Origin: an uncultured virus (IMG/VR IMGVR_UViG_3300021197_001002)
Lineage: Duplodnaviria; Heunggongvirae; Uroviricota; Caudoviricetes
Reading direction: 5' to 3' (one strand)
Virus record (IMG/VR): IMGVR_UViG_3300021197_001002
Length of the DNA stretch: 36,877 nucleotides
The notes under the pieces were generated by a model, which saw only the letters and a list, made by a program, of their open reading frames with translations, searched no databases and was not told the origin of the DNA. The position numbers and the translations under genes were made by a program. This document shows positions 1 to 36,877 of the stretch, piece after piece; within the stretch, counting starts at the first letter, position 1; every line of letters begins with the position of its first letter.

Positions 1-1010
1 TGCCATACATCGTTATGCTTCTCTCTTGTAATATTTGTTGAAGTGTATGATGAGATGTCATCAACGGTTTGGAAGATAACGCTATCAGTAGCACGTTTTA
101 GCGCACGTATAACCGATTCAGGAGTACGACGTACAGCCATGATTCCATGCTTCTTGAGGAAGGCACATACGTGGTCATTTACGCTATCACGTACAAAGAC
201 TATACCATGCTTATTATCGAATGCTTCCACGATACGCTTTGCATTTGAAATCAAATCAGCCTTACCTGCGGATTTGTATGATGAATATGATGAAGCATCA
301 ATCTGAACCTGTACATTCTCTTCATTCTTTTCAACATCGAGTCCTGTATTAATGAGCATGAAATGACGATAGGATTCCTTTTCATCCTCTACTTCAAGCA
401 CGAAGTCCTTGTTGACAATCACACCACCAAAGAGGTATGAGTCATCAAGTGAGCCACCCGGAAACGATACTACACGAACTGATTCAGCACTTCCTGCTTG
501 TTCAACAGCAGACACACATAGTTCTGATACCTTGTCGAGAGCGTTTTCAAGAGTCTTACCAGTAATCGCAGTACGTGCAATCTTAAGGTATTCTTCTCTT
601 CCTTCGGCTAACATAGCAACCTCATTACTTAGGTATGTAGTTGCCATGAGAGATGCCTCATGATACCCACGACAGATGACGTTGGGGTGTAGACCACGAG
701 CGAAGAGAGATTCTGTGTTACCGAGTAACGCACCTGCTAATACGACAGTACTTGTTGTACCATCGTAGCATAGGTTCTCTTGTGTCTTTGCTACTTCTGC
801 AATCATCTTACCACCGGGATGTGATACGTCTACTTCACGTAGAATGGTTGCGCCATCGTTTGTTACGATGACATTCCCATGCCCGTCTACGAGCATCTTA
901 TCCATACCCATTGGTCCTAACGTGGACTTCACGGTATCGGCAATTGTACGTGCCGCACGTATGTTCATCTGTTGTGCATTTGTTCTTCCTAAGTCCTGTT
1001 CTTTACTCAT
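1..1010 (-). CDS. ths: Group II chaperonin (thermosome subunit), 3' end beyond the window
   Basis: Absent from the ORF track because the stop is outside the window. Manual translation from ATG 1010 gives MSKEQDLGRTNAQQMNIRAARTIADTVKSTLGPMGMDKMLVDGHGNVIVTNDGATILREVDVSHPGGKMIAEVAKTQENLCYDGTTSTVVLAGALL, with the group II motifs TLGPxGMDKM, VTNDGATIL and DGTT. Confidence 0.97.
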   Translation of the reverse strand, partial: MSKEQDLGRTNAQQMNIRAARTIADTVKSTLGPMGMDKMLVDGHGNVIVTNDGATILREVDVSHPGGKMIAEVAKTQENLCYDGTTSTVVLAGALLGNTESLFARGLHPNVICRGYHEASLMATTYLSNEVAMLAEGREEYLKIARTAITGKTLENALDKVSELCVSAVEQAGSAESVRVVSFPGGSLDDSYLFGGVIVNKDFVLEVEDEKESYRHFMLINTGLDVEKNEENVQVQIDASSYSSYKSAGKADLISNAKRIVEAFDNKHGIVFVRDSVNDHVCAFLKKHGIMAVRRTPESVIRALKRATDSVIFQTVDDISSYTSTNITREKHNDVW

Positions 1011-1015
1011 GTTGT

Positions 1016-1618
1016 TCACCATTTTACTTCTATGTCTACTAATTCTCCCGTGTCTACTGCACGAGAACGAACGTAGCCTTCGCTCTTACCAAATTGGTAT
1101 AAGTCATATGTAAGTTGAGCATCGCTTAAGCAATACTTAGCCACCTCATCATATTTCCCTTGCCTCCATGCTTTAGGCGCATCCTCGCTGTTCATAAGTT
1201 TGTTGTCGCTTAAGGTATGTTTAACCAGTTCTTTGAGGCTGGTCATGACTTTCTGTTGTGTCATAGCCGCTTTATTGACGAGGTTCTTTGTATCAATGAC
1301 GCTTTCTGTTTTCAGCATATCACCTGCTGTCCAACAGTCCAATGCATCCCGTAATACAGGGAGGTCGAATGCTTTGATGTTATGACCGATAATGATACCG
1401 CCCTTCTTGACGTGTGCATCTAAGTCATCACCTAATGTACGAGGGTGTAGTGCCTTTACCGTAGCATCAACAGACAATGATTTGTTACAGTAGATGTTTC
1501 CATCCTCTCCGTTCCATGTAGCCACTACTGTAGGCTCGAAGGATGCGGTCTTATCCCATCCCCCTATTTCCCAAGAGTAGTTACCCGTTTCAATATCTAA
1601 TGCCATTATGTCACTCAT
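1016..1618 (-). CDS. RNase H-fold DEDD 3'-5' exonuclease-like protein
   Basis: ExoI-like ALDIETG, ExoII-like GHNIKAFDL and ExoIII-like YCLSD. Start trimmed to ATG 1618, which overlaps the upstream stop. Confidence 0.85.
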   Translation of the reverse strand: MSDIMALDIETGNYSWEIGGWDKTASFEPTVVATWNGEDGNIYCNKSLSVDATVKALHPRTLGDDLDAHVKKGGIIIGHNIKAFDLPVLRDALDCWTAGDMLKTESVIDTKNLVNKAAMTQQKVMTSLKELVKHTLSDNKLMNSEDAPKAWRQGKYDEVAKYCLSDAQLTYDLYQFGKSEGYVRSRAVDTGELVDIEVKW

Positions 1619-3014
1619 TCTTTTCACCTTTTCTTCTGTAGTACATTCTTCCTGAACTCTTCTTTCGATTGAATAATTTCGCCGAGTAATCCTTGAAGTG
1701 CCGTTGCGCTGTGCTCTTGCTTACACCTGTGTTAGACATATACATATTCCATATACTCATCTGTAATCTCCAACCATCACCCTCATCATCAATCTCGTAT
1801 GGGGCGCATGCCTTGTATGCTTTGAGCATGTCATCATGAATCTTACCTTCCTTAGCCTTACTTCCATTGATTTCAACGGAGTCCTCAAGCCAAGCAATGA
1901 GGTTTTGGAATAGGTCAATGAGAATCTCGTGAGCCATATCTACGTGTTCAGCAGTAATCATCCACTTCTCATCAAGGATAGCCATGTGAGTAGCGAAGAT
2001 ACCTAAGTAGTTCTCAACAGCAGGGGTGAACGAAGCAACGATTTCAGACATGCTTGCATCCATGTTGCGTAGCAGGTCGTATATCTCATCAGACGCTTGA
2101 TACAATGCTGTATCGAAGTCAGGCGCAGGGGTGAACATAGTCCACATCTTTTCCTGTACCAAATCCTCTCTTTCATCTTCGGATAGTTCATCCCATTGGG
2201 TGAATGTTATCTCACCCATATCGAGTAGACGGTCCCGCATTCTCTTCTCGCTTGTTCTAAAATAATCATACAGGTCATCCTTTGTGTAATCAATTGTTTT
2301 AGATTGTTTGAAGAACGTACCAAGTCTACGTGTACTCACTTCTTGTCTTGCATCCATGTCCCAATGCGCCCAGTAAAGCAGTACACGTTGGAAGATACCC
2401 TTTGTCAGTACGTAGTCCTTGACACCCTTCGGTGGGTACGTAGTAATCCATAGCGACACCATAGAAGGACACTCAACCTTGTTGCCCTTCATGTGCTTAA
2501 CGAGAGTGTTGTTCCCGCTTCCTACAGGGTTACATGCTGTTTGAAGATACAATACAGTCTCTTGACTGTGCTTGTTTGGAGTAAGAAGAATAGAACCTTC
2601 ATCGAAGTTGATACCCTTACGACCTGCGAGCAAACCCGGTACTGTCTCCACCTCATCCGTAGGCTTCCCATGCTCATCCAATATCTGCTGTGTAGAGCCT
2701 ATCAGTCCTGCGTCTGTACCTGATGCAAACAACTCGATTGGAATACCAACATTTTCCATAATGTCTCCAACGAAGTTCCATGCAATGGATTTACCAGTCC
2801 TTGACGGCTGAATCCAAAAGACGTGAACACGAGGGTCGAGGTGGGTATCACCAGTCGGAATACGAACATATGGTAATGCAAGTTGTCCTTGAATGTAAAA
2901 GAATGACAGTAGACCCGGTATCTCATTCTTCATTGATGTTCTTGAGAAGTGCGTAAGATACGCATCCAAAATTGGAAACTTCTGTACTGCTCTATATTCC
3001 TTTACTAATGTCAT
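1611..3014 (-). CDS. P-loop AAA+ ATPase, putative MCM/DUF3987-like replicative helicase with C-terminal winged helix
   Basis: Walker A QPSRTGKS, Walker B INFDEG, arginine-finger-like GIFQR and HTH-like C-terminal GVSKSTAQRHF. Lies in the replication module. Confidence 0.6.
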   Translation of the reverse strand: MTLVKEYRAVQKFPILDAYLTHFSRTSMKNEIPGLLSFFYIQGQLALPYVRIPTGDTHLDPRVHVFWIQPSRTGKSIAWNFVGDIMENVGIPIELFASGTDAGLIGSTQQILDEHGKPTDEVETVPGLLAGRKGINFDEGSILLTPNKHSQETVLYLQTACNPVGSGNNTLVKHMKGNKVECPSMVSLWITTYPPKGVKDYVLTKGIFQRVLLYWAHWDMDARQEVSTRRLGTFFKQSKTIDYTKDDLYDYFRTSEKRMRDRLLDMGEITFTQWDELSEDEREDLVQEKMWTMFTPAPDFDTALYQASDEIYDLLRNMDASMSEIVASFTPAVENYLGIFATHMAILDEKWMITAEHVDMAHEILIDLFQNLIAWLEDSVEINGSKAKEGKIHDDMLKAYKACAPYEIDDEGDGWRLQMSIWNMYMSNTGVSKSTAQRHFKDYSAKLFNRKKSSGRMYYRRKGEKNE

Positions 3015-3026
3015 AATTCCACAACC

Positions 3027-3049
3027 TTATTCTCTTTGCCGATTTATAA
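3027..3049 (-). promoter_or_regulatory. Conserved viral promoter element TTATAAATCGGCAAAGAGAATAA (copy 1)
   Basis: Exact 23-mer containing an archaeal TATA box, 12 nt upstream of ATG 3014. Confidence 0.85.
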
Positions 3050-3051
3050 GG

Positions 3052-3750
3052 CTAAACCTTTTTTCTCCTTGCTTGGCGTACCTCTTCTTCACTTGTTAAT
3101 ACTTTAACGAGTAAACTACGTCGGGTGTCGCCCAACCCTTTTACCTTCTTTAGTGATTCAGGGAATACCATTTCTTCGATACTGCCGCATTGTTCTAACA
3201 AGCGTTCAGCAATCTCCCTCCCAATGGAGGGTACAGCCAACAGCATATCCAAACGGATGTCATTAGACGAGACACGGCGTAGTGCGTGTGCGCCATGCTT
3301 GCTCGCTGGCTTGTGGAGTTTGTCATGTAGTTTCACTACAAACATTGCCGCCTCACTTAGATTAGGCGTGTAGAATACTTGGCACTCAAAGTCAGACATA
3401 ACTCTCGCTATCGTACCCATGAGTTCATTTTGTATTCGTGAATATGTAACCTTCTTACCATTCTTCTTTGCCATCGCAACGTACTTGTCAATGGACCCGT
3501 GAACGACTAAGAAGAATCGCTCGTAGTTGGCATCCATGTTATCGAGTTGTCGCCATAGATGACCGTTGTGTGATGATTGGAATAGGTCGCCAATACTCTT
3601 CGCTTCTACAAGCGCACCACCGAGTAAGTAGTCTCCAACAAGTAATGGCTTACGGACTATGTTCAGTCCCGCCTTCGTTGCTCGTCGCTCTATGGACTCG
3701 CATAGGCTTCCTCTCTCGTTGCTATCAATTATCAAATCAGGCTTAGGCAT
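3052..3750 (-). CDS. ERCC4/XPF-family structure-specific endonuclease with HhH2 domain
   Basis: IIDSNE, VGDY, VEAKSIGDL (ERKxxxD-like) and C-terminal HhH hairpins VPSIGREIA and VKGLG. Confidence 0.92.
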   Translation of the reverse strand: MPKPDLIIDSNERGSLCESIERRATKAGLNIVRKPLLVGDYLLGGALVEAKSIGDLFQSSHNGHLWRQLDNMDANYERFFLVVHGSIDKYVAMAKKNGKKVTYSRIQNELMGTIARVMSDFECQVFYTPNLSEAAMFVVKLHDKLHKPASKHGAHALRRVSSNDIRLDMLLAVPSIGREIAERLLEQCGSIEEMVFPESLKKVKGLGDTRRSLLVKVLTSEEEVRQARRKKV

Positions 3751-3992
3751 TACTCTTCCTCCTCTATTGGTATGTTATGTTTAATGTGATTCACACAGTA
3801 GACACTCCGTTGTGTGCGTAACTGTTTACATCTTCTCTTTCCACCACTCGTAAGTGATTTGCATTGATACTTCTTTCTCACTTCTTCTTTTTGTTTACAG
3901 ACGTAGCATATACGTAGATAACCATCAAAGTATCTATCGGGCTTTACTGTCCCTCTATACTGCCCACAAACGGTACACGGTACAGATGGCAT
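3750..3992 (-). CDS. Small Zn-finger protein
   Basis: CTVC/CYVC pair plus a C-x9-C-x8-C-x2-H cluster; translationally coupled on both sides. Confidence 0.75.
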   Translation of the reverse strand: MPSVPCTVCGQYRGTVKPDRYFDGYLRICYVCKQKEEVRKKYQCKSLTSGGKRRCKQLRTQRSVYCVNHIKHNIPIEEEE

Positions 3993-5080
3993 TACATTAC
4001 CCCCGTTCCGTCATGATAATTACACTTTCCAACACATAGACCTTCTTGGTAAAGTGTGGTACAGGAAGCATGAGTATGCCCCGCTTTGACAATATGAGTA
4101 ACTCGCATAGCGGTATAATCACGGTCAAAGTCCACCCAGTTCTGTTGAGAACATATGTCAACAATGGATGGAACATGAGTCAATCGTTCTTCTTCTGTTA
4201 CCTTCCAAGCAGGGAAGAACATTCTGAATCTATCGGCAAGGAATGACACGAAGTGATACCTTGCTCTATCAGTAGGGTTACCACCGTTCATTGCCGCTTG
4301 CGCTAAACATGGTAAGATGTGTATGTCATCATACGCTACAGTAGGTAAATCGACAGGCTTGATGTCTGTCATTGTCATCAATGGACTTTGTATAATTTCA
4401 AAGTCAAGTCGTTCTCCACCCATACTAATGTAACCAGTATGTGGAACCATCGCCTTATCCATCAGACCATCATACGTTAGTGTAGTGAGTTCTTCACTCG
4501 TTAATGGTATAGTCCAGCAATCTCTCTTTGCATTGAACGAGTTGGGTATACGTATCATACCACTTGTATCGAACGCTACTGTAGGGTCGTTACAGCGGAA
4601 AGGACTCAAGACCTTCTCCCACTTGTTGATGAGTACTCTCCCTGAATACTTTACTCGTGAAAGTTCAGAACCATCGGCGGGTTCAATAGTTTCTGAAAGA
4701 GGAACCCATACGTGAAATCCTCCACCAGTAAACCATACGAAGTGTTCAATATTGTTATTGGATAGGTGTCGGTGTAGACCGATTACTTCGGAGTGTGGTA
4801 TCTCAAAGGGTACATCAACACCACGATTCTTGAAATCCTTACAGTCGAAGTCCATTACAAAGTGGTGGATTCGTGGAGTGTTGTAATCAACACGATGGTG
4901 CTTAGGGGCTTGTGTTTCATTGTAACCATAAGCCGTGAAGTATACGTTACCACTTCCGTTCTTACCACGCCAATACTGTTGTAGTTCATCGCTATCCTTT
5001 ACAATTCGTCGCCACCCACGTTCACCATTAGCAGGTAACTCCAAGACCTCTCTTGGAAAGTCAATAGGTACGAACGGCAT
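3992..5080 (-). CDS. Archaeo-eukaryotic primase: catalytic domain fused to a PriL-like Cys-rich C-terminal domain
   Basis: Motif I MDFD, motif II FTGGGFHVW, motif III region DTSGMIRIPNS; C-terminal LPCL...SC...CVGKC. Confidence 0.9.
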   Translation of the reverse strand: MPFVPIDFPREVLELPANGERGWRRIVKDSDELQQYWRGKNGSGNVYFTAYGYNETQAPKHHRVDYNTPRIHHFVMDFDCKDFKNRGVDVPFEIPHSEVIGLHRHLSNNNIEHFVWFTGGGFHVWVPLSETIEPADGSELSRVKYSGRVLINKWEKVLSPFRCNDPTVAFDTSGMIRIPNSFNAKRDCWTIPLTSEELTTLTYDGLMDKAMVPHTGYISMGGERLDFEIIQSPLMTMTDIKPVDLPTVAYDDIHILPCLAQAAMNGGNPTDRARYHFVSFLADRFRMFFPAWKVTEEERLTHVPSIVDICSQQNWVDFDRDYTAMRVTHIVKAGHTHASCTTLYQEGLCVGKCNYHDGTGVM

Positions 5081-5084
5081 GTAA

Positions 5085-5387
5085 TCACCGGAATGCTCGT
5101 AGGAAGTCGTCTAAGTTTTGTTTCAATTTTTCCATTGTTTCTACAATCTCATTATCCATCAGATAACGTGCGTGTATAGTATAGAGAATATCGAGAGGAC
5201 CAACCGTATCAGGGAAGTCTGTCTCTTCATCTAACCATGAATCAATCGTGGTTTGTCTGTATGATGTACGAATGAAAGGAACCCTGTTAGGTAAGTTACC
5301 ATTCTCTTTGACTATGATTCTTATCGAATAGTCATCATCTAAAAATTCCTCTAAGAAACGTTGTATTGCTAATCCTTGTGCTTTCAT
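5085..5387 (-). CDS. Hypothetical protein
   Basis: 100-aa ORF with a GGAGG RBS, tightly packed in the operon. Confidence 0.75.
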   Translation of the reverse strand: MKAQGLAIQRFLEEFLDDDYSIRIIVKENGNLPNRVPFIRTSYRQTTIDSWLDEETDFPDTVGPLDILYTIHARYLMDNEIVETMEKLKQNLDDFLRAFR

Positions 5388-6403
5388 TATATCTCCTCCT
5401 TTATGTTGTCTAAGTAGTCATCGGTGAGCGACCAAAATTCACAGTCGCTTTTGTAATCACACCAATTGCATTTTAGTTTCTGTTCCTCCATTGGAACTCC
5501 TTCTTTCAATCTTCCTAAGAATGGGTCAGGTGGAAACTCCATGTTCAGATGAGCCTTTACTAACTTGACGAGATTGTTTTCTACGCTACGCATAGCCAAC
5601 TTCCCCTTCTTATCAGTAGCAGACTCATAGTGCAACTTCGCACCAGTCCCGCCTTCTATGCCCCCACCCGGAAACTCCCATCCCCAATGGGTGATAGGGA
5701 GTAGTTCATGGTGTGGACTGTTTTCCAACATCATCTTGTAGAATGCCATCTCCTTACGCATGCTTCCCGGCTTGTTACTGTTGTACTTACCAGTCTTTAA
5801 TTCCATCAAGGCAAAGCCGTTCTCTTCGCTTTTGAAGAGTGTATCAATGAATCCTGATAGATGAACAGGAATAGGCTCATCATCAACGATGACATACCTA
5901 TTGCCATGAATGTTTGACTCTACGCCTACAGGTCGCCAGTCCTTACCCTTAGTAGCGAGTAACCGTCTGAACTGCCAATCAAGCCATTGTTGAATCTGTT
6001 CCTCCTCACCGAACTCATACGGTTCAGGAGGGGTGGGCGCAGATGATAGGAAGAGTTCTCTCGCAGTATCTATATCTTCTGTACGTAGTATCTCACTCTC
6101 CTGTTGGCTTGTGAAGTTACCCCAAAACCATTCCATGAGGTCGTGGACATTCAATCCACGAGTGTGATAATAACGGCTCTCGCCTCGTAGTCCCTTGAAC
6201 TTCTCAAGATAGTATTGTTGTCGACACCAGCCGAATGTACCCATGCTTGACTTTGTAACACGGAGAATCTTGTCTTGGTCCTCCTTTGGATTCCATGCGT
6301 ATGTACTACGCTTGTACCAGTCCACTTCTTCTGTGTGTCCTGTCTCCTCCCCATACTCGTCTATCAATTGGCGACTATCATCACCAGTAGGATTCCATCT
6401 CAA
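5387..6403 (-). CDS. PD-(D/E)XK nuclease, Cas4/RecB-like with Fe-S cysteines
   Basis: N-terminal WCRQQY, GFID...MELKTG catalytic motif, C-terminal CNWCDYKSDC. Start placed at TTG 6403 (TTGA overlap with the upstream stop) and uncertain. Confidence 0.85.
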   Translation of the reverse strand: MRWNPTGDDSRQLIDEYGEETGHTEEVDWYKRSTYAWNPKEDQDKILRVTKSSMGTFGWCRQQYYLEKFKGLRGESRYYHTRGLNVHDLMEWFWGNFTSQQESEILRTEDIDTARELFLSSAPTPPEPYEFGEEEQIQQWLDWQFRRLLATKGKDWRPVGVESNIHGNRYVIVDDEPIPVHLSGFIDTLFKSEENGFALMELKTGKYNSNKPGSMRKEMAFYKMMLENSPHHELLPITHWGWEFPGGGIEGGTGAKLHYESATDKKGKLAMRSVENNLVKLVKAHLNMEFPPDPFLGRLKEGVPMEEQKLKCNWCDYKSDCEFWSLTDDYLDNIKEEI

Positions 6404-6588
6404 TCTTTCATCTCCATCTCGATAAGTTTCTGTAGGTATACGGCTAAGTCCATTGCTTCTTCTTGTGCGTGTATGAGCCACTTAAGACGAGATAGTTTCT
6501 CATCCTCCATACTCACCCCGTACTTCGCAAGGCCGACCTGTGCTCGTTGTTGTATCTTCTCGCATACTTCATCTTCTATTCTACTCAT
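6400..6588 (-). CDS. Small all-alpha NTP-pyrophosphatase-like (MazG/dimeric dUTPase fold) viral protein
   Basis: GLAKYG...WLIHAQEEAMDLAVYL contains the EExxD motif; start trimmed to ATG 6588. Confidence 0.6.
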   Translation of the reverse strand: MSRIEDEVCEKIQQRAQVGLAKYGVSMEDEKLSRLKWLIHAQEEAMDLAVYLQKLIEMEMKD

Positions 6589-6592
6589 CTCA

Positions 6593-7015
6593 TCATCTCC
6601 ATATGTGTTGTAGTTTGTTCTTTGGGTCAAGTACCTTCATGGATTTAACTGTCTTATCTTGTAAAGTAATTATCCGTGAATTAATTGTAGCCATCCTTGA
6701 GTCAACCATCATCTTAACATCGACTTCCAAATCACCATCTCTACGTCGCTCGATTTCATCTATCTTTGTCGATACTTCGGCTTGTACGATAGTACCTATG
6801 TATGATATTTTACTCTCTAAAGTAGCCAAGCGGTCCTCGATTGCTTGCATACCATTCTGAATATTGGTGAACACCTTTGTCATCTGAACAGTAAACGTCC
6901 TCTTATCCCTACAGTCAAAACACAATTTGTTCGGGTCTGTATTCGTGGAAGGAGTGAATACCCCTGAGCATACTATGCACTTCTTTTCAAGCGTCATCGT
7001 ATTCACCATCCTCAA
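6593..7015 (-). CDS. Hypothetical protein, Zn ribbon plus coiled coil
   Basis: CIVC...CFDC followed by a heptad-like helix; start uncertain. Confidence 0.65.
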   Translation of the reverse strand: MRMVNTMTLEKKCIVCSGVFTPSTNTDPNKLCFDCRDKRTFTVQMTKVFTNIQNGMQAIEDRLATLESKISYIGTIVQAEVSTKIDEIERRRDGDLEVDVKMMVDSRMATINSRIITLQDKTVKSMKVLDPKNKLQHIWR

Positions 7016-7223
7016 TTAGTGATGCAATACTCATTGTCTCCATTGCTGTACAAATTTGTACAAGCACCTTCGTGAGAGTGAGCCTCATTTGCATTCTGTT
7101 GTTATCTTCTTTCATTGCATCCACAATACCCTTCACCGCTACATCTAATGTATCGAGTGTGTGTAAAGCGGATTCTCTTAATCGTTCTATTTTGACTAAT
7201 ACGTTCTTCATTTCATCCATCAT
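6987..7223 (-). CDS. Hypothetical helical protein
   Basis: 78-aa ORF overlapping its neighbours in the operon. Confidence 0.6.
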   Translation of the reverse strand: MMDEMKNVLVKIERLRESALHTLDTLDVAVKGIVDAMKEDNNRMQMRLTLTKVLVQICTAMETMSIASLIEDGEYDDA

Positions 7224-7453
7224 ATATTCCCCCTGTATTTTCTTCGCTTGTTATTGAACCCAATGCTCTCGGTAACCTCTCGGTTCTCCTTCTCGAAATC
7301 ATATAATCGTTTCTGATTCGTAGGTGTCATATCGAAAAACTCATTTAGTTTCGTTTGTCGCATGACCTTTCCACCGCAGTTACAGCAATACTTTACTGAT
7401 GAATTTACCGTCTGCGCTTCTTGTACCTTTTTCCAAAATTTCCATTTACTCAT
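7220..7453 (-). CDS. Hypothetical protein
   Basis: Operon-packed ORF with CCNC; ATG 7453 is preferred to GTG 7462. Confidence 0.6.
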   Translation of the reverse strand: MSKWKFWKKVQEAQTVNSSVKYCCNCGGKVMRQTKLNEFFDMTPTNQKRLYDFEKENREVTESIGFNNKRRKYRGNI

Positions 7454-7458
7454 TTTAA

Positions 7459-7680
7459 TCACTCATTGTTTTTTCTAAAGTCTGATTGGGCGCATATCCA
7501 AGTGAAACAATTTTCACACAGATAATGCGTTATGTCGCCAGCCTTAAGTTCAAAGAAATCATTCAAACCCTTCGTAGGGCAAAGAGAACATTGCATGGGA
7601 ATATCTGTAGTCTTATGTATAAACTTTTTATTTTTCGCCGCATCTGTATGTGTCCAATCCTTTTTCATTTTCATTACCAT
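7459..7680 (-). CDS. Small Zn-finger protein
   Basis: CSLC...CENC; directly downstream of polB; start probably 7674 or 7668. Confidence 0.65.
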   Translation of the reverse strand: MVMKMKKDWTHTDAAKNKKFIHKTTDIPMQCSLCPTKGLNDFFELKAGDITHYLCENCFTWICAQSDFRKNNE

Positions 7681-10094
7681 CCATATTTTTTAGGAACTCT
7701 CATTGCTGTTACTGCATCCAAATCCCAGTTGAGGGTTTCGTATACTGATTTGATTTTTGAACGCACCCACTTCTCTACTACAGTAGACCAGTCGATGTCG
7801 TAATCCTCAAGTTGATTTACATTCTCGTATGCTATTACATTGGTGAGAGGTTGCCCTTCGGGTACACCGTTTATGAATACCCATTTGATACTGTCTCCCT
7901 TGTTGAAGTCAGTCTTGAGGTATTGGTTAGAGTATCTCGCCGCCTTAGCAGGGTTGGGTACAACCTTGTCGTACTCATGTAGTTTCTTATTTATGCGACC
8001 ACTTGAAGCAATCTCATCAACAGACTTACCACCTTTGTACAGATTCGTAACAGCGGGTCTAACATTGTTGTATACCTCATTCTCATCAGCACCAGTAGCA
8101 ATCAACTCGAATGCTGATGAAAGAATCTCCTTCGTTACCGCAGGGGCATTGGATGCCTTGAGTGAGTAACCAGTTACTTTCATCTTACCTTTATCTTCCA
8201 AAGGCCATGATATGAGTCCGAAGTTTCTGTTCTTCGTATTGGCAGTAAACCAGTATGGGAAGAACGCTTCAAACTCGACATCAAGATACGCCAAGTTCAA
8301 TTCATTCTGTGAGATACCTGTAAGCGTTTTACATAGAGGGTGTGCATCATCAAATGGTACTTGTACATACACGGAGTCTGTGTGTCCTGCAAGAGCCTTG
8401 TAGCCACGCTTCTCACACTCATCTACGAGCATGGTGATAGACTTACGACCAAGATATGTAATGGATGATGCAATGGCATAACTACTCCATTGACCACCAA
8501 TCTTACGGCTTCCTGTCATTCCATAGAGAGCATTTACTGCAACCTTTACAGCCATCTGTAACATGTTGTAACCGAGTTTCTCATCAGCATCAGTTGCTTC
8601 TTTCATCAATGTCTTGTATTGTTTTCTCAAGGCAAGCAGTTCCTTGACAACCTTCGGGAACAGTCCTTCCCTTGATTGGTCCCAATGGAATGTACCACCA
8701 GTACCATGAATGTATGTACCGTCCTTCTCTCGCTTAGGAGGTATGTTGAGTGTGAGTATTCCCTCTCCACCCTCATCAACGAGGGTTGTCCAACACAGGT
8801 TGGCGGAGAGGATAATGTTAGGATATAGTGAAGCGAAATCCATGAGAGCGACGTTCTCATGACGACCCGGTACAGGTTGCATAACCCATGCCGCTTCTAA
8901 TTCAGGTCGTTCTTGTATGTATGATGAGGGGGCTTTGAGTTCGGTACGTCGTCCTATCAATCCTCTAAAGTATCGAGTAACCTTGTGTGTGCTTGCAAAC
9001 TGTACACCACAGACTTTCTGCAATGCTAAGTGGAAATTAGTACAGTTAAGTTTGTCATCACAATCACGCAAGAGTGTTGTATCAAGGAGACAGTAATCTA
9101 CGAAATCTTCCCAATGTTCAGTCCAACCATTGAACACAGTCATACCTTCAATGTCGTTTGTTAGTTTACCTTCAAATCCAAGTTCCTTAGCGAACCAATC
9201 GAGTTTACGAGATTGTGCTTGCCCTTTACCAGACTTCTGCCATATGCCCTCAAAGCCACTCCCATCAGTCCATTGAGCCGCAGTATCAAACACCAGTCGC
9301 CCCTTGATAGGTTGACGTGTACTCTTGTACCCATTCCCATCTTTAGGAGGTGCAACGAATATGTTGAGTGGTGACATGCGCCCACGTTCAGTACCGAGCC
9401 TTCGATGTAGATGTGGTAAGTCGGCCCAATGACCTGCGTGTGCAATGAGAATATCAGGGTCACGTTTCTCAAGGAATTTCAAGAAAGCATCGTGCATCTC
9501 CACTTCGGAAGGATAAATATAGAGTGTGTATTCTTCATCACGCACAGTTCTGTATCTTGCACTTACGATGTGTGTCGGATGAGGACAATTGGTTTTCTCT
9601 TCATCAGCCCACGCAAATACAACTGGTCTGCGAAGGTCGCTATCCACAACAGCCATGACTGTTGTAAAGTCGTCATCATCATTCGGGTTCCATTCAAGGT
9701 CGAAGTACCACTTACGAGGATGGAAGTCAGGTATCTCATCAGGATAGTTTGTTAGAAGAATCTGGTCAAGGTAATTGACATCAGCCTCGTATGTCCAACG
9801 TGGACACTTATCCTTTAACTCCCAAAGTAAGTTGGGATGTGATACTGTAACCTTCCATAGATTCTGATTGTGTAATCCCTTTGCTGAAATGTCATAATGT
9901 ATTTCAGCACCGAGTCTTTGAATGCGACGTAGTACATGAGTAGGGGATGCTTGGTCAATCCAACAGAAGGGTTGTACATAGTCATCATCCTCACTCATGA
10001 TGTATCGCTCATGCAATACACCATCAGCACCCCTACGCCTCTCGTAGATGATAGGAGGGTCCGATGGGGATTCGGAGAACCAATCAATTATCAT
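7674..10094 (-). CDS. polB: Family B DNA polymerase
   Basis: Exonuclease motifs FDLEW and YCLLD; polymerase motifs DFASLYPNI, KVAVNALYG and AGHTDS. Confidence 0.97.
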   Translation of the reverse strand: MIIDWFSESPSDPPIIYERRRGADGVLHERYIMSEDDDYVQPFCWIDQASPTHVLRRIQRLGAEIHYDISAKGLHNQNLWKVTVSHPNLLWELKDKCPRWTYEADVNYLDQILLTNYPDEIPDFHPRKWYFDLEWNPNDDDDFTTVMAVVDSDLRRPVVFAWADEEKTNCPHPTHIVSARYRTVRDEEYTLYIYPSEVEMHDAFLKFLEKRDPDILIAHAGHWADLPHLHRRLGTERGRMSPLNIFVAPPKDGNGYKSTRQPIKGRLVFDTAAQWTDGSGFEGIWQKSGKGQAQSRKLDWFAKELGFEGKLTNDIEGMTVFNGWTEHWEDFVDYCLLDTTLLRDCDDKLNCTNFHLALQKVCGVQFASTHKVTRYFRGLIGRRTELKAPSSYIQERPELEAAWVMQPVPGRHENVALMDFASLYPNIILSANLCWTTLVDEGGEGILTLNIPPKREKDGTYIHGTGGTFHWDQSREGLFPKVVKELLALRKQYKTLMKEATDADEKLGYNMLQMAVKVAVNALYGMTGSRKIGGQWSSYAIASSITYLGRKSITMLVDECEKRGYKALAGHTDSVYVQVPFDDAHPLCKTLTGISQNELNLAYLDVEFEAFFPYWFTANTKNRNFGLISWPLEDKGKMKVTGYSLKASNAPAVTKEILSSAFELIATGADENEVYNNVRPAVTNLYKGGKSVDEIASSGRINKKLHEYDKVVPNPAKAARYSNQYLKTDFNKGDSIKWVFINGVPEGQPLTNVIAYENVNQLEDYDIDWSTVVEKWVRSKIKSVYETLNWDLDAVTAMRVPKKYGW

Positions 10095-10846
10095 TCATCT
10101 CCCTCATCTATAATCACGAGTAAAGTATTGTCTTGGTCGAAGATAATCGGTGTACCATCACCCATGTGGAATCGTGCTTGCTCATCATCCAAGAACTGTA
10201 GGCAAGCAGGTAACCAATCACCAAAGTATGATTGTACTGTAGCCGAAGGACCATCGGTATCGCTGATAGATAATGTAGTGAACAGGCGACCACTCGCCGC
10301 TTTACCTGCTACTATACCAAACTCTTCTTCACCACAATGAACACGCAGTTTAAACTGCGAGTCATCAGATACGAGTGTACGCATACCCGCCAATGAAATC
10401 AAATCCTTAGTCTCAAATAGTGTACCATGAGCCGTTAAGGGACTCTTGTAAAACGTAGTGAAGTTATCACCAATGCATGAATTAATTACTTTACTCATTG
10501 CATTAACTTTAGCATGGGACTCAATCTCATCAGTACTCGGTATCTGCAATCGGTTACCACCTGCATCAATGTGAAGTGGCTTGACAGGAGATACCTGTCG
10601 AAGAGTTATATCATCCTGCTTACTTGCTTTCAAGAACTTAAGGAACTTCTCAAGCATTGCAATGTGAATGATGCCCTCTTCTTCTATGTCTGATACGATA
10701 AGACGCTTGCGTAGATAGTAATTAGCATACGCTACTTGTACAGTCATGTGTATACCTGAACAGTTGATACGAAGGTCCTCAATACCTTTAGTGAAACCAC
10801 TAAGGAACTTCATCAAATCGCTTCGGTCTACTGTTATCTTAGTCAT
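10091..10846 (-). CDS. PCNA-like DNA sliding clamp
   Basis: 251 aa with an alternating helix/strand clamp-like pattern, coupled to polB by an ATGA overlap; a clamp loader is nearby. Sequence is divergent. Confidence 0.7.
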   Translation of the reverse strand: MTKITVDRSDLMKFLSGFTKGIEDLRINCSGIHMTVQVAYANYYLRKRLIVSDIEEEGIIHIAMLEKFLKFLKASKQDDITLRQVSPVKPLHIDAGGNRLQIPSTDEIESHAKVNAMSKVINSCIGDNFTTFYKSPLTAHGTLFETKDLISLAGMRTLVSDDSQFKLRVHCGEEEFGIVAGKAASGRLFTTLSISDTDGPSATVQSYFGDWLPACLQFLDDEQARFHMGDGTPIIFDQDNTLLVIIDEGDE

Positions 10847-10856
10847 ACAATCAACT

Positions 10857-10879
10857 CTTTTCTCTTTGCCGATTTATAA
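10857..10879 (-). promoter_or_regulatory. Conserved viral promoter element (copy 2, variant TTATAAATCGGCAAAGAGAAAAG)
   Basis: 21/23 match to the consensus, 10 nt upstream of ATG 10846. Confidence 0.8.
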
Positions 10880-10983
10880 AGGTGGAAAGGAAGAGGGAGG
10901 ATAAAGTGATAGAAAACCCCTGTCATGGCTGGAACACCACAAGTCGGAATGAATTTCCCCCTTATTACTTGACAAACTTTCCC

Positions 10984-11009
10984 CAATACCTAACATGCAA
11001 AAGGTATTG
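10984..11009. other. Hairpin (8-bp stem, 10-nt loop) just downstream of the ATPase stop
   Basis: caatacct (10984-10991) and aggtattg (11002-11009) are perfect reverse complements. Confidence 0.5.
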
Positions 11010-11011
11010 AA

Positions 11012-11977
11012 TCACAAACTCCCATCGTATAATTCAGGGAGGCCGAACCATTCAGGCTCGCCATCAGGACGTGTAGTGAATACCTTTCTTCGCTTGTCTT
11101 GAAGTTCAGGATTCATCTTCGCCTTAGAGAATTTGACATAGTAGTGCATCGCTAACAACTCACCATCTTCATCGAGTTCTTCTTCCTTCTCGGTAAGTAG
11201 GATGGTCGGTAAGTAGTTGTTCGTTCGCTTCTCCCAATCGGGTACAAAACGCTTGTTGGGTCCATAGAAGTCCTTAGTTGCCATGTGGGTTTCCCATATG
11301 ACCTTAACACCAAGTCGAACTAAATCACGAGACAATGCTGTGAGTTGGTGGAACCGTGTGTTACGGATAGCCCATGTCGCTTGCTTCTCAACCTTTGCTG
11401 AACCGCTTCCGTCTGCCGCATCAATGGCATCGTTAGACAAACCTAAGTCCACAATACGCATGTTGTTGGCACATATCTCCAACCATGAATCAACACCACT
11501 AATGATGACACCCCATACAGGGTTGCCCTTTGTTGCTTGGTCGTGTACATACTTCATGATGTCCATGACACGCTGGTGAGTAGCGGGATAGTTGTAAGCA
11601 GTACGGTCATTGACCGCCATTGCCCACGGGTTCCATGATACGATGTTGTCCTCTTCTGTGTGTAATGCGGAAGCAAGCATTGCTACTCCCATATCAAAGT
11701 CGAGTACGTGTAGTTTAGCGTTGGGGTCTTTGGTTGTATCTTTGGCAAACCAATCGAGCATGATGCCCGTCTTACATGTGCCATCAAATCCAGCCACTCC
11801 GATGAAGTCGTAGCGTTGTGCCTTAGCCTTCTCCATCATTGTTTGTTCGGCTCGTAGGTGAGCGAACGGGTCATCATTACTGACAGCCGCCGTTGCTTTC
11901 GCTTGTACCTTCGCCTTCGCCTTCGCTTCTTTTTCTTCGTTCTTAATTTCTGTTACTGTTGTTCCAAATCCTGACAT
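11012..11977 (-). CDS. RecA-fold ATPase (RadA/Sak4-like recombinase)
   Basis: Walker A GFDGTCKT, LDFDMG, Walker B-like IISGVDS and VIWETH. ATG 11977 follows a GGAGG RBS; adjacent to an SSB-like gene. Confidence 0.75.
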   Translation of the reverse strand: MSGFGTTVTEIKNEEKEAKAKAKVQAKATAAVSNDDPFAHLRAEQTMMEKAKAQRYDFIGVAGFDGTCKTGIMLDWFAKDTTKDPNAKLHVLDFDMGVAMLASALHTEEDNIVSWNPWAMAVNDRTAYNYPATHQRVMDIMKYVHDQATKGNPVWGVIISGVDSWLEICANNMRIVDLGLSNDAIDAADGSGSAKVEKQATWAIRNTRFHQLTALSRDLVRLGVKVIWETHMATKDFYGPNKRFVPDWEKRTNNYLPTILLTEKEEELDEDGELLAMHYYVKFSKAKMNPELQDKRRKVFTTRPDGEPEWFGLPELYDGSL

Positions 11978-11979
11978 AT

Positions 11980-13319
11980 TTATTCCTCCTNNNNNNNNNN
12001 NNNNNNNNNNNNNNNNNNNNNNNNNNNNNNNNNNNNNNNNNNNNNNNNNNNNNNNNNNNNNNNNNNNNNNNNNNNNNNNNNNNNNNNNNNACAATACCAT
12101 TGTATTCCTTCATACCTAAACGACCAAAGACAAGTACTGTAGAGCGTTCAGCGTATTCAAACGCCTCCTCACCCCATCCTGCTACGAACGGTTGAGTAAG
12201 GTTACCCACCGCACCTGCAATCCAGCATTGTACATCACCAGTAATACTACTTGATAGTGTCATAGAATAGTTGTAACCTTCGGGGTCAAAGTCGCTTTCA
12301 CGAGGCTCGCTGTTGAGCGATGTAACCAATCCCCTTGTGATAACCAACGGACCCCATTGACGACGCTCGCCACCAATGTCTCCGCTTTGCTTACCACGTT
12401 CATACGCATCATCCAATTCATCAATTGGTACGTAGTACTCATGGAAGGCAGGTAATGTCCAAAACTTTGAAGGTTGAAGTAGAGAGCGTACATCTTCGGG
12501 AAGGAACTCATCTGTGTATTCAATCTCAAAGTTACTGTAAACACCAAGTACATCCTTGAAATTATCTGATGCCTTCTCTCGTGGTGGAACAACTTGTATC
12601 TTACAAGGGCGACCTTGTTGGATATTGAGTTCCGTGAGTTCATTTGTCAAGTCAACACGCCATAGAGACACCTTGTTGTTCTTGACCAGTTGTTCTTCCT
12701 CATGTCCGAGGAAGTATGCGTATCGACCCATGCGTTTGTATGGCGCAGGGTCGCCGCTGTAGGATGTAAGACAGACCCAATCACTTCCTGATTGTAGTCC
12801 ATAAGGTGGGTTTTCATCACTCGATGCTTCAAGTTTCTTGACACCATCCTTTGTGTGTAAAGACCATACTGCACCAGTCTTTTCATATGCACCAAGACGA
12901 CCACTTCCGATTGCTTCGGATGGGTCATCTGCATACAACTTGAGATTGCTTTGTACAATGTTAGCGAGTCTGTCTCGCTTACGGTCTTGTACACCTAAGA
13001 ACGAACCAACCCATGTGGAGAGGTTCTTACTACTTCCACCGCTTTGCTTGCGAGTTTCAGTAAACACTTGTTCAGCCCAATCGACCAACAAATCTTCATC
13101 TTCATCAGCAGGGGAGTCGCAACCATAATGCGTTGTAATGTACTCAAGGTACATCTTCTTTGCATCTTCTATTGTCTTGTTTGTGCGCTTTGCATAGGCA
13201 TCCAAACGAAGCATTACTCCTTTGGGTAACCCATCCTCGCTCGCTTCTGCCTGTACAGCACCAAAGCCACTTCCTGTATCTTCTACGTTTTCGTATTCAT
13301 CTTCTTCTTTCCATGTCAT
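11980..13319 (-). CDS. Putative OB-fold ssDNA-binding protein (RPA-like), interrupted by a scaffold gap
   Basis: Acidic N-terminus and OB-like C-terminal strands (VITRGLV...MTLSS...VLVFGRL). ATG 13319 follows GGTGATTAAG; the likely end is GAG GAA TAA at 11980, after the N run. Confidence 0.6.
11991..12090. other. Assembly gap (100 N)
   Basis: Run of exactly 100 n, probably a placeholder length. Confidence 1.
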
Positions 13320-13324
13320 CTTAA

Positions 13325-13501
13325 TCACCAATCTTTCAATATTTTTTGTTCTATTTCCTTTGTTACTTCATACGCCTTGTCTACAGCAAAGACAACATCA
13401 TCTTCTCCTGTAGTAATCAAAGCGTGGAATATGATACTCATCATGAGGCAACGTGTTGTGTCTGCGCCCTTGTCGAGTGCGGGTTTGAAATCAAAACTCA
13501 T
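13325..13501 (-). CDS. Small hypothetical protein (58 aa, not in the ORF track)
   Basis: MSFDFKPALDKGADTTRCLMMSIIFHALITTGEDDVVFAVDKAYEVTKEIEQKILKDW; ATGA overlap with the RFC stop and fills the gap exactly. Confidence 0.7.
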   Translation of the reverse strand: MSFDFKPALDKGADTTRCLMMSIIFHALITTGEDDVVFAVDKAYEVTKEIEQKILKDW

Positions 13502-14424
13502 TCTTCCAACTCCTTCTTTAGCCTTGCAACGAACACGTCTACATACGACTCGTCGCTTCCTATGAAATCATGAACGATTTCCATCATCTGACCCCATACA
13601 AATATGATACTGAATGCTGTCTCTGCATCCTTGTCAAAGAACTTAGAGACATACCTGTGAACGTTGTACATGAATTGAGTGCGCCCTGATAGATTATTCA
13701 ATCGCTCATGTAGGCTTTCACGTAGGTCATTGAATTTGTTGTTCGATACATCTTCCCACCAGTTGTGTCCATCAGAAGCATTCTCTATGTGGTCAAGTGC
13801 ATCAGGTGAACGCTTTAGTGAGGTAAGATAGTTTACACTCTCACGTAGGTCGCCATCAAAGGATTCGACAAGAGCAGGATAATTCTTCACCCATTCAGTC
13901 GGAAGGAAATCAAGGCGAGAAAGATGCTTCGCACCCTCACTTCCCCCTACTCTTTCAAATGTATAGGTTCGACATCGACTCTTGATAGCGTCGTGTATCT
14001 TACCCCCATCGTTCGCAGTAAGGATGAAGATGACCCGATTAGCATACTGTTCCATAATTCCACGTAGCGTCTGTTGAGCAGGTATAGTAAAGCCATCAAA
14101 TTCGTCAAGAACTATTACCTTGATGTCCGTACCTATGCCCTTCAATCGACAGAACAATTTGAGTTCATCACGAACATAGTTGATACCACGTTCATCACTC
14201 GCATTCGTCCAAAGAAGATTCATACCGTTTCTATTCGCACCGAGAACTGTATTTGCGAGCACATTAGCCGCACTTGTCTTACCAGTACCCGGAGGTCCTA
14301 AGTAAAGTACAGCAGGTGGGTACTCGTTGGTTTCAACCCAATGACGCATATCATCACAGAATTGCTTGTTCCCAACGATGTCATCCACTTTTTGTGGTCG
14401 TAGTTGTTCGTTCCAATTGCTCAT
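13498..14424 (-). CDS. rfcS: Replication factor C small subunit (clamp loader)
   Basis: WNEQLRP, GPPGTGKT, NASDERGI, VLDEFD, SRC and GDLR RFC boxes. Start trimmed to ATG 14424, downstream of the promoter. Confidence 0.95.
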   Translation of the reverse strand: MSNWNEQLRPQKVDDIVGNKQFCDDMRHWVETNEYPPAVLYLGPPGTGKTSAANVLANTVLGANRNGMNLLWTNASDERGINYVRDELKLFCRLKGIGTDIKVIVLDEFDGFTIPAQQTLRGIMEQYANRVIFILTANDGGKIHDAIKSRCRTYTFERVGGSEGAKHLSRLDFLPTEWVKNYPALVESFDGDLRESVNYLTSLKRSPDALDHIENASDGHNWWEDVSNNKFNDLRESLHERLNNLSGRTQFMYNVHRYVSKFFDKDAETAFSIIFVWGQMMEIVHDFIGSDESYVDVFVARLKKELEE

Positions 14425-14435
14425 CTTTCTCACTC

Positions 14436-14458
14436 TTATTCTCTTTGCCGATTTATAA
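14436..14458 (-). promoter_or_regulatory. Conserved viral promoter element (copy 3)
   Basis: Exact 23-mer 11 nt upstream of ATG 14424; the TAA in its TATA box is also the upstream gene's stop codon. Confidence 0.85.
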
Positions 14459-14824
14459 AGGAGAGGCCAAATCATACTTCTCCGCCCACTCTACGAATGC
14501 CTCCATTGACTTCGTTGGCATTGGGTTCTCTATGGTGAACAGCATCTTATCATACTGCATGAAATTGCTCAATAGGTTACCACCGTAGAATGCAATGACA
14601 TCCATCCACTCCTGTATTTTCTTCTTAGATGATACAGGTAACGCTGGAAGGTTGTTACTTGTTGTGAATAAGCGTACTAACTTCTCTTCGTTGTCGCTTG
14701 AGTACTTGATGAATATCTTACGGCGTAGTCTAAAACCTATACCGACATGAGTTTTCTCCATGTGGATATGGAACCTTAGTTTAGCGAGCACTATACCCAA
14801 TCCTACATCTTCCCACTTAGTCAT
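14453..14824 (-). CDS. Hypothetical protein (weak resemblance to a degenerate LAGLIDADG fold)
   Basis: 123-aa operon-packed ORF; the fold guess is weak. Confidence 0.6.
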   Translation of the reverse strand: MTKWEDVGLGIVLAKLRFHIHMEKTHVGIGFRLRRKIFIKYSSDNEEKLVRLFTTSNNLPALPVSSKKKIQEWMDVIAFYGGNLLSNFMQYDKMLFTIENPMPTKSMEAFVEWAEKYDLASPL

Positions 14825-16016
14825 CGTTTACCACCGCCAAGTAATCTACTAACTCGTCTACGTCTGATAGACCTGCATCGAGTACAACTGTATTGAATCT
14901 AAAGTGCCACTCCTTAGAAGGTGACCAAGTATATTCTACTTTCACCACGAAAGTATCAGAAATCGGCTCGCTGGTATTTTTGACTGTAGGTGTGATACCT
15001 ATCCGCCTTAATGCATAATCGAGTTCAAACAGATTCTCTTCTACTGTGAACTCATTCATGTCTACAACATCAATACCATCCCTGAAACCAATGTTGAACT
15101 CCCATGTACCGTTCACGTTTCTATAATGTGTAACTTGTGCTTGAAGAGAAATCGTACCACTCGTCTTGAGATAGTACTCCCCCTCATGGAATATGATGAA
15201 CCCACCCTTTGGATAATGGTGGAGTAGTTGTTGTGATTCTTCCCATGATGTAGGCATGGGTTCCTTGTATGATGAAAAGGGTATGTCATGTTTGACGTTG
15301 TGTAACCTGTATGTTCCTAAAGGGTTTGACCAACACCACATCAGCGGCGCATCGTCTGGTACTTGAGGTGTGAGTTCAAAATCAAGCACACCCGTTCTCT
15401 TCTTCGCAATCCCCTGCTTAAGTTGGACAAGCGTAGTGCAATCCTGTACGAACCAAAAGGTGTCGCAGGATTCGTCAGTCCATATCTGTAGTGGTGTATA
15501 CGCCGCATCCTCTAATACGGAATCAGAAATACCCGAATAAATTGAATTGATATAAAATTCCATAGACTTACTTTCATGATTAAACTGTTGTTTTAGCCAC
15601 TTGACCATTCTGTATCTATAAGGCGACCACTTGTAATTCAATGCCCAAGACCAAAACACTTGACCCTCTATAACAGTCATAGCGTTGCATAGGTTGAGCA
15701 CCCAATCGTCTTGTGATTCACTTGCATTGTGTGCCAATGTCATGAGTTCCTTAACTGTGTAGCCTTTACTTTGACCTCCCGATTCCCATGTCAAAACCTC
15801 CGCTAAAGGTTTCCCATTAGTTACATCATCGAGATGCTCAACGAAACAGCCGCATTCTTTTGCTAACTGTACTTTCACCATTCTCGTAGACATGGCAATA
15901 CGCTTAGAACTATCAAGAAAGGACCACATAAGATGAGCCTCTTCCTTAGTAAGTTCTTCTTTACTCAACCTCGTTGGCATCTTTGAAAGGAGAGAGCATA
16001 AGCGCATGAACTTCAT
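14817..16016 (-). CDS. Divergent ATP-dependent DNA ligase-like protein, apparently lacking KxDG
   Basis: Helical N-terminal domain resembling a ligase DBD (LCNAMTVIEGQVFWSWAL), motif IV-like GGFIIF and an OB-like C-terminus (FVVKVEY); no adenylation motif seen. Confidence 0.4.
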   Translation of the reverse strand: MKFMRLCSLLSKMPTRLSKEELTKEEAHLMWSFLDSSKRIAMSTRMVKVQLAKECGCFVEHLDDVTNGKPLAEVLTWESGGQSKGYTVKELMTLAHNASESQDDWVLNLCNAMTVIEGQVFWSWALNYKWSPYRYRMVKWLKQQFNHESKSMEFYINSIYSGISDSVLEDAAYTPLQIWTDESCDTFWFVQDCTTLVQLKQGIAKKRTGVLDFELTPQVPDDAPLMWCWSNPLGTYRLHNVKHDIPFSSYKEPMPTSWEESQQLLHHYPKGGFIIFHEGEYYLKTSGTISLQAQVTHYRNVNGTWEFNIGFRDGIDVVDMNEFTVEENLFELDYALRRIGITPTVKNTSEPISDTFVVKVEYTWSPSKEWHFRFNTVVLDAGLSDVDELVDYLAVVNDD

Positions 16017-16339
16017 CTGTGTACCCCCAAGTATATTTCATCTGTATCTGTTATCTTGGATTCCAACCAACCATTACCGTATTCGTCATTGGTATACAAT
16101 GAACCATGTTTATCTTCTCTTTCCTTTGTGAATTGATATGTATCAGGGTGTAGTGTATCGCTCACTATGAGATAACAACCTTCATGTAGAGCACGACGTG
16201 CATGAAGCGCACTTACTTTACGAAGTAATTTATGTATTACTTCCGTCATCGTGAAAGAAACGTTTTGACCTTGAAGTGAACCATCGACAAATTGCCATGT
16301 TCTATTCTTCTGTTGCCACTTTAGGAGATACGCTTTCAT
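16013..16339 (-). CDS. Hypothetical protein
   Basis: ORF from ATG 16339 (MKAYLLKW) after a GAGG RBS. Confidence 0.65.
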   Translation of the reverse strand: MKAYLLKWQQKNRTWQFVDGSLQGQNVSFTMTEVIHKLLRKVSALHARRALHEGCYLIVSDTLHPDTYQFTKEREDKHGSLYTNDEYGNGWLESKITDTDEIYLGVHR

Positions 16340-16619
16340 GTTCAACGACCTCTTTTCTTCTTTCTTCTTGTTCAACGCTGTTGTCTATATGGTCGAGCAT
16401 TTCCGCTAATACGGGCATGAGTTCACGTAGTTGGTCAGGAGTGATTCTCACTCCTTCACGGGTGTGTGTATATCCTTCATCACTACGACGAAGCATACGA
16501 ATATCGACCCAGTTTCTTCCTCTATGCTTTACCCACGCTGTACGGACTTTACCTTTACCGCCGCCCCACTTGACTGTCTTACCATCCTGTACCAAATAAT
16601 CACGTTCAAACGTGGTCAT
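16302..16619 (-). CDS. PC4/YdbC-like ssDNA-binding or transcriptional coactivator protein
   Basis: RGRNWVDIRM...YTHTREGVRITPDQLREL matches the PC4 signature (hDIR...PTxKGhxL). Confidence 0.8.
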   Translation of the reverse strand: MTTFERDYLVQDGKTVKWGGGKGKVRTAWVKHRGRNWVDIRMLRRSDEGYTHTREGVRITPDQLRELMPVLAEMLDHIDNSVEQEERRKEVVEHESVSPKVATEE

Positions 16620-17365
16620 TCTTCTTCCTCGTTAGGTAAGTACGTTCTTACGACTAAGCATCCCCACAACCACGGAGGTACTCGTTCACCCTCATAGGTT
16701 TCTCCGAGTACACAAAACATTGAATCCTTGTCGTTCAGGGGTTTTCCTTTGAACATACCTGATTCTGCAAGGTCTTTGTTTTGCATTCGTGTCAACGCTG
16801 TATATCGTGCTGTCATGTTTGTGAATTGCATGAAGAGTTCATCTCCTGCTAATACGTGATAGTCATCAGGTTCCATTGCTACATCAGCCTCACATGACGG
16901 ACATGTGATGTGACATCTCCATAGTTGAAGAGGGGCTGATTGTCCATTATCGAGTTGTGCTTCAATAGTTTCAACATACTCATCAGTTCTATTTTCAAGT
17001 TCAAAGTTTGCCAAAGGTTCTCCACAATCACACTTCCAACCCATTGCTAATTCTTGCTTCTGTTGGTAATGCATCTCCGCTTGCGATGAGGGGTCGAGAG
17101 GTGGAGTGATGGTTTCAAAACCATCAGGGGTTGCTACTTCATACCCCACCGCACTCATCAGTACAATCATTTTGTTGTGGTAATCCTTTGAGTCGGGATG
17201 TTCATACATTGACATCAATGACCATGTTTTCTCATCTGTTTTCATGTACTGTACACCAGTACCATCGGGTGACCATACACCGTTTACGGGAATAGAATTG
17301 AAGTGTTCTTCTGCCCATGTAAGTAGTTCTGCTTCGGGTTGCCATTCTGTCTGTTCGTTATTCAT
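16616..17365 (-). CDS. Hypothetical acidic protein with Zn ribbon
   Basis: CDC...CPSC; ATG 17365 after GGTGAG. Confidence 0.75.
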   Translation of the reverse strand: MNNEQTEWQPEAELLTWAEEHFNSIPVNGVWSPDGTGVQYMKTDEKTWSLMSMYEHPDSKDYHNKMIVLMSAVGYEVATPDGFETITPPLDPSSQAEMHYQQKQELAMGWKCDCGEPLANFELENRTDEYVETIEAQLDNGQSAPLQLWRCHITCPSCEADVAMEPDDYHVLAGDELFMQFTNMTARYTALTRMQNKDLAESGMFKGKPLNDKDSMFCVLGETYEGERVPPWLWGCLVVRTYLPNEEEE

Positions 17366-17380
17366 TAGTCTCACCTGTGG

Positions 17381-17620
17381 TCACTCGTCATCGTTCTGTT
17401 TATTATTCCTTTTGATTTTGTATACTGAAAATATCTCACAATGTGTACATGGTACAAGTACCAAGTCATGTGCATCAAGGAAGTGCATGTCCATGTTTTC
17501 TGCACCACAAACATCGCATACCCCTTCACCTTCTACTGTGTAGAGGACTTTCAAATCGCCCCCTTCAAGCCTGATGGCATGATTGAGAACCATATCAGTT
17601 GCTCGTTTAACGATGCTCAA
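17381..17620 (-). CDS. Small Zn-ribbon protein
   Basis: CDVC...CTHC; start uncertain (TTG 17620 overlaps the upstream stop). Confidence 0.6.
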   Translation of the reverse strand: MSIVKRATDMVLNHAIRLEGGDLKVLYTVEGEGVCDVCGAENMDMHFLDAHDLVLVPCTHCEIFSVYKIKRNNKQNDDE

Positions 17621-18648
17621 ACGGTCATCTCCATTACCAAGTCCCAAGCCTTCTGCTTACGTCGTGCGAAAGGACCAAAGATTGCTGATTCAGTAGCCTT
17701 GATACTCTTCTCACCGTTGCGTAGTGTAGTAGCGTGATGGTCAAAGTATTCGGTTGCCGCATTGTATGCCGCCCATGCTGTACCTTCCATGTCTCCAATA
17801 AGATTCTTCTGTGTCGCAAGAAGCGATACTACCTTGTTGAGTTTGTTACGGGTACGGGTGTCGTCTGAAATCTCGCCATTCTCTTCACGCTTGAGGCCGA
17901 GTGTATCTACGAAGTATTCCTTCATGTCATCCAATTCCATCTCGACAGTCAATAGTGATTCGGCTTTATCGCCCCATGTAATGAAGTCCTGATTCATGAT
18001 ACCCAATGACTCTCTTGCCTCATCAACAGCATTGCCAAGTTTACTTGTGTGTCGCTTACTCATTACTGTAGTCGCATTACTTAGAGCGAGTGAGAGTGTG
18101 TTTTGACATACCACACGAATAGGTGTGGGTAAGAACTTTACTGCACCTGTACCATCGTGGTTGTTCGTGATAAGGAAGTATTGCTCAATAGGGTCTTGCC
18201 CATTGATGAGAATGGTTTCAGGCATCTTTGCCAATACCCATACCTTCTCACCGTTACCGAGCGCACCTGCTACTTCGATGGTCGCCTCTTGAGTTTGAAG
18301 AATCTCATCCATGAATGAGAATGCATCTGCATTCTGCAATGCTGTCCATACTTTACCTACTGATTTACCGTTACGAGTGAGTGGGATAAGCCCATCATCA
18401 CTCTCACGGAATACACCAAAGGTATTCGGTACAGGTTTAGATGCTTCGATAGAGAAGTGTTCGTGATTGGAAAGTTCGCTATAGAATAACGGTTTCTTAA
18501 CCACTTGCCAATTTAGATTTGCCTTGACTAATGCATCATGAGATGTCATCAGACCGCTTACGTTTGTTCCCAGTCCATGCCACGGAGTACTCCCCGCCCA
18601 TGCTGTCATGTGTTGCCCTGTTTCTGTTACTGCTATATTGTGTGCCAT
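17617..18648 (-). CDS. DUF932-family (phage/plasmid) protein
   Basis: MAHNI...PWHGLG, LQNADAF, AGALGNGEKVW, HDGTGA, TPIRVVCQNTL, RHT and GTAWAAYNAATEYFDH. Confidence 0.92.
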   Translation of the reverse strand: MAHNIAVTETGQHMTAWAGSTPWHGLGTNVSGLMTSHDALVKANLNWQVVKKPLFYSELSNHEHFSIEASKPVPNTFGVFRESDDGLIPLTRNGKSVGKVWTALQNADAFSFMDEILQTQEATIEVAGALGNGEKVWVLAKMPETILINGQDPIEQYFLITNNHDGTGAVKFLPTPIRVVCQNTLSLALSNATTVMSKRHTSKLGNAVDEARESLGIMNQDFITWGDKAESLLTVEMELDDMKEYFVDTLGLKREENGEISDDTRTRNKLNKVVSLLATQKNLIGDMEGTAWAAYNAATEYFDHHATTLRNGEKSIKATESAIFGPFARRKQKAWDLVMEMTV

Positions 18649-18650
18649 AT

Positions 18651-18977
18651 CTATTCCTCCTTCTTTTTCTTCATTAATTTGTCAATTATTCTATATTTTC
18701 TTTCCCACCGTTTTCGATTTCTTTCATTAACTATTTTTACCACAGGCTCATATAGTTCTTCACAAAACTCTTCTTCGGTAATACTTGCTTTCTTGAAATT
18801 CCAACACCCAACACTTATATTTCGTATTGAATACTCAGGCCGTTCGTCACCTTCTAATCCATATTGTACAATTATGTCAAATAAGGACTCGGTTTCTTCA
18901 CCTCCCCCATGATTTATTCGCTCGTATTCATATTCAAGCACTAGCCTCATCATCTCATCGTCAGTTCTTTTCCTCAT
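18651..18977 (-). CDS. Hypothetical protein
   Basis: 108-aa charged ORF with a GAGG RBS and an ATGA overlap. Confidence 0.7.
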   Translation of the reverse strand: MRKRTDDEMMRLVLEYEYERINHGGGEETESLFDIIVQYGLEGDERPEYSIRNISVGCWNFKKASITEEEFCEELYEPVVKIVNERNRKRWERKYRIIDKLMKKKKEE

Positions 18978-19684
18978 TCTTTCGTCCTCCTCATGGCTTC
19001 GACTTCCTCACAGTATGTTTTGGACAAGTCTATACCTATGCCCTTGCGATTCATTTTCTCTGCACACTTGGGAACAGAACCCGAACCCATCATAGGGTCA
19101 AGAACAATCATTCCTTCTTCACTGAACGATTCAATACACCTACGCACCAACTCTTCGGGGAATGCACAGGGATGGTCTTTATTGCGAGATGGCGGTATTC
19201 TCCACACTGAAAGGTATTTAGCGCAGTCTTTATTCCAATAGAAGCCTTTCGCCTTCTTTCCGAGGACATACAAATCCTCCTCGACCCGATAGAATCTAAC
19301 GGGATTGAATGCTTGCATACCGCACCTATCCCATGTTATGCGCTGGCGATAAACCATATCCGACTTCAAAATCCACTCAAGAGGAGACTTAACTTCAAAG
19401 TTGAAGATGCGGTCTTTATGGTTGTAAATCATTGTTCCCGTTGGCTTGAGGACTCTATGACATTCATTCAAAAAGCGTATTTGCCAATCCTCATATTCTT
19501 CATCAGTCATTTTATCATCATAAGAGTCATAGACGATGTTGGTTCTTCTCCAATAGTCTGCCTTTGCCTTCTGCGTGCGTCTGTTTCGCCAATTGTTATA
19601 GGGCGGAGATGTTATGATTAAATCAATAGAAGAATCTTCAAAGTCCTTCAAGACTTCTATACAATCGCCGTTAATTATTCTCAT
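18974..19684 (-). CDS. Site-specific DNA methyltransferase (N4-C/N6-A, beta class)
   Basis: GDCIEVL, catalytic TSPPY, HPCAFPEEL and SAM-binding LDPMMGSGS; start trimmed to ATG 19684. Confidence 0.93.
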   Translation of the reverse strand: MRIINGDCIEVLKDFEDSSIDLIITSPPYNNWRNRRTQKAKADYWRRTNIVYDSYDDKMTDEEYEDWQIRFLNECHRVLKPTGTMIYNHKDRIFNFEVKSPLEWILKSDMVYRQRITWDRCGMQAFNPVRFYRVEEDLYVLGKKAKGFYWNKDCAKYLSVWRIPPSRNKDHPCAFPEELVRRCIESFSEEGMIVLDPMMGSGSVPKCAEKMNRKGIGIDLSKTYCEEVEAMRRTKE

Positions 19685-19686
19685 AT

Positions 19687-19899
19687 CTATTCCTCCTGTT
19701 CTGCTAATTCTGCAATCCATCCTCGTTGTAGTGAGCAAGCGACACCATACGTAATCTGGTATCGTTCGTAGAAGTCATCAGCCGCTTCCCAACCACAGAC
19801 ATCAACCATCATCTCTATGTCTGTTCTGTCCCATTCATCCATACCTGCTGGTGCTATAAAGCAAGCAAGTTTTGCCATGTTCTTGTAATTCCATGCCAT
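19687..19899 (-). CDS. Hypothetical protein flanked by identical junction repeats
   Basis: 70-aa ORF between two GGAGGAATAGATATG copies. Confidence 0.75.
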   Translation of the reverse strand: MAWNYKNMAKLACFIAPAGMDEWDRTDIEMMVDVCGWEAADDFYERYQITYGVACSLQRGWIAELAEQEE

Positions 19900-19901
19900 A
19901 T

Positions 19902-20066
19902 CTATTCCTCCAATTCTATTTGAACATCATCCACAGCGAACAGGAACTTATCGAATGGTTCACCGAATAATGAGTGTACCACCCATAACTTCTCTTCGAT
20001 TTCGTCTTTATCTTCTGCTTCTATTTCACCTGTGTATGTTACTGTTACTGTATATGTTTTCTTCAT
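19902..20066 (-). CDS. Small hypothetical protein (54 aa, not in the ORF track)
   Basis: MKKTYTVTVTYTGEIEAEDKDEIEEKLWVVHSLFGEPFDKFLFAVDDVQIELEE; GGTGA RBS and ATGA overlap. Confidence 0.75.
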   Translation of the reverse strand: MKKTYTVTVTYTGEIEAEDKDEIEEKLWVVHSLFGEPFDKFLFAVDDVQIELEE

Positions 20067-20245
20067 TCTGTCACCACCTTTGCATCAATAATAGAGAACT
20101 TTTCAGGTGTGGTCTTAGTCATGTTATCCTTCACCACATCTTCAATTGTCCATCCATATGCTTCATACAAAGAACTTAAATGTCCGTCTTTTAATTCAGA
20201 TTCATCTATCCATATTAACCCAGTGAACCTAACCTTTTTCTTCAT
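20063..20245 (-). CDS. Small hypothetical protein
   Basis: 60 aa, flanked by the direct repeat TGACAGAATGAAGAAAA (20057-20073 and 20236-20252). Confidence 0.7.
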   Translation of the reverse strand: MKKKVRFTGLIWIDESELKDGHLSSLYEAYGWTIEDVVKDNMTKTTPEKFSIIDAKVVTE

Positions 20246-20442
20246 TCTGTCAACCCCTCTACGTGTTGTTGGGTAAGTATCTCTTCGACGTATGATTCTA
20301 ATTTCTCAGCCATTGCTCTATACTCTCTTGCCAAGTCAGTCGCCCTGTCTTTGAACTCTTCACGAGTCATGTGAACAACGTCACCCATAATGACATCGTT
20401 CAATTCCCTGTATTCCTGTGTTAATAAATCTAAATAATCCAT
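20242..20442 (-). CDS. Small hypothetical protein
   Basis: 66 aa; first gene after promoter copy 4. Confidence 0.75.
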   Translation of the reverse strand: MDYLDLLTQEYRELNDVIMGDVVHMTREEFKDRATDLAREYRAMAEKLESYVEEILTQQHVEGLTE

Positions 20443-20454
20443 CTTAAATCACCT

Positions 20455-20477
20455 TTATTCTCTTTGCCGATTTATAA
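20455..20477 (-). promoter_or_regulatory. Conserved viral promoter element (copy 4)
   Basis: Exact 23-mer 12 nt upstream of ATG 20442. Confidence 0.85.
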
Positions 20478-20485
20478 AGGAGTGG

Positions 20486-20887
20486 TCAAACCACATGCCC
20501 CTCGTCATCATAATCTATTCTTTCGTTGTCGTAGATGATACCATAGTCATCTAATGTTTCGCCCTCAAAGACTGGTCTGTGCCTTGTACCGTAATGATAC
20601 ATGGCCGACCATACCTTAGTACAAGCATCGTAGAAATCATTGTCAGGTATCGAGTTCTTGAAATTAGGATAGTCAATGTTCTCCACATAGTTCACCATAA
20701 ATTCTGCAACCTCTTCCATGTGGATGTCTGCCCTGTAAGGGTAATCCGCATCGGGGTCTGTGTAGACATCAGCCGCAGGGAACTGGTCAACAATATGACA
20801 CTCTTTCCTTGCCCTCACCAAAAGATGGTTGGGTATTTTCAAATGCTTGACAATACTAAGCCACCCATCACTCGTTGCTATCCACAC
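20486..20887 (-). CDS. Conserved hypothetical viral protein
   Basis: MWIATSDGWLSIV...LLVRAR...DYPYRA...IDYPNFK is a pattern recalled from other phage hypotheticals; GTG start after a GGAG RBS. Confidence 0.75.
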   Translation of the reverse strand: MWIATSDGWLSIVKHLKIPNHLLVRARKECHIVDQFPAADVYTDPDADYPYRADIHMEEVAEFMVNYVENIDYPNFKNSIPDNDFYDACTKVWSAMYHYGTRHRPVFEGETLDDYGIIYDNERIDYDDEGHVV

Positions 20888-21131
20888 GGTTATCCTCTCC
20901 TAAAATCATTTCAATGCCTTTGAACTCCCACACTTCAAACCAAATTGATTTACAGTTCCTACAAGCCACGTCTATTGACCCACTCATGAAACTGCTTCGG
21001 TATGTTATGTCGTCGCTTCCGCAGGAAGGGCAATGCACCGCTTCCTCTTGCTTTTGTTGTGAAAGTATAATTTCACATAGTTGTTTTTTCGTATTCTTCA
21101 TTAGTTGTTTTTCGTTCAATCCCATGCCCAT
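20868..21131 (-). CDS. Zn-ribbon protein
   Basis: CPSCGS...CRNC. Confidence 0.7.
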   Translation of the reverse strand: MGMGLNEKQLMKNTKKQLCEIILSQQKQEEAVHCPSCGSDDITYRSSFMSGSIDVACRNCKSIWFEVWEFKGIEMILGEDNRVDSNE

Positions 21132-21295
21132 TCCTCCATTGCATCTGTAAAGATAGAAATCAGTTCAGCCTTCTGAATGTCAGTTGTACAGGTATCGTAC
21201 AATCTTTCACCCAAAGTTTCTATCATATCCACTCTTTGATTAGCATTTGAGTGCTTCGTAAATTTATCTAATTCTTTCATCAGTATTCTAAACAT
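21116..21295 (-). CDS. Small hypothetical protein
   Basis: ATG 21295 after GGTGATTAAG; first gene after promoter copy 5. Confidence 0.65.
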   Translation of the reverse strand: MFRILMKELDKFTKHSNANQRVDMIETLGERLYDTCTTDIQKAELISIFTDAMEEWAWD

Positions 21296-21306
21296 CTTAA
21301 TCACCT

Positions 21307-21329
21307 TTATTCTCTTTGCCGATTTATAA
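21307..21329 (-). promoter_or_regulatory. Conserved viral promoter element (copy 5)
   Basis: Exact 23-mer embedded in the last codons of the C5 methyltransferase-like gene. Confidence 0.85.
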
Positions 21330-21987
21330 GGCTATCATTTCCCCATTGGTCAGCCATTGCATCAGCGATGCCTTGAAATGTGATACTCCTCACGTTAGCC
21401 CGTTCCTTCGGCGGGAGTTTAGCCGCCTCTACGTACCACGCTGGCATAGACTTACCACTCTTGAATACTGTTCTCGGTTGAGGCTCGACTACGTTAGTAG
21501 GCACGAGAGGGTCAAGACCCTTCAACCAAAAACCTGTACGCTTTTCAAATGGGTCGCCAAACTGATACGGATGAATGTATTGATTCGGTTTCCTGAATCG
21601 TGTTGACATAATACCAACAGGGTTCTCAACCACTATCTTTGGAATGTCTGCATTGATGAGTTTCATGAAGAACTCAACCGCCTCTTCACGTTGTTCTCTC
21701 CTGTTAGGGAAACGTGGATGAGGTCTGCGTTCTTCTACGGGAAGGTGTTTGTCATCGGGATGGTAATACCATTTGTTACCCGTAACTGTAAGGTATGTAC
21801 ATGGTGGGTGGGCAATCATCAAGTCCCACCCTTTTGTAAGGTCGATAACATCAAAGACATCGCCCTGAAAATGATACGGCGATTCATCTAAGGCAGGTTG
21901 AATGTCGCAGGACCATGCATCATGTCCCTTTGCTCGGAATGCTTCTCGCACTCGACCACTATATTCACAGGCTATTAGTACTCTCAT
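21307..21987 (-). CDS. Short C5-cytosine DNA methyltransferase-like protein
   Basis: MRVLIACEYSG (motif I variant), AHPPC (catalytic PC), ENP, and C-terminal RSITFQGIADAMADQW. Confidence 0.85.
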   Translation of the reverse strand: MRVLIACEYSGRVREAFRAKGHDAWSCDIQPALDESPYHFQGDVFDVIDLTKGWDLMIAHPPCTYLTVTGNKWYYHPDDKHLPVEERRPHPRFPNRREQREEAVEFFMKLINADIPKIVVENPVGIMSTRFRKPNQYIHPYQFGDPFEKRTGFWLKGLDPLVPTNVVEPQPRTVFKSGKSMPAWYVEAAKLPPKERANVRSITFQGIADAMADQWGNDSLINRQRE

Positions 21988-21991
21988 TCTT

Positions 21992-22489
21992 TCACCGCCA
22001 ATCTTTGTTGTCATGTATTCTTCTTAGGCTAACCGTATTGAAAACATGGTCATAGAGTATTTGCTTTGATGCTACTTTCTCTTTGAAAATATCTCCAATC
22101 TTCGGGCGTAATAATGCCATCAAATCGGTTACACTATCCGTATCGGAAGGATGTAAACCCATTTCAGAAATCAAAGTACGCAAGACAATGTAGCCCACGC
22201 CTCCTGTACGGTCCCGTCCATGTACACAATGGAGTAAGACATCCTTACCTTCATCGAGCAAACCAAGCACTAACTCGGATGCATGTTGCCAAATGTTCGG
22301 GTCGTCGTTATGCGCTCGGAAGTAGTAGTGATGTCGCTCTTGTTTATCGCTATCAATAAAGCGAGGTGGGTAACGACACAACGTAACAACCGTGTGTTTA
22401 GGTTCGAGTGTATCTCGAAAATCTTCAAGGTCACACATAGTGAGTGACGAGCCATTCTTAAATGTATATGATATATTTTCCATGTTCAT
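21992..22489 (-). CDS. Dual-specificity/tyrosine phosphatase (CX5R)
   Basis: VLLHCVHGRDRTG signature. Confidence 0.9.
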   Translation of the reverse strand: MNMENISYTFKNGSSLTMCDLEDFRDTLEPKHTVVTLCRYPPRFIDSDKQERHHYYFRAHNDDPNIWQHASELVLGLLDEGKDVLLHCVHGRDRTGGVGYIVLRTLISEMGLHPSDTDSVTDLMALLRPKIGDIFKEKVASKQILYDHVFNTVSLRRIHDNKDWR

Positions 22490-22764
22490 TCCTCCTCTTC
22501 ACGTAGGAATGCGAAATCATCTTCCGACCAATTATCAGTCTCCGTGAATTTATGGAATCGAGATATGCCGCACCTATCACATTGCATGTGAACTAAGTAA
22601 CCGTAGTCCATCGTATGTGTTTCCACGATAAGCCAATTATGAGCATTTTCTTTACAGATGGTTGTATTGTAAAGTGACCGTTCAAACTCTTCTAAAAGAC
22701 TCATTCTCTCTTTCACTTCTTCTAACTGCTTCGCTATTTTCTTTTTTTCTTCGTCTATTTTCAT
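22486..22764 (-). CDS. Hypothetical protein, coiled coil plus Cys/His finger
   Basis: C...HNW...CDRCG; GGAG RBS and ATGA overlaps. Confidence 0.7.
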   Translation of the reverse strand: MKIDEEKKKIAKQLEEVKERMSLLEEFERSLYNTTICKENAHNWLIVETHTMDYGYLVHMQCDRCGISRFHKFTETDNWSEDDFAFLREEEE

Positions 22765-22934
22765 TCTTTCATCTCCTTGTGATACCTTCCTTCATGGCAA
22801 TCGCCTTGACAACCCCAACACTGGTAAGAGCGTAAGAACCACGGCACAATTCTCCATTGTTTCGCACCGCCATCAAGACGTGTACGCTTGAAGTGGCGTT
22901 CTTTTCGTGGACACCAATACTTACCAAGATTCAC
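22761..22934 (-). CDS. Small Cys/His-rich protein (57 aa, not in the ORF track)
   Basis: GTG start inside a junction repeat: MNLGKYWCPRKERHFKRTRLDGGAKQWRIVPWFLRSYQCWGCQGDCHEGRYHKEMKE. Confidence 0.7.
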   Translation of the reverse strand: MNLGKYWCPRKERHFKRTRLDGGAKQWRIVPWFLRSYQCWGCQGDCHEGRYHKEMKE

Positions 22935-23065
22935 GCCTTCACCTCCACGCCTTTCATGAAACCGATGTCACCATTGGTGGTGCATACTTGGCACAACATG
23001 AAAGTGAAGTTGGTGTGTGGTGCTTCGCTAATTCTATCACACTTCGTACATTGTACTTGTATCAC
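22931..23065 (-). CDS. Micro-protein, Zn ribbon (44 aa)
   Basis: MIQVQCTKCDRISEAPHTNFTFMLCQVCTTNGDIGFMKGVEVKA; spans junction to junction. Confidence 0.8.
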   Translation of the reverse strand: MIQVQCTKCDRISEAPHTNFTFMLCQVCTTNGDIGFMKGVEVKA

Positions 23066-23166
23066 GCCGTCACCTCCTTACAACATTCTTCTGCATCGTT
23101 CTTGTCGGGGAAGCCACGACCACAGTTGCCGCATTGCCATTCGCTGAATAGGTATGCGTCGGTCAT
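23062..23166 (-). CDS. Micro-protein, Cys finger (34 aa)
   Basis: MTDAYLFSEWQCGNCGRGFPDKNDAEECCKEVTA; spans junction to junction. Confidence 0.8.
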   Translation of the reverse strand: MTDAYLFSEWQCGNCGRGFPDKNDAEECCKEVTA

Positions 23167-23459
23167 GCCGTCACCTCCTCAATCTCAATCGGTCCGTCGT
23201 CGGGTAACGGGTGTCGCACTCCTTCAAAGGGGTCAGTCATTTCAGGGGAACCCGTCTTGCGCCAATGTTCGGTTGCCATCATACCACACTTCCAACATGT
23301 CGAAACTCCGACCACCCATTCAATCCCACCACTCCAAAAATCAAGGTCGGGATGCCCCCACCTGTGGTCACCGAAATTCGGACCACAAGAGGGAATGACA
23401 TCATCCGTTTTATCCCCATGCTCATTAACCAATTGCTCTCTCTTTTCTTTGTCACTCAT
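23163..23459 (-). CDS. Small Cys/His protein ending EEVTA
   Basis: 98 aa, C...H...CWKCG; spans junction to junction. Confidence 0.8.
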   Translation of the reverse strand: MSDKEKREQLVNEHGDKTDDVIPSCGPNFGDHRWGHPDLDFWSGGIEWVVGVSTCWKCGMMATEHWRKTGSPEMTDPFEGVRHPLPDDGPIEIEEVTA

Positions 23460-23689
23460 GCCGTCACCTCCACGCCTCGTAGTTTTTCTTTCGTTTCGTC
23501 AATCTTGTTTTGAATAGTCTGTTTGTATTTCACTATACCTTCCTCCGTTATGCGATTCTCTAAATCCTTTATCCTTTGTCGTAATTGAAATCTCTTAACA
23601 CTCGCTCGGACTTTCTCTCTCCCTTCGGGAGTAGCCTTGTATCGTTTGTTTGCTTCCGCTTTCTTCTCTTTGCTACTGTATGCCATCAC
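23456..23689 (-). CDS. Small basic coiled-coil protein ending GVEVTA
   Basis: 77 aa, Lys/Arg-rich; spans junction to junction. Confidence 0.8.
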   Translation of the reverse strand: MMAYSSKEKKAEANKRYKATPEGREKVRASVKRFQLRQRIKDLENRITEEGIVKYKQTIQNKIDETKEKLRGVEVTA

Positions 23690-23805
23690 GCCGTCACCTC
23701 CACGCCCTGTTCATTGCATTCAACTTCTTCGCCCTGTTCGTTTAGGAAAAAGAAAATGTTGATTGATGAATCGTAATAAATGTCACTTGAGTATTTGTAA
23801 ATCAC
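23686..23805 (-). CDS. Micro-protein (39 aa)
   Basis: MIYKYSSDIYYDSSINIFFFLNEQGEEVECNEQGVEVTA; spans junction to junction. Confidence 0.7.
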   Translation of the reverse strand: MIYKYSSDIYYDSSINIFFFLNEQGEEVECNEQGVEVTA

Positions 23806-23963
23806 GCCGTCACCTCCACGCTTCTGTTAGGGTGATTGTTTATTTCTTCCAAGTGTTCTTCAAGCACCGCATAGGTATCTGCAAGTTCATCAAGTATTCT
23901 TTGCATCTCTTTCATAGCCGCTTCGTAGCCTTCTGCTAATCCATCCATGTATGTTTTGCTCAC
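23802..23963 (-). CDS. Micro-protein, acidic helix (53 aa)
   Basis: MSKTYMDGLAEGYEAAMKEMQRILDELADTYAVLEEHLEEINNHPNRSVEVTA. Confidence 0.78.
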   Translation of the reverse strand: MSKTYMDGLAEGYEAAMKEMQRILDELADTYAVLEEHLEEINNHPNRSVEVTA

Positions 23964-24070
23964 GCCGTCACCTCCACGCTCAATCTAATTGCTTCATCGT
24001 AAGCCTTCTTGAGAGGCCAACCCTTCTTGAGTAGGTCAATGTAATACGCCCTGTGTATAGCCCAATTCAT
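23960..24070 (-). CDS. Micro-protein (36 aa)
   Basis: MNWAIHRAYYIDLLKKGWPLKKAYDEAIRLSVEVTA. Confidence 0.75.
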   Translation of the reverse strand: MNWAIHRAYYIDLLKKGWPLKKAYDEAIRLSVEVTA

Positions 24071-24618
24071 GCCGTCACCTCCACGCCTTGCCACCAATCG
24101 GGGGCGGGTGTACCCTTCTCCCACTTGGCGAACTGTTTGGAATGGTAATAGCGACGGTATGCTTCGATGGCAAACTTAGGATAAGCATGGTACACAACCT
24201 CACCATCGACAGGTTCAGGTCTGTACTCATCGGGCATAGCCAATGCGAATGGTGTGAGGTCACCCATAGGTATGAGAAGAATCATCTTTAGCATTGTATG
24301 AATCGGACCGTGACATGCGTGAACATCTACATTGTTGAAACGACGGTCATATTCTCGCAGTAATTCAACACCGTGTAAAGCAAGCCAACCAAAGTTATCA
24401 CGAGAATCTCCCGACCATACTGTGCATGGATGATGAGCGTAGCCACCCTTGTAGGGCTTACCTGCTTTGGTGAGGGGCATCTGCTCATCAGTTGCACCAT
24501 GCCTACGCAGGGCTGATGCCATCATCTGTGCGACCTCGACGCACATCTTTGGAACATGCTTGTCGCAATGCATTCGTGCCGCAGTAATTGGGTTTCTATC
24601 TAATACAAATATGTTCAT
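24067..24618 (-). CDS. Pyrimidine-dimer DNA glycosylase (endonuclease V-like) family protein
   Basis: MNIFVLD...HCDKHVPKMCVEVAQM, HHPCTVW, AMPDEY, AYRRYY and a W..P.WW C-terminus, as in this family. Confidence 0.8.
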   Translation of the reverse strand: MNIFVLDRNPITAARMHCDKHVPKMCVEVAQMMASALRRHGATDEQMPLTKAGKPYKGGYAHHPCTVWSGDSRDNFGWLALHGVELLREYDRRFNNVDVHACHGPIHTMLKMILLIPMGDLTPFALAMPDEYRPEPVDGEVVYHAYPKFAIEAYRRYYHSKQFAKWEKGTPAPDWWQGVEVTA

Positions 24619-24719
24619 TCTGATTCCTCCTCTTTACAATACGGGCAGTATTCGTAACCGATGTCAAACGACTTACCGCATTCAGGACACGTCATGGTTG
24701 GGTACAATTTTACATTCAT
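24615..24719 (-). CDS. Micro-protein, Zn ribbon (34 aa, not in the ORF track)
   Basis: MNVKLYPTMTCPECGKSFDIGYEYCPYCKEEESE; flanked by identical GGAGGAATCAGAATGA (24615-24630 and 24716-24731). Confidence 0.8.
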   Translation of the reverse strand: MNVKLYPTMTCPECGKSFDIGYEYCPYCKEEESE

Positions 24720-25039
24720 TCTGATTCCTCCCCTGCTGTAAAGTGGAAAAAGTGGTCGATGATAGTCCTCGCACGATGCAACTCTTCATCAGACGGACTG
24801 TATTCATAATGGAACGCTTCAGCCTCGTAACAGGTATACTCCGCCGCCCGTGTAAGGTATTGCTTTACACGCTTCTTAGATTCTAATTCCTCATCATAAA
24901 TATCCCATCTATGTATCGCATGTGCCAACATTTCAGCACACCTATCCAAGTCCCACACTACGGGGTTCATTGGTATTTTCATCATGATTGTATCATTCCT
25001 TCGTTCCACAGGAACCCATGCTCTACCGTAACTTACCAT
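24716..25039 (-). CDS. Hypothetical protein
   Basis: ATG 25039 after GGTGATTAAG; ends EESE in a junction repeat. Confidence 0.7.
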   Translation of the reverse strand: MVSYGRAWVPVERRNDTIMMKIPMNPVVWDLDRCAEMLAHAIHRWDIYDEELESKKRVKQYLTRAAEYTCYEAEAFHYEYSPSDEELHRARTIIDHFFHFTAGEESE

Positions 25040-25044
25040 CTTAA

Positions 25045-25506
25045 TCACCCAATCCTGTATATGTAGTACACCGTTCTATCAACCTGTATCGGAATCTCTC
25101 TACCATCATACGGTGAGAGTAAATGCCCTCGACCATCAGATGATACTGCGTCATCAACAAAGGCATCAAAGTCGTTTAACATAGACTTGAGTACATCATT
25201 TGCATCCTCGCTCATTTTATCTTGCACAACCTGTATTCTTTTTGAATCCACTCCCGTGTGTGCTTGGAGAAACGTTGAACTGAATGCCCATACAGTTTCT
25301 TCAATGTGTTCACGTACTGCTTCGTCAGCCTCTTCATCTGTGTAGACAAGGTAATCATTATCAATGAAGCCTTCCACATCTTCAAAGTCAATGCTATCGA
25401 GATGATGTGCGAGTGCCAATATCCTTGGCAAATTATATGAGTCACACATTTCTGTTGCATTGTCCCATACTCTATCTTTCATGTTGCTCGTTGTTATACT
25501 ATCCAT
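25045..25506 (-). CDS. Highly acidic protein, possible ArdA-like antirestriction DNA mimic
   Basis: Asp/Glu-rich with DFDAFVDDAV..DG..YYIYRI at the C-terminus; first gene after promoter copy 6. Function is inferred. Confidence 0.5.
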   Translation of the reverse strand: MDSITTSNMKDRVWDNATEMCDSYNLPRILALAHHLDSIDFEDVEGFIDNDYLVYTDEEADEAVREHIEETVWAFSSTFLQAHTGVDSKRIQVVQDKMSEDANDVLKSMLNDFDAFVDDAVSSDGRGHLLSPYDGREIPIQVDRTVYYIYRIG

Positions 25507-25530
25507 ATTTTCACTTCCTTGCTTTCACTC

Positions 25531-25553
25531 TTATTCTCTTTGCCGATTTATAA
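25531..25553 (-). promoter_or_regulatory. Conserved viral promoter element (copy 6)
   Basis: Exact 23-mer 24 nt upstream of ATG 25506. Confidence 0.85.
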
Positions 25554-25568
25554 AGGAGAGTTGCCGAA

Positions 25569-26243
25569 TCAAGCAACTCGTTGTGCAACATCTTGTATTC
25601 GCTGTTGCATAATGTTACGGGTATCAGGGTTGCGTATCGCATTCAATGCTTGCGTCATTGCATCCTCTCCTCCGTAAGTATCAAAGGAACGGCCTAAGTC
25701 CTGTTCCGTGATGTGTCCTAATGCTCTTGGGTTCTTCTCTCGTAGTGTATCGAGTTCACCTACTGATGTACCAAAGGCTGAACCTTTGGGTGCGCCTTGC
25801 GCTCGGAAAGGACCTGCGCCCCCTACGTCCACGTAGGAGAGTTCCCCTGTCGGTCTGCGTAGTGCGTTGTCGTTATGCATACCAAGCATATCCCAATTGC
25901 TGATTGTTGCATGAGGCACGAAGTCCTGTGTGAGTTGTTGTCTATCTCTACTTACATTCATGGGTAAAGCATCTTCTTCAAAGCGGGTTAGCATTGTTGG
26001 TTGCCCCTGTATGTTTCGTAGTTGTGCTTCGGGTACTGGTACGCCGAGTTCATTGAGGAATTGGTTCATGTCAAATTCATTGAGTATGTGCTGTGGGTGT
26101 GCGCCTCGCTTACCGACAAAGGAACCTTGTTCTGTATCGAATCGCCTCGCCCCTGTCGAACCGCCGAGTGGAGTACCCCTATTGTTTTGAATGAAAGCAA
26201 ATGCTTCATCCATTGGATTCCCCATGAAAGTATCACGCACCAT
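25569..26243 (-). CDS. Atypical kinase-fold protein (HipA/PI3-PI4 kinase-like)
   Basis: Gly loop LGGSTGA, FVGK, NE helix, LGVPVP, catalytic loop NWDMLGMHNDN and YVDVG (DxG). Confidence 0.7.
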   Translation of the reverse strand: MVRDTFMGNPMDEAFAFIQNNRGTPLGGSTGARRFDTEQGSFVGKRGAHPQHILNEFDMNQFLNELGVPVPEAQLRNIQGQPTMLTRFEEDALPMNVSRDRQQLTQDFVPHATISNWDMLGMHNDNALRRPTGELSYVDVGGAGPFRAQGAPKGSAFGTSVGELDTLREKNPRALGHITEQDLGRSFDTYGGEDAMTQALNAIRNPDTRNIMQQRIQDVAQRVA

Positions 26244-26249
26244 CTTGTA

Positions 26250-26837
26250 TTATACTTCTTCGTCTGTAGGGAAGTAAATGTCATCTGGTTTGTTACCTAT
26301 GACATCTGATAATGGTACATTCATTTGTTTAGCAATGCCCTCAAGATATTCTTTGGCATTGTTGTGAATCTCTACAACCTTTGGAGGTCGTTGATATGGG
26401 AAGGGTTCATCTTCGGGTATCAGTCCATCTAACTGTCCATCCACGAAAGCGGCGTATACGTTCTCGTATACATAGCCCTCTTCGTCTAAGATGTCCCAAT
26501 CCCAATCTTCCACCTTTGCATAGACTGATTTGTTACTCACATACATTGCTAATGGAATTAATGAAACCCATGATACAGGAACATCGAATGTTTCAGCAAT
26601 GTGCTCATATAATGCGTGTCCAATTAACCTTTTATCATAAGGGGTATCGAATATGAATTCAGATTGTGCGGCGTACATCGTGTGATGATATGCCTTCTCT
26701 TCTGTGAGTTTGAGTAGATTACCTTTGAGTTTTTCAAAGAGCAGTATTGCCTTTGATAATTCTTCATGTTCAATCTTGTCTAACGCTTTTAGCGAGACAT
26801 ACAGTTTACTTATCTTCTCTTCTAATATCCATTTCAT
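26250..26837 (-). CDS. Hypothetical protein
   Basis: 195-aa ORF with a GGAGG RBS and an ATGA overlap. Confidence 0.75.
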   Translation of the reverse strand: MKWILEEKISKLYVSLKALDKIEHEELSKAILLFEKLKGNLLKLTEEKAYHHTMYAAQSEFIFDTPYDKRLIGHALYEHIAETFDVPVSWVSLIPLAMYVSNKSVYAKVEDWDWDILDEEGYVYENVYAAFVDGQLDGLIPEDEPFPYQRPPKVVEIHNNAKEYLEGIAKQMNVPLSDVIGNKPDDIYFPTDEEV

Positions 26838-27121
26838 TCAATCAACCTCCGTAAGTCATCTGCTATTGTTTCGTACAAGTCGCCAATGTTAGAGCCGACA
26901 CAATCTAAGACGAACTGCATTTGTTCTTTGATACCTTCACGCAACCGCTTGACTTCTTCAAGAAGAAGTGGTGCGTCTGCTATGAGATGTTTGTCTGCTA
27001 TCAAGTATAATCCCGCATCGTCTGTTAATGGAGTGTTTCCAATTGCTTTTCGCACGATATTACCGTCTTTCCAACACCACAATCCTTCTGTGTGTCCTTC
27101 GTATTTGTCTGTGTCAATCAT
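26834..27121 (-). CDS. MIDTDK-family paralogue 4 (Ead/Ea22-like)
   Basis: MIDTDKYEGHTEGLW...LIADAPLLLEEVKRLRE; start trimmed to the shared ATG. Confidence 0.8.
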   Translation of the reverse strand: MIDTDKYEGHTEGLWCWKDGNIVRKAIGNTPLTDDAGLYLIADKHLIADAPLLLEEVKRLREGIKEQMQFVLDCVGSNIGDLYETIADDLRRLIE

Positions 27122-27410
27122 TCTTCTCACCCCAAACATAGTCATCAAAGTCCATCATCGCTGAATCATTGTGGAGAACTTGTTTGTAAGCCCATTTAGT
27201 CGCCCTTGCTAACTGTTCACTCAACCTCTTGATGTAAGCATATTGTTCGTCTGATTCTTCACGCAACCGCTTGACTTCTGCGAGCAGTAGTGGTGCATCA
27301 CTTACAAGTTTCCTGTCTGCATCTTCCGCCCATCGGGGGAGAACATTTGCGAACATTTGCCAACGCCCAATGTTCTCAATGTGTCCTTCGTATTTGTCTG
27401 TGTCAATCAT
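27114..27410 (-). CDS. MIDTDK-family paralogue 3 (Ead/Ea22-like)
   Basis: MIDTDKYEGHIEN...LVSDAPLLLAEVKRLRE. Confidence 0.8.
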   Translation of the reverse strand: MIDTDKYEGHIENIGRWQMFANVLPRWAEDADRKLVSDAPLLLAEVKRLREESDEQYAYIKRLSEQLARATKWAYKQVLHNDSAMMDFDDYVWGEKND

Positions 27411-27705
27411 TCTTCTCAACTCTCCCGTATGTGTATTGAAGCACCACTTGAATATGATTCTCAAGAAGCCATTGCTTCAATTCATTAAACTGCTTGACTT
27501 CTTCAAGGAGAAGTGGTGCGTCTGCTATGAGTGAAATGTTAGGGTGATGCTCAAGGTCATTGTCAGTAAAGTAAGATGTTTCAGTCACTCGCACCCCATA
27601 ACAACTTACGATGTCAATGTGTGAAACCTCATCATCGTAGGGTTGCCCTTCGGCAATTTGCCACGGTGCAGGTGAGTGTCCTTCGTATTTGTCTGTGTCA
27701 ATCAT
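27403..27705 (-). CDS. MIDTDK-family paralogue 2 (Ead/Ea22-like)
   Basis: MIDTDKYEGHSPAPW...NISLIADAPLLLEEVKQ, resembling the phage HTPGPW...NAxLIAxAP pattern. Confidence 0.8.
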   Translation of the reverse strand: MIDTDKYEGHSPAPWQIAEGQPYDDEVSHIDIVSCYGVRVTETSYFTDNDLEHHPNISLIADAPLLLEEVKQFNELKQWLLENHIQVVLQYTYGRVEKND

Positions 27706-27869
27706 TCAATCACCGCCTTCATTTGCTTTCGTAGTTCCTTGTATGATGATTGTGATTTAGCGAGTGCTTCCTTCTTAATCTCAAGTTCGTGTCGTAACCG
27801 CTTGACTTCTTTCTCTAATTCATCCAACGATACTCTCGCTGATTCTATCCATTTGTCTGTGTCAATCAT
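27702..27869 (-). CDS. MIDTDK-family paralogue 1, short form (55 aa, not in the ORF track)
   Basis: MIDTDKWIESARVSLDELEKEVKRLRHELEIKKEALAKSQSSYKELRKQMKAVIE; GGAGGTGA RBS. Confidence 0.8.
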   Translation of the reverse strand: MIDTDKWIESARVSLDELEKEVKRLRHELEIKKEALAKSQSSYKELRKQMKAVIE

Positions 27870-28087
27870 TCTGTCACCTCCAGATGTGATGGATGAGGTA
27901 AATTCACTTGTTTAATTGCTTTAACTGCGCCTATATTCCATCTGTCATCTATCATCTGTGCGAGTTCAAGGATGAGGTCTTTGTCAAAGTTGTAGTAGTT
28001 ATCATTCATTGCATCAATGAGTTGCCTTACAGTATCACCGTAGCCAATCATGTGCATCATTAAGTCAAACATTTCTTCGGTAATCAT
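27866..28087 (-). CDS. Hypothetical protein
   Basis: 73 aa ending LEVTE (GGAGGTGACAGAATGA). Confidence 0.7.
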   Translation of the reverse strand: MITEEMFDLMMHMIGYGDTVRQLIDAMNDNYYNFDKDLILELAQMIDDRWNIGAVKAIKQVNLPHPSHLEVTE

Positions 28088-28563
28088 TATTCCACACCTT
28101 CCAATTGCATGTCCAATGTGAGTGCGGGTCTGTTGCCCTCTAAGACATCGAGTAAGTCATTCTGTTCGCAGAAGTCAATCAATGGTTGTGTGTTCATGTT
28201 CGCATCAAACCATAGAGATATTCCGCCATTGTCTGCAAACGGATTGTGTGCTGTGAACTCCCATGTTTCAGTTCCCAACCAAAGGGTGTAGCCATCATCG
28301 AATCGTGTTACCGTAACGCTACGCTCGTACACCTTCTCAACGGAAGCGAACGACATGTACTTTGGTTTGACCGTCGTTAGTGTGTCCATGAGGAACGTCG
28401 GTGCTTGCATCTGTGTTGCGAAACCGTAGTCTCGGTTGACGGTTACGTTACCATAACCCTGTAGGTGAAGGTTGCCGTTGTTTACGACACGTACTTGTAT
28501 CACCGCACCATCTAAGTCTCTCATTTTCTTGTATTCATCTGTTGTATATTGTTCTTGTAACAT
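28087..28563 (-). CDS. Hypothetical protein
   Basis: 158 aa, beta-rich; first gene after promoter copy 7. Confidence 0.78.
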   Translation of the reverse strand: MLQEQYTTDEYKKMRDLDGAVIQVRVVNNGNLHLQGYGNVTVNRDYGFATQMQAPTFLMDTLTTVKPKYMSFASVEKVYERSVTVTRFDDGYTLWLGTETWEFTAHNPFADNGGISLWFDANMNTQPLIDFCEQNDLLDVLEGNRPALTLDMQLEGVE

Positions 28564-28585
28564 CTTTTCTCAACTCCTTTCATCT

Positions 28586-28608
28586 TTATTCTCTTTGCCG
28601 ATTTATAA
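28586..28608 (-). promoter_or_regulatory. Conserved viral promoter element (copy 7)
   Basis: Exact 23-mer 22 nt upstream of ATG 28563. Confidence 0.85.
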
Positions 28609-28613
28609 GGCTA

Positions 28614-28850
28614 TCATTCTTCCTCGCTAAGTATGTTCAGGGGAACGAATGAAGTCCTTGTAGGCAGTACTTTAGTGGGTGAAGTATCTTCAAGGCTCTT
28701 GAAAATCTCCCATCCTCGTGTGGTTTGTCTCACTAACGTACCTATCAGGTCTGCCTTGTCTCCTTCTACGTTTGTTATCTGATACCACGTAGATGAAATC
28801 TCTTCTATGTCATACCAATTGTTGTTCGCTACTTGTAATCTATGTTTCAT
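28614..28850 (-). CDS. Hypothetical protein
   Basis: 78-aa operon-packed ORF. Confidence 0.7.
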   Translation of the reverse strand: MKHRLQVANNNWYDIEEISSTWYQITNVEGDKADLIGTLVRQTTRGWEIFKSLEDTSPTKVLPTRTSFVPLNILSEEE

Positions 28851-28851
28851 T

Positions 28852-29055
28852 TTAAAATCTCCATTTCTTTCCTTCCATCGTTTCGACCTGTACCATACCT
28901 ATCCGTTTGAGGATGAATGGCATTTCTCGTGCTGTTGGAATGTAAGCGTATTTCTTATCGGATAGAACTCCGATTAGTTCATACGTAGACATGAAGGTAT
29001 GTGGTGCGCCTTTCAGTATACGTGTAATCATTTCATCACGGGTTATACCAACCAT
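28852..29055 (-). CDS. Small putative winged-helix DNA-binding protein
   Basis: Helix-MSTYELI-PTAREM helix followed by a beta hairpin ending KKWRF; the fold is inferred. Confidence 0.55.
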   Translation of the reverse strand: MVGITRDEMITRILKGAPHTFMSTYELIGVLSDKKYAYIPTAREMPFILKRIGMVQVETMEGKKWRF

Positions 29056-29056
29056 G

Positions 29057-29293
29057 TTAGTCCTCTCCCGTAAGTACTTTCATCTTTGTAGTACCTTTGT
29101 GTCCGAGTACCCATCGGAGTGCGTTACAAACGCCCTGCAATGCCTTGTAATCTCTCATGTGTTGCATCCTTTCCTTCGTAGGGATGCTTTGTTGATACGA
29201 CTGTGCCTTGTGTCCGTTCATTAACTGTTCAGACTCATCCAATAGTTGATGAATTTCTTCCCATGTTCTGTCGTATGTGTAGTGTTCAGTCAT
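29057..29293 (-). CDS. Hypothetical helical protein
   Basis: 78 aa with ALRWVLG; GGAGG RBS. Confidence 0.75.
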   Translation of the reverse strand: MTEHYTYDRTWEEIHQLLDESEQLMNGHKAQSYQQSIPTKERMQHMRDYKALQGVCNALRWVLGHKGTTKMKVLTGED

Positions 29294-29296
29294 CTT

Positions 29297-29518
29297 TTAT
29301 TCCTCCAATTGATAATCAAAGTACAGGAAAGCAATTGCTTCCGCTATTGTTTCGGGTGACATCCAATGATGACCACCAAATCCAACACGTATACTGCACC
29401 CACTTGTATCTTCCCATGCCTCTTCCAATCCTAAACCACAAGCGTGTTTACACGCTTTGTCGGCTTCTTCAAATCTATCGTGCGTTTTCCAATTTTCTAT
29501 ATTCCAACCCCATGTCAT
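29297..29518 (-). CDS. Hypothetical protein
   Basis: 73 aa; GGAGG RBS. Confidence 0.7.
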   Translation of the reverse strand: MTWGWNIENWKTHDRFEEADKACKHACGLGLEEAWEDTSGCSIRVGFGGHHWMSPETIAEAIAFLYFDYQLEE

Positions 29519-29555
29519 ACTTTAACCTCCATTGTATTGATGATAGTCATCAGAC

Positions 29556-31151
29556 TCACGCAGTAGCCTCGACCTCTTCCTTCTTCTTGACAATCATTGT
29601 AAGAGGTGTAGGCATATGTTCTGAATACTCTTGCACCTTCTTACGCAACGCAGGTTTCTTGAGGATAGAAACAAACATCGCTTGGGGTGTCTGCTCATCT
29701 TCAATGTATACATCAGGCTTGAGTTGTATATCCCATGTTCCTGTAGTTACATGTGCTTCGGGGAGTGCTACTTTCGCATTGAAATCTGAATCGAGTTCTT
29801 TGTGAATAGGAATCCCTGTGTCAGTAGATAGACCGACAGCATTGATGTTATCAGCGTATGCTTGAGCCGCTTGTTCAGAAGTGAATATATATGGAAGTGT
29901 AGTATTTGAATGACCTAACTTATACACATATACCCACGAACCATTCTTGTATACTTGGTCACGCTTGAGGTATGGCATGAGAACAAGTACTTGTTGGTAT
30001 TGTACCTTGTCCTTTGGAACCCAATAGTATGTGTGAATCTTTTGACCGTACTGTTCATTGGTACTCTTGATAGAGTACACCCATCCATTGATGGTGTCGC
30101 CAACCTTACGTTGCATTGAGTTGCTTAGGAGTACTTGCTCACGTACTCTATCAAGCCAACTCCATTGTTGCCACTCGAATGTACGACCACGACCTGCTGT
30201 TACTTGTCGGCATCGGCCACTCTTGACCATACGGTTGAGAGCCTTGTTGATTACTTTGATGACAAACTTATCACATACATTCTGCATGATGGCTCGCTCG
30301 TGTTGTACAAATTCAATGACCCTTCGATGTGTTGAATGGTTTTTATTCAGATGTTTATCGTTTGAATAGTAACTCGAACATAGTTTGTTGTTGTACAACT
30401 GTAGCCTTGATGGTCGCTTACCCTTGAAGTCCCATGTAAGTAGTTCAGGTGAACACACCCACCCTGAAACGTTGTATAGTGATGGGGAGTGTAACTCACA
30501 TGTACCATCCGTATGTGAACAATATCCACTTCCTGTTTTCTGATAGCCAACCTTATCAGGTATACATTGTAATACCTCTTGGGACATATCTACGTAGCCA
30601 TTATTGAACTCTCTATTAGAAGAAGTACTCTCTATGAACTCGGCGGGTACATCTATATCACCCATAAGTGTAGTAGCATAATAGTCATGCTGTTGTGTAA
30701 GAGCCGTGAGTACTGGACTACGTGCTGGTAAATCTTCAAAGACCCAATCAACAAGTGCTTGTAACTTACCCTTTCTTACGGGTGCTGTGTAATAGTTGTA
30801 TATATTTCCACGATGTAAATTCCATAGTACAGGTTCACCGCATACATTTTCGGGGTCCTTTCTGTAATATCCATCGGCAATCATTTGCGTATCGTAGAGA
30901 GCCGCCTTCCTTGTGCGCTCATTCAACATGTCCTTCGCCGTGAAGTGTTGGTCAGGTCCGAGTGAGACAAGTGTATACACAAGAGCCGCATCCATTGCAC
31001 ACCCCGCCCTTACTATGTCCATTGCCTTACCAATACCTAATGCGGTAATGGTTTCATCATCCGTGAACTGTAGTGTATCACCAATCAGTCCTTCTTGCTT
31101 CCATATATCTGCGCTTCTATATCCTGTAAAGTTTGTACTGTATCTTCCCAT
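29556..31151 (-). CDS. Large hypothetical protein (531 aa)
   Basis: Long ORF, first after promoter copy 8; no recognised catalytic motif. Confidence 0.85.
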   Translation of the reverse strand: MGRYSTNFTGYRSADIWKQEGLIGDTLQFTDDETITALGIGKAMDIVRAGCAMDAALVYTLVSLGPDQHFTAKDMLNERTRKAALYDTQMIADGYYRKDPENVCGEPVLWNLHRGNIYNYYTAPVRKGKLQALVDWVFEDLPARSPVLTALTQQHDYYATTLMGDIDVPAEFIESTSSNREFNNGYVDMSQEVLQCIPDKVGYQKTGSGYCSHTDGTCELHSPSLYNVSGWVCSPELLTWDFKGKRPSRLQLYNNKLCSSYYSNDKHLNKNHSTHRRVIEFVQHERAIMQNVCDKFVIKVINKALNRMVKSGRCRQVTAGRGRTFEWQQWSWLDRVREQVLLSNSMQRKVGDTINGWVYSIKSTNEQYGQKIHTYYWVPKDKVQYQQVLVLMPYLKRDQVYKNGSWVYVYKLGHSNTTLPYIFTSEQAAQAYADNINAVGLSTDTGIPIHKELDSDFNAKVALPEAHVTTGTWDIQLKPDVYIEDEQTPQAMFVSILKKPALRKKVQEYSEHMPTPLTMIVKKKEEVEATA

Positions 31152-31174
31152 TTAATCATCTCCTATTTTCATAC

Positions 31175-31197
31175 TTATTCTCTTTGCCGATTTATAA
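31175..31197 (-). promoter_or_regulatory. Conserved viral promoter element (copy 8)
   Basis: Exact 23-mer 23 nt upstream of ATG 31151. Confidence 0.85.
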
Positions 31198-31209
31198 ACC
31201 AACTCGGTT

Positions 31210-32478
31210 TCACTTCAACCCCGCCGCACAAGGATAGCAAGTGATTGCTTTTCCTGAAACGTTTATGTGTTTGATGAATCGTAGTTCCTTGCGCTTCAAG
31301 CATGAAGTGCATTGTGCTTTGGCAGGGACAAGTCTTGTTGGTGGCGAGAACTTTGTCATGTCTATCTCACGTATCTCACATGAGGCACATACTTCTGAAC
31401 CATCAACGAAGTCACCCACGTTTCTTTTCGTACCGCACTCCATACATTCCTCTTCCTTCTTCTTCTCGGCATCGTTGTGCATATCGTAATCACAATCCAT
31501 ACACATCTTGTCGTCGGTAATGAACTCACCATCACAAGCAGAACATGATGTAGGTGTATCAGGTTTCTTCATAGGTGCATTACAAGTGCCGCAGTTATCA
31601 AACTCATAGTCATCAGGATAGTATTCCGCACCGCATTGCCAACAGTTGTCTTGCATGGGTGGGGCATCATCATCCTCGTTTACGAAAGACCATTCCTCGG
31701 AGGCGAATACATCATCAAATATATCATCATCCTTAGCCAATGCTTTCTTCTGCTTGGCGTACTGTGTAGCGTAGTAACCATTGTATGAGTATTGACTTGC
31801 GTATGTAGCAATCTTACCCTCGCCTACATCAATACCACATACGTCTGCGATGTACTGTTGCTGTGAGTTAGTCTCGACAGCATGAGAACAATGTTTGTCT
31901 CGTACCCAATCAATGAGGTCAGCCGCAGTATCGTAACAAGCACGTACCTCATCGTTACCAAAGAGGTAACGGAAGATAGCCAACTGTACACCTGTACGAC
32001 CATGACCACCTGCACATTGAACTGATACAGATTTGATATTGTTCACTCGTATGTCATTGACAAGTGCATACCAAAAGGTAACACTCGAAGCAGGTATACC
32101 AAAGTCAGGGAAGTCCAACTTGATGAGTGTCTTAGGCACAGCCTTCACAATGTGAGAGAAGGCAGACCAATGCTTAGGTACACCAACTGTACCATCGTCG
32201 CTACTACTTGAACCACCCATAGTCTCGCTCGGACCCATAGCAAGTTCGGGAAGTGGAGACATCTTGTGCCACCCACCTGCTCGGTTCTTACCACCTGCCC
32301 ATACTTCAATACCATCATGAGTAGTGAAGATAAGTTTCTGTCCTGTGTGACAGGATGCTTTGCTTACGTGCGCTGTTGTTGTTGTCTTGTTTATCTTGTT
32401 CATGTTCTTCACCTTCTTATTGTTGTCCTTTCGCTTTTGCTTCCTCGTCGTCTTATTCTTCCTCTTGCCCATTGTCAT
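31210..32478 (-). CDS. CX5R phosphatase (PTP/DSP fold) with basic N-terminal tail and eight C-terminal CxxC pairs
   Basis: FPDFGIP (WPD-loop-like), QCAGGHGRTG and AVETNSQQQY (Q-loop); CWQC, CGTC, CSAC, CMDC, CMEC, CASC, CTSC, CYPC. Confidence 0.9.
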   Translation of the reverse strand: MTMGKRKNKTTRKQKRKDNNKKVKNMNKINKTTTTAHVSKASCHTGQKLIFTTHDGIEVWAGGKNRAGGWHKMSPLPELAMGPSETMGGSSSSDDGTVGVPKHWSAFSHIVKAVPKTLIKLDFPDFGIPASSVTFWYALVNDIRVNNIKSVSVQCAGGHGRTGVQLAIFRYLFGNDEVRACYDTAADLIDWVRDKHCSHAVETNSQQQYIADVCGIDVGEGKIATYASQYSYNGYYATQYAKQKKALAKDDDIFDDVFASEEWSFVNEDDDAPPMQDNCWQCGAEYYPDDYEFDNCGTCNAPMKKPDTPTSCSACDGEFITDDKMCMDCDYDMHNDAEKKKEEECMECGTKRNVGDFVDGSEVCASCEIREIDMTKFSPPTRLVPAKAQCTSCLKRKELRFIKHINVSGKAITCYPCAAGLK

Positions 32479-34861
32479 CCTCTCCTTTCTTCATAAGTTT
32501 TGAATAGAAATCTTTCTGCAAGTCATGTGGCATGGCATCGAGTAAAGCATGAGTGGATGAGTTTACTTGTGCAAACAGTTGAGTGAATTTATTGTAGTGG
32601 TAATCTGTAAGCATGTTGACATCAACTCCTTGCGCCCATGCGTAGAATGATGGTACTACACCCATGTCATCCTGTGTGTTTTGATTCTCCTGAATGTTCT
32701 GCTTGTACACCAATACTCTTGCATGGACGAGCATTGAATACTCTTCGTCAACTGTTGACCCTTCTTGTTCTTCATCAGGGAAGTACACACCATCTTTGTC
32801 CTGTGATAGATTTACTTTCATAGGGATAGTAGGTATGATAGATGCTTTGATTTTATCAGCATACATACTGTTACAAGTATTACAATGTTTTGAACCACAA
32901 GGAATGAATAGGTTGTTGCTTGAGTCTCCGTACTTACCTGTATGCATTTGACTGGATGCATATTTCACAACTGTTTCTTCTTGCTCGGCAATCTCTTCGG
33001 GTAAGTCATGGCGTGTGTAGATTGGATTCGCTCGTAGCCCTGTGAGTGTTTGCTTCTTGATGTACTTGAAGATGTGAGTAACATCCTTGACCTCATCCAT
33101 ATCAGGTACGCTCTCGTGTGCGGCCTTCGCCGCATAGTATACTTGGAAGAACTGTTCAGGAGTGAGTGTGTTTTGCTTAGGGTCAGTACCCCAGTCGAGT
33201 GCATTCTTGGAGATGAACTTGTTGAAGAAGAACCCTGTGTTGTGTTGGTTGTTCTCGCAAGTGTTAGCCTCTCCGATTGTATCAAGTAGGTTCTGCTTCG
33301 TCGGATTGTTGAGAAGTTTCTTGACTACTTGTGTGAGTTTGATTGTAGCGTCGATGGATTCTTTGTACTTGGAACCACCGTAGCCACCACTCCATCCACC
33401 GTGGAACTGTTTGCTCAACCACTTGAGTTGCATGATGATGCTGTCGATAGTGATGGGCTGTCGCTCGATGTTGTAGTAGTAGTGCTGACGGTTGCTTGAC
33501 ATGATTCGTGTATTATGTATGTCTGTCCAATTGTCATTGTATAATGCTTGGAGTACAACAGGTACAAGGAGGTCGTGCTTTTGATTACGTTGAGAACGAG
33601 AGTGTCGCAACTCACCTGTGCCGATTGACATACCTGAATTGATAAGCCAACCTACAAAGACACCACCAAAGAATGCTGTGTTGCGTAGGTCAGATAGTGG
33701 TGCGCTTGCGAACTGATGGAAGTGATTGGAGAGCCAACCGTATTGTCGTGCGTAGTCGTAGAGTCCGACTTCGATACCATCAGTAAACGAATCAACGAAT
33801 GGGAATGGGTTGTATGGTTTAGGCTCAAAGGATAGGTCAGTCGTAACCCAACCTGCCACAACCTCTTGCCATGTCTCGCCTACGTTAAGTGGTGTCATGA
33901 AGTATGGAACTTCATACTTACGACATTGCCCTGCGTGGTGTGAGTTGAGTGATGCACCTGAACCCTTGTGGTATACGAACGTACCCTTTGGTGGATTGCA
34001 TCGAAGCATCTCTTCCATGCGAGCCAACTCGGTATCGCTTCCATCTTCAACGATGTGAATGTGTAAGACTTCTTCACGCCCTGTTGGAATGCTACCCTGT
34101 ATAGTTACACCTTCAGGGGCGGGAGTAAGTGGTGCGTGAGGTACTGTCTTGCCACGTAGTTGTACCATGTAGTGCATGTGTTGTATCATGTGAGATTTTC
34201 TCATGGCATCCATGATGTCTGATTCACCTGTGCGTTGAGATACGAACTCGACTTCAACCATCTTTTTGTCAGCACCGAGCGTGTGTAGTGAAGTATCAGA
34301 TGCATAATCAGATACGTGTGGGAGAGTAACGATGAGGTCACTTGTCCCTGCGGTAACACCGTCATGGTTATCACCCATACGAATGTTGCTTGTCGGTTGA
34401 ACAACTGCTGATGCATCTGCCTTGACGAACTTCTGTATCATGATAGAACCAAAGGGGTCAACATACCCATGCTCATACATTGGCTTGGCTGATGTATCTT
34501 TGGAGAACATTGTGTCGATGATGCGTTCAACAATCTCCATCGCTTCGTCGTATGTAGTAGCCGCACTTGATTCAAGAACACCGGGTCGTGCGACGAGTGG
34601 GCAAGCACGTATGAAGTATGTCTCGTAGAGTACACCGTTCGCACCTCGCTTCTCAAAGAACGCATCTGCTTGGGTCAATGCGTCTGCCTGTACCGAGTCA
34701 AGGTCATCCTGTGTGAATGGCATGGTAATATCACCATCCTCGAACATCCCCTGTGGGAGAAGTTGTATTCGTTCCGTGTCAAGGACACGCCAGTTAACTT
34801 CCAACGCACCATTCTTGACAGCCTTAACTGCTTTAACATAATCATCTGCTTTTTGTGACAT
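32453..34861 (-). CDS. PEP-synthase/PPDK-like dikinase: ATP-grasp and phosphohistidine swivel domains plus an unrecognised C-terminal domain
   Basis: FIRACP..RPGVLES, MIQKFV..ASAV, GDNHDGVTAG, VEVEFV and YMVQLRG parallel the PEPS/PPDK nucleotide-binding motifs; GASLNSHHAGQCRKYEVP parallels GGxTSHAAIxxRxxGIP. Confidence 0.72.
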   Translation of the reverse strand: MSQKADDYVKAVKAVKNGALEVNWRVLDTERIQLLPQGMFEDGDITMPFTQDDLDSVQADALTQADAFFEKRGANGVLYETYFIRACPLVARPGVLESSAATTYDEAMEIVERIIDTMFSKDTSAKPMYEHGYVDPFGSIMIQKFVKADASAVVQPTSNIRMGDNHDGVTAGTSDLIVTLPHVSDYASDTSLHTLGADKKMVEVEFVSQRTGESDIMDAMRKSHMIQHMHYMVQLRGKTVPHAPLTPAPEGVTIQGSIPTGREEVLHIHIVEDGSDTELARMEEMLRCNPPKGTFVYHKGSGASLNSHHAGQCRKYEVPYFMTPLNVGETWQEVVAGWVTTDLSFEPKPYNPFPFVDSFTDGIEVGLYDYARQYGWLSNHFHQFASAPLSDLRNTAFFGGVFVGWLINSGMSIGTGELRHSRSQRNQKHDLLVPVVLQALYNDNWTDIHNTRIMSSNRQHYYYNIERQPITIDSIIMQLKWLSKQFHGGWSGGYGGSKYKESIDATIKLTQVVKKLLNNPTKQNLLDTIGEANTCENNQHNTGFFFNKFISKNALDWGTDPKQNTLTPEQFFQVYYAAKAAHESVPDMDEVKDVTHIFKYIKKQTLTGLRANPIYTRHDLPEEIAEQEETVVKYASSQMHTGKYGDSSNNLFIPCGSKHCNTCNSMYADKIKASIIPTIPMKVNLSQDKDGVYFPDEEQEGSTVDEEYSMLVHARVLVYKQNIQENQNTQDDMGVVPSFYAWAQGVDVNMLTDYHYNKFTQLFAQVNSSTHALLDAMPHDLQKDFYSKLMKKGEDDNGQEEE

Positions 34862-34886
34862 ACTTATTCAACTCCGTTTCTCATCT

Positions 34887-34909
34887 TTATTCTCTTTGCC
34901 GATTTATAA
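34887..34909 (-). promoter_or_regulatory. Conserved viral promoter element (copy 9)
   Basis: Exact 23-mer 25 nt upstream of ATG 34861. Confidence 0.85.
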
Positions 34910-34918
34910 AGGAGACTC

Positions 34919-36877
34919 TTATTCATTCTTCTTAGTCTCCTTTTTCTTGGTGAAGAAGTCGGCAGGAATGTCTCCCTTCTCAACCATCTTAGCGAGTAGC
35001 ATACCTGATATGCCCTCACGTTCTTCGAGTGTGCCACCATCGAGTACTGCTTGCACGACCTTGCGCTTTGCTTCGATGACTTCATTGAACTTCTCGTCTA
35101 TTGTATCTGCGACTGATAGGAATACTGCGCTGATGGATTGGCTCTCTTGTCCGATACGATTGATTCTATCTTCGGCTTGTTCCTCCCATGCGGGAACCCA
35201 CTCACGCTCAACGAACAGTACTGTGTCTGCCGCAGTTAATGTGATGCCTTCCTTCGCCGCTACTGTAGAACAGACGAGTACTTTCAAGTCTCCGTTTTGG
35301 AAACGCTCGACCTGCTGTTGCCTTGCTTGCGCTGGCATCTCACCTGCGATTGCACCGATGGCATGACCAATGTTATCGTCAGCCCGTAGTGCTTGGAAGA
35401 TACCTTGACAGACATCCTTGTGATGTGCGAACACAACGATTGGTTTGTCTGTGATGTTAATGTAATCCTGAATGTATTTGATAGCAGGGTCAATCTTCAT
35501 GCGACCACACTCGTGTCGAAGGTCAGTCAACATGTTGAGGACAAAGCCTGATGGTACACGGTTCATGTCTCGTAGTTCCTCGTACTCATCCATCCACTTG
35601 CGAAGCAAGTCATTGTATGCCTTGAGTTCTTTCTTCGATGGTGATGTGTAGTGGAGTGAGCGTACCTTAGCAGGAAGTTCCTTGAGGACTTCGGACTTGA
35701 GCCTACGGATAGTGAAGTCTCTTGTACGAGCATGGAGTTCCTCGCTGTTTGATGTACCGCTAAAGTCCCATACATAATTACCTCGTCCGATAGGAACTTG
35801 ATGTCCGTCGCAGTACCTCTTCTTGAACTCGAAGTTATTGTTGAACTCGTTAGGTCGTAGGAGATTGAGTGTGGTGAAGAACTCGGATGGTCTGTTGGTA
35901 ATGGCTGTACCTGATAGACAGATGACAGACTCCGCTTGCTGTGCTACTGCAAGAGTAGCGATGGTACGCTGTGCCTTATCGTTCTTGAGATAGTGGGACT
36001 CATCACAGATGACTGTTTCAAATTCGTACTCAAGCATCTGATTCAAACGCCCACTCATGATGTCGTAGTTTGCTATGATGATGTCAGCATCAGGGATGTC
36101 TCCCTTACTGCGACCCTCAAGAACAGCAACGTCGTAGTCAGGTAACCATGTACTTACTTCCTTGAGCCAATTGTATTTGACGGAAGCGGGACAGACTACG
36201 AGGACAGGAAGTTTATCCATGTTCATTGCTATGTGTGCGATGGCTTGGATGGTCTTGCCGATACCCATGTCATCACCGATGAGGCAACGACCACCTGCAA
36301 GTTGAGCGAAGTGTACACCCACGTACTGGAATGGATAGAGTTCAAGACCATCAGGGAATGACTCACGTAGATGTTCTTTCATCTCCTGTATGGAATCATT
36401 GTCATCGAGGTCAGCCGCACTACTGATAGCAATTCGTTCTGCTCTCTCTTCCATGTATGATTGTACTTGAGGGATGGTGTTGATTGCATCAGCGATGCGC
36501 TTGAACATTTCAATGTCGGTGTTGTCATGTGCGATGAGTAGTCTGTCGATGAGTGGTGCGGCCTCGCTTAGTGCGACAGTCCATACCTTCTCGTCAGGTA
36601 AGAACTTGCGACCTTGAGTTGCCTTGACTTCACCCATGACCTTTGAACGAATCGTTGGGTCAGCGATGTAAGGCCATGATAATACCACGCTTGCACCACG
36701 TAGTGTTGCTGATACTTCTGTTGTCTTAGGTGTTGATTGCTTGGGTGCATTATACTCTTGTGTAAGTAAGGAAGTATTTACATAGACACCCATTGGTTTG
36801 AATGCCTTGCGTATTGCTTCGAGTGATTCCTTTGAGTTGTCTATACTCCATGTCTTAAAACCCCAATCGAACTTGAC
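34919..36877 (-). CDS. SNF2-family ATPase, SMARCAL1/HARP-like; 5' end beyond the window
   Basis: LYPFQ, DDMGIGKT, CDESH, LSGT, RRLK, EGITLTAA and QAEDRINRIGQ. The frame stays open from ATG 36793 to the window edge (VKFDWGFKTWSID...). Confidence 0.93.
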   Translation of the reverse strand, partial: VKFDWGFKTWSIDNSKESLEAIRKAFKPMGVYVNTSLLTQEYNAPKQSTPKTTEVSATLRGASVVLSWPYIADPTIRSKVMGEVKATQGRKFLPDEKVWTVALSEAAPLIDRLLIAHDNTDIEMFKRIADAINTIPQVQSYMEERAERIAISSAADLDDNDSIQEMKEHLRESFPDGLELYPFQYVGVHFAQLAGGRCLIGDDMGIGKTIQAIAHIAMNMDKLPVLVVCPASVKYNWLKEVSTWLPDYDVAVLEGRSKGDIPDADIIIANYDIMSGRLNQMLEYEFETVICDESHYLKNDKAQRTIATLAVAQQAESVICLSGTAITNRPSEFFTTLNLLRPNEFNNNFEFKKRYCDGHQVPIGRGNYVWDFSGTSNSEELHARTRDFTIRRLKSEVLKELPAKVRSLHYTSPSKKELKAYNDLLRKWMDEYEELRDMNRVPSGFVLNMLTDLRHECGRMKIDPAIKYIQDYINITDKPIVVFAHHKDVCQGIFQALRADDNIGHAIGAIAGEMPAQARQQQVERFQNGDLKVLVCSTVAAKEGITLTAADTVLFVEREWVPAWEEQAEDRINRIGQESQSISAVFLSVADTIDEKFNEVIEAKRKVVQAVLDGGTLEEREGISGMLLAKMVEKGDIPADFFTKKKETKKNE

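Follow-up and report, generated by a model that had tools for sequence, protein, structure and literature searches.

What joins a run of small, unrelated genes so uniformly that nearly the same stretch of DNA stands at every boundary between them? The question is raised by eight copies of a junction, here called J, in a 36,877-nt IMG/VR record of an uncultured tailed virus (IMGVR_UViG_3300021197_001002), the whole of which was analysed and is referred to below as the window. An earlier note on this DNA had proposed that the junction is a portable expression and recombination unit. The comparative patterns described here support this proposal, with the function itself read from sequence.

The junction and the genes it joins

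The window looks like a piece of the genome of a magrovirus-like virus, one of the tailed dsDNA viruses that infect Marine Group II (Poseidoniales) archaea. Its Pfam matches include Cpn60_TCP1 (thermosome), DNA_pol_B, AAA/DNA_pol3_delta2/Rad17 (RFC clamp loader), ERCC4, PD-(D/E)XK and SNF2. An archaeal-type replication module (PolB, RFC and nucleases), a thermosome subunit and an SNF2 helicase are all present. In the part of the magrovirus study considered here (PMC5434244), SNF2 is a group A gene and the thermosome is assigned to both group A and group D; by gene content the virus appears to be group A-like. The guess in the earlier note that the virus is archaeal is backed by this gene content and by a TATA-box promoter motif. 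Structural genes are absent within the window, which also contains a run of N at 11991-12090. A blastn search of 20001-28000 found no annotated relative among INPHARED phages, only three short matches (71-165 nt), and the comparison set consists of the nearest virus record, G001, together with related IMG/VR loci.

The 16-mer GGAGGTGAMGGCRTGA has eight exact matches in the window, every one on the minus strand, starting at 22931, 23062, 23163, 23456, 23686, 23802, 23960 and 24067. Shuffled sequences contain 0.06 matches on average, and nine were reached in 0 of 100 shuffles; a ninth, similar site with two mismatches lies at 27866. The spacings of 131, 101, 293, 230, 116, 158 and 107 reproduce those given in the earlier note, and all seven equal 2 modulo 3. 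J has the layout (GCGT)GGAGGTGA-CGGC-RTGA, with a core of 16 nt, or 20 nt when GCGT is included. GGAGGTGA is an 8-nt Shine-Dalgarno (SD) sequence, followed at all eight copies by a 4-nt spacer and RTGA. The SD sits inside the upstream ORF and the stop and start overlap by 4 nt, a sequence that fits a translationally coupled junction. The features of the array, in the order of the coding (minus) strand, are as follows.

25534..25553, minus strand: copy of the TATA-box motif, putative promoter upstream of the operon containing the array
24067..24618, minus strand: Pyr_excise-like gene, 183 aa (PF03013, E 4e-6; phrog_624, E 1e-51), opens the array and, with its last codons (GVEVTA, stop), forms the first J copy on the coding strand
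24067..24086, minus strand: J copy 8, the 20-mer GCGTGGAGGTGACGGCATGA, upstream of all the others on the coding strand
23960..24070, minus strand: 36-aa micro-gene (cluster 88), missing from G001 exactly J to J
23960..23979, minus strand: J copy 7, 20-mer with GTGA
23802..23963, minus strand: 53-aa micro-gene (cluster 29), diverged allele in G001
23802..23821, minus strand: J copy 6, 20-nt site
23686..23805, minus strand: 39-aa micro-gene (cluster 49), missing from G001, J to J
23686..23705, minus strand: J copy 5, 20-nt site
23456..23689, minus strand: 77-aa Lys/Glu-rich micro-gene (cluster 89), 99% identical in G001
23456..23475, minus strand: J copy 4, 20-nt site
23163..23459, minus strand: 98-aa gene; in G001 this pair of J copies encloses an unrelated 31-aa gene
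23163..23178, minus strand: J copy 3, 16-mer, the four bases upstream being TGAG
23062..23166, minus strand: 34-aa four-Cys micro-gene (cluster 37), found in five different contexts
23062..23077, minus strand: J copy 2, 16-mer, the four bases upstream being GTAA
22931..23065, minus strand: 44-aa CxxC...CxxC micro-gene (cluster 90), missing from G001
22931..22950, minus strand: J copy 1, the final one on the coding strand, a variant (GGAGGTGAAGGCGTGA) preceded by GCGT
22761..22934, minus strand: 57-aa Cys/His-rich gene, from the last J to the non-J junction AAGGAGATGAAAGAATGA, missing from G001
21310..21329, minus strand: next copy of the TATA-box motif, putative start of the next transcription unit

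Each interval holds a single ORF that opens at the RTG of one copy and closes at the TGA of its successor (36, 53, 39, 77, 98, 34 and 44 aa), which bears out the earlier claim for all seven; the first copy contains the end of the 183-aa gene, and the 57-aa gene starts at the last. By our own arithmetic, the chance of 381 stop-free codons in the required frames is about (61/64)^381 = 1e-8. The eight consecutive proteins end in EVTA or EVKA, as had been described, and belong to eight different clusters, so the claim that they are unrelated holds at the level of BLAST-based clustering. Other genes in the window were also seen to use different spacers, as had been reported. The upstream GCGT, which had been called conserved, is present at six of the eight copies and missing at the two preceded by TGAG and GTAA.

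Beyond the window, 89 of 108 unique J-to-J intervals contain a single ORF, 90 of 108 spacings equal 2 modulo 3, and at least 56 protein families occur between J copies in the loci examined. To judge from a pooled pN/pS of 0.23 over 20 pairs, the micro-genes are under purifying selection. Pfam searches with the 62 window proteins gave no family for the micro-genes, and PHROGs gave none except for a marginal phrog_2429 match of the 53-aa protein. The repeat-rich stretch 26834-27705, considered as a candidate second junction array, proved to be something different, with paralogous genes, each about 100 aa long (cluster 1), in tandem.

The array genes all lie on one strand, their junctions are 4-nt overlaps and the array therefore lacks intergenic space, and the cassette content varies between relatives. 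The array is flanked by two of the nine exact copies of the TATA-box motif in the window, a motif that is separate from J, and it is probably part of one operon for which this motif would serve as the promoter. Neither sigma-70 promoter-like sites (10 vs 9.5) nor terminator-like sites (4 vs 3.7) were in excess over shuffles.

Use of J in related viruses

The 16-mer could simply be the genome-wide ribosome-binding consensus, a point that the earlier note had itself raised, and the related loci speak against it. A scan of IMG/VR with the 16-mer was too unspecific, giving mostly single copies in unrelated contigs among the matches listed, and relatives were gathered instead by a 20-mer scan of IMG/VR and a protein-anchored search. 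J makes up 117 of the 1614 unique gene-start contexts in 81 related loci, where the next commonest 20-mer junction has 6 copies, and of the 22 copies of J that four related virus records contain, 21 lie in one cluster per record. The full 8-mer GGAGGTGA was found in 174 unique contexts on the coding strand vs 8 on the other strand. It is followed by N4-RTG in 161 of the 174; within these 161, the spacer is exactly CGGC in 115, the rest being mostly single-base variants of CGGC, and GCGT stands upstream in 102. Because of these counts, the strong SD can be regarded as almost confined to J.

In cellular genomes the 20-mer was found in 79 stretches, 77 of them single-copy, mostly in Paraburkholderia, Streptomyces and Saccharopolyspora, and the two such genomes that were examined have 65-68% GC. 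Here a strong SD is combined with GTGA without any relation to J. No Poseidoniales genome title occurs among them in a set with one genome per species, mostly bacteria, and there is thus no sign, short of proof, of J as a host-genome consensus.

An alternative that we consider unlikely, and yet the most serious, is that J is an optimised translational-coupling signal and nothing more: illegitimate recombination would strike anywhere, and selection would keep gene-boundary events of small dispensable genes. Junctions of the coupling type are indeed common in this virus group, an RTGA overlap behind a GGAGG-type SD being present at 1062 of 1614 gene starts (about two thirds). What coupling would leave unaccounted for is that the CGGC spacer and GCGT are kept across unrelated cassettes and that the 8-nt SD is scarce elsewhere. 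The kept non-SD positions and the scarcity of this SD favour descent or homogenisation over repeated convergence.

The distribution of breakpoints bears on the same alternative. Between the window and G001, which share blocks of 94-99% identity, all five indel or replacement events of the array break inside junctions, in line with the earlier expectation that breakpoints coincide with the repeat. The window has an additional 107 bp and 116 bp, both J to J; the 98-aa gene is swapped for the 31-aa gene between two J copies; and the 53-aa gene is an allele of 86% identity (blastn) between flanks of 98-99%. The fifth event, an additional 291 bp in the window, lies between J and a non-J junction that share only AAGGAG, and to that extent it suits a role in coupling alone. 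The gene upstream of the 183-aa gene was likewise replaced at a non-J junction in this comparison.

A wider search of related contigs, one of the checks suggested earlier, found whole genes added, lost, swapped and re-ordered at J. Gene order is not kept among relatives: cassette families recur in other viruses at other positions, in other orders and with other neighbours, and the nucleotide homology of shared cassettes starts and stops at J. The 39-aa gene, for example, is the first cassette in L235, L244, L246 and L247. Cassettes are often 92-100% identical beside a neighbouring gene of 64-77% identity; the 36-aa gene has copies of 97-100% identity in L263 and L265, whose Pyr_excise gene is only 64-65% identical. 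Near-identical cassettes with both ends at J, set in backgrounds of 64-70% identity, are difficult to reconcile with breakage at arbitrary positions. Over 36 cassette pairs the median identity is 0.917 vs 0.72 for the adjacent gene, with the cassette higher in 33 and less similar than the flanking gene in 3, a contrast that is biased in that short families cluster only if similar. The corresponding contrast for non-J genes (median identity 0.55 vs 0.68) is affected by the clustering bias for short proteins and was not used as a control.

Of 263 non-edge HSP ends between divergent loci (at least 93% identity), 87 fall in J, which covers 0.4% of positions, compared with 56 in other junctions (5.5% of positions) and 120 outside any junction. 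Close relatives gave 195 breakpoints, 32 on 36 J junctions, 87 on 295 other junctions and 76 outside junctions. Non-J junctions thus break often, as a coupling signal without any special role in recombination would allow, but, counted per junction, breakpoints are about three times as frequent at J. J-to-J events are also seamless, with neither scars nor partial junctions, which again argues against such a signal alone. The excess at J is nevertheless confounded, because J cassettes are small, probably dispensable genes of a variable island, and the surviving breakpoints at gene boundaries could reflect selection for intact genes. Taken as sequence comparisons, these results support gene exchange at J.

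Deletions from junction to junction, which the earlier note had suggested looking for in environmental sequence, were found there together with re-ordering, in contigs of runs from four studies. Among the 15 joints listed (of 24), 29 of 30 ends lie no more than 6 nt from the edge of J. Nine of these 15 have sides of only 20-25 nt, possibly the repeat itself mis-placed, and were set aside. In the six joints with sides of at least 84 nt, 11 of 12 ends are this close to the J edge, and two of the six are re-orderings. The 98-aa gene is deleted J to J (skipping 293) in contigs of runs X6 and X9, and one contig of run X6 lacks the 44-aa gene J to J (skipping 131) and carries it at another position. 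The two joints that go back along the window represent re-ordering in assembled contigs, not circles. Dips in depth were observed, for example at 23858-23938 in all four runs.

How genes may move at J

We consider it probable that J both couples translation and provides a linker of short homology through which cassettes are exchanged, which would make it the coding-sequence counterpart of shuffling mediated by the promoter-early stem-loop (PeSL). The locus would be a hyperplastic stretch of an operon downstream of the Pyr_excise-like gene, in which small accessory genes (29-100 aa, many zinc-ribbon-like) are placed head to tail via J. For expression, the SD, the fixed spacer and the overlapping start and stop would allow promoterless micro-genes to be translated from one transcript, by coupling or re-initiation at each J; a side effect would be the (V)EVTA tail forced onto every upstream protein. 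The linker role is suggested because the same 16-nt core bounds every cassette. We infer that homology between J copies causes the crossovers. If any two copies, in the same genome or in relatives that infect one cell together, took part in a crossover, an annealing or a template switch, entire genes would be lost, gained, exchanged or moved without a scar and with the frame kept. This would most likely be the work of the general recombination and replication machinery of virus or host, with no dedicated integrase. Against this reading, non-J junctions break too (87 on 295), 16-20 nt is short for recombination of the RadA/RecA type, and no Rad51/RadA family member (PF08423) was found in four related virus records, a result of little weight because the records are only 34-85% complete.

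A stronger version of exchange at J, which we hold to be improbable, is a cassette system that needs no integrase and in which J is the site dedicated to crossover. A nicking or annealing activity of the virus, possibly the Pyr_excise-like protein, would excise cassettes, perhaps as circles, that are captured between co-infecting magroviruses. If true, captured genes would all stay expressed, and the site would constitute a viral "translational integron". Equally doubtful, if not slightly more so, is a true integron analogue in which J is the recognition site of a dedicated viral site-specific recombinase or nicking enzyme, the Pyr_excise-like protein being again the candidate. The J core is invariant beyond the needs of an SD, many viral proteins here have no family match, and the array starts directly 3' of the Pyr_excise-like gene in many relatives. 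Homologs of this gene are encoded in 180 viral contigs, and J is at its 3' end in many of the best 80 of the 180 loci. It lies within about 4 kb in 56 of the 77 loci with the 20-mer but is not nearby in the other 21, and distant relatives have the gene without J. The event that proceeded via 6 nt of microhomology with a non-J partner does not suggest a strict site. As the earlier note had stated, no integrase is in view: PF00589 (tyrosine recombinase) is absent from the 62 window proteins and from the four related records (34-85% complete), whereas the control gave a match in all 14 of its genomes. There are 22 inverted-repeat pairs in 22700-24700, none of them associated with a J copy; J itself has no self-complementarity, and an attC-like hairpin is absent.

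It is very hard to believe that the peptide tail (V)EVTA is the conserved feature, as a tag for degradation, sorting or interaction, and the DNA repeat its by-product. The tail is common to eight consecutive proteins and recurs in relatives, but CGGC is exact in 115 of 161 contexts and therefore synonymous positions are fixed too. By our own codon reading, CAGC (11 contexts) is the only synonymous change among the listed spacer variants; AGGC, GCGC, CGGA, TGGC, CAGT, CAGA, AGGA and CGGT each alter a residue. The 34-aa gene, moreover, has an identical body in G001 with the tail KEMKE in place of KEVTA, and the tails at other junctions (EESE, EEEE, EMKE) follow their own SD sequences.

Least credible of all is that assembly across the repeat produced chimeras, be it the array or its variants: all sequences are metagenome assemblies and the window has its N run (11991-12090), but J, at 16-20 nt, is shorter than the 31-letter words of the Logan contig index (whose contigs were themselves presumably built with k=31), the same cassettes and J-to-J variants occur in IMG/VR contigs of many samples and in the runs of four studies, and a contig of run X1, which may be the source sample of the window, equals 22400-23715 with 0 differences.

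Comparison with known systems

No description of J was found in the magrovirus and Poseidoniales-virus papers examined or, within a limited collection, by full-text search. The magrovirus study calls these viruses abundant in surface oceans (PMC5434244, in the part considered). Most of their small genes are uncharacterised, and a J that expresses and recombines any gene placed behind it would explain a fluid pool of micro-genes without breakage of the operon. The 16-20-mer also offers a handle to pull accessory-gene cassettes from metagenomes and to measure recombination in natural virus populations.

Integrase-free shuffling at a repeat has a precedent in the PeSL of T4-type phages, an integron-like system described in 2010 (Arbiol et al., 2010, PMC2839356) and also treated by Comeau et al. 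(2014, PMC4122927). Its authors make their own comparisons with integrons and Botstein's linker sequences (PMC2839356). From the portions of these papers used here, PeSL and J share a short expression signal repeated between small ORFan genes in a hyperplastic region, with indels and replacements between close relatives bounded by the repeat, and without an integrase. However, PeSL is intergenic and transcriptional, combining a sigma-70 promoter with a terminator stem-loop, whereas J is translational and lies inside coding sequence. Since PeSL supplies promoter and terminator, each of its cassettes is its own transcription unit; the J array would be one operon. J is also only 16-20 nt long, has no promoter or hairpin and belongs to a virus with an archaeal host. 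Mini-circles have been shown experimentally for PeSL (PMC2839356; PMC4122927); the J system is known here from its sequence alone. In an archaeal tailed virus, the haloarchaeal myovirus HGTV-1, a motif with a TATA-box and an inverted repeat precedes ORFs (Sencilo et al., 2013, via PMC3950731). This is again a repeated regulatory motif, and regulation and shuffling analogous to PeSL have been proposed for it, the shuffling being suggested and not documented as far as that passage goes (PMC3950731). The HGTV-1 motif is of the promoter type, unlike J, from which the window's own TATA-box motif, with nine copies, is separate. If J acts as proposed, the linker-sequence and PeSL model would be extended in two respects: beyond promoters, it would cover translational junctions that lie within coding sequence, and beyond bacteria, it would apply to viruses of uncultivated archaea.

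An integron array consists of IntI, attI, attC and Pc. Like the J array, it carries small, unrelated genes that lack promoters of their own, point the same way and are expressed from upstream; content and order vary, and a repeated site forms the boundaries. In contrast, the J array has neither a tyrosine recombinase of the IntI type nor an imperfect palindrome like attC, and what repeats is a 16-20-nt junction in coding sequence. A classical feature of operons is translational coupling through an overlapping stop and start (ATGA/GTGA), with the SD inside the upstream gene. J has exactly this anatomy, in a virus group where about two thirds of gene starts are RTGA overlaps. Ordinary junctions, however, are not identical across unrelated gene pairs, whereas J is reused in 117 unique contexts with its non-SD positions fixed.

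The junction and its array in the window

The array at 22761..24618 (minus strand) is held together by a junction, here called J, which comprises an upstream GCGT, an 8-nt Shine-Dalgarno (SD) sequence, a CGGC spacer and an RTGA overlap (16-mer core, 20-mer with GCGT). A pattern search of the window for GGAGGTGAMGGCRTGA returned eight exact matches, all on the minus strand, and a ninth J-like site with two mismatches lies at 27866; dinucleotide shuffles held a mean of 0.06 J matches and 0 of 100 reached nine.

Repeated motifs around the array and along the window
J 16-mer, starts at 22931, 23062, 23163, 23456, 23686, 23802, 23960 and 24067, minus strand, exact matches to GGAGGTGAMGGCRTGA
TTATAAATCGGCAAAGAGAA, 3030-3049, 10860-10879, 14439-14458, 20458-20477, 21310-21329, 25534-25553, 28589-28608, 31178-31197 and 34890-34909, minus strand, exact copies

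The eight copies and their spacings (131, 101, 293, 230, 116, 158 and 107) agree with the earlier note, and minus-strand translation bears out its account of the intervals: each holds a single ORF that begins at one copy's RTG and stops at the TGA of the following copy (36, 53, 39, 77, 98, 34 and 44 aa), the first J copy is the end of the 183-aa Pyr_excise-like gene heading the array (24067..24618, minus strand), the last is the start of a 57-aa gene, and eight proteins end in EVTA or EVKA. These proteins, described as unrelated, do fall into eight separate BLAST clusters, and the GCGT held to be conserved upstream is present at six of the eight copies and lacking at the other two. The junction array as first observed is confirmed as real.

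The minus strand carries every plausible gene of the window, with Pfam matches to a thermosome/Cpn60_TCP1 subunit, a family B DNA polymerase, an RFC-like clamp-loader ATPase, ERCC4 and PD-(D/E)XK nucleases, an SNF2 helicase and DNA methyltransferases. An archaeal-type replication module of this kind is a mark of magroviruses according to Philosof et al. (2017, PMC5434244), who place the thermosome subunit in magrovirus groups A and D and the SNF2 helicase in group A. A scaffold gap of 100 N (11991-12090) falls within the ORF track around 11012-13331. The nine copies of TTATAAATCGGCAAAGAGAA (0 expected; longer consensus CCTTTATAAATCGGCAAAGAGAATAA) are on the coding strand, each shortly upstream of a gene start, and because of the TATA box within it the motif looks like an archaeal-type promoter, reiterated so as to divide the window into operons. 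Gene content and TATA-box motif together support the guess of an archaeal virus. Since one copy (25534-25553) precedes the array and the next (21310-21329) follows it, the micro-genes seem to be transcribed together as a single unit of ~4.2 kb; promoter-like and terminator-like sites of bacterial type are not enriched in the array region.

The micro-genes were further assessed in J-J intervals of up to 1600 nt from the window and related loci L127-L283 (108 unique). A single ORF from RTG to TGA fills 89 of these; the spacing is 2 mod 3 in 90 and, as expected of two overlapped genes, 1 mod 3 in 16. The products form 56 families (37 singletons; median 51 aa). The cassettes are under purifying selection, with a pooled pN/pS of 0.23 for 20 same-length pairs from which junction-coded codons were removed, a value raised by one aberrant pair kept in the pool. 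CxxC...CxxC or four-Cys patterns occur in several window products; no Pfam family was found for the micro-gene products, and the PHROG search gave a single marginal match.

Specificity of the junction among start contexts

Relatives were found through the 183-aa protein, a homolog of which is encoded by 180 IMG/VR contigs; the best 80 of the 180 (L204-L283) and the window were passed to a simple SD-biased gene caller, yielding 1614 unique start contexts. RTGA overlaps behind a GGAGG-like SD and an A-rich spacer account for 1062 of these, about two thirds, a count that depends on the caller's bias, and non-overlapped starts for 435. J is found at 117, and the commonest non-J 20-mer junction has 6 copies in the 81 loci. 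The 8-mer GGAGGTGA has 174 unique contexts on the coding strand vs 8 on the other; N4-RTG follows in 161 of the 174, with CGGC as the spacer in 115 and GCGT upstream in 102, and the other spacers (CAGC 11, AGGC 6, GCGC 4 and others) are mostly single-base variants. Because these contexts are nearly all of the N4-RTG form, mostly with CGGC and GCGT, the strongest SD of these virus genomes is found almost solely as an element of J, a pattern more readily explained by descent or homogenisation than by independent convergence. Of the 22 J copies in four whole related records (37-90 kb), 21 lie in clusters, one cluster to a record. These counts bear out that J is not the genome-wide ribosome-binding-site consensus.

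A search of 596 Gb of cellular genomes placed the 20-mer in 79 stretches (L284-L362), 77 of them single copies, mostly in Paraburkholderia, Streptomyces and Saccharopolyspora (65-68% GC in two examined), which presumably represent one conserved gene junction per genus, unrelated to the virus. Multiple copies were found on two contigs only.

Cellular contigs with multiple copies of the 20-mer
L348, NZMJ01000078.1, MAG titled Maricaulis sp., 5 copies, Pyr_excise-like homolog (71% identity) and window cassettes
L338, CAXXDF010000003.1, MAG titled Opitutales, 2 copies, Pyr_excise-like homolog (65% identity) and window cassettes

As both encode the homolog together with window cassettes, they probably derive from magrovirus-like viruses and came into bacterial MAGs by mis-binning.

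Other junctions are also reused in the window, and over the 81 loci the tail of a protein goes with the SD of the gene after it (EESE, EEEE, EMKE, EVTA).

Other reused junctions and repeats
GGAGGAATCAGAATGAA, 24614-24630 and 24715-24731, minus strand, second junction type; both upstream proteins have an EESE tail
24615-24719, 34-aa zinc-ribbon gene (DUF7575/Zn_ribbon matches) flanked by the GGAGGAATCAGAATGAA copies; a 90-aa gene in G001, the nearest related virus record
GGAGGAATAGATATG, 18646-18660, 19682-19696 and 19897-19911, minus strand, third junction; a fourth site, 11975-11989, minus strand, has 1 mismatch; three or four unrelated genes follow these sites
26834-27705, tandem paralogous genes of about 100 aa, three copies, also at G001 2938-5240 in apparently more copies; many 30-45-nt repeats at the paralog boundaries; cluster 1, 52 members over the loci, weak phrog_1273 match

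Cassette polymorphism bounded by the junction

Of the 31-letter words sampled from the window, 55% recur in G001, and syntenic blocks of the two are 94-99% identical. The array alignment holds five differences, all broken in junctions, one of them between a J and a non-J junction, so that indel breakpoints coincide with the repeat as the earlier note had proposed. G001 also has a different gene in place of the one upstream of the 183-aa gene, exchanged at a non-J junction.

Differences between the window and G001 in the array
36-aa gene, 107 bp, J to J, window only
39-aa gene, 116 bp, J to J, window only
98-aa gene, unrelated 31-aa gene between the same two J copies in G001
53-aa gene, 86% identity by blastn, flanks 98-99% identical
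44-aa and 57-aa genes, 291 bp, window only, break in AAGGAG common to a J copy and the non-J junction AAGGAGATGAAAGAATGA

Across the 80 loci, the Pyr_excise-like gene has J at its 3′ end, and 0-9 more copies come after it, variably spaced; J is mostly missing from the most distant relatives, those with less than about 58% protein identity. Relatives do not keep the gene order: cassette families are found again in other positions and with other neighbours, the 39-aa family being third in the window and first in L235, L244, L246 and L247, the 36-aa family leading the array in both the window and L265 and coming seventh in L263, and the 34-aa family occurring in five contexts. In alignments with flanks, nucleotide similarity starts at one J and stops at the next, and the bases 5′ of the core, GCGT or others, go with the upstream cassette; exchanges must therefore fall in the 16-nt core. 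Median identity of 36 J-J cassette pairs is 0.917 vs 0.72 for the adjacent Pyr_excise-like gene, the cassette being the more similar in 33, a contrast biased by the fact that short families are detectable only when similar. Near-identical cassettes in divergent backgrounds are real despite this bias; the 36-aa cassette is 100% identical between the window and L265, with the adjacent gene at 64%.

Part of 22400-24800 is present in 20 environmental runs from 12 studies, and contigs of four runs from four studies were placed on the array region. Among the 15 joints listed of 24, 29 of 30 ends lie at most 6 nt from a J edge; nine of these joints have sides of 20-25 nt only, may be the repeat itself and were not counted. 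The other six, whose sides measure 84 nt or more, have 11 of their 12 ends at J.

Joints with long sides in contigs of runs X6 and X9
22929 to 23061, skip of 131, X6
23162 to 23456, skip of 293, X6 and X9
23706 to 23959, X6
23315 to 23686, replacement with one end off J, X6 and X9
23816 to 23079, going back, X6 and X9
24064 to 22929, going back, X6

In one X6 contig the 98-aa gene is missing and the array order has changed (44-aa gene, about 280 unknown bases, then the 77-aa, 34-aa, 57-aa and 92-aa genes). Run X1, which may be the source sample, has the window order over 22400-23715 with 0 differences. Logan contigs are, we assume, built with k=31, and since J is shorter than the 31-letter words of the contig index, repeat-induced chimeras are unlikely.

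Breakpoints were counted at the ends of HSPs of at least 93% identity and at least 60 nt in otherwise divergent loci (n=136; 263 non-edge ends, another 9 at locus edges) and in close pairs (n=34; 195 unique breakpoints).

Distribution of breakpoints
HSP ends: J, 87 (0.4% of sequence positions); other junctions, 56 (5.5%); elsewhere, 120 (94%)
Close pairs: J, 32 (36 junctions available); other junctions, 87 (295 available); elsewhere, 76 (junction count not applicable)

Per junction, J is roughly three times hotter than other junctions, and the gene junctions of these viruses are fluid in general. The high rate at non-J junctions (87 on 295) keeps alive the main rival explanation, that J serves expression alone and that surviving illegitimate events are limited by selection to gene boundaries, as does the J/non-J event in AAGGAG between the window and G001; the threefold excess at J, the seamless J-J units and the fixed non-SD positions of J weigh against it.

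Mechanism and comparison with known systems

With the anatomy of J, its specificity and the J-bounded polymorphism of the cassettes established, sequence comparison supports a reading as cassette exchange at the junction. We infer that J, with its SD and overlap, would couple translation from gene to gene so that those lacking a promoter stay translated, and that its 16-nt core may be a substrate for short-homology recombination, annealing or template switching. Exchange could take place within one genome or between co-infecting relatives and would be carried out by general viral or host machinery. According to PMC5434244, all 26 magrovirus genomes have a RadA-like ATPase, SSB and several nucleases; our Rad51-family search gave no match in the four related records, all incomplete. 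We consider it very improbable that a dedicated enzyme acts on J; a tyrosine integrase was absent from searches of the window and four related records, and no hairpins at J were found in the array region. That the EVTA tail is a peptide tag is unlikely, since the same 34-aa protein ends in KEVTA in the window and, owing to the break in AAGGAG, in KEMKE in G001, the tail going with the junction and not the protein, and the CGGC spacer is kept in 115 of 161 contexts.

Exchange of cassettes at a reused junction has precedents. According to PMC2839356 and PMC4122927, T4-type phages carry PeSLs, conserved promoter-plus-stem-loop cassettes before ORFans in hyperplastic regions, which bound indels between close relatives, form mini-circles and were compared with integrons by the authors; in PMC3950731, a PeSL-like TATA-box motif is reported for the haloarchaeal virus HGTV-1. 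Copies of the TTATAAATCGGCAAAGAGAA motif also occur in G001, and the motif could itself be a PeSL-like linker; directly upstream of one copy lies a hairpin with an 8-bp stem (25558-25579, minus strand, GAGTTGC...GCAACTC), a terminator-then-promoter order that resembles PeSLs and the HGTV-1 motif.

The main texts of the magrovirus and Poseidoniales-virus papers searched yielded no description of a junction such as J, and neither did wider literature searches. The array is not an integron, as neither an integrase nor attC was found. Among published systems the PeSL of T4-type phages comes closest; PeSLs are transcriptional, whereas J is translational, lies within coding sequence, is without structure and works inside one operon. 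The array is thus supported as a variant of linker or PeSL-type modular shuffling, in which recombination would join cassettes at J.

Follow-up and report, generated by a model that had tools for sequence, protein, structure and literature searches.

A viral dikinase-like protein with a helical third domain and its adjacent CX5R phosphatase: probable fused form of a split phage module

The window, meaning here the whole 36,877-nucleotide stretch of DNA that was analysed from an uncultured member of the Caudoviricetes (IMG/VR IMGVR_UViG_3300021197_001002), carries on its minus strand a dikinase-like gene followed by a cysteine phosphatase gene, the pair being surrounded by replication genes. 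The two genes were taken from the ORF list and its translations, and the helical-domain core was delimited by conservation and structural modelling:

34887..34910, minus strand: copy of a 24-nt repeat, with 25 nt between its end and the start codon of the dikinase gene; candidate promoter or regulatory site
32453..34861, minus strand: 802-aa dikinase-like gene
33935..33943, minus strand: codons of S307-H308-H309, H308 being the predicted phospho-carrier
32822..33820, minus strand: helical-domain core, residues 348–680
31210..32478, minus strand: 422-aa CX5R cysteine phosphatase gene
31175..31198, minus strand: next copy of this repeat, beyond the end of the phosphatase gene and 23 nt before a 531-aa gene

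The two ORFs overlap by 26 nt; were the conserved Met3 the true start of the phosphatase, the overlap would be 20 nt. The ORFs nested within both genes are all short (no more than 106 aa). The 24-nt repeat, TTTATAAATCGGCAAAGAGAATAA, occurs in nine copies (up to three mismatches), all on the minus strand, where none is expected from 100 shuffles. The copies at 34887–34910 and 31175–31198 are consecutive and enclose exactly the dikinase and phosphatase genes, each ending 23–25 nt from the next start codon, and the second copy marks the start of the next unit. A 19-nt core of the repeat is also found directly upstream of the dikinase gene in two relatives (L001 and L002). An earlier note on this DNA had described a promoter-bounded pair of overlapping genes; the overlap is as described and the repeats are real and bracket exactly these two genes, whereas their role as promoters is presumptive, a sigma-70 consensus scan of the repeat and gene region having given nothing above chance. 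Two metatranscriptome runs (RNA libraries) of a single study yielded contigs that span the gene junction and cover parts of both genes, which hints weakly at expression of both, since DNA carry-over is possible and contigs cannot show transcript ends; gaps in this coverage were not treated as evidence. The window stretch is present in marine metagenomes of several studies.

The 802-aa protein is divided into three parts: an ATP-grasp domain (~1–245), a phospho-His swivel (~250–345) and a helical domain (348–802). Its AF2 model (pLDDT 87.7) places a PPDK_N-type nucleotide-binding domain at the N-terminus and a PEP-utilizers swivel with a conserved catalytic His at the centre. The Foldseek list for this model is headed by rifampin phosphotransferase (RPH) and PPDK, with further ATP-grasp enzymes ranked below, and the structural alignment with PPDK chain 19–514 takes in the central swivel, all of which agrees with the ATP-grasp and swivel chassis proposed in the earlier note. 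HpeI is also among the fold matches. The predicted catalytic His308 lies within SHHAGQC, at the N-terminus of helix 308–315 in the model, its SHH codons falling exactly where they had first been placed. Lack of conservation of this His had been named beforehand as a possible refutation; it is retained in 79/79 aligned homologues (alignment A2), alongside invariant R85, E205, Q234 and R236, while the neighbouring Ser307 is at least 90% conserved.

In terms of sequence, the family is far more isolated. Weak PF00391 matches were obtained for 6 of 35 homologues (best E 5.9e-4), and the 802-aa protein itself gave no match to Pfam, PHROGs, NCBIfam or PADLOC, to PDB sequences by single-sequence or profile search, or to INPHARED phages by blastn and tblastn. 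In profile comparison against canonical phage PPDK-like proteins, the His motif (TSHAAVVAR in those proteins) is all that aligns (E 0.012–0.17). Sequence similarity between the N-terminal half and canonical dikinases is almost nil, and the chassis assignment therefore rests on predicted structure. For the family as a whole we infer ATP use, His phosphorylation and the existence of some acceptor.

From residue 353 onwards the protein is almost wholly helical in both models, with strand or bridge marks that are isolated and one residue long, and this region contains neither a PEP-utilizers_C TIM barrel nor any Pfam match; the absence of a pyruvate-binding barrel, suspected from the letters alone, is thus borne out to residue 802. 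Modelled separately, the domain reaches a pLDDT of 84.8. Invariant or near-invariant positions of its core are R372, H382, E417-x-R419-H420, R458, W490, G495-G496, H540-N541 and K548, and H640, C655, C660 and C663 probably form a zinc knuckle. Foldseek searches with the domain model gave generic helical matches only, both in the PDB (best E 0.35, MATE transporters and talin) and in BFVD (best E 0.012), and the ESM Atlas gave no usable match for residues 348–680. Judged from the model, the domain appears to lack a convincing match among solved structures, which does not in itself prove a new fold.

The 422-aa protein consists of a basic N-terminal tail, a catalytic core (~36–222) and four zinc ribbons. 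Its P-loop, QCAGGHGRTG, conforms to C-x5-R(S/T) with C155 and R161, and, in line with the earlier note, this loop and eight CxxC pairs (CWQC, CGTC, CSAC, CMDC, CMEC, CASC, CTSC and CYPC) are read directly from the translation. D125, C155, R161, T162 and Q206 are invariant among 29 family sequences, and a WPD-like loop, D(F/W)PD(F/Y)xxP, with D122, P124, D125 and P129 invariant, supplies a general-acid Asp, so that the residues expected of a competent phosphatase are in place. A phmmer match to PTPN3 (E 0.007) aligns FPDFGIP with WPDHGVP, together with the CX5R loop and the Q-loop. Pfam PTP-SAK is matched at E 4.1e-5 (24.1 bits against a cut-off of 27), double zinc ribbons are also recognised, and PHROG 17568 is matched at E 3e-13; precomputed annotations assign PF00102 or PF22784 to a few of the homologues. 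On these matches the enzyme appears nearest to classical PTPs and to DSP-type Pfam models, the latter below cut-offs. A second CX5R phosphatase is encoded in the window at 21992–22489.

Of 36 viral loci with a full-length dikinase ORF, 35 have a phosphatase homologue immediately after it in the same orientation, usually with a 4-nt overlap; in the remaining one (L016) the available sequence extends no more than 1066 bp downstream. The larger protein falls to 22% identity with that of the window across these loci, and the position of an SNF2 gene varies between 11 genes before and five genes after. The earlier note had proposed asking whether the genes stay neighbours in other viruses, and this adjacency supports the CX5R phosphatase being an obligate, translationally coupled partner of the dikinase. 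None of the four outcomes named in that note as refuting its reading was obtained, and the chassis and the partnership are accordingly supported. A phosphatase-family HMM found no fused phosphatase in proteins P0001–P0204, and a scan of 26 long or distant family members (880–1412 aa) for fused domains gave a single marginal zinc-ribbon match. A complex prediction for the full dikinase with phosphatase residues 36–222 scored 0.00, run without controls, and speaks neither for nor against binding. The dikinase family comprises 309 cluster representatives and is nearly absent from 185,579 species genomes, the single locus being a MAG contig with phage gene order. In relatives, a 158-aa protein often follows the phosphatase; it has no Pfam family and no relation to J26 ORF99 (E 0.2).

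PTPs of phages and viruses are commonly treated as effectors of host signalling, as in PMC12038007, and with another CX5R phosphatase elsewhere in the window (21992–22489) this one could be an effector merely co-transcribed with an unrelated enzyme. Such independence is very unlikely, as the adjacency persists at identities as low as 22% in loci where other genes change places, and the same three families co-travel in an unrelated siphovirus lineage.

In cultured siphoviruses the corresponding module is split, comprising a ‘PPDK’ (PHROG 18609), a PHROG 20946 protein and CX5R phosphatases (PHROG 17568), and it is carried by the Vibrio SIO-2/VHS1/J26/Virtus group, Stenotrophomonas DLP3 and DLP5, Rhizobium RHph_TM16 and Rhodobacter RcZahn. 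In J26, DLP3, RcZahn and KarBoss, the PHROG 20946 protein, a free-standing protein of ~340 aa, is flanked by CX5R phosphatase genes and lies downstream of a PPDK_N and PEP-utilizers protein that lacks a barrel. By tblastn, 40 phage records contain the helical protein (Vibrio 33, Stenotrophomonas 4, Rhizobium 2, Rhodobacter 1), and the PPDK-like protein is found in these same groups (Vibrio 34, Stenotrophomonas 4, Rhizobium 2, Rhodobacter 1). The helical domain of the window protein is homologous to four PHROG 20946 proteins (hhalign 95.65%, E 1.1e-8, window residues 411–550; alignment A1), a relationship that also emerges from single-protein comparisons, extends over ~120–140 residues of the helical domain only, and includes the motifs ExRH, W-x-GGYGG and HNNG-x-x-FNK. 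PHROG 17568, matched by the window phosphatase, also takes in four cultured-phage phosphatases, two from RcZahn and two from KarBoss, and the cultured-phage module too is found among replication genes. Since the helical domain is homologous to a free-standing protein located between phosphatases, the window pair can be read, on sequence grounds, as a fused version of a widespread three-part phage phosphotransfer module. This fused/split relationship is new here, the earlier note having missed it. That the two genes form a phage-specific, ATP-driven phosphotransfer module of this kind is considered probable.

PPDK is the name given to the cultured-phage relatives in published annotations and in a modelling paper (PMC12038007; PMC9229204), and the ATP-grasp and swivel fold is indeed common to PPDK. 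A genuine PPDK or PEP synthase, serving auxiliary metabolism by interconverting pyruvate and PEP, is nevertheless highly improbable: the third domain of the window protein is helical and not a barrel, the cultured versions match PPDK_N and PEP-utilizers only and not the C-terminal barrel model, and RcZahn gp6 matches TIGR01828 at positions 12–523 of 865, with a score below cut-off. A literature search, with subscription journals and supplements outside its scope, returned genome reports and one modelling paper, and no functional study of the phage ‘PPDK’/PTP genes.

In the proposed mechanism, the ATP-grasp domain, whose fold is provided by the model, would load phosphate from ATP onto His308, and the swivel would carry it to the phage-only helical domain. 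There, a polar cluster of E417, R419, H420, R458, W490, G495-G496, H540, N541 and K548 is the likely acceptor site, at which phosphate would pass to an acceptor other than pyruvate. The coupled CX5R phosphatase would most likely hydrolyse the phospho-product; alternatively, it may trim a pyrophosphorylated product or reset the phospho-enzyme. The simple writer/eraser pair originally suggested, acting on a single target perhaps in host takeover or counter-defence, stays hypothetical, and it is weakened because opposing activities encoded by the same co-transcribed unit look futile.

That same futility favours a phosphorelay, in which the phosphatase-fold protein would be a carrier, moving phosphate from His308~P to Cys155 and on to a final target under the guidance of its basic tail and zinc ribbons. 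Strict adjacency, translational coupling and the invariance of C155 and R161 would suit such a relay, which has a model in the PTS chain, running from His to His to Cys to sugar; the cellobiose-type EIIB carries phospho-Cys on a low-molecular-weight-PTP-like fold. The relay is unlikely, however, as Asp125 and Gln206 are invariant, a general-acid Asp and a Q-loop Gln being features of hydrolytic PTPs, with Gln206 expected to place water for Cys~P hydrolysis, and the cultured phages have two separate family phosphatases lacking zinc ribbons. Those two phosphatases per module are likewise left unexplained if the phosphatase acts on the dikinase itself, dephosphorylating His308 or the neighbouring Ser307. 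Here the precedent is the control of PPDK and PEP synthase through a Thr close to the catalytic His, which is phosphorylated by PDRP/PSRP regulatory proteins encoded beside ppsA or ppdK, and the adjacent genes and the conservation of Ser307 (at least 90%) fit it. As PDRP/PSRP belong to an unrelated family (DUF299), and a short lytic cycle would have little obvious need of such control, this is quite an unlikely role.

Regarding the target of the preferred phosphotransfer module, a nucleotide or nucleic-acid-linked acceptor is tentatively the most likely class, ranked ahead of a protein, which is possible at lower probability, and of other small molecules. One form that a protein target could take is phosphorylation of tyrosine or another hydroxyl on host or phage proteins by a water dikinase acting via His308~P, with the PTP reversing the mark, which would make this a novel type of protein kinase system unrelated to Hanks-type kinases and BY-kinases. 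This is doubtful, and the observations that touch on it are hints rather than decisive: the WPD-like, CX5R and Q-loop motifs of the partner align with those of pTyr-specific PTPN3; relatives of the chassis, among them the fold match HpeI, phosphorylate phenolic hydroxyls, as does phenylphosphate synthase; and VadK, a barrel-less PPDK derivative, is described as a regulatory kinase in Mycobacterium tuberculosis. (Pyro)phosphorylation of a nucleotide or DNA base in the course of DNA hypermodification is a tentative possibility, held to be equally open. The nucleic-acid class is favoured because both versions of the module lie among replication genes and the DNA of one cultured carrier resists restriction. 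This basis is thus gene context and a single report, in which DLP3 DNA is described as resistant to all 15 restriction enzymes tested and the phage as having further candidate modification genes, a glycosyltransferase among them (PMC7326821).

If the reading holds, a new virus-restricted acceptor domain and an obligate cysteine-phosphatase partner would be added to the His-swivel dikinases, and the link to the split module makes the biology testable in cultured Vibrio, Rhodobacter, Rhizobium and Stenotrophomonas phages. The cultured-phage genes are currently annotated as carbon-metabolism ‘PPDK’ and ‘thymidylate synthase’, very probably wrongly, and this annotation feeds auxiliary-metabolic-gene surveys. 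Were the acceptor a nucleotide, DNA base or host protein, the module would give phages a new way of modifying DNA, controlling nucleotide pools or taking over the host.

The His-swivel dikinases form a small group of enzymes that share one ATP-grasp/His chassis and differ in the acceptor domain attached to it, for pyruvate, rifampin, glucan or phenols. In contrast to PPDK and PEP synthase (PPDK_N, PEP-utilizers and PEP-utilizers_C), the window protein has a helical third domain instead of a TIM barrel, and no Pfam or NCBIfam match. RPH (Listeria, 5hv1/5hv3/5fbs) has the order ATP-grasp, rifampin-binding domain and C-terminal swivel His, whereas the swivel of the window protein is central (250–345) and the NCBIfam RPH models do not match it. 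Glucan water dikinase (GWD) is opposed by CX5R phosphatases (SEX4/laforin) on the same substrate, which led the earlier note to draw a parallel; a His-swivel chassis with a CX5R partner is common to both, and the parallel goes no further than analogy. GWD has carbohydrate-binding modules, a C-terminal nucleotide-binding domain and a different domain order, and its phosphatases also carry carbohydrate-binding modules, while Pfam detects no carbohydrate-binding or GWD-type domain in the window proteins, and no laforin- or SEX4-type phosphatase is among the sequence matches of the 422-aa protein. The cultured-phage ‘PPDK’ scores 414.6 bits (cut-off 456) against NF004531 (‘pyruvate, phosphate dikinase’, 534 positions), a short model that we take to be of the Rv1127c type, and the window protein does not match it. 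VadK (Rv1127c) of M. tuberculosis is similarly a dikinase chassis lacking the pyruvate barrel, which autophosphorylates and acts as a regulator; in the available text, neither a helical acceptor domain nor a phosphatase partner is reported for it (PMC13400623). Relative to the split siphovirus module, the helical domain is fused to the chassis rather than free-standing, the chassis has diverged beyond PHROG 18609 and PPDK_N or other Pfam models, with only the His motif aligning to the cultured-phage proteins in profile comparison (E 0.012), and there is one adjacent phosphatase with zinc ribbons instead of two short, ribbon-less ones. The lineages also differ, with PolB, an SNF2 helicase and a clamp loader in the window phage and PolA in the cultured phages. 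Shared by both are the chassis fold, a helical domain homologous to PHROG 20946, a phosphatase of PHROG 17568 and a setting among replication genes.

The window covers the early and replication genes of an uncultured marine phage. Every long ORF lies on the minus strand, and the products include two DNA methyltransferases and nucleases besides a family-B DNA polymerase and a clamp loader.

3-1022, minus strand: GroEL-type chaperonin (Cpn60_TCP1, E 7e-71)
17617-18648, minus strand: DUF932 protein (E 5e-51), like the chaperonin part of the replication region
31210..32478, minus strand: phosphatase ORF, 422 aa
32453..34861, minus strand: dikinase-like ORF, 802 aa
Directly upstream of the dikinase-phosphatase pair: SNF2 helicase gene
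3027, 10857, 14436, 20455, 21307, 25531, 28586, 31175 and 34887, all minus strand: copies of a 24-nt repeat

The two ORFs overlap by 26 nt, or by 20 nt if the phosphatase starts at Met3, the start conserved among its homologues. As the earlier note had claimed, copies of the repeat, TTTATAAATCGGCAAAGAGAATAA, flank exactly these two genes. All nine copies are on the coding strand, none arose in 100 shuffles, and both bracketing copies end 23-25 nt ahead of a start codon. The core of the element is conserved in three related loci (L001, L002 and L005), and in the first two it is retained upstream of the orthologous dikinase gene, despite proteins only 46-48% identical to that of the window. The repeat probably serves as a phage-specific promoter; a sigma-70 scan at the repeat gave nothing above chance, and a search of the coding strand around the pair found no terminator. 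The nine copies split the replication region into units, and in several runs the assembly contigs break off or fork at the 34877-34915 copy. The window stretch recurs in many marine metagenome runs from 11 studies, one possibly the source study; 16 runs contain at least half of its sampled words. In two metatranscriptome libraries (one study) contigs cover parts of both genes and span the gene junction, a weak sign that the pair is expressed.

By sequence, the 802-aa protein matches nothing in Pfam, PHROGs, NCBIfam, PADLOC, PDB sequences or cultured phages. Its own family comprises 60 clusters in a word-indexed search, all metagenomic, and 309 representatives at E <= 1e-3, including 48 at <= 1e-30, in an exhaustive search. 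An AlphaFold model built from a 79-sequence alignment is confident (pLDDT 87.7, pTM 0.80), and the top Foldseek ranks are rifampin phosphotransferase and PPDK (pyruvate phosphate dikinase), followed by ATP-grasp enzymes, at weak E-values (best 2.8e-4); a second structural alignment covered residues 1-345. His308, whose SHH codons had been correctly placed at 33935-33943, opens the helix 308-315 and is invariant in 79/79 sequences, as are R85, E205, Q234 and R236 of the ATP-grasp part, putative counterparts of the Arg, Glu and Q-x-R of PPDK. The proposed chassis of ATP-grasp and phospho-His swivel is therefore supported by fold and conservation and not by sequence homology, because alignment with canonical phage PPDK-like proteins is limited to the His motif, and matches to the Pfam model of the PEP-utilizers mobile domain are weak and confined to 6/35 homologues. 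Some family members, including P0080, P0084, P0085, P0094 and P0110, are longer (1100-1412 aa). Their dikinase-like core spans roughly residues 210-1200, and the extensions at the two termini (200-550 residues) matched no Pfam family.

The remainder of the protein sets it apart from PPDK. From residue 353 onward the model is almost all helical, and the third domain is therefore not a PEP/pyruvate-binding barrel, which bears out the absence of such a barrel suspected from the sequence. A true PPDK is very unlikely. Folded alone, the third domain retains a pLDDT of 84.8, and comparisons with the PDB by Foldseek (best E 0.35) and with BFVD (best E 0.012) gave nothing convincing, nor was there a usable match in the Atlas. 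Its invariant polar residues are R372, H382, E417-x-R419-H420, R458, W490-x-x-x-x-G495-G496, H540-N541 and K548, a cluster that may form the acceptor site, and H640, C655, C660 and C663 form a probable zinc knuckle.

The partner is a CX5R phosphatase with an intact active site, and both the QCAGGHGRTG signature and the eight CxxC pairs ascribed to it are present. A tail rich in lysine and arginine precedes a catalytic core with invariant D125, C155, R161, T162 and Q206, of which D125 sits in the motif D-F/W-P-D-F/Y-x-x-P, and four zinc ribbons follow. Matches to DSP-type Pfam models are under their cut-offs; an alignment with PTPN3 (E 0.007) takes in the WPD-like loop, P-loop and Q-loop, and the protein falls in PHROG 17568 (E 3e-13). 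The name of that family, 'thymidylate synthase', looks like a mis-annotation that has been propagated: the members tested have CX5R phosphatase matches, and GenBank lists one from phage DLP5 (NC_042082 88778-89062) as a 'tyrosine phosphatase family protein'. A second CX5R phosphatase of the window (21992-22489, minus strand; 165 aa, HCVHGRDRTG) lies just upstream of a DNA methyltransferase gene, matches Pfam Y_phosphatase3 at E 1.1e-4, just above its cut-off, and aligns with the partner family at the P-loop only (E 0.011); cultured carriers of the related module likewise have two phosphatases.

Linkage of the pair was surveyed in 38 related loci on viral contigs of 8.8-115 kb, in which ORFs were called and compared with the window's proteins; two in which the dikinase gene is a mere fragment (L012 and L020) were excluded. 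In 35/36 loci the dikinase gene is followed immediately, on the same strand, by a phosphatase homologue; the loci, being mutually related, do not represent 35 independent events. In the sole exception, L016, the sequence downstream amounts to just 1066 bp. The overlap in relatives is mostly 4 nt, and identity to the window's dikinase drops to 22%. Around the pair, the SNF2 gene ranges from 11 genes before to 5 after, and the gene for a 531-aa protein from 2 before to 9 after, so the pair has been kept together amid rearranged surroundings. Functional independence of the two genes is very unlikely. The family also looks viral, since the single match among 185,579 species genomes was a MAG contig that shares the gene order of the phage loci. 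The 531-aa protein (29556-31151, minus strand) belongs to no family, with a weak DUF1376 match (E 0.018), and its gene lies within a few genes of the pair in most relatives, on a side that varies. Directly 3' of the phosphatase gene in many relatives (e.g. L006 10185-10607) is the gene for a 140-160-aa protein of no known family, found in the window at 28087-28563 (minus strand), with invariant Q23, H33, Q35, N43-R44 and Y46-G47, which may be a further module part or a mere neighbour.

Cultured-phage relatives of the window phosphatase were found only in Vibrio, Stenotrophomonas and Rhodobacter siphoviruses, the same groups in which viral 'PPDK' is reported (PMC12038007). In J26, DLP3, RcZahn and KarBoss the order is 'PPDK', one to three small ORFs, a CX5R phosphatase, a ~340-aa protein and a further gene, and in annotated records the block adjoins DNA polymerase I. 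The further gene is a second CX5R phosphatase of PHROG 17568 in RcZahn and KarBoss, a member of PHROG 25950 (function unknown) in J26, and in DLP3 a gene annotated 'thymidylate synthase', to which that phage's authors ascribe a phosphatase domain. The ~340-aa protein (PHROG 20946, of unknown function) is, as judged by sequence comparison, homologous to the helical domain of the window protein: single-protein comparisons gave 93% (E 3e-7), 93% (E 3e-7) and 56% (E 1e-4), a four-sequence profile matched residues 411-550 at 95.65% (E 1.1e-8), and the motifs ExRH, W-x-GGYGG and HNNG-x-x-FNK are common to both. By tblastn, it occurs in 40 phage records (Vibrio 33, Stenotrophomonas 4, Rhizobium 2, Rhodobacter 1) and the PPDK-like protein in 62, including Vibrio 34, Stenotrophomonas 4, Rhizobium 2 and Rhodobacter 1, the others being mostly short or unrelated. 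One lineage carries as a fusion what another encodes in neighbouring genes, which is classical evidence that the parts work together.

Genome reports label these cultured-phage genes 'PPDK', 'tyrosine phosphatase' or 'thymidylate synthase', and one modelling paper treats J26 ORF98 as a PPDK with a barrel. That protein (14495-16570 of locus L039) and RcZahn gp6 (3025-5229 of L041) match PPDK_N and PEP-utilizers and not the barrel model, and they score under the PPDK cut-offs; for gp6 the match to the PPDK model, which has 865 positions, spans 12-523. The auxiliary-metabolic-gene reading of PMC12038007 and of related genome papers is doubtful. No functional study of the module genes was found in the literature outside subscription journals and supplements.

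For the target, the evidence leans weakly towards nucleotides or nucleic acid, because in each of two unrelated lineages of phage the module has replication genes around it, the phosphatase carries zinc ribbons and a basic tail, a probable zinc knuckle is present in the dikinase, and DLP3 DNA is restriction-resistant, having withstood 15/15 enzymes tested (PMC7326821); against this, DLP3 carries other candidate modification genes. A protein target is possible: the phosphatase can be aligned, motif by motif, with a PTP specific for pTyr, and M. tuberculosis has a PPDK derivative that lacks the barrel and acts as a regulatory kinase (PMC13400623).

In the scheme we consider reasonably likely as a whole, ATP would load His308, the swivel would bring the phosphate to the helical domain, an acceptor would be phosphorylated there, and the phosphatase would act on the phosphorylated product. 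A plain eraser encoded in the writer's own operon looks futile. Of the other roles considered for the phosphatase, a relay, in which the phosphate passes through Cys155, is unlikely, and control of the dikinase itself is slightly less likely again. Under the favoured scheme, the module would join the known His-swivel dikinase chassis to a new acceptor domain and an obligate phosphatase partner.
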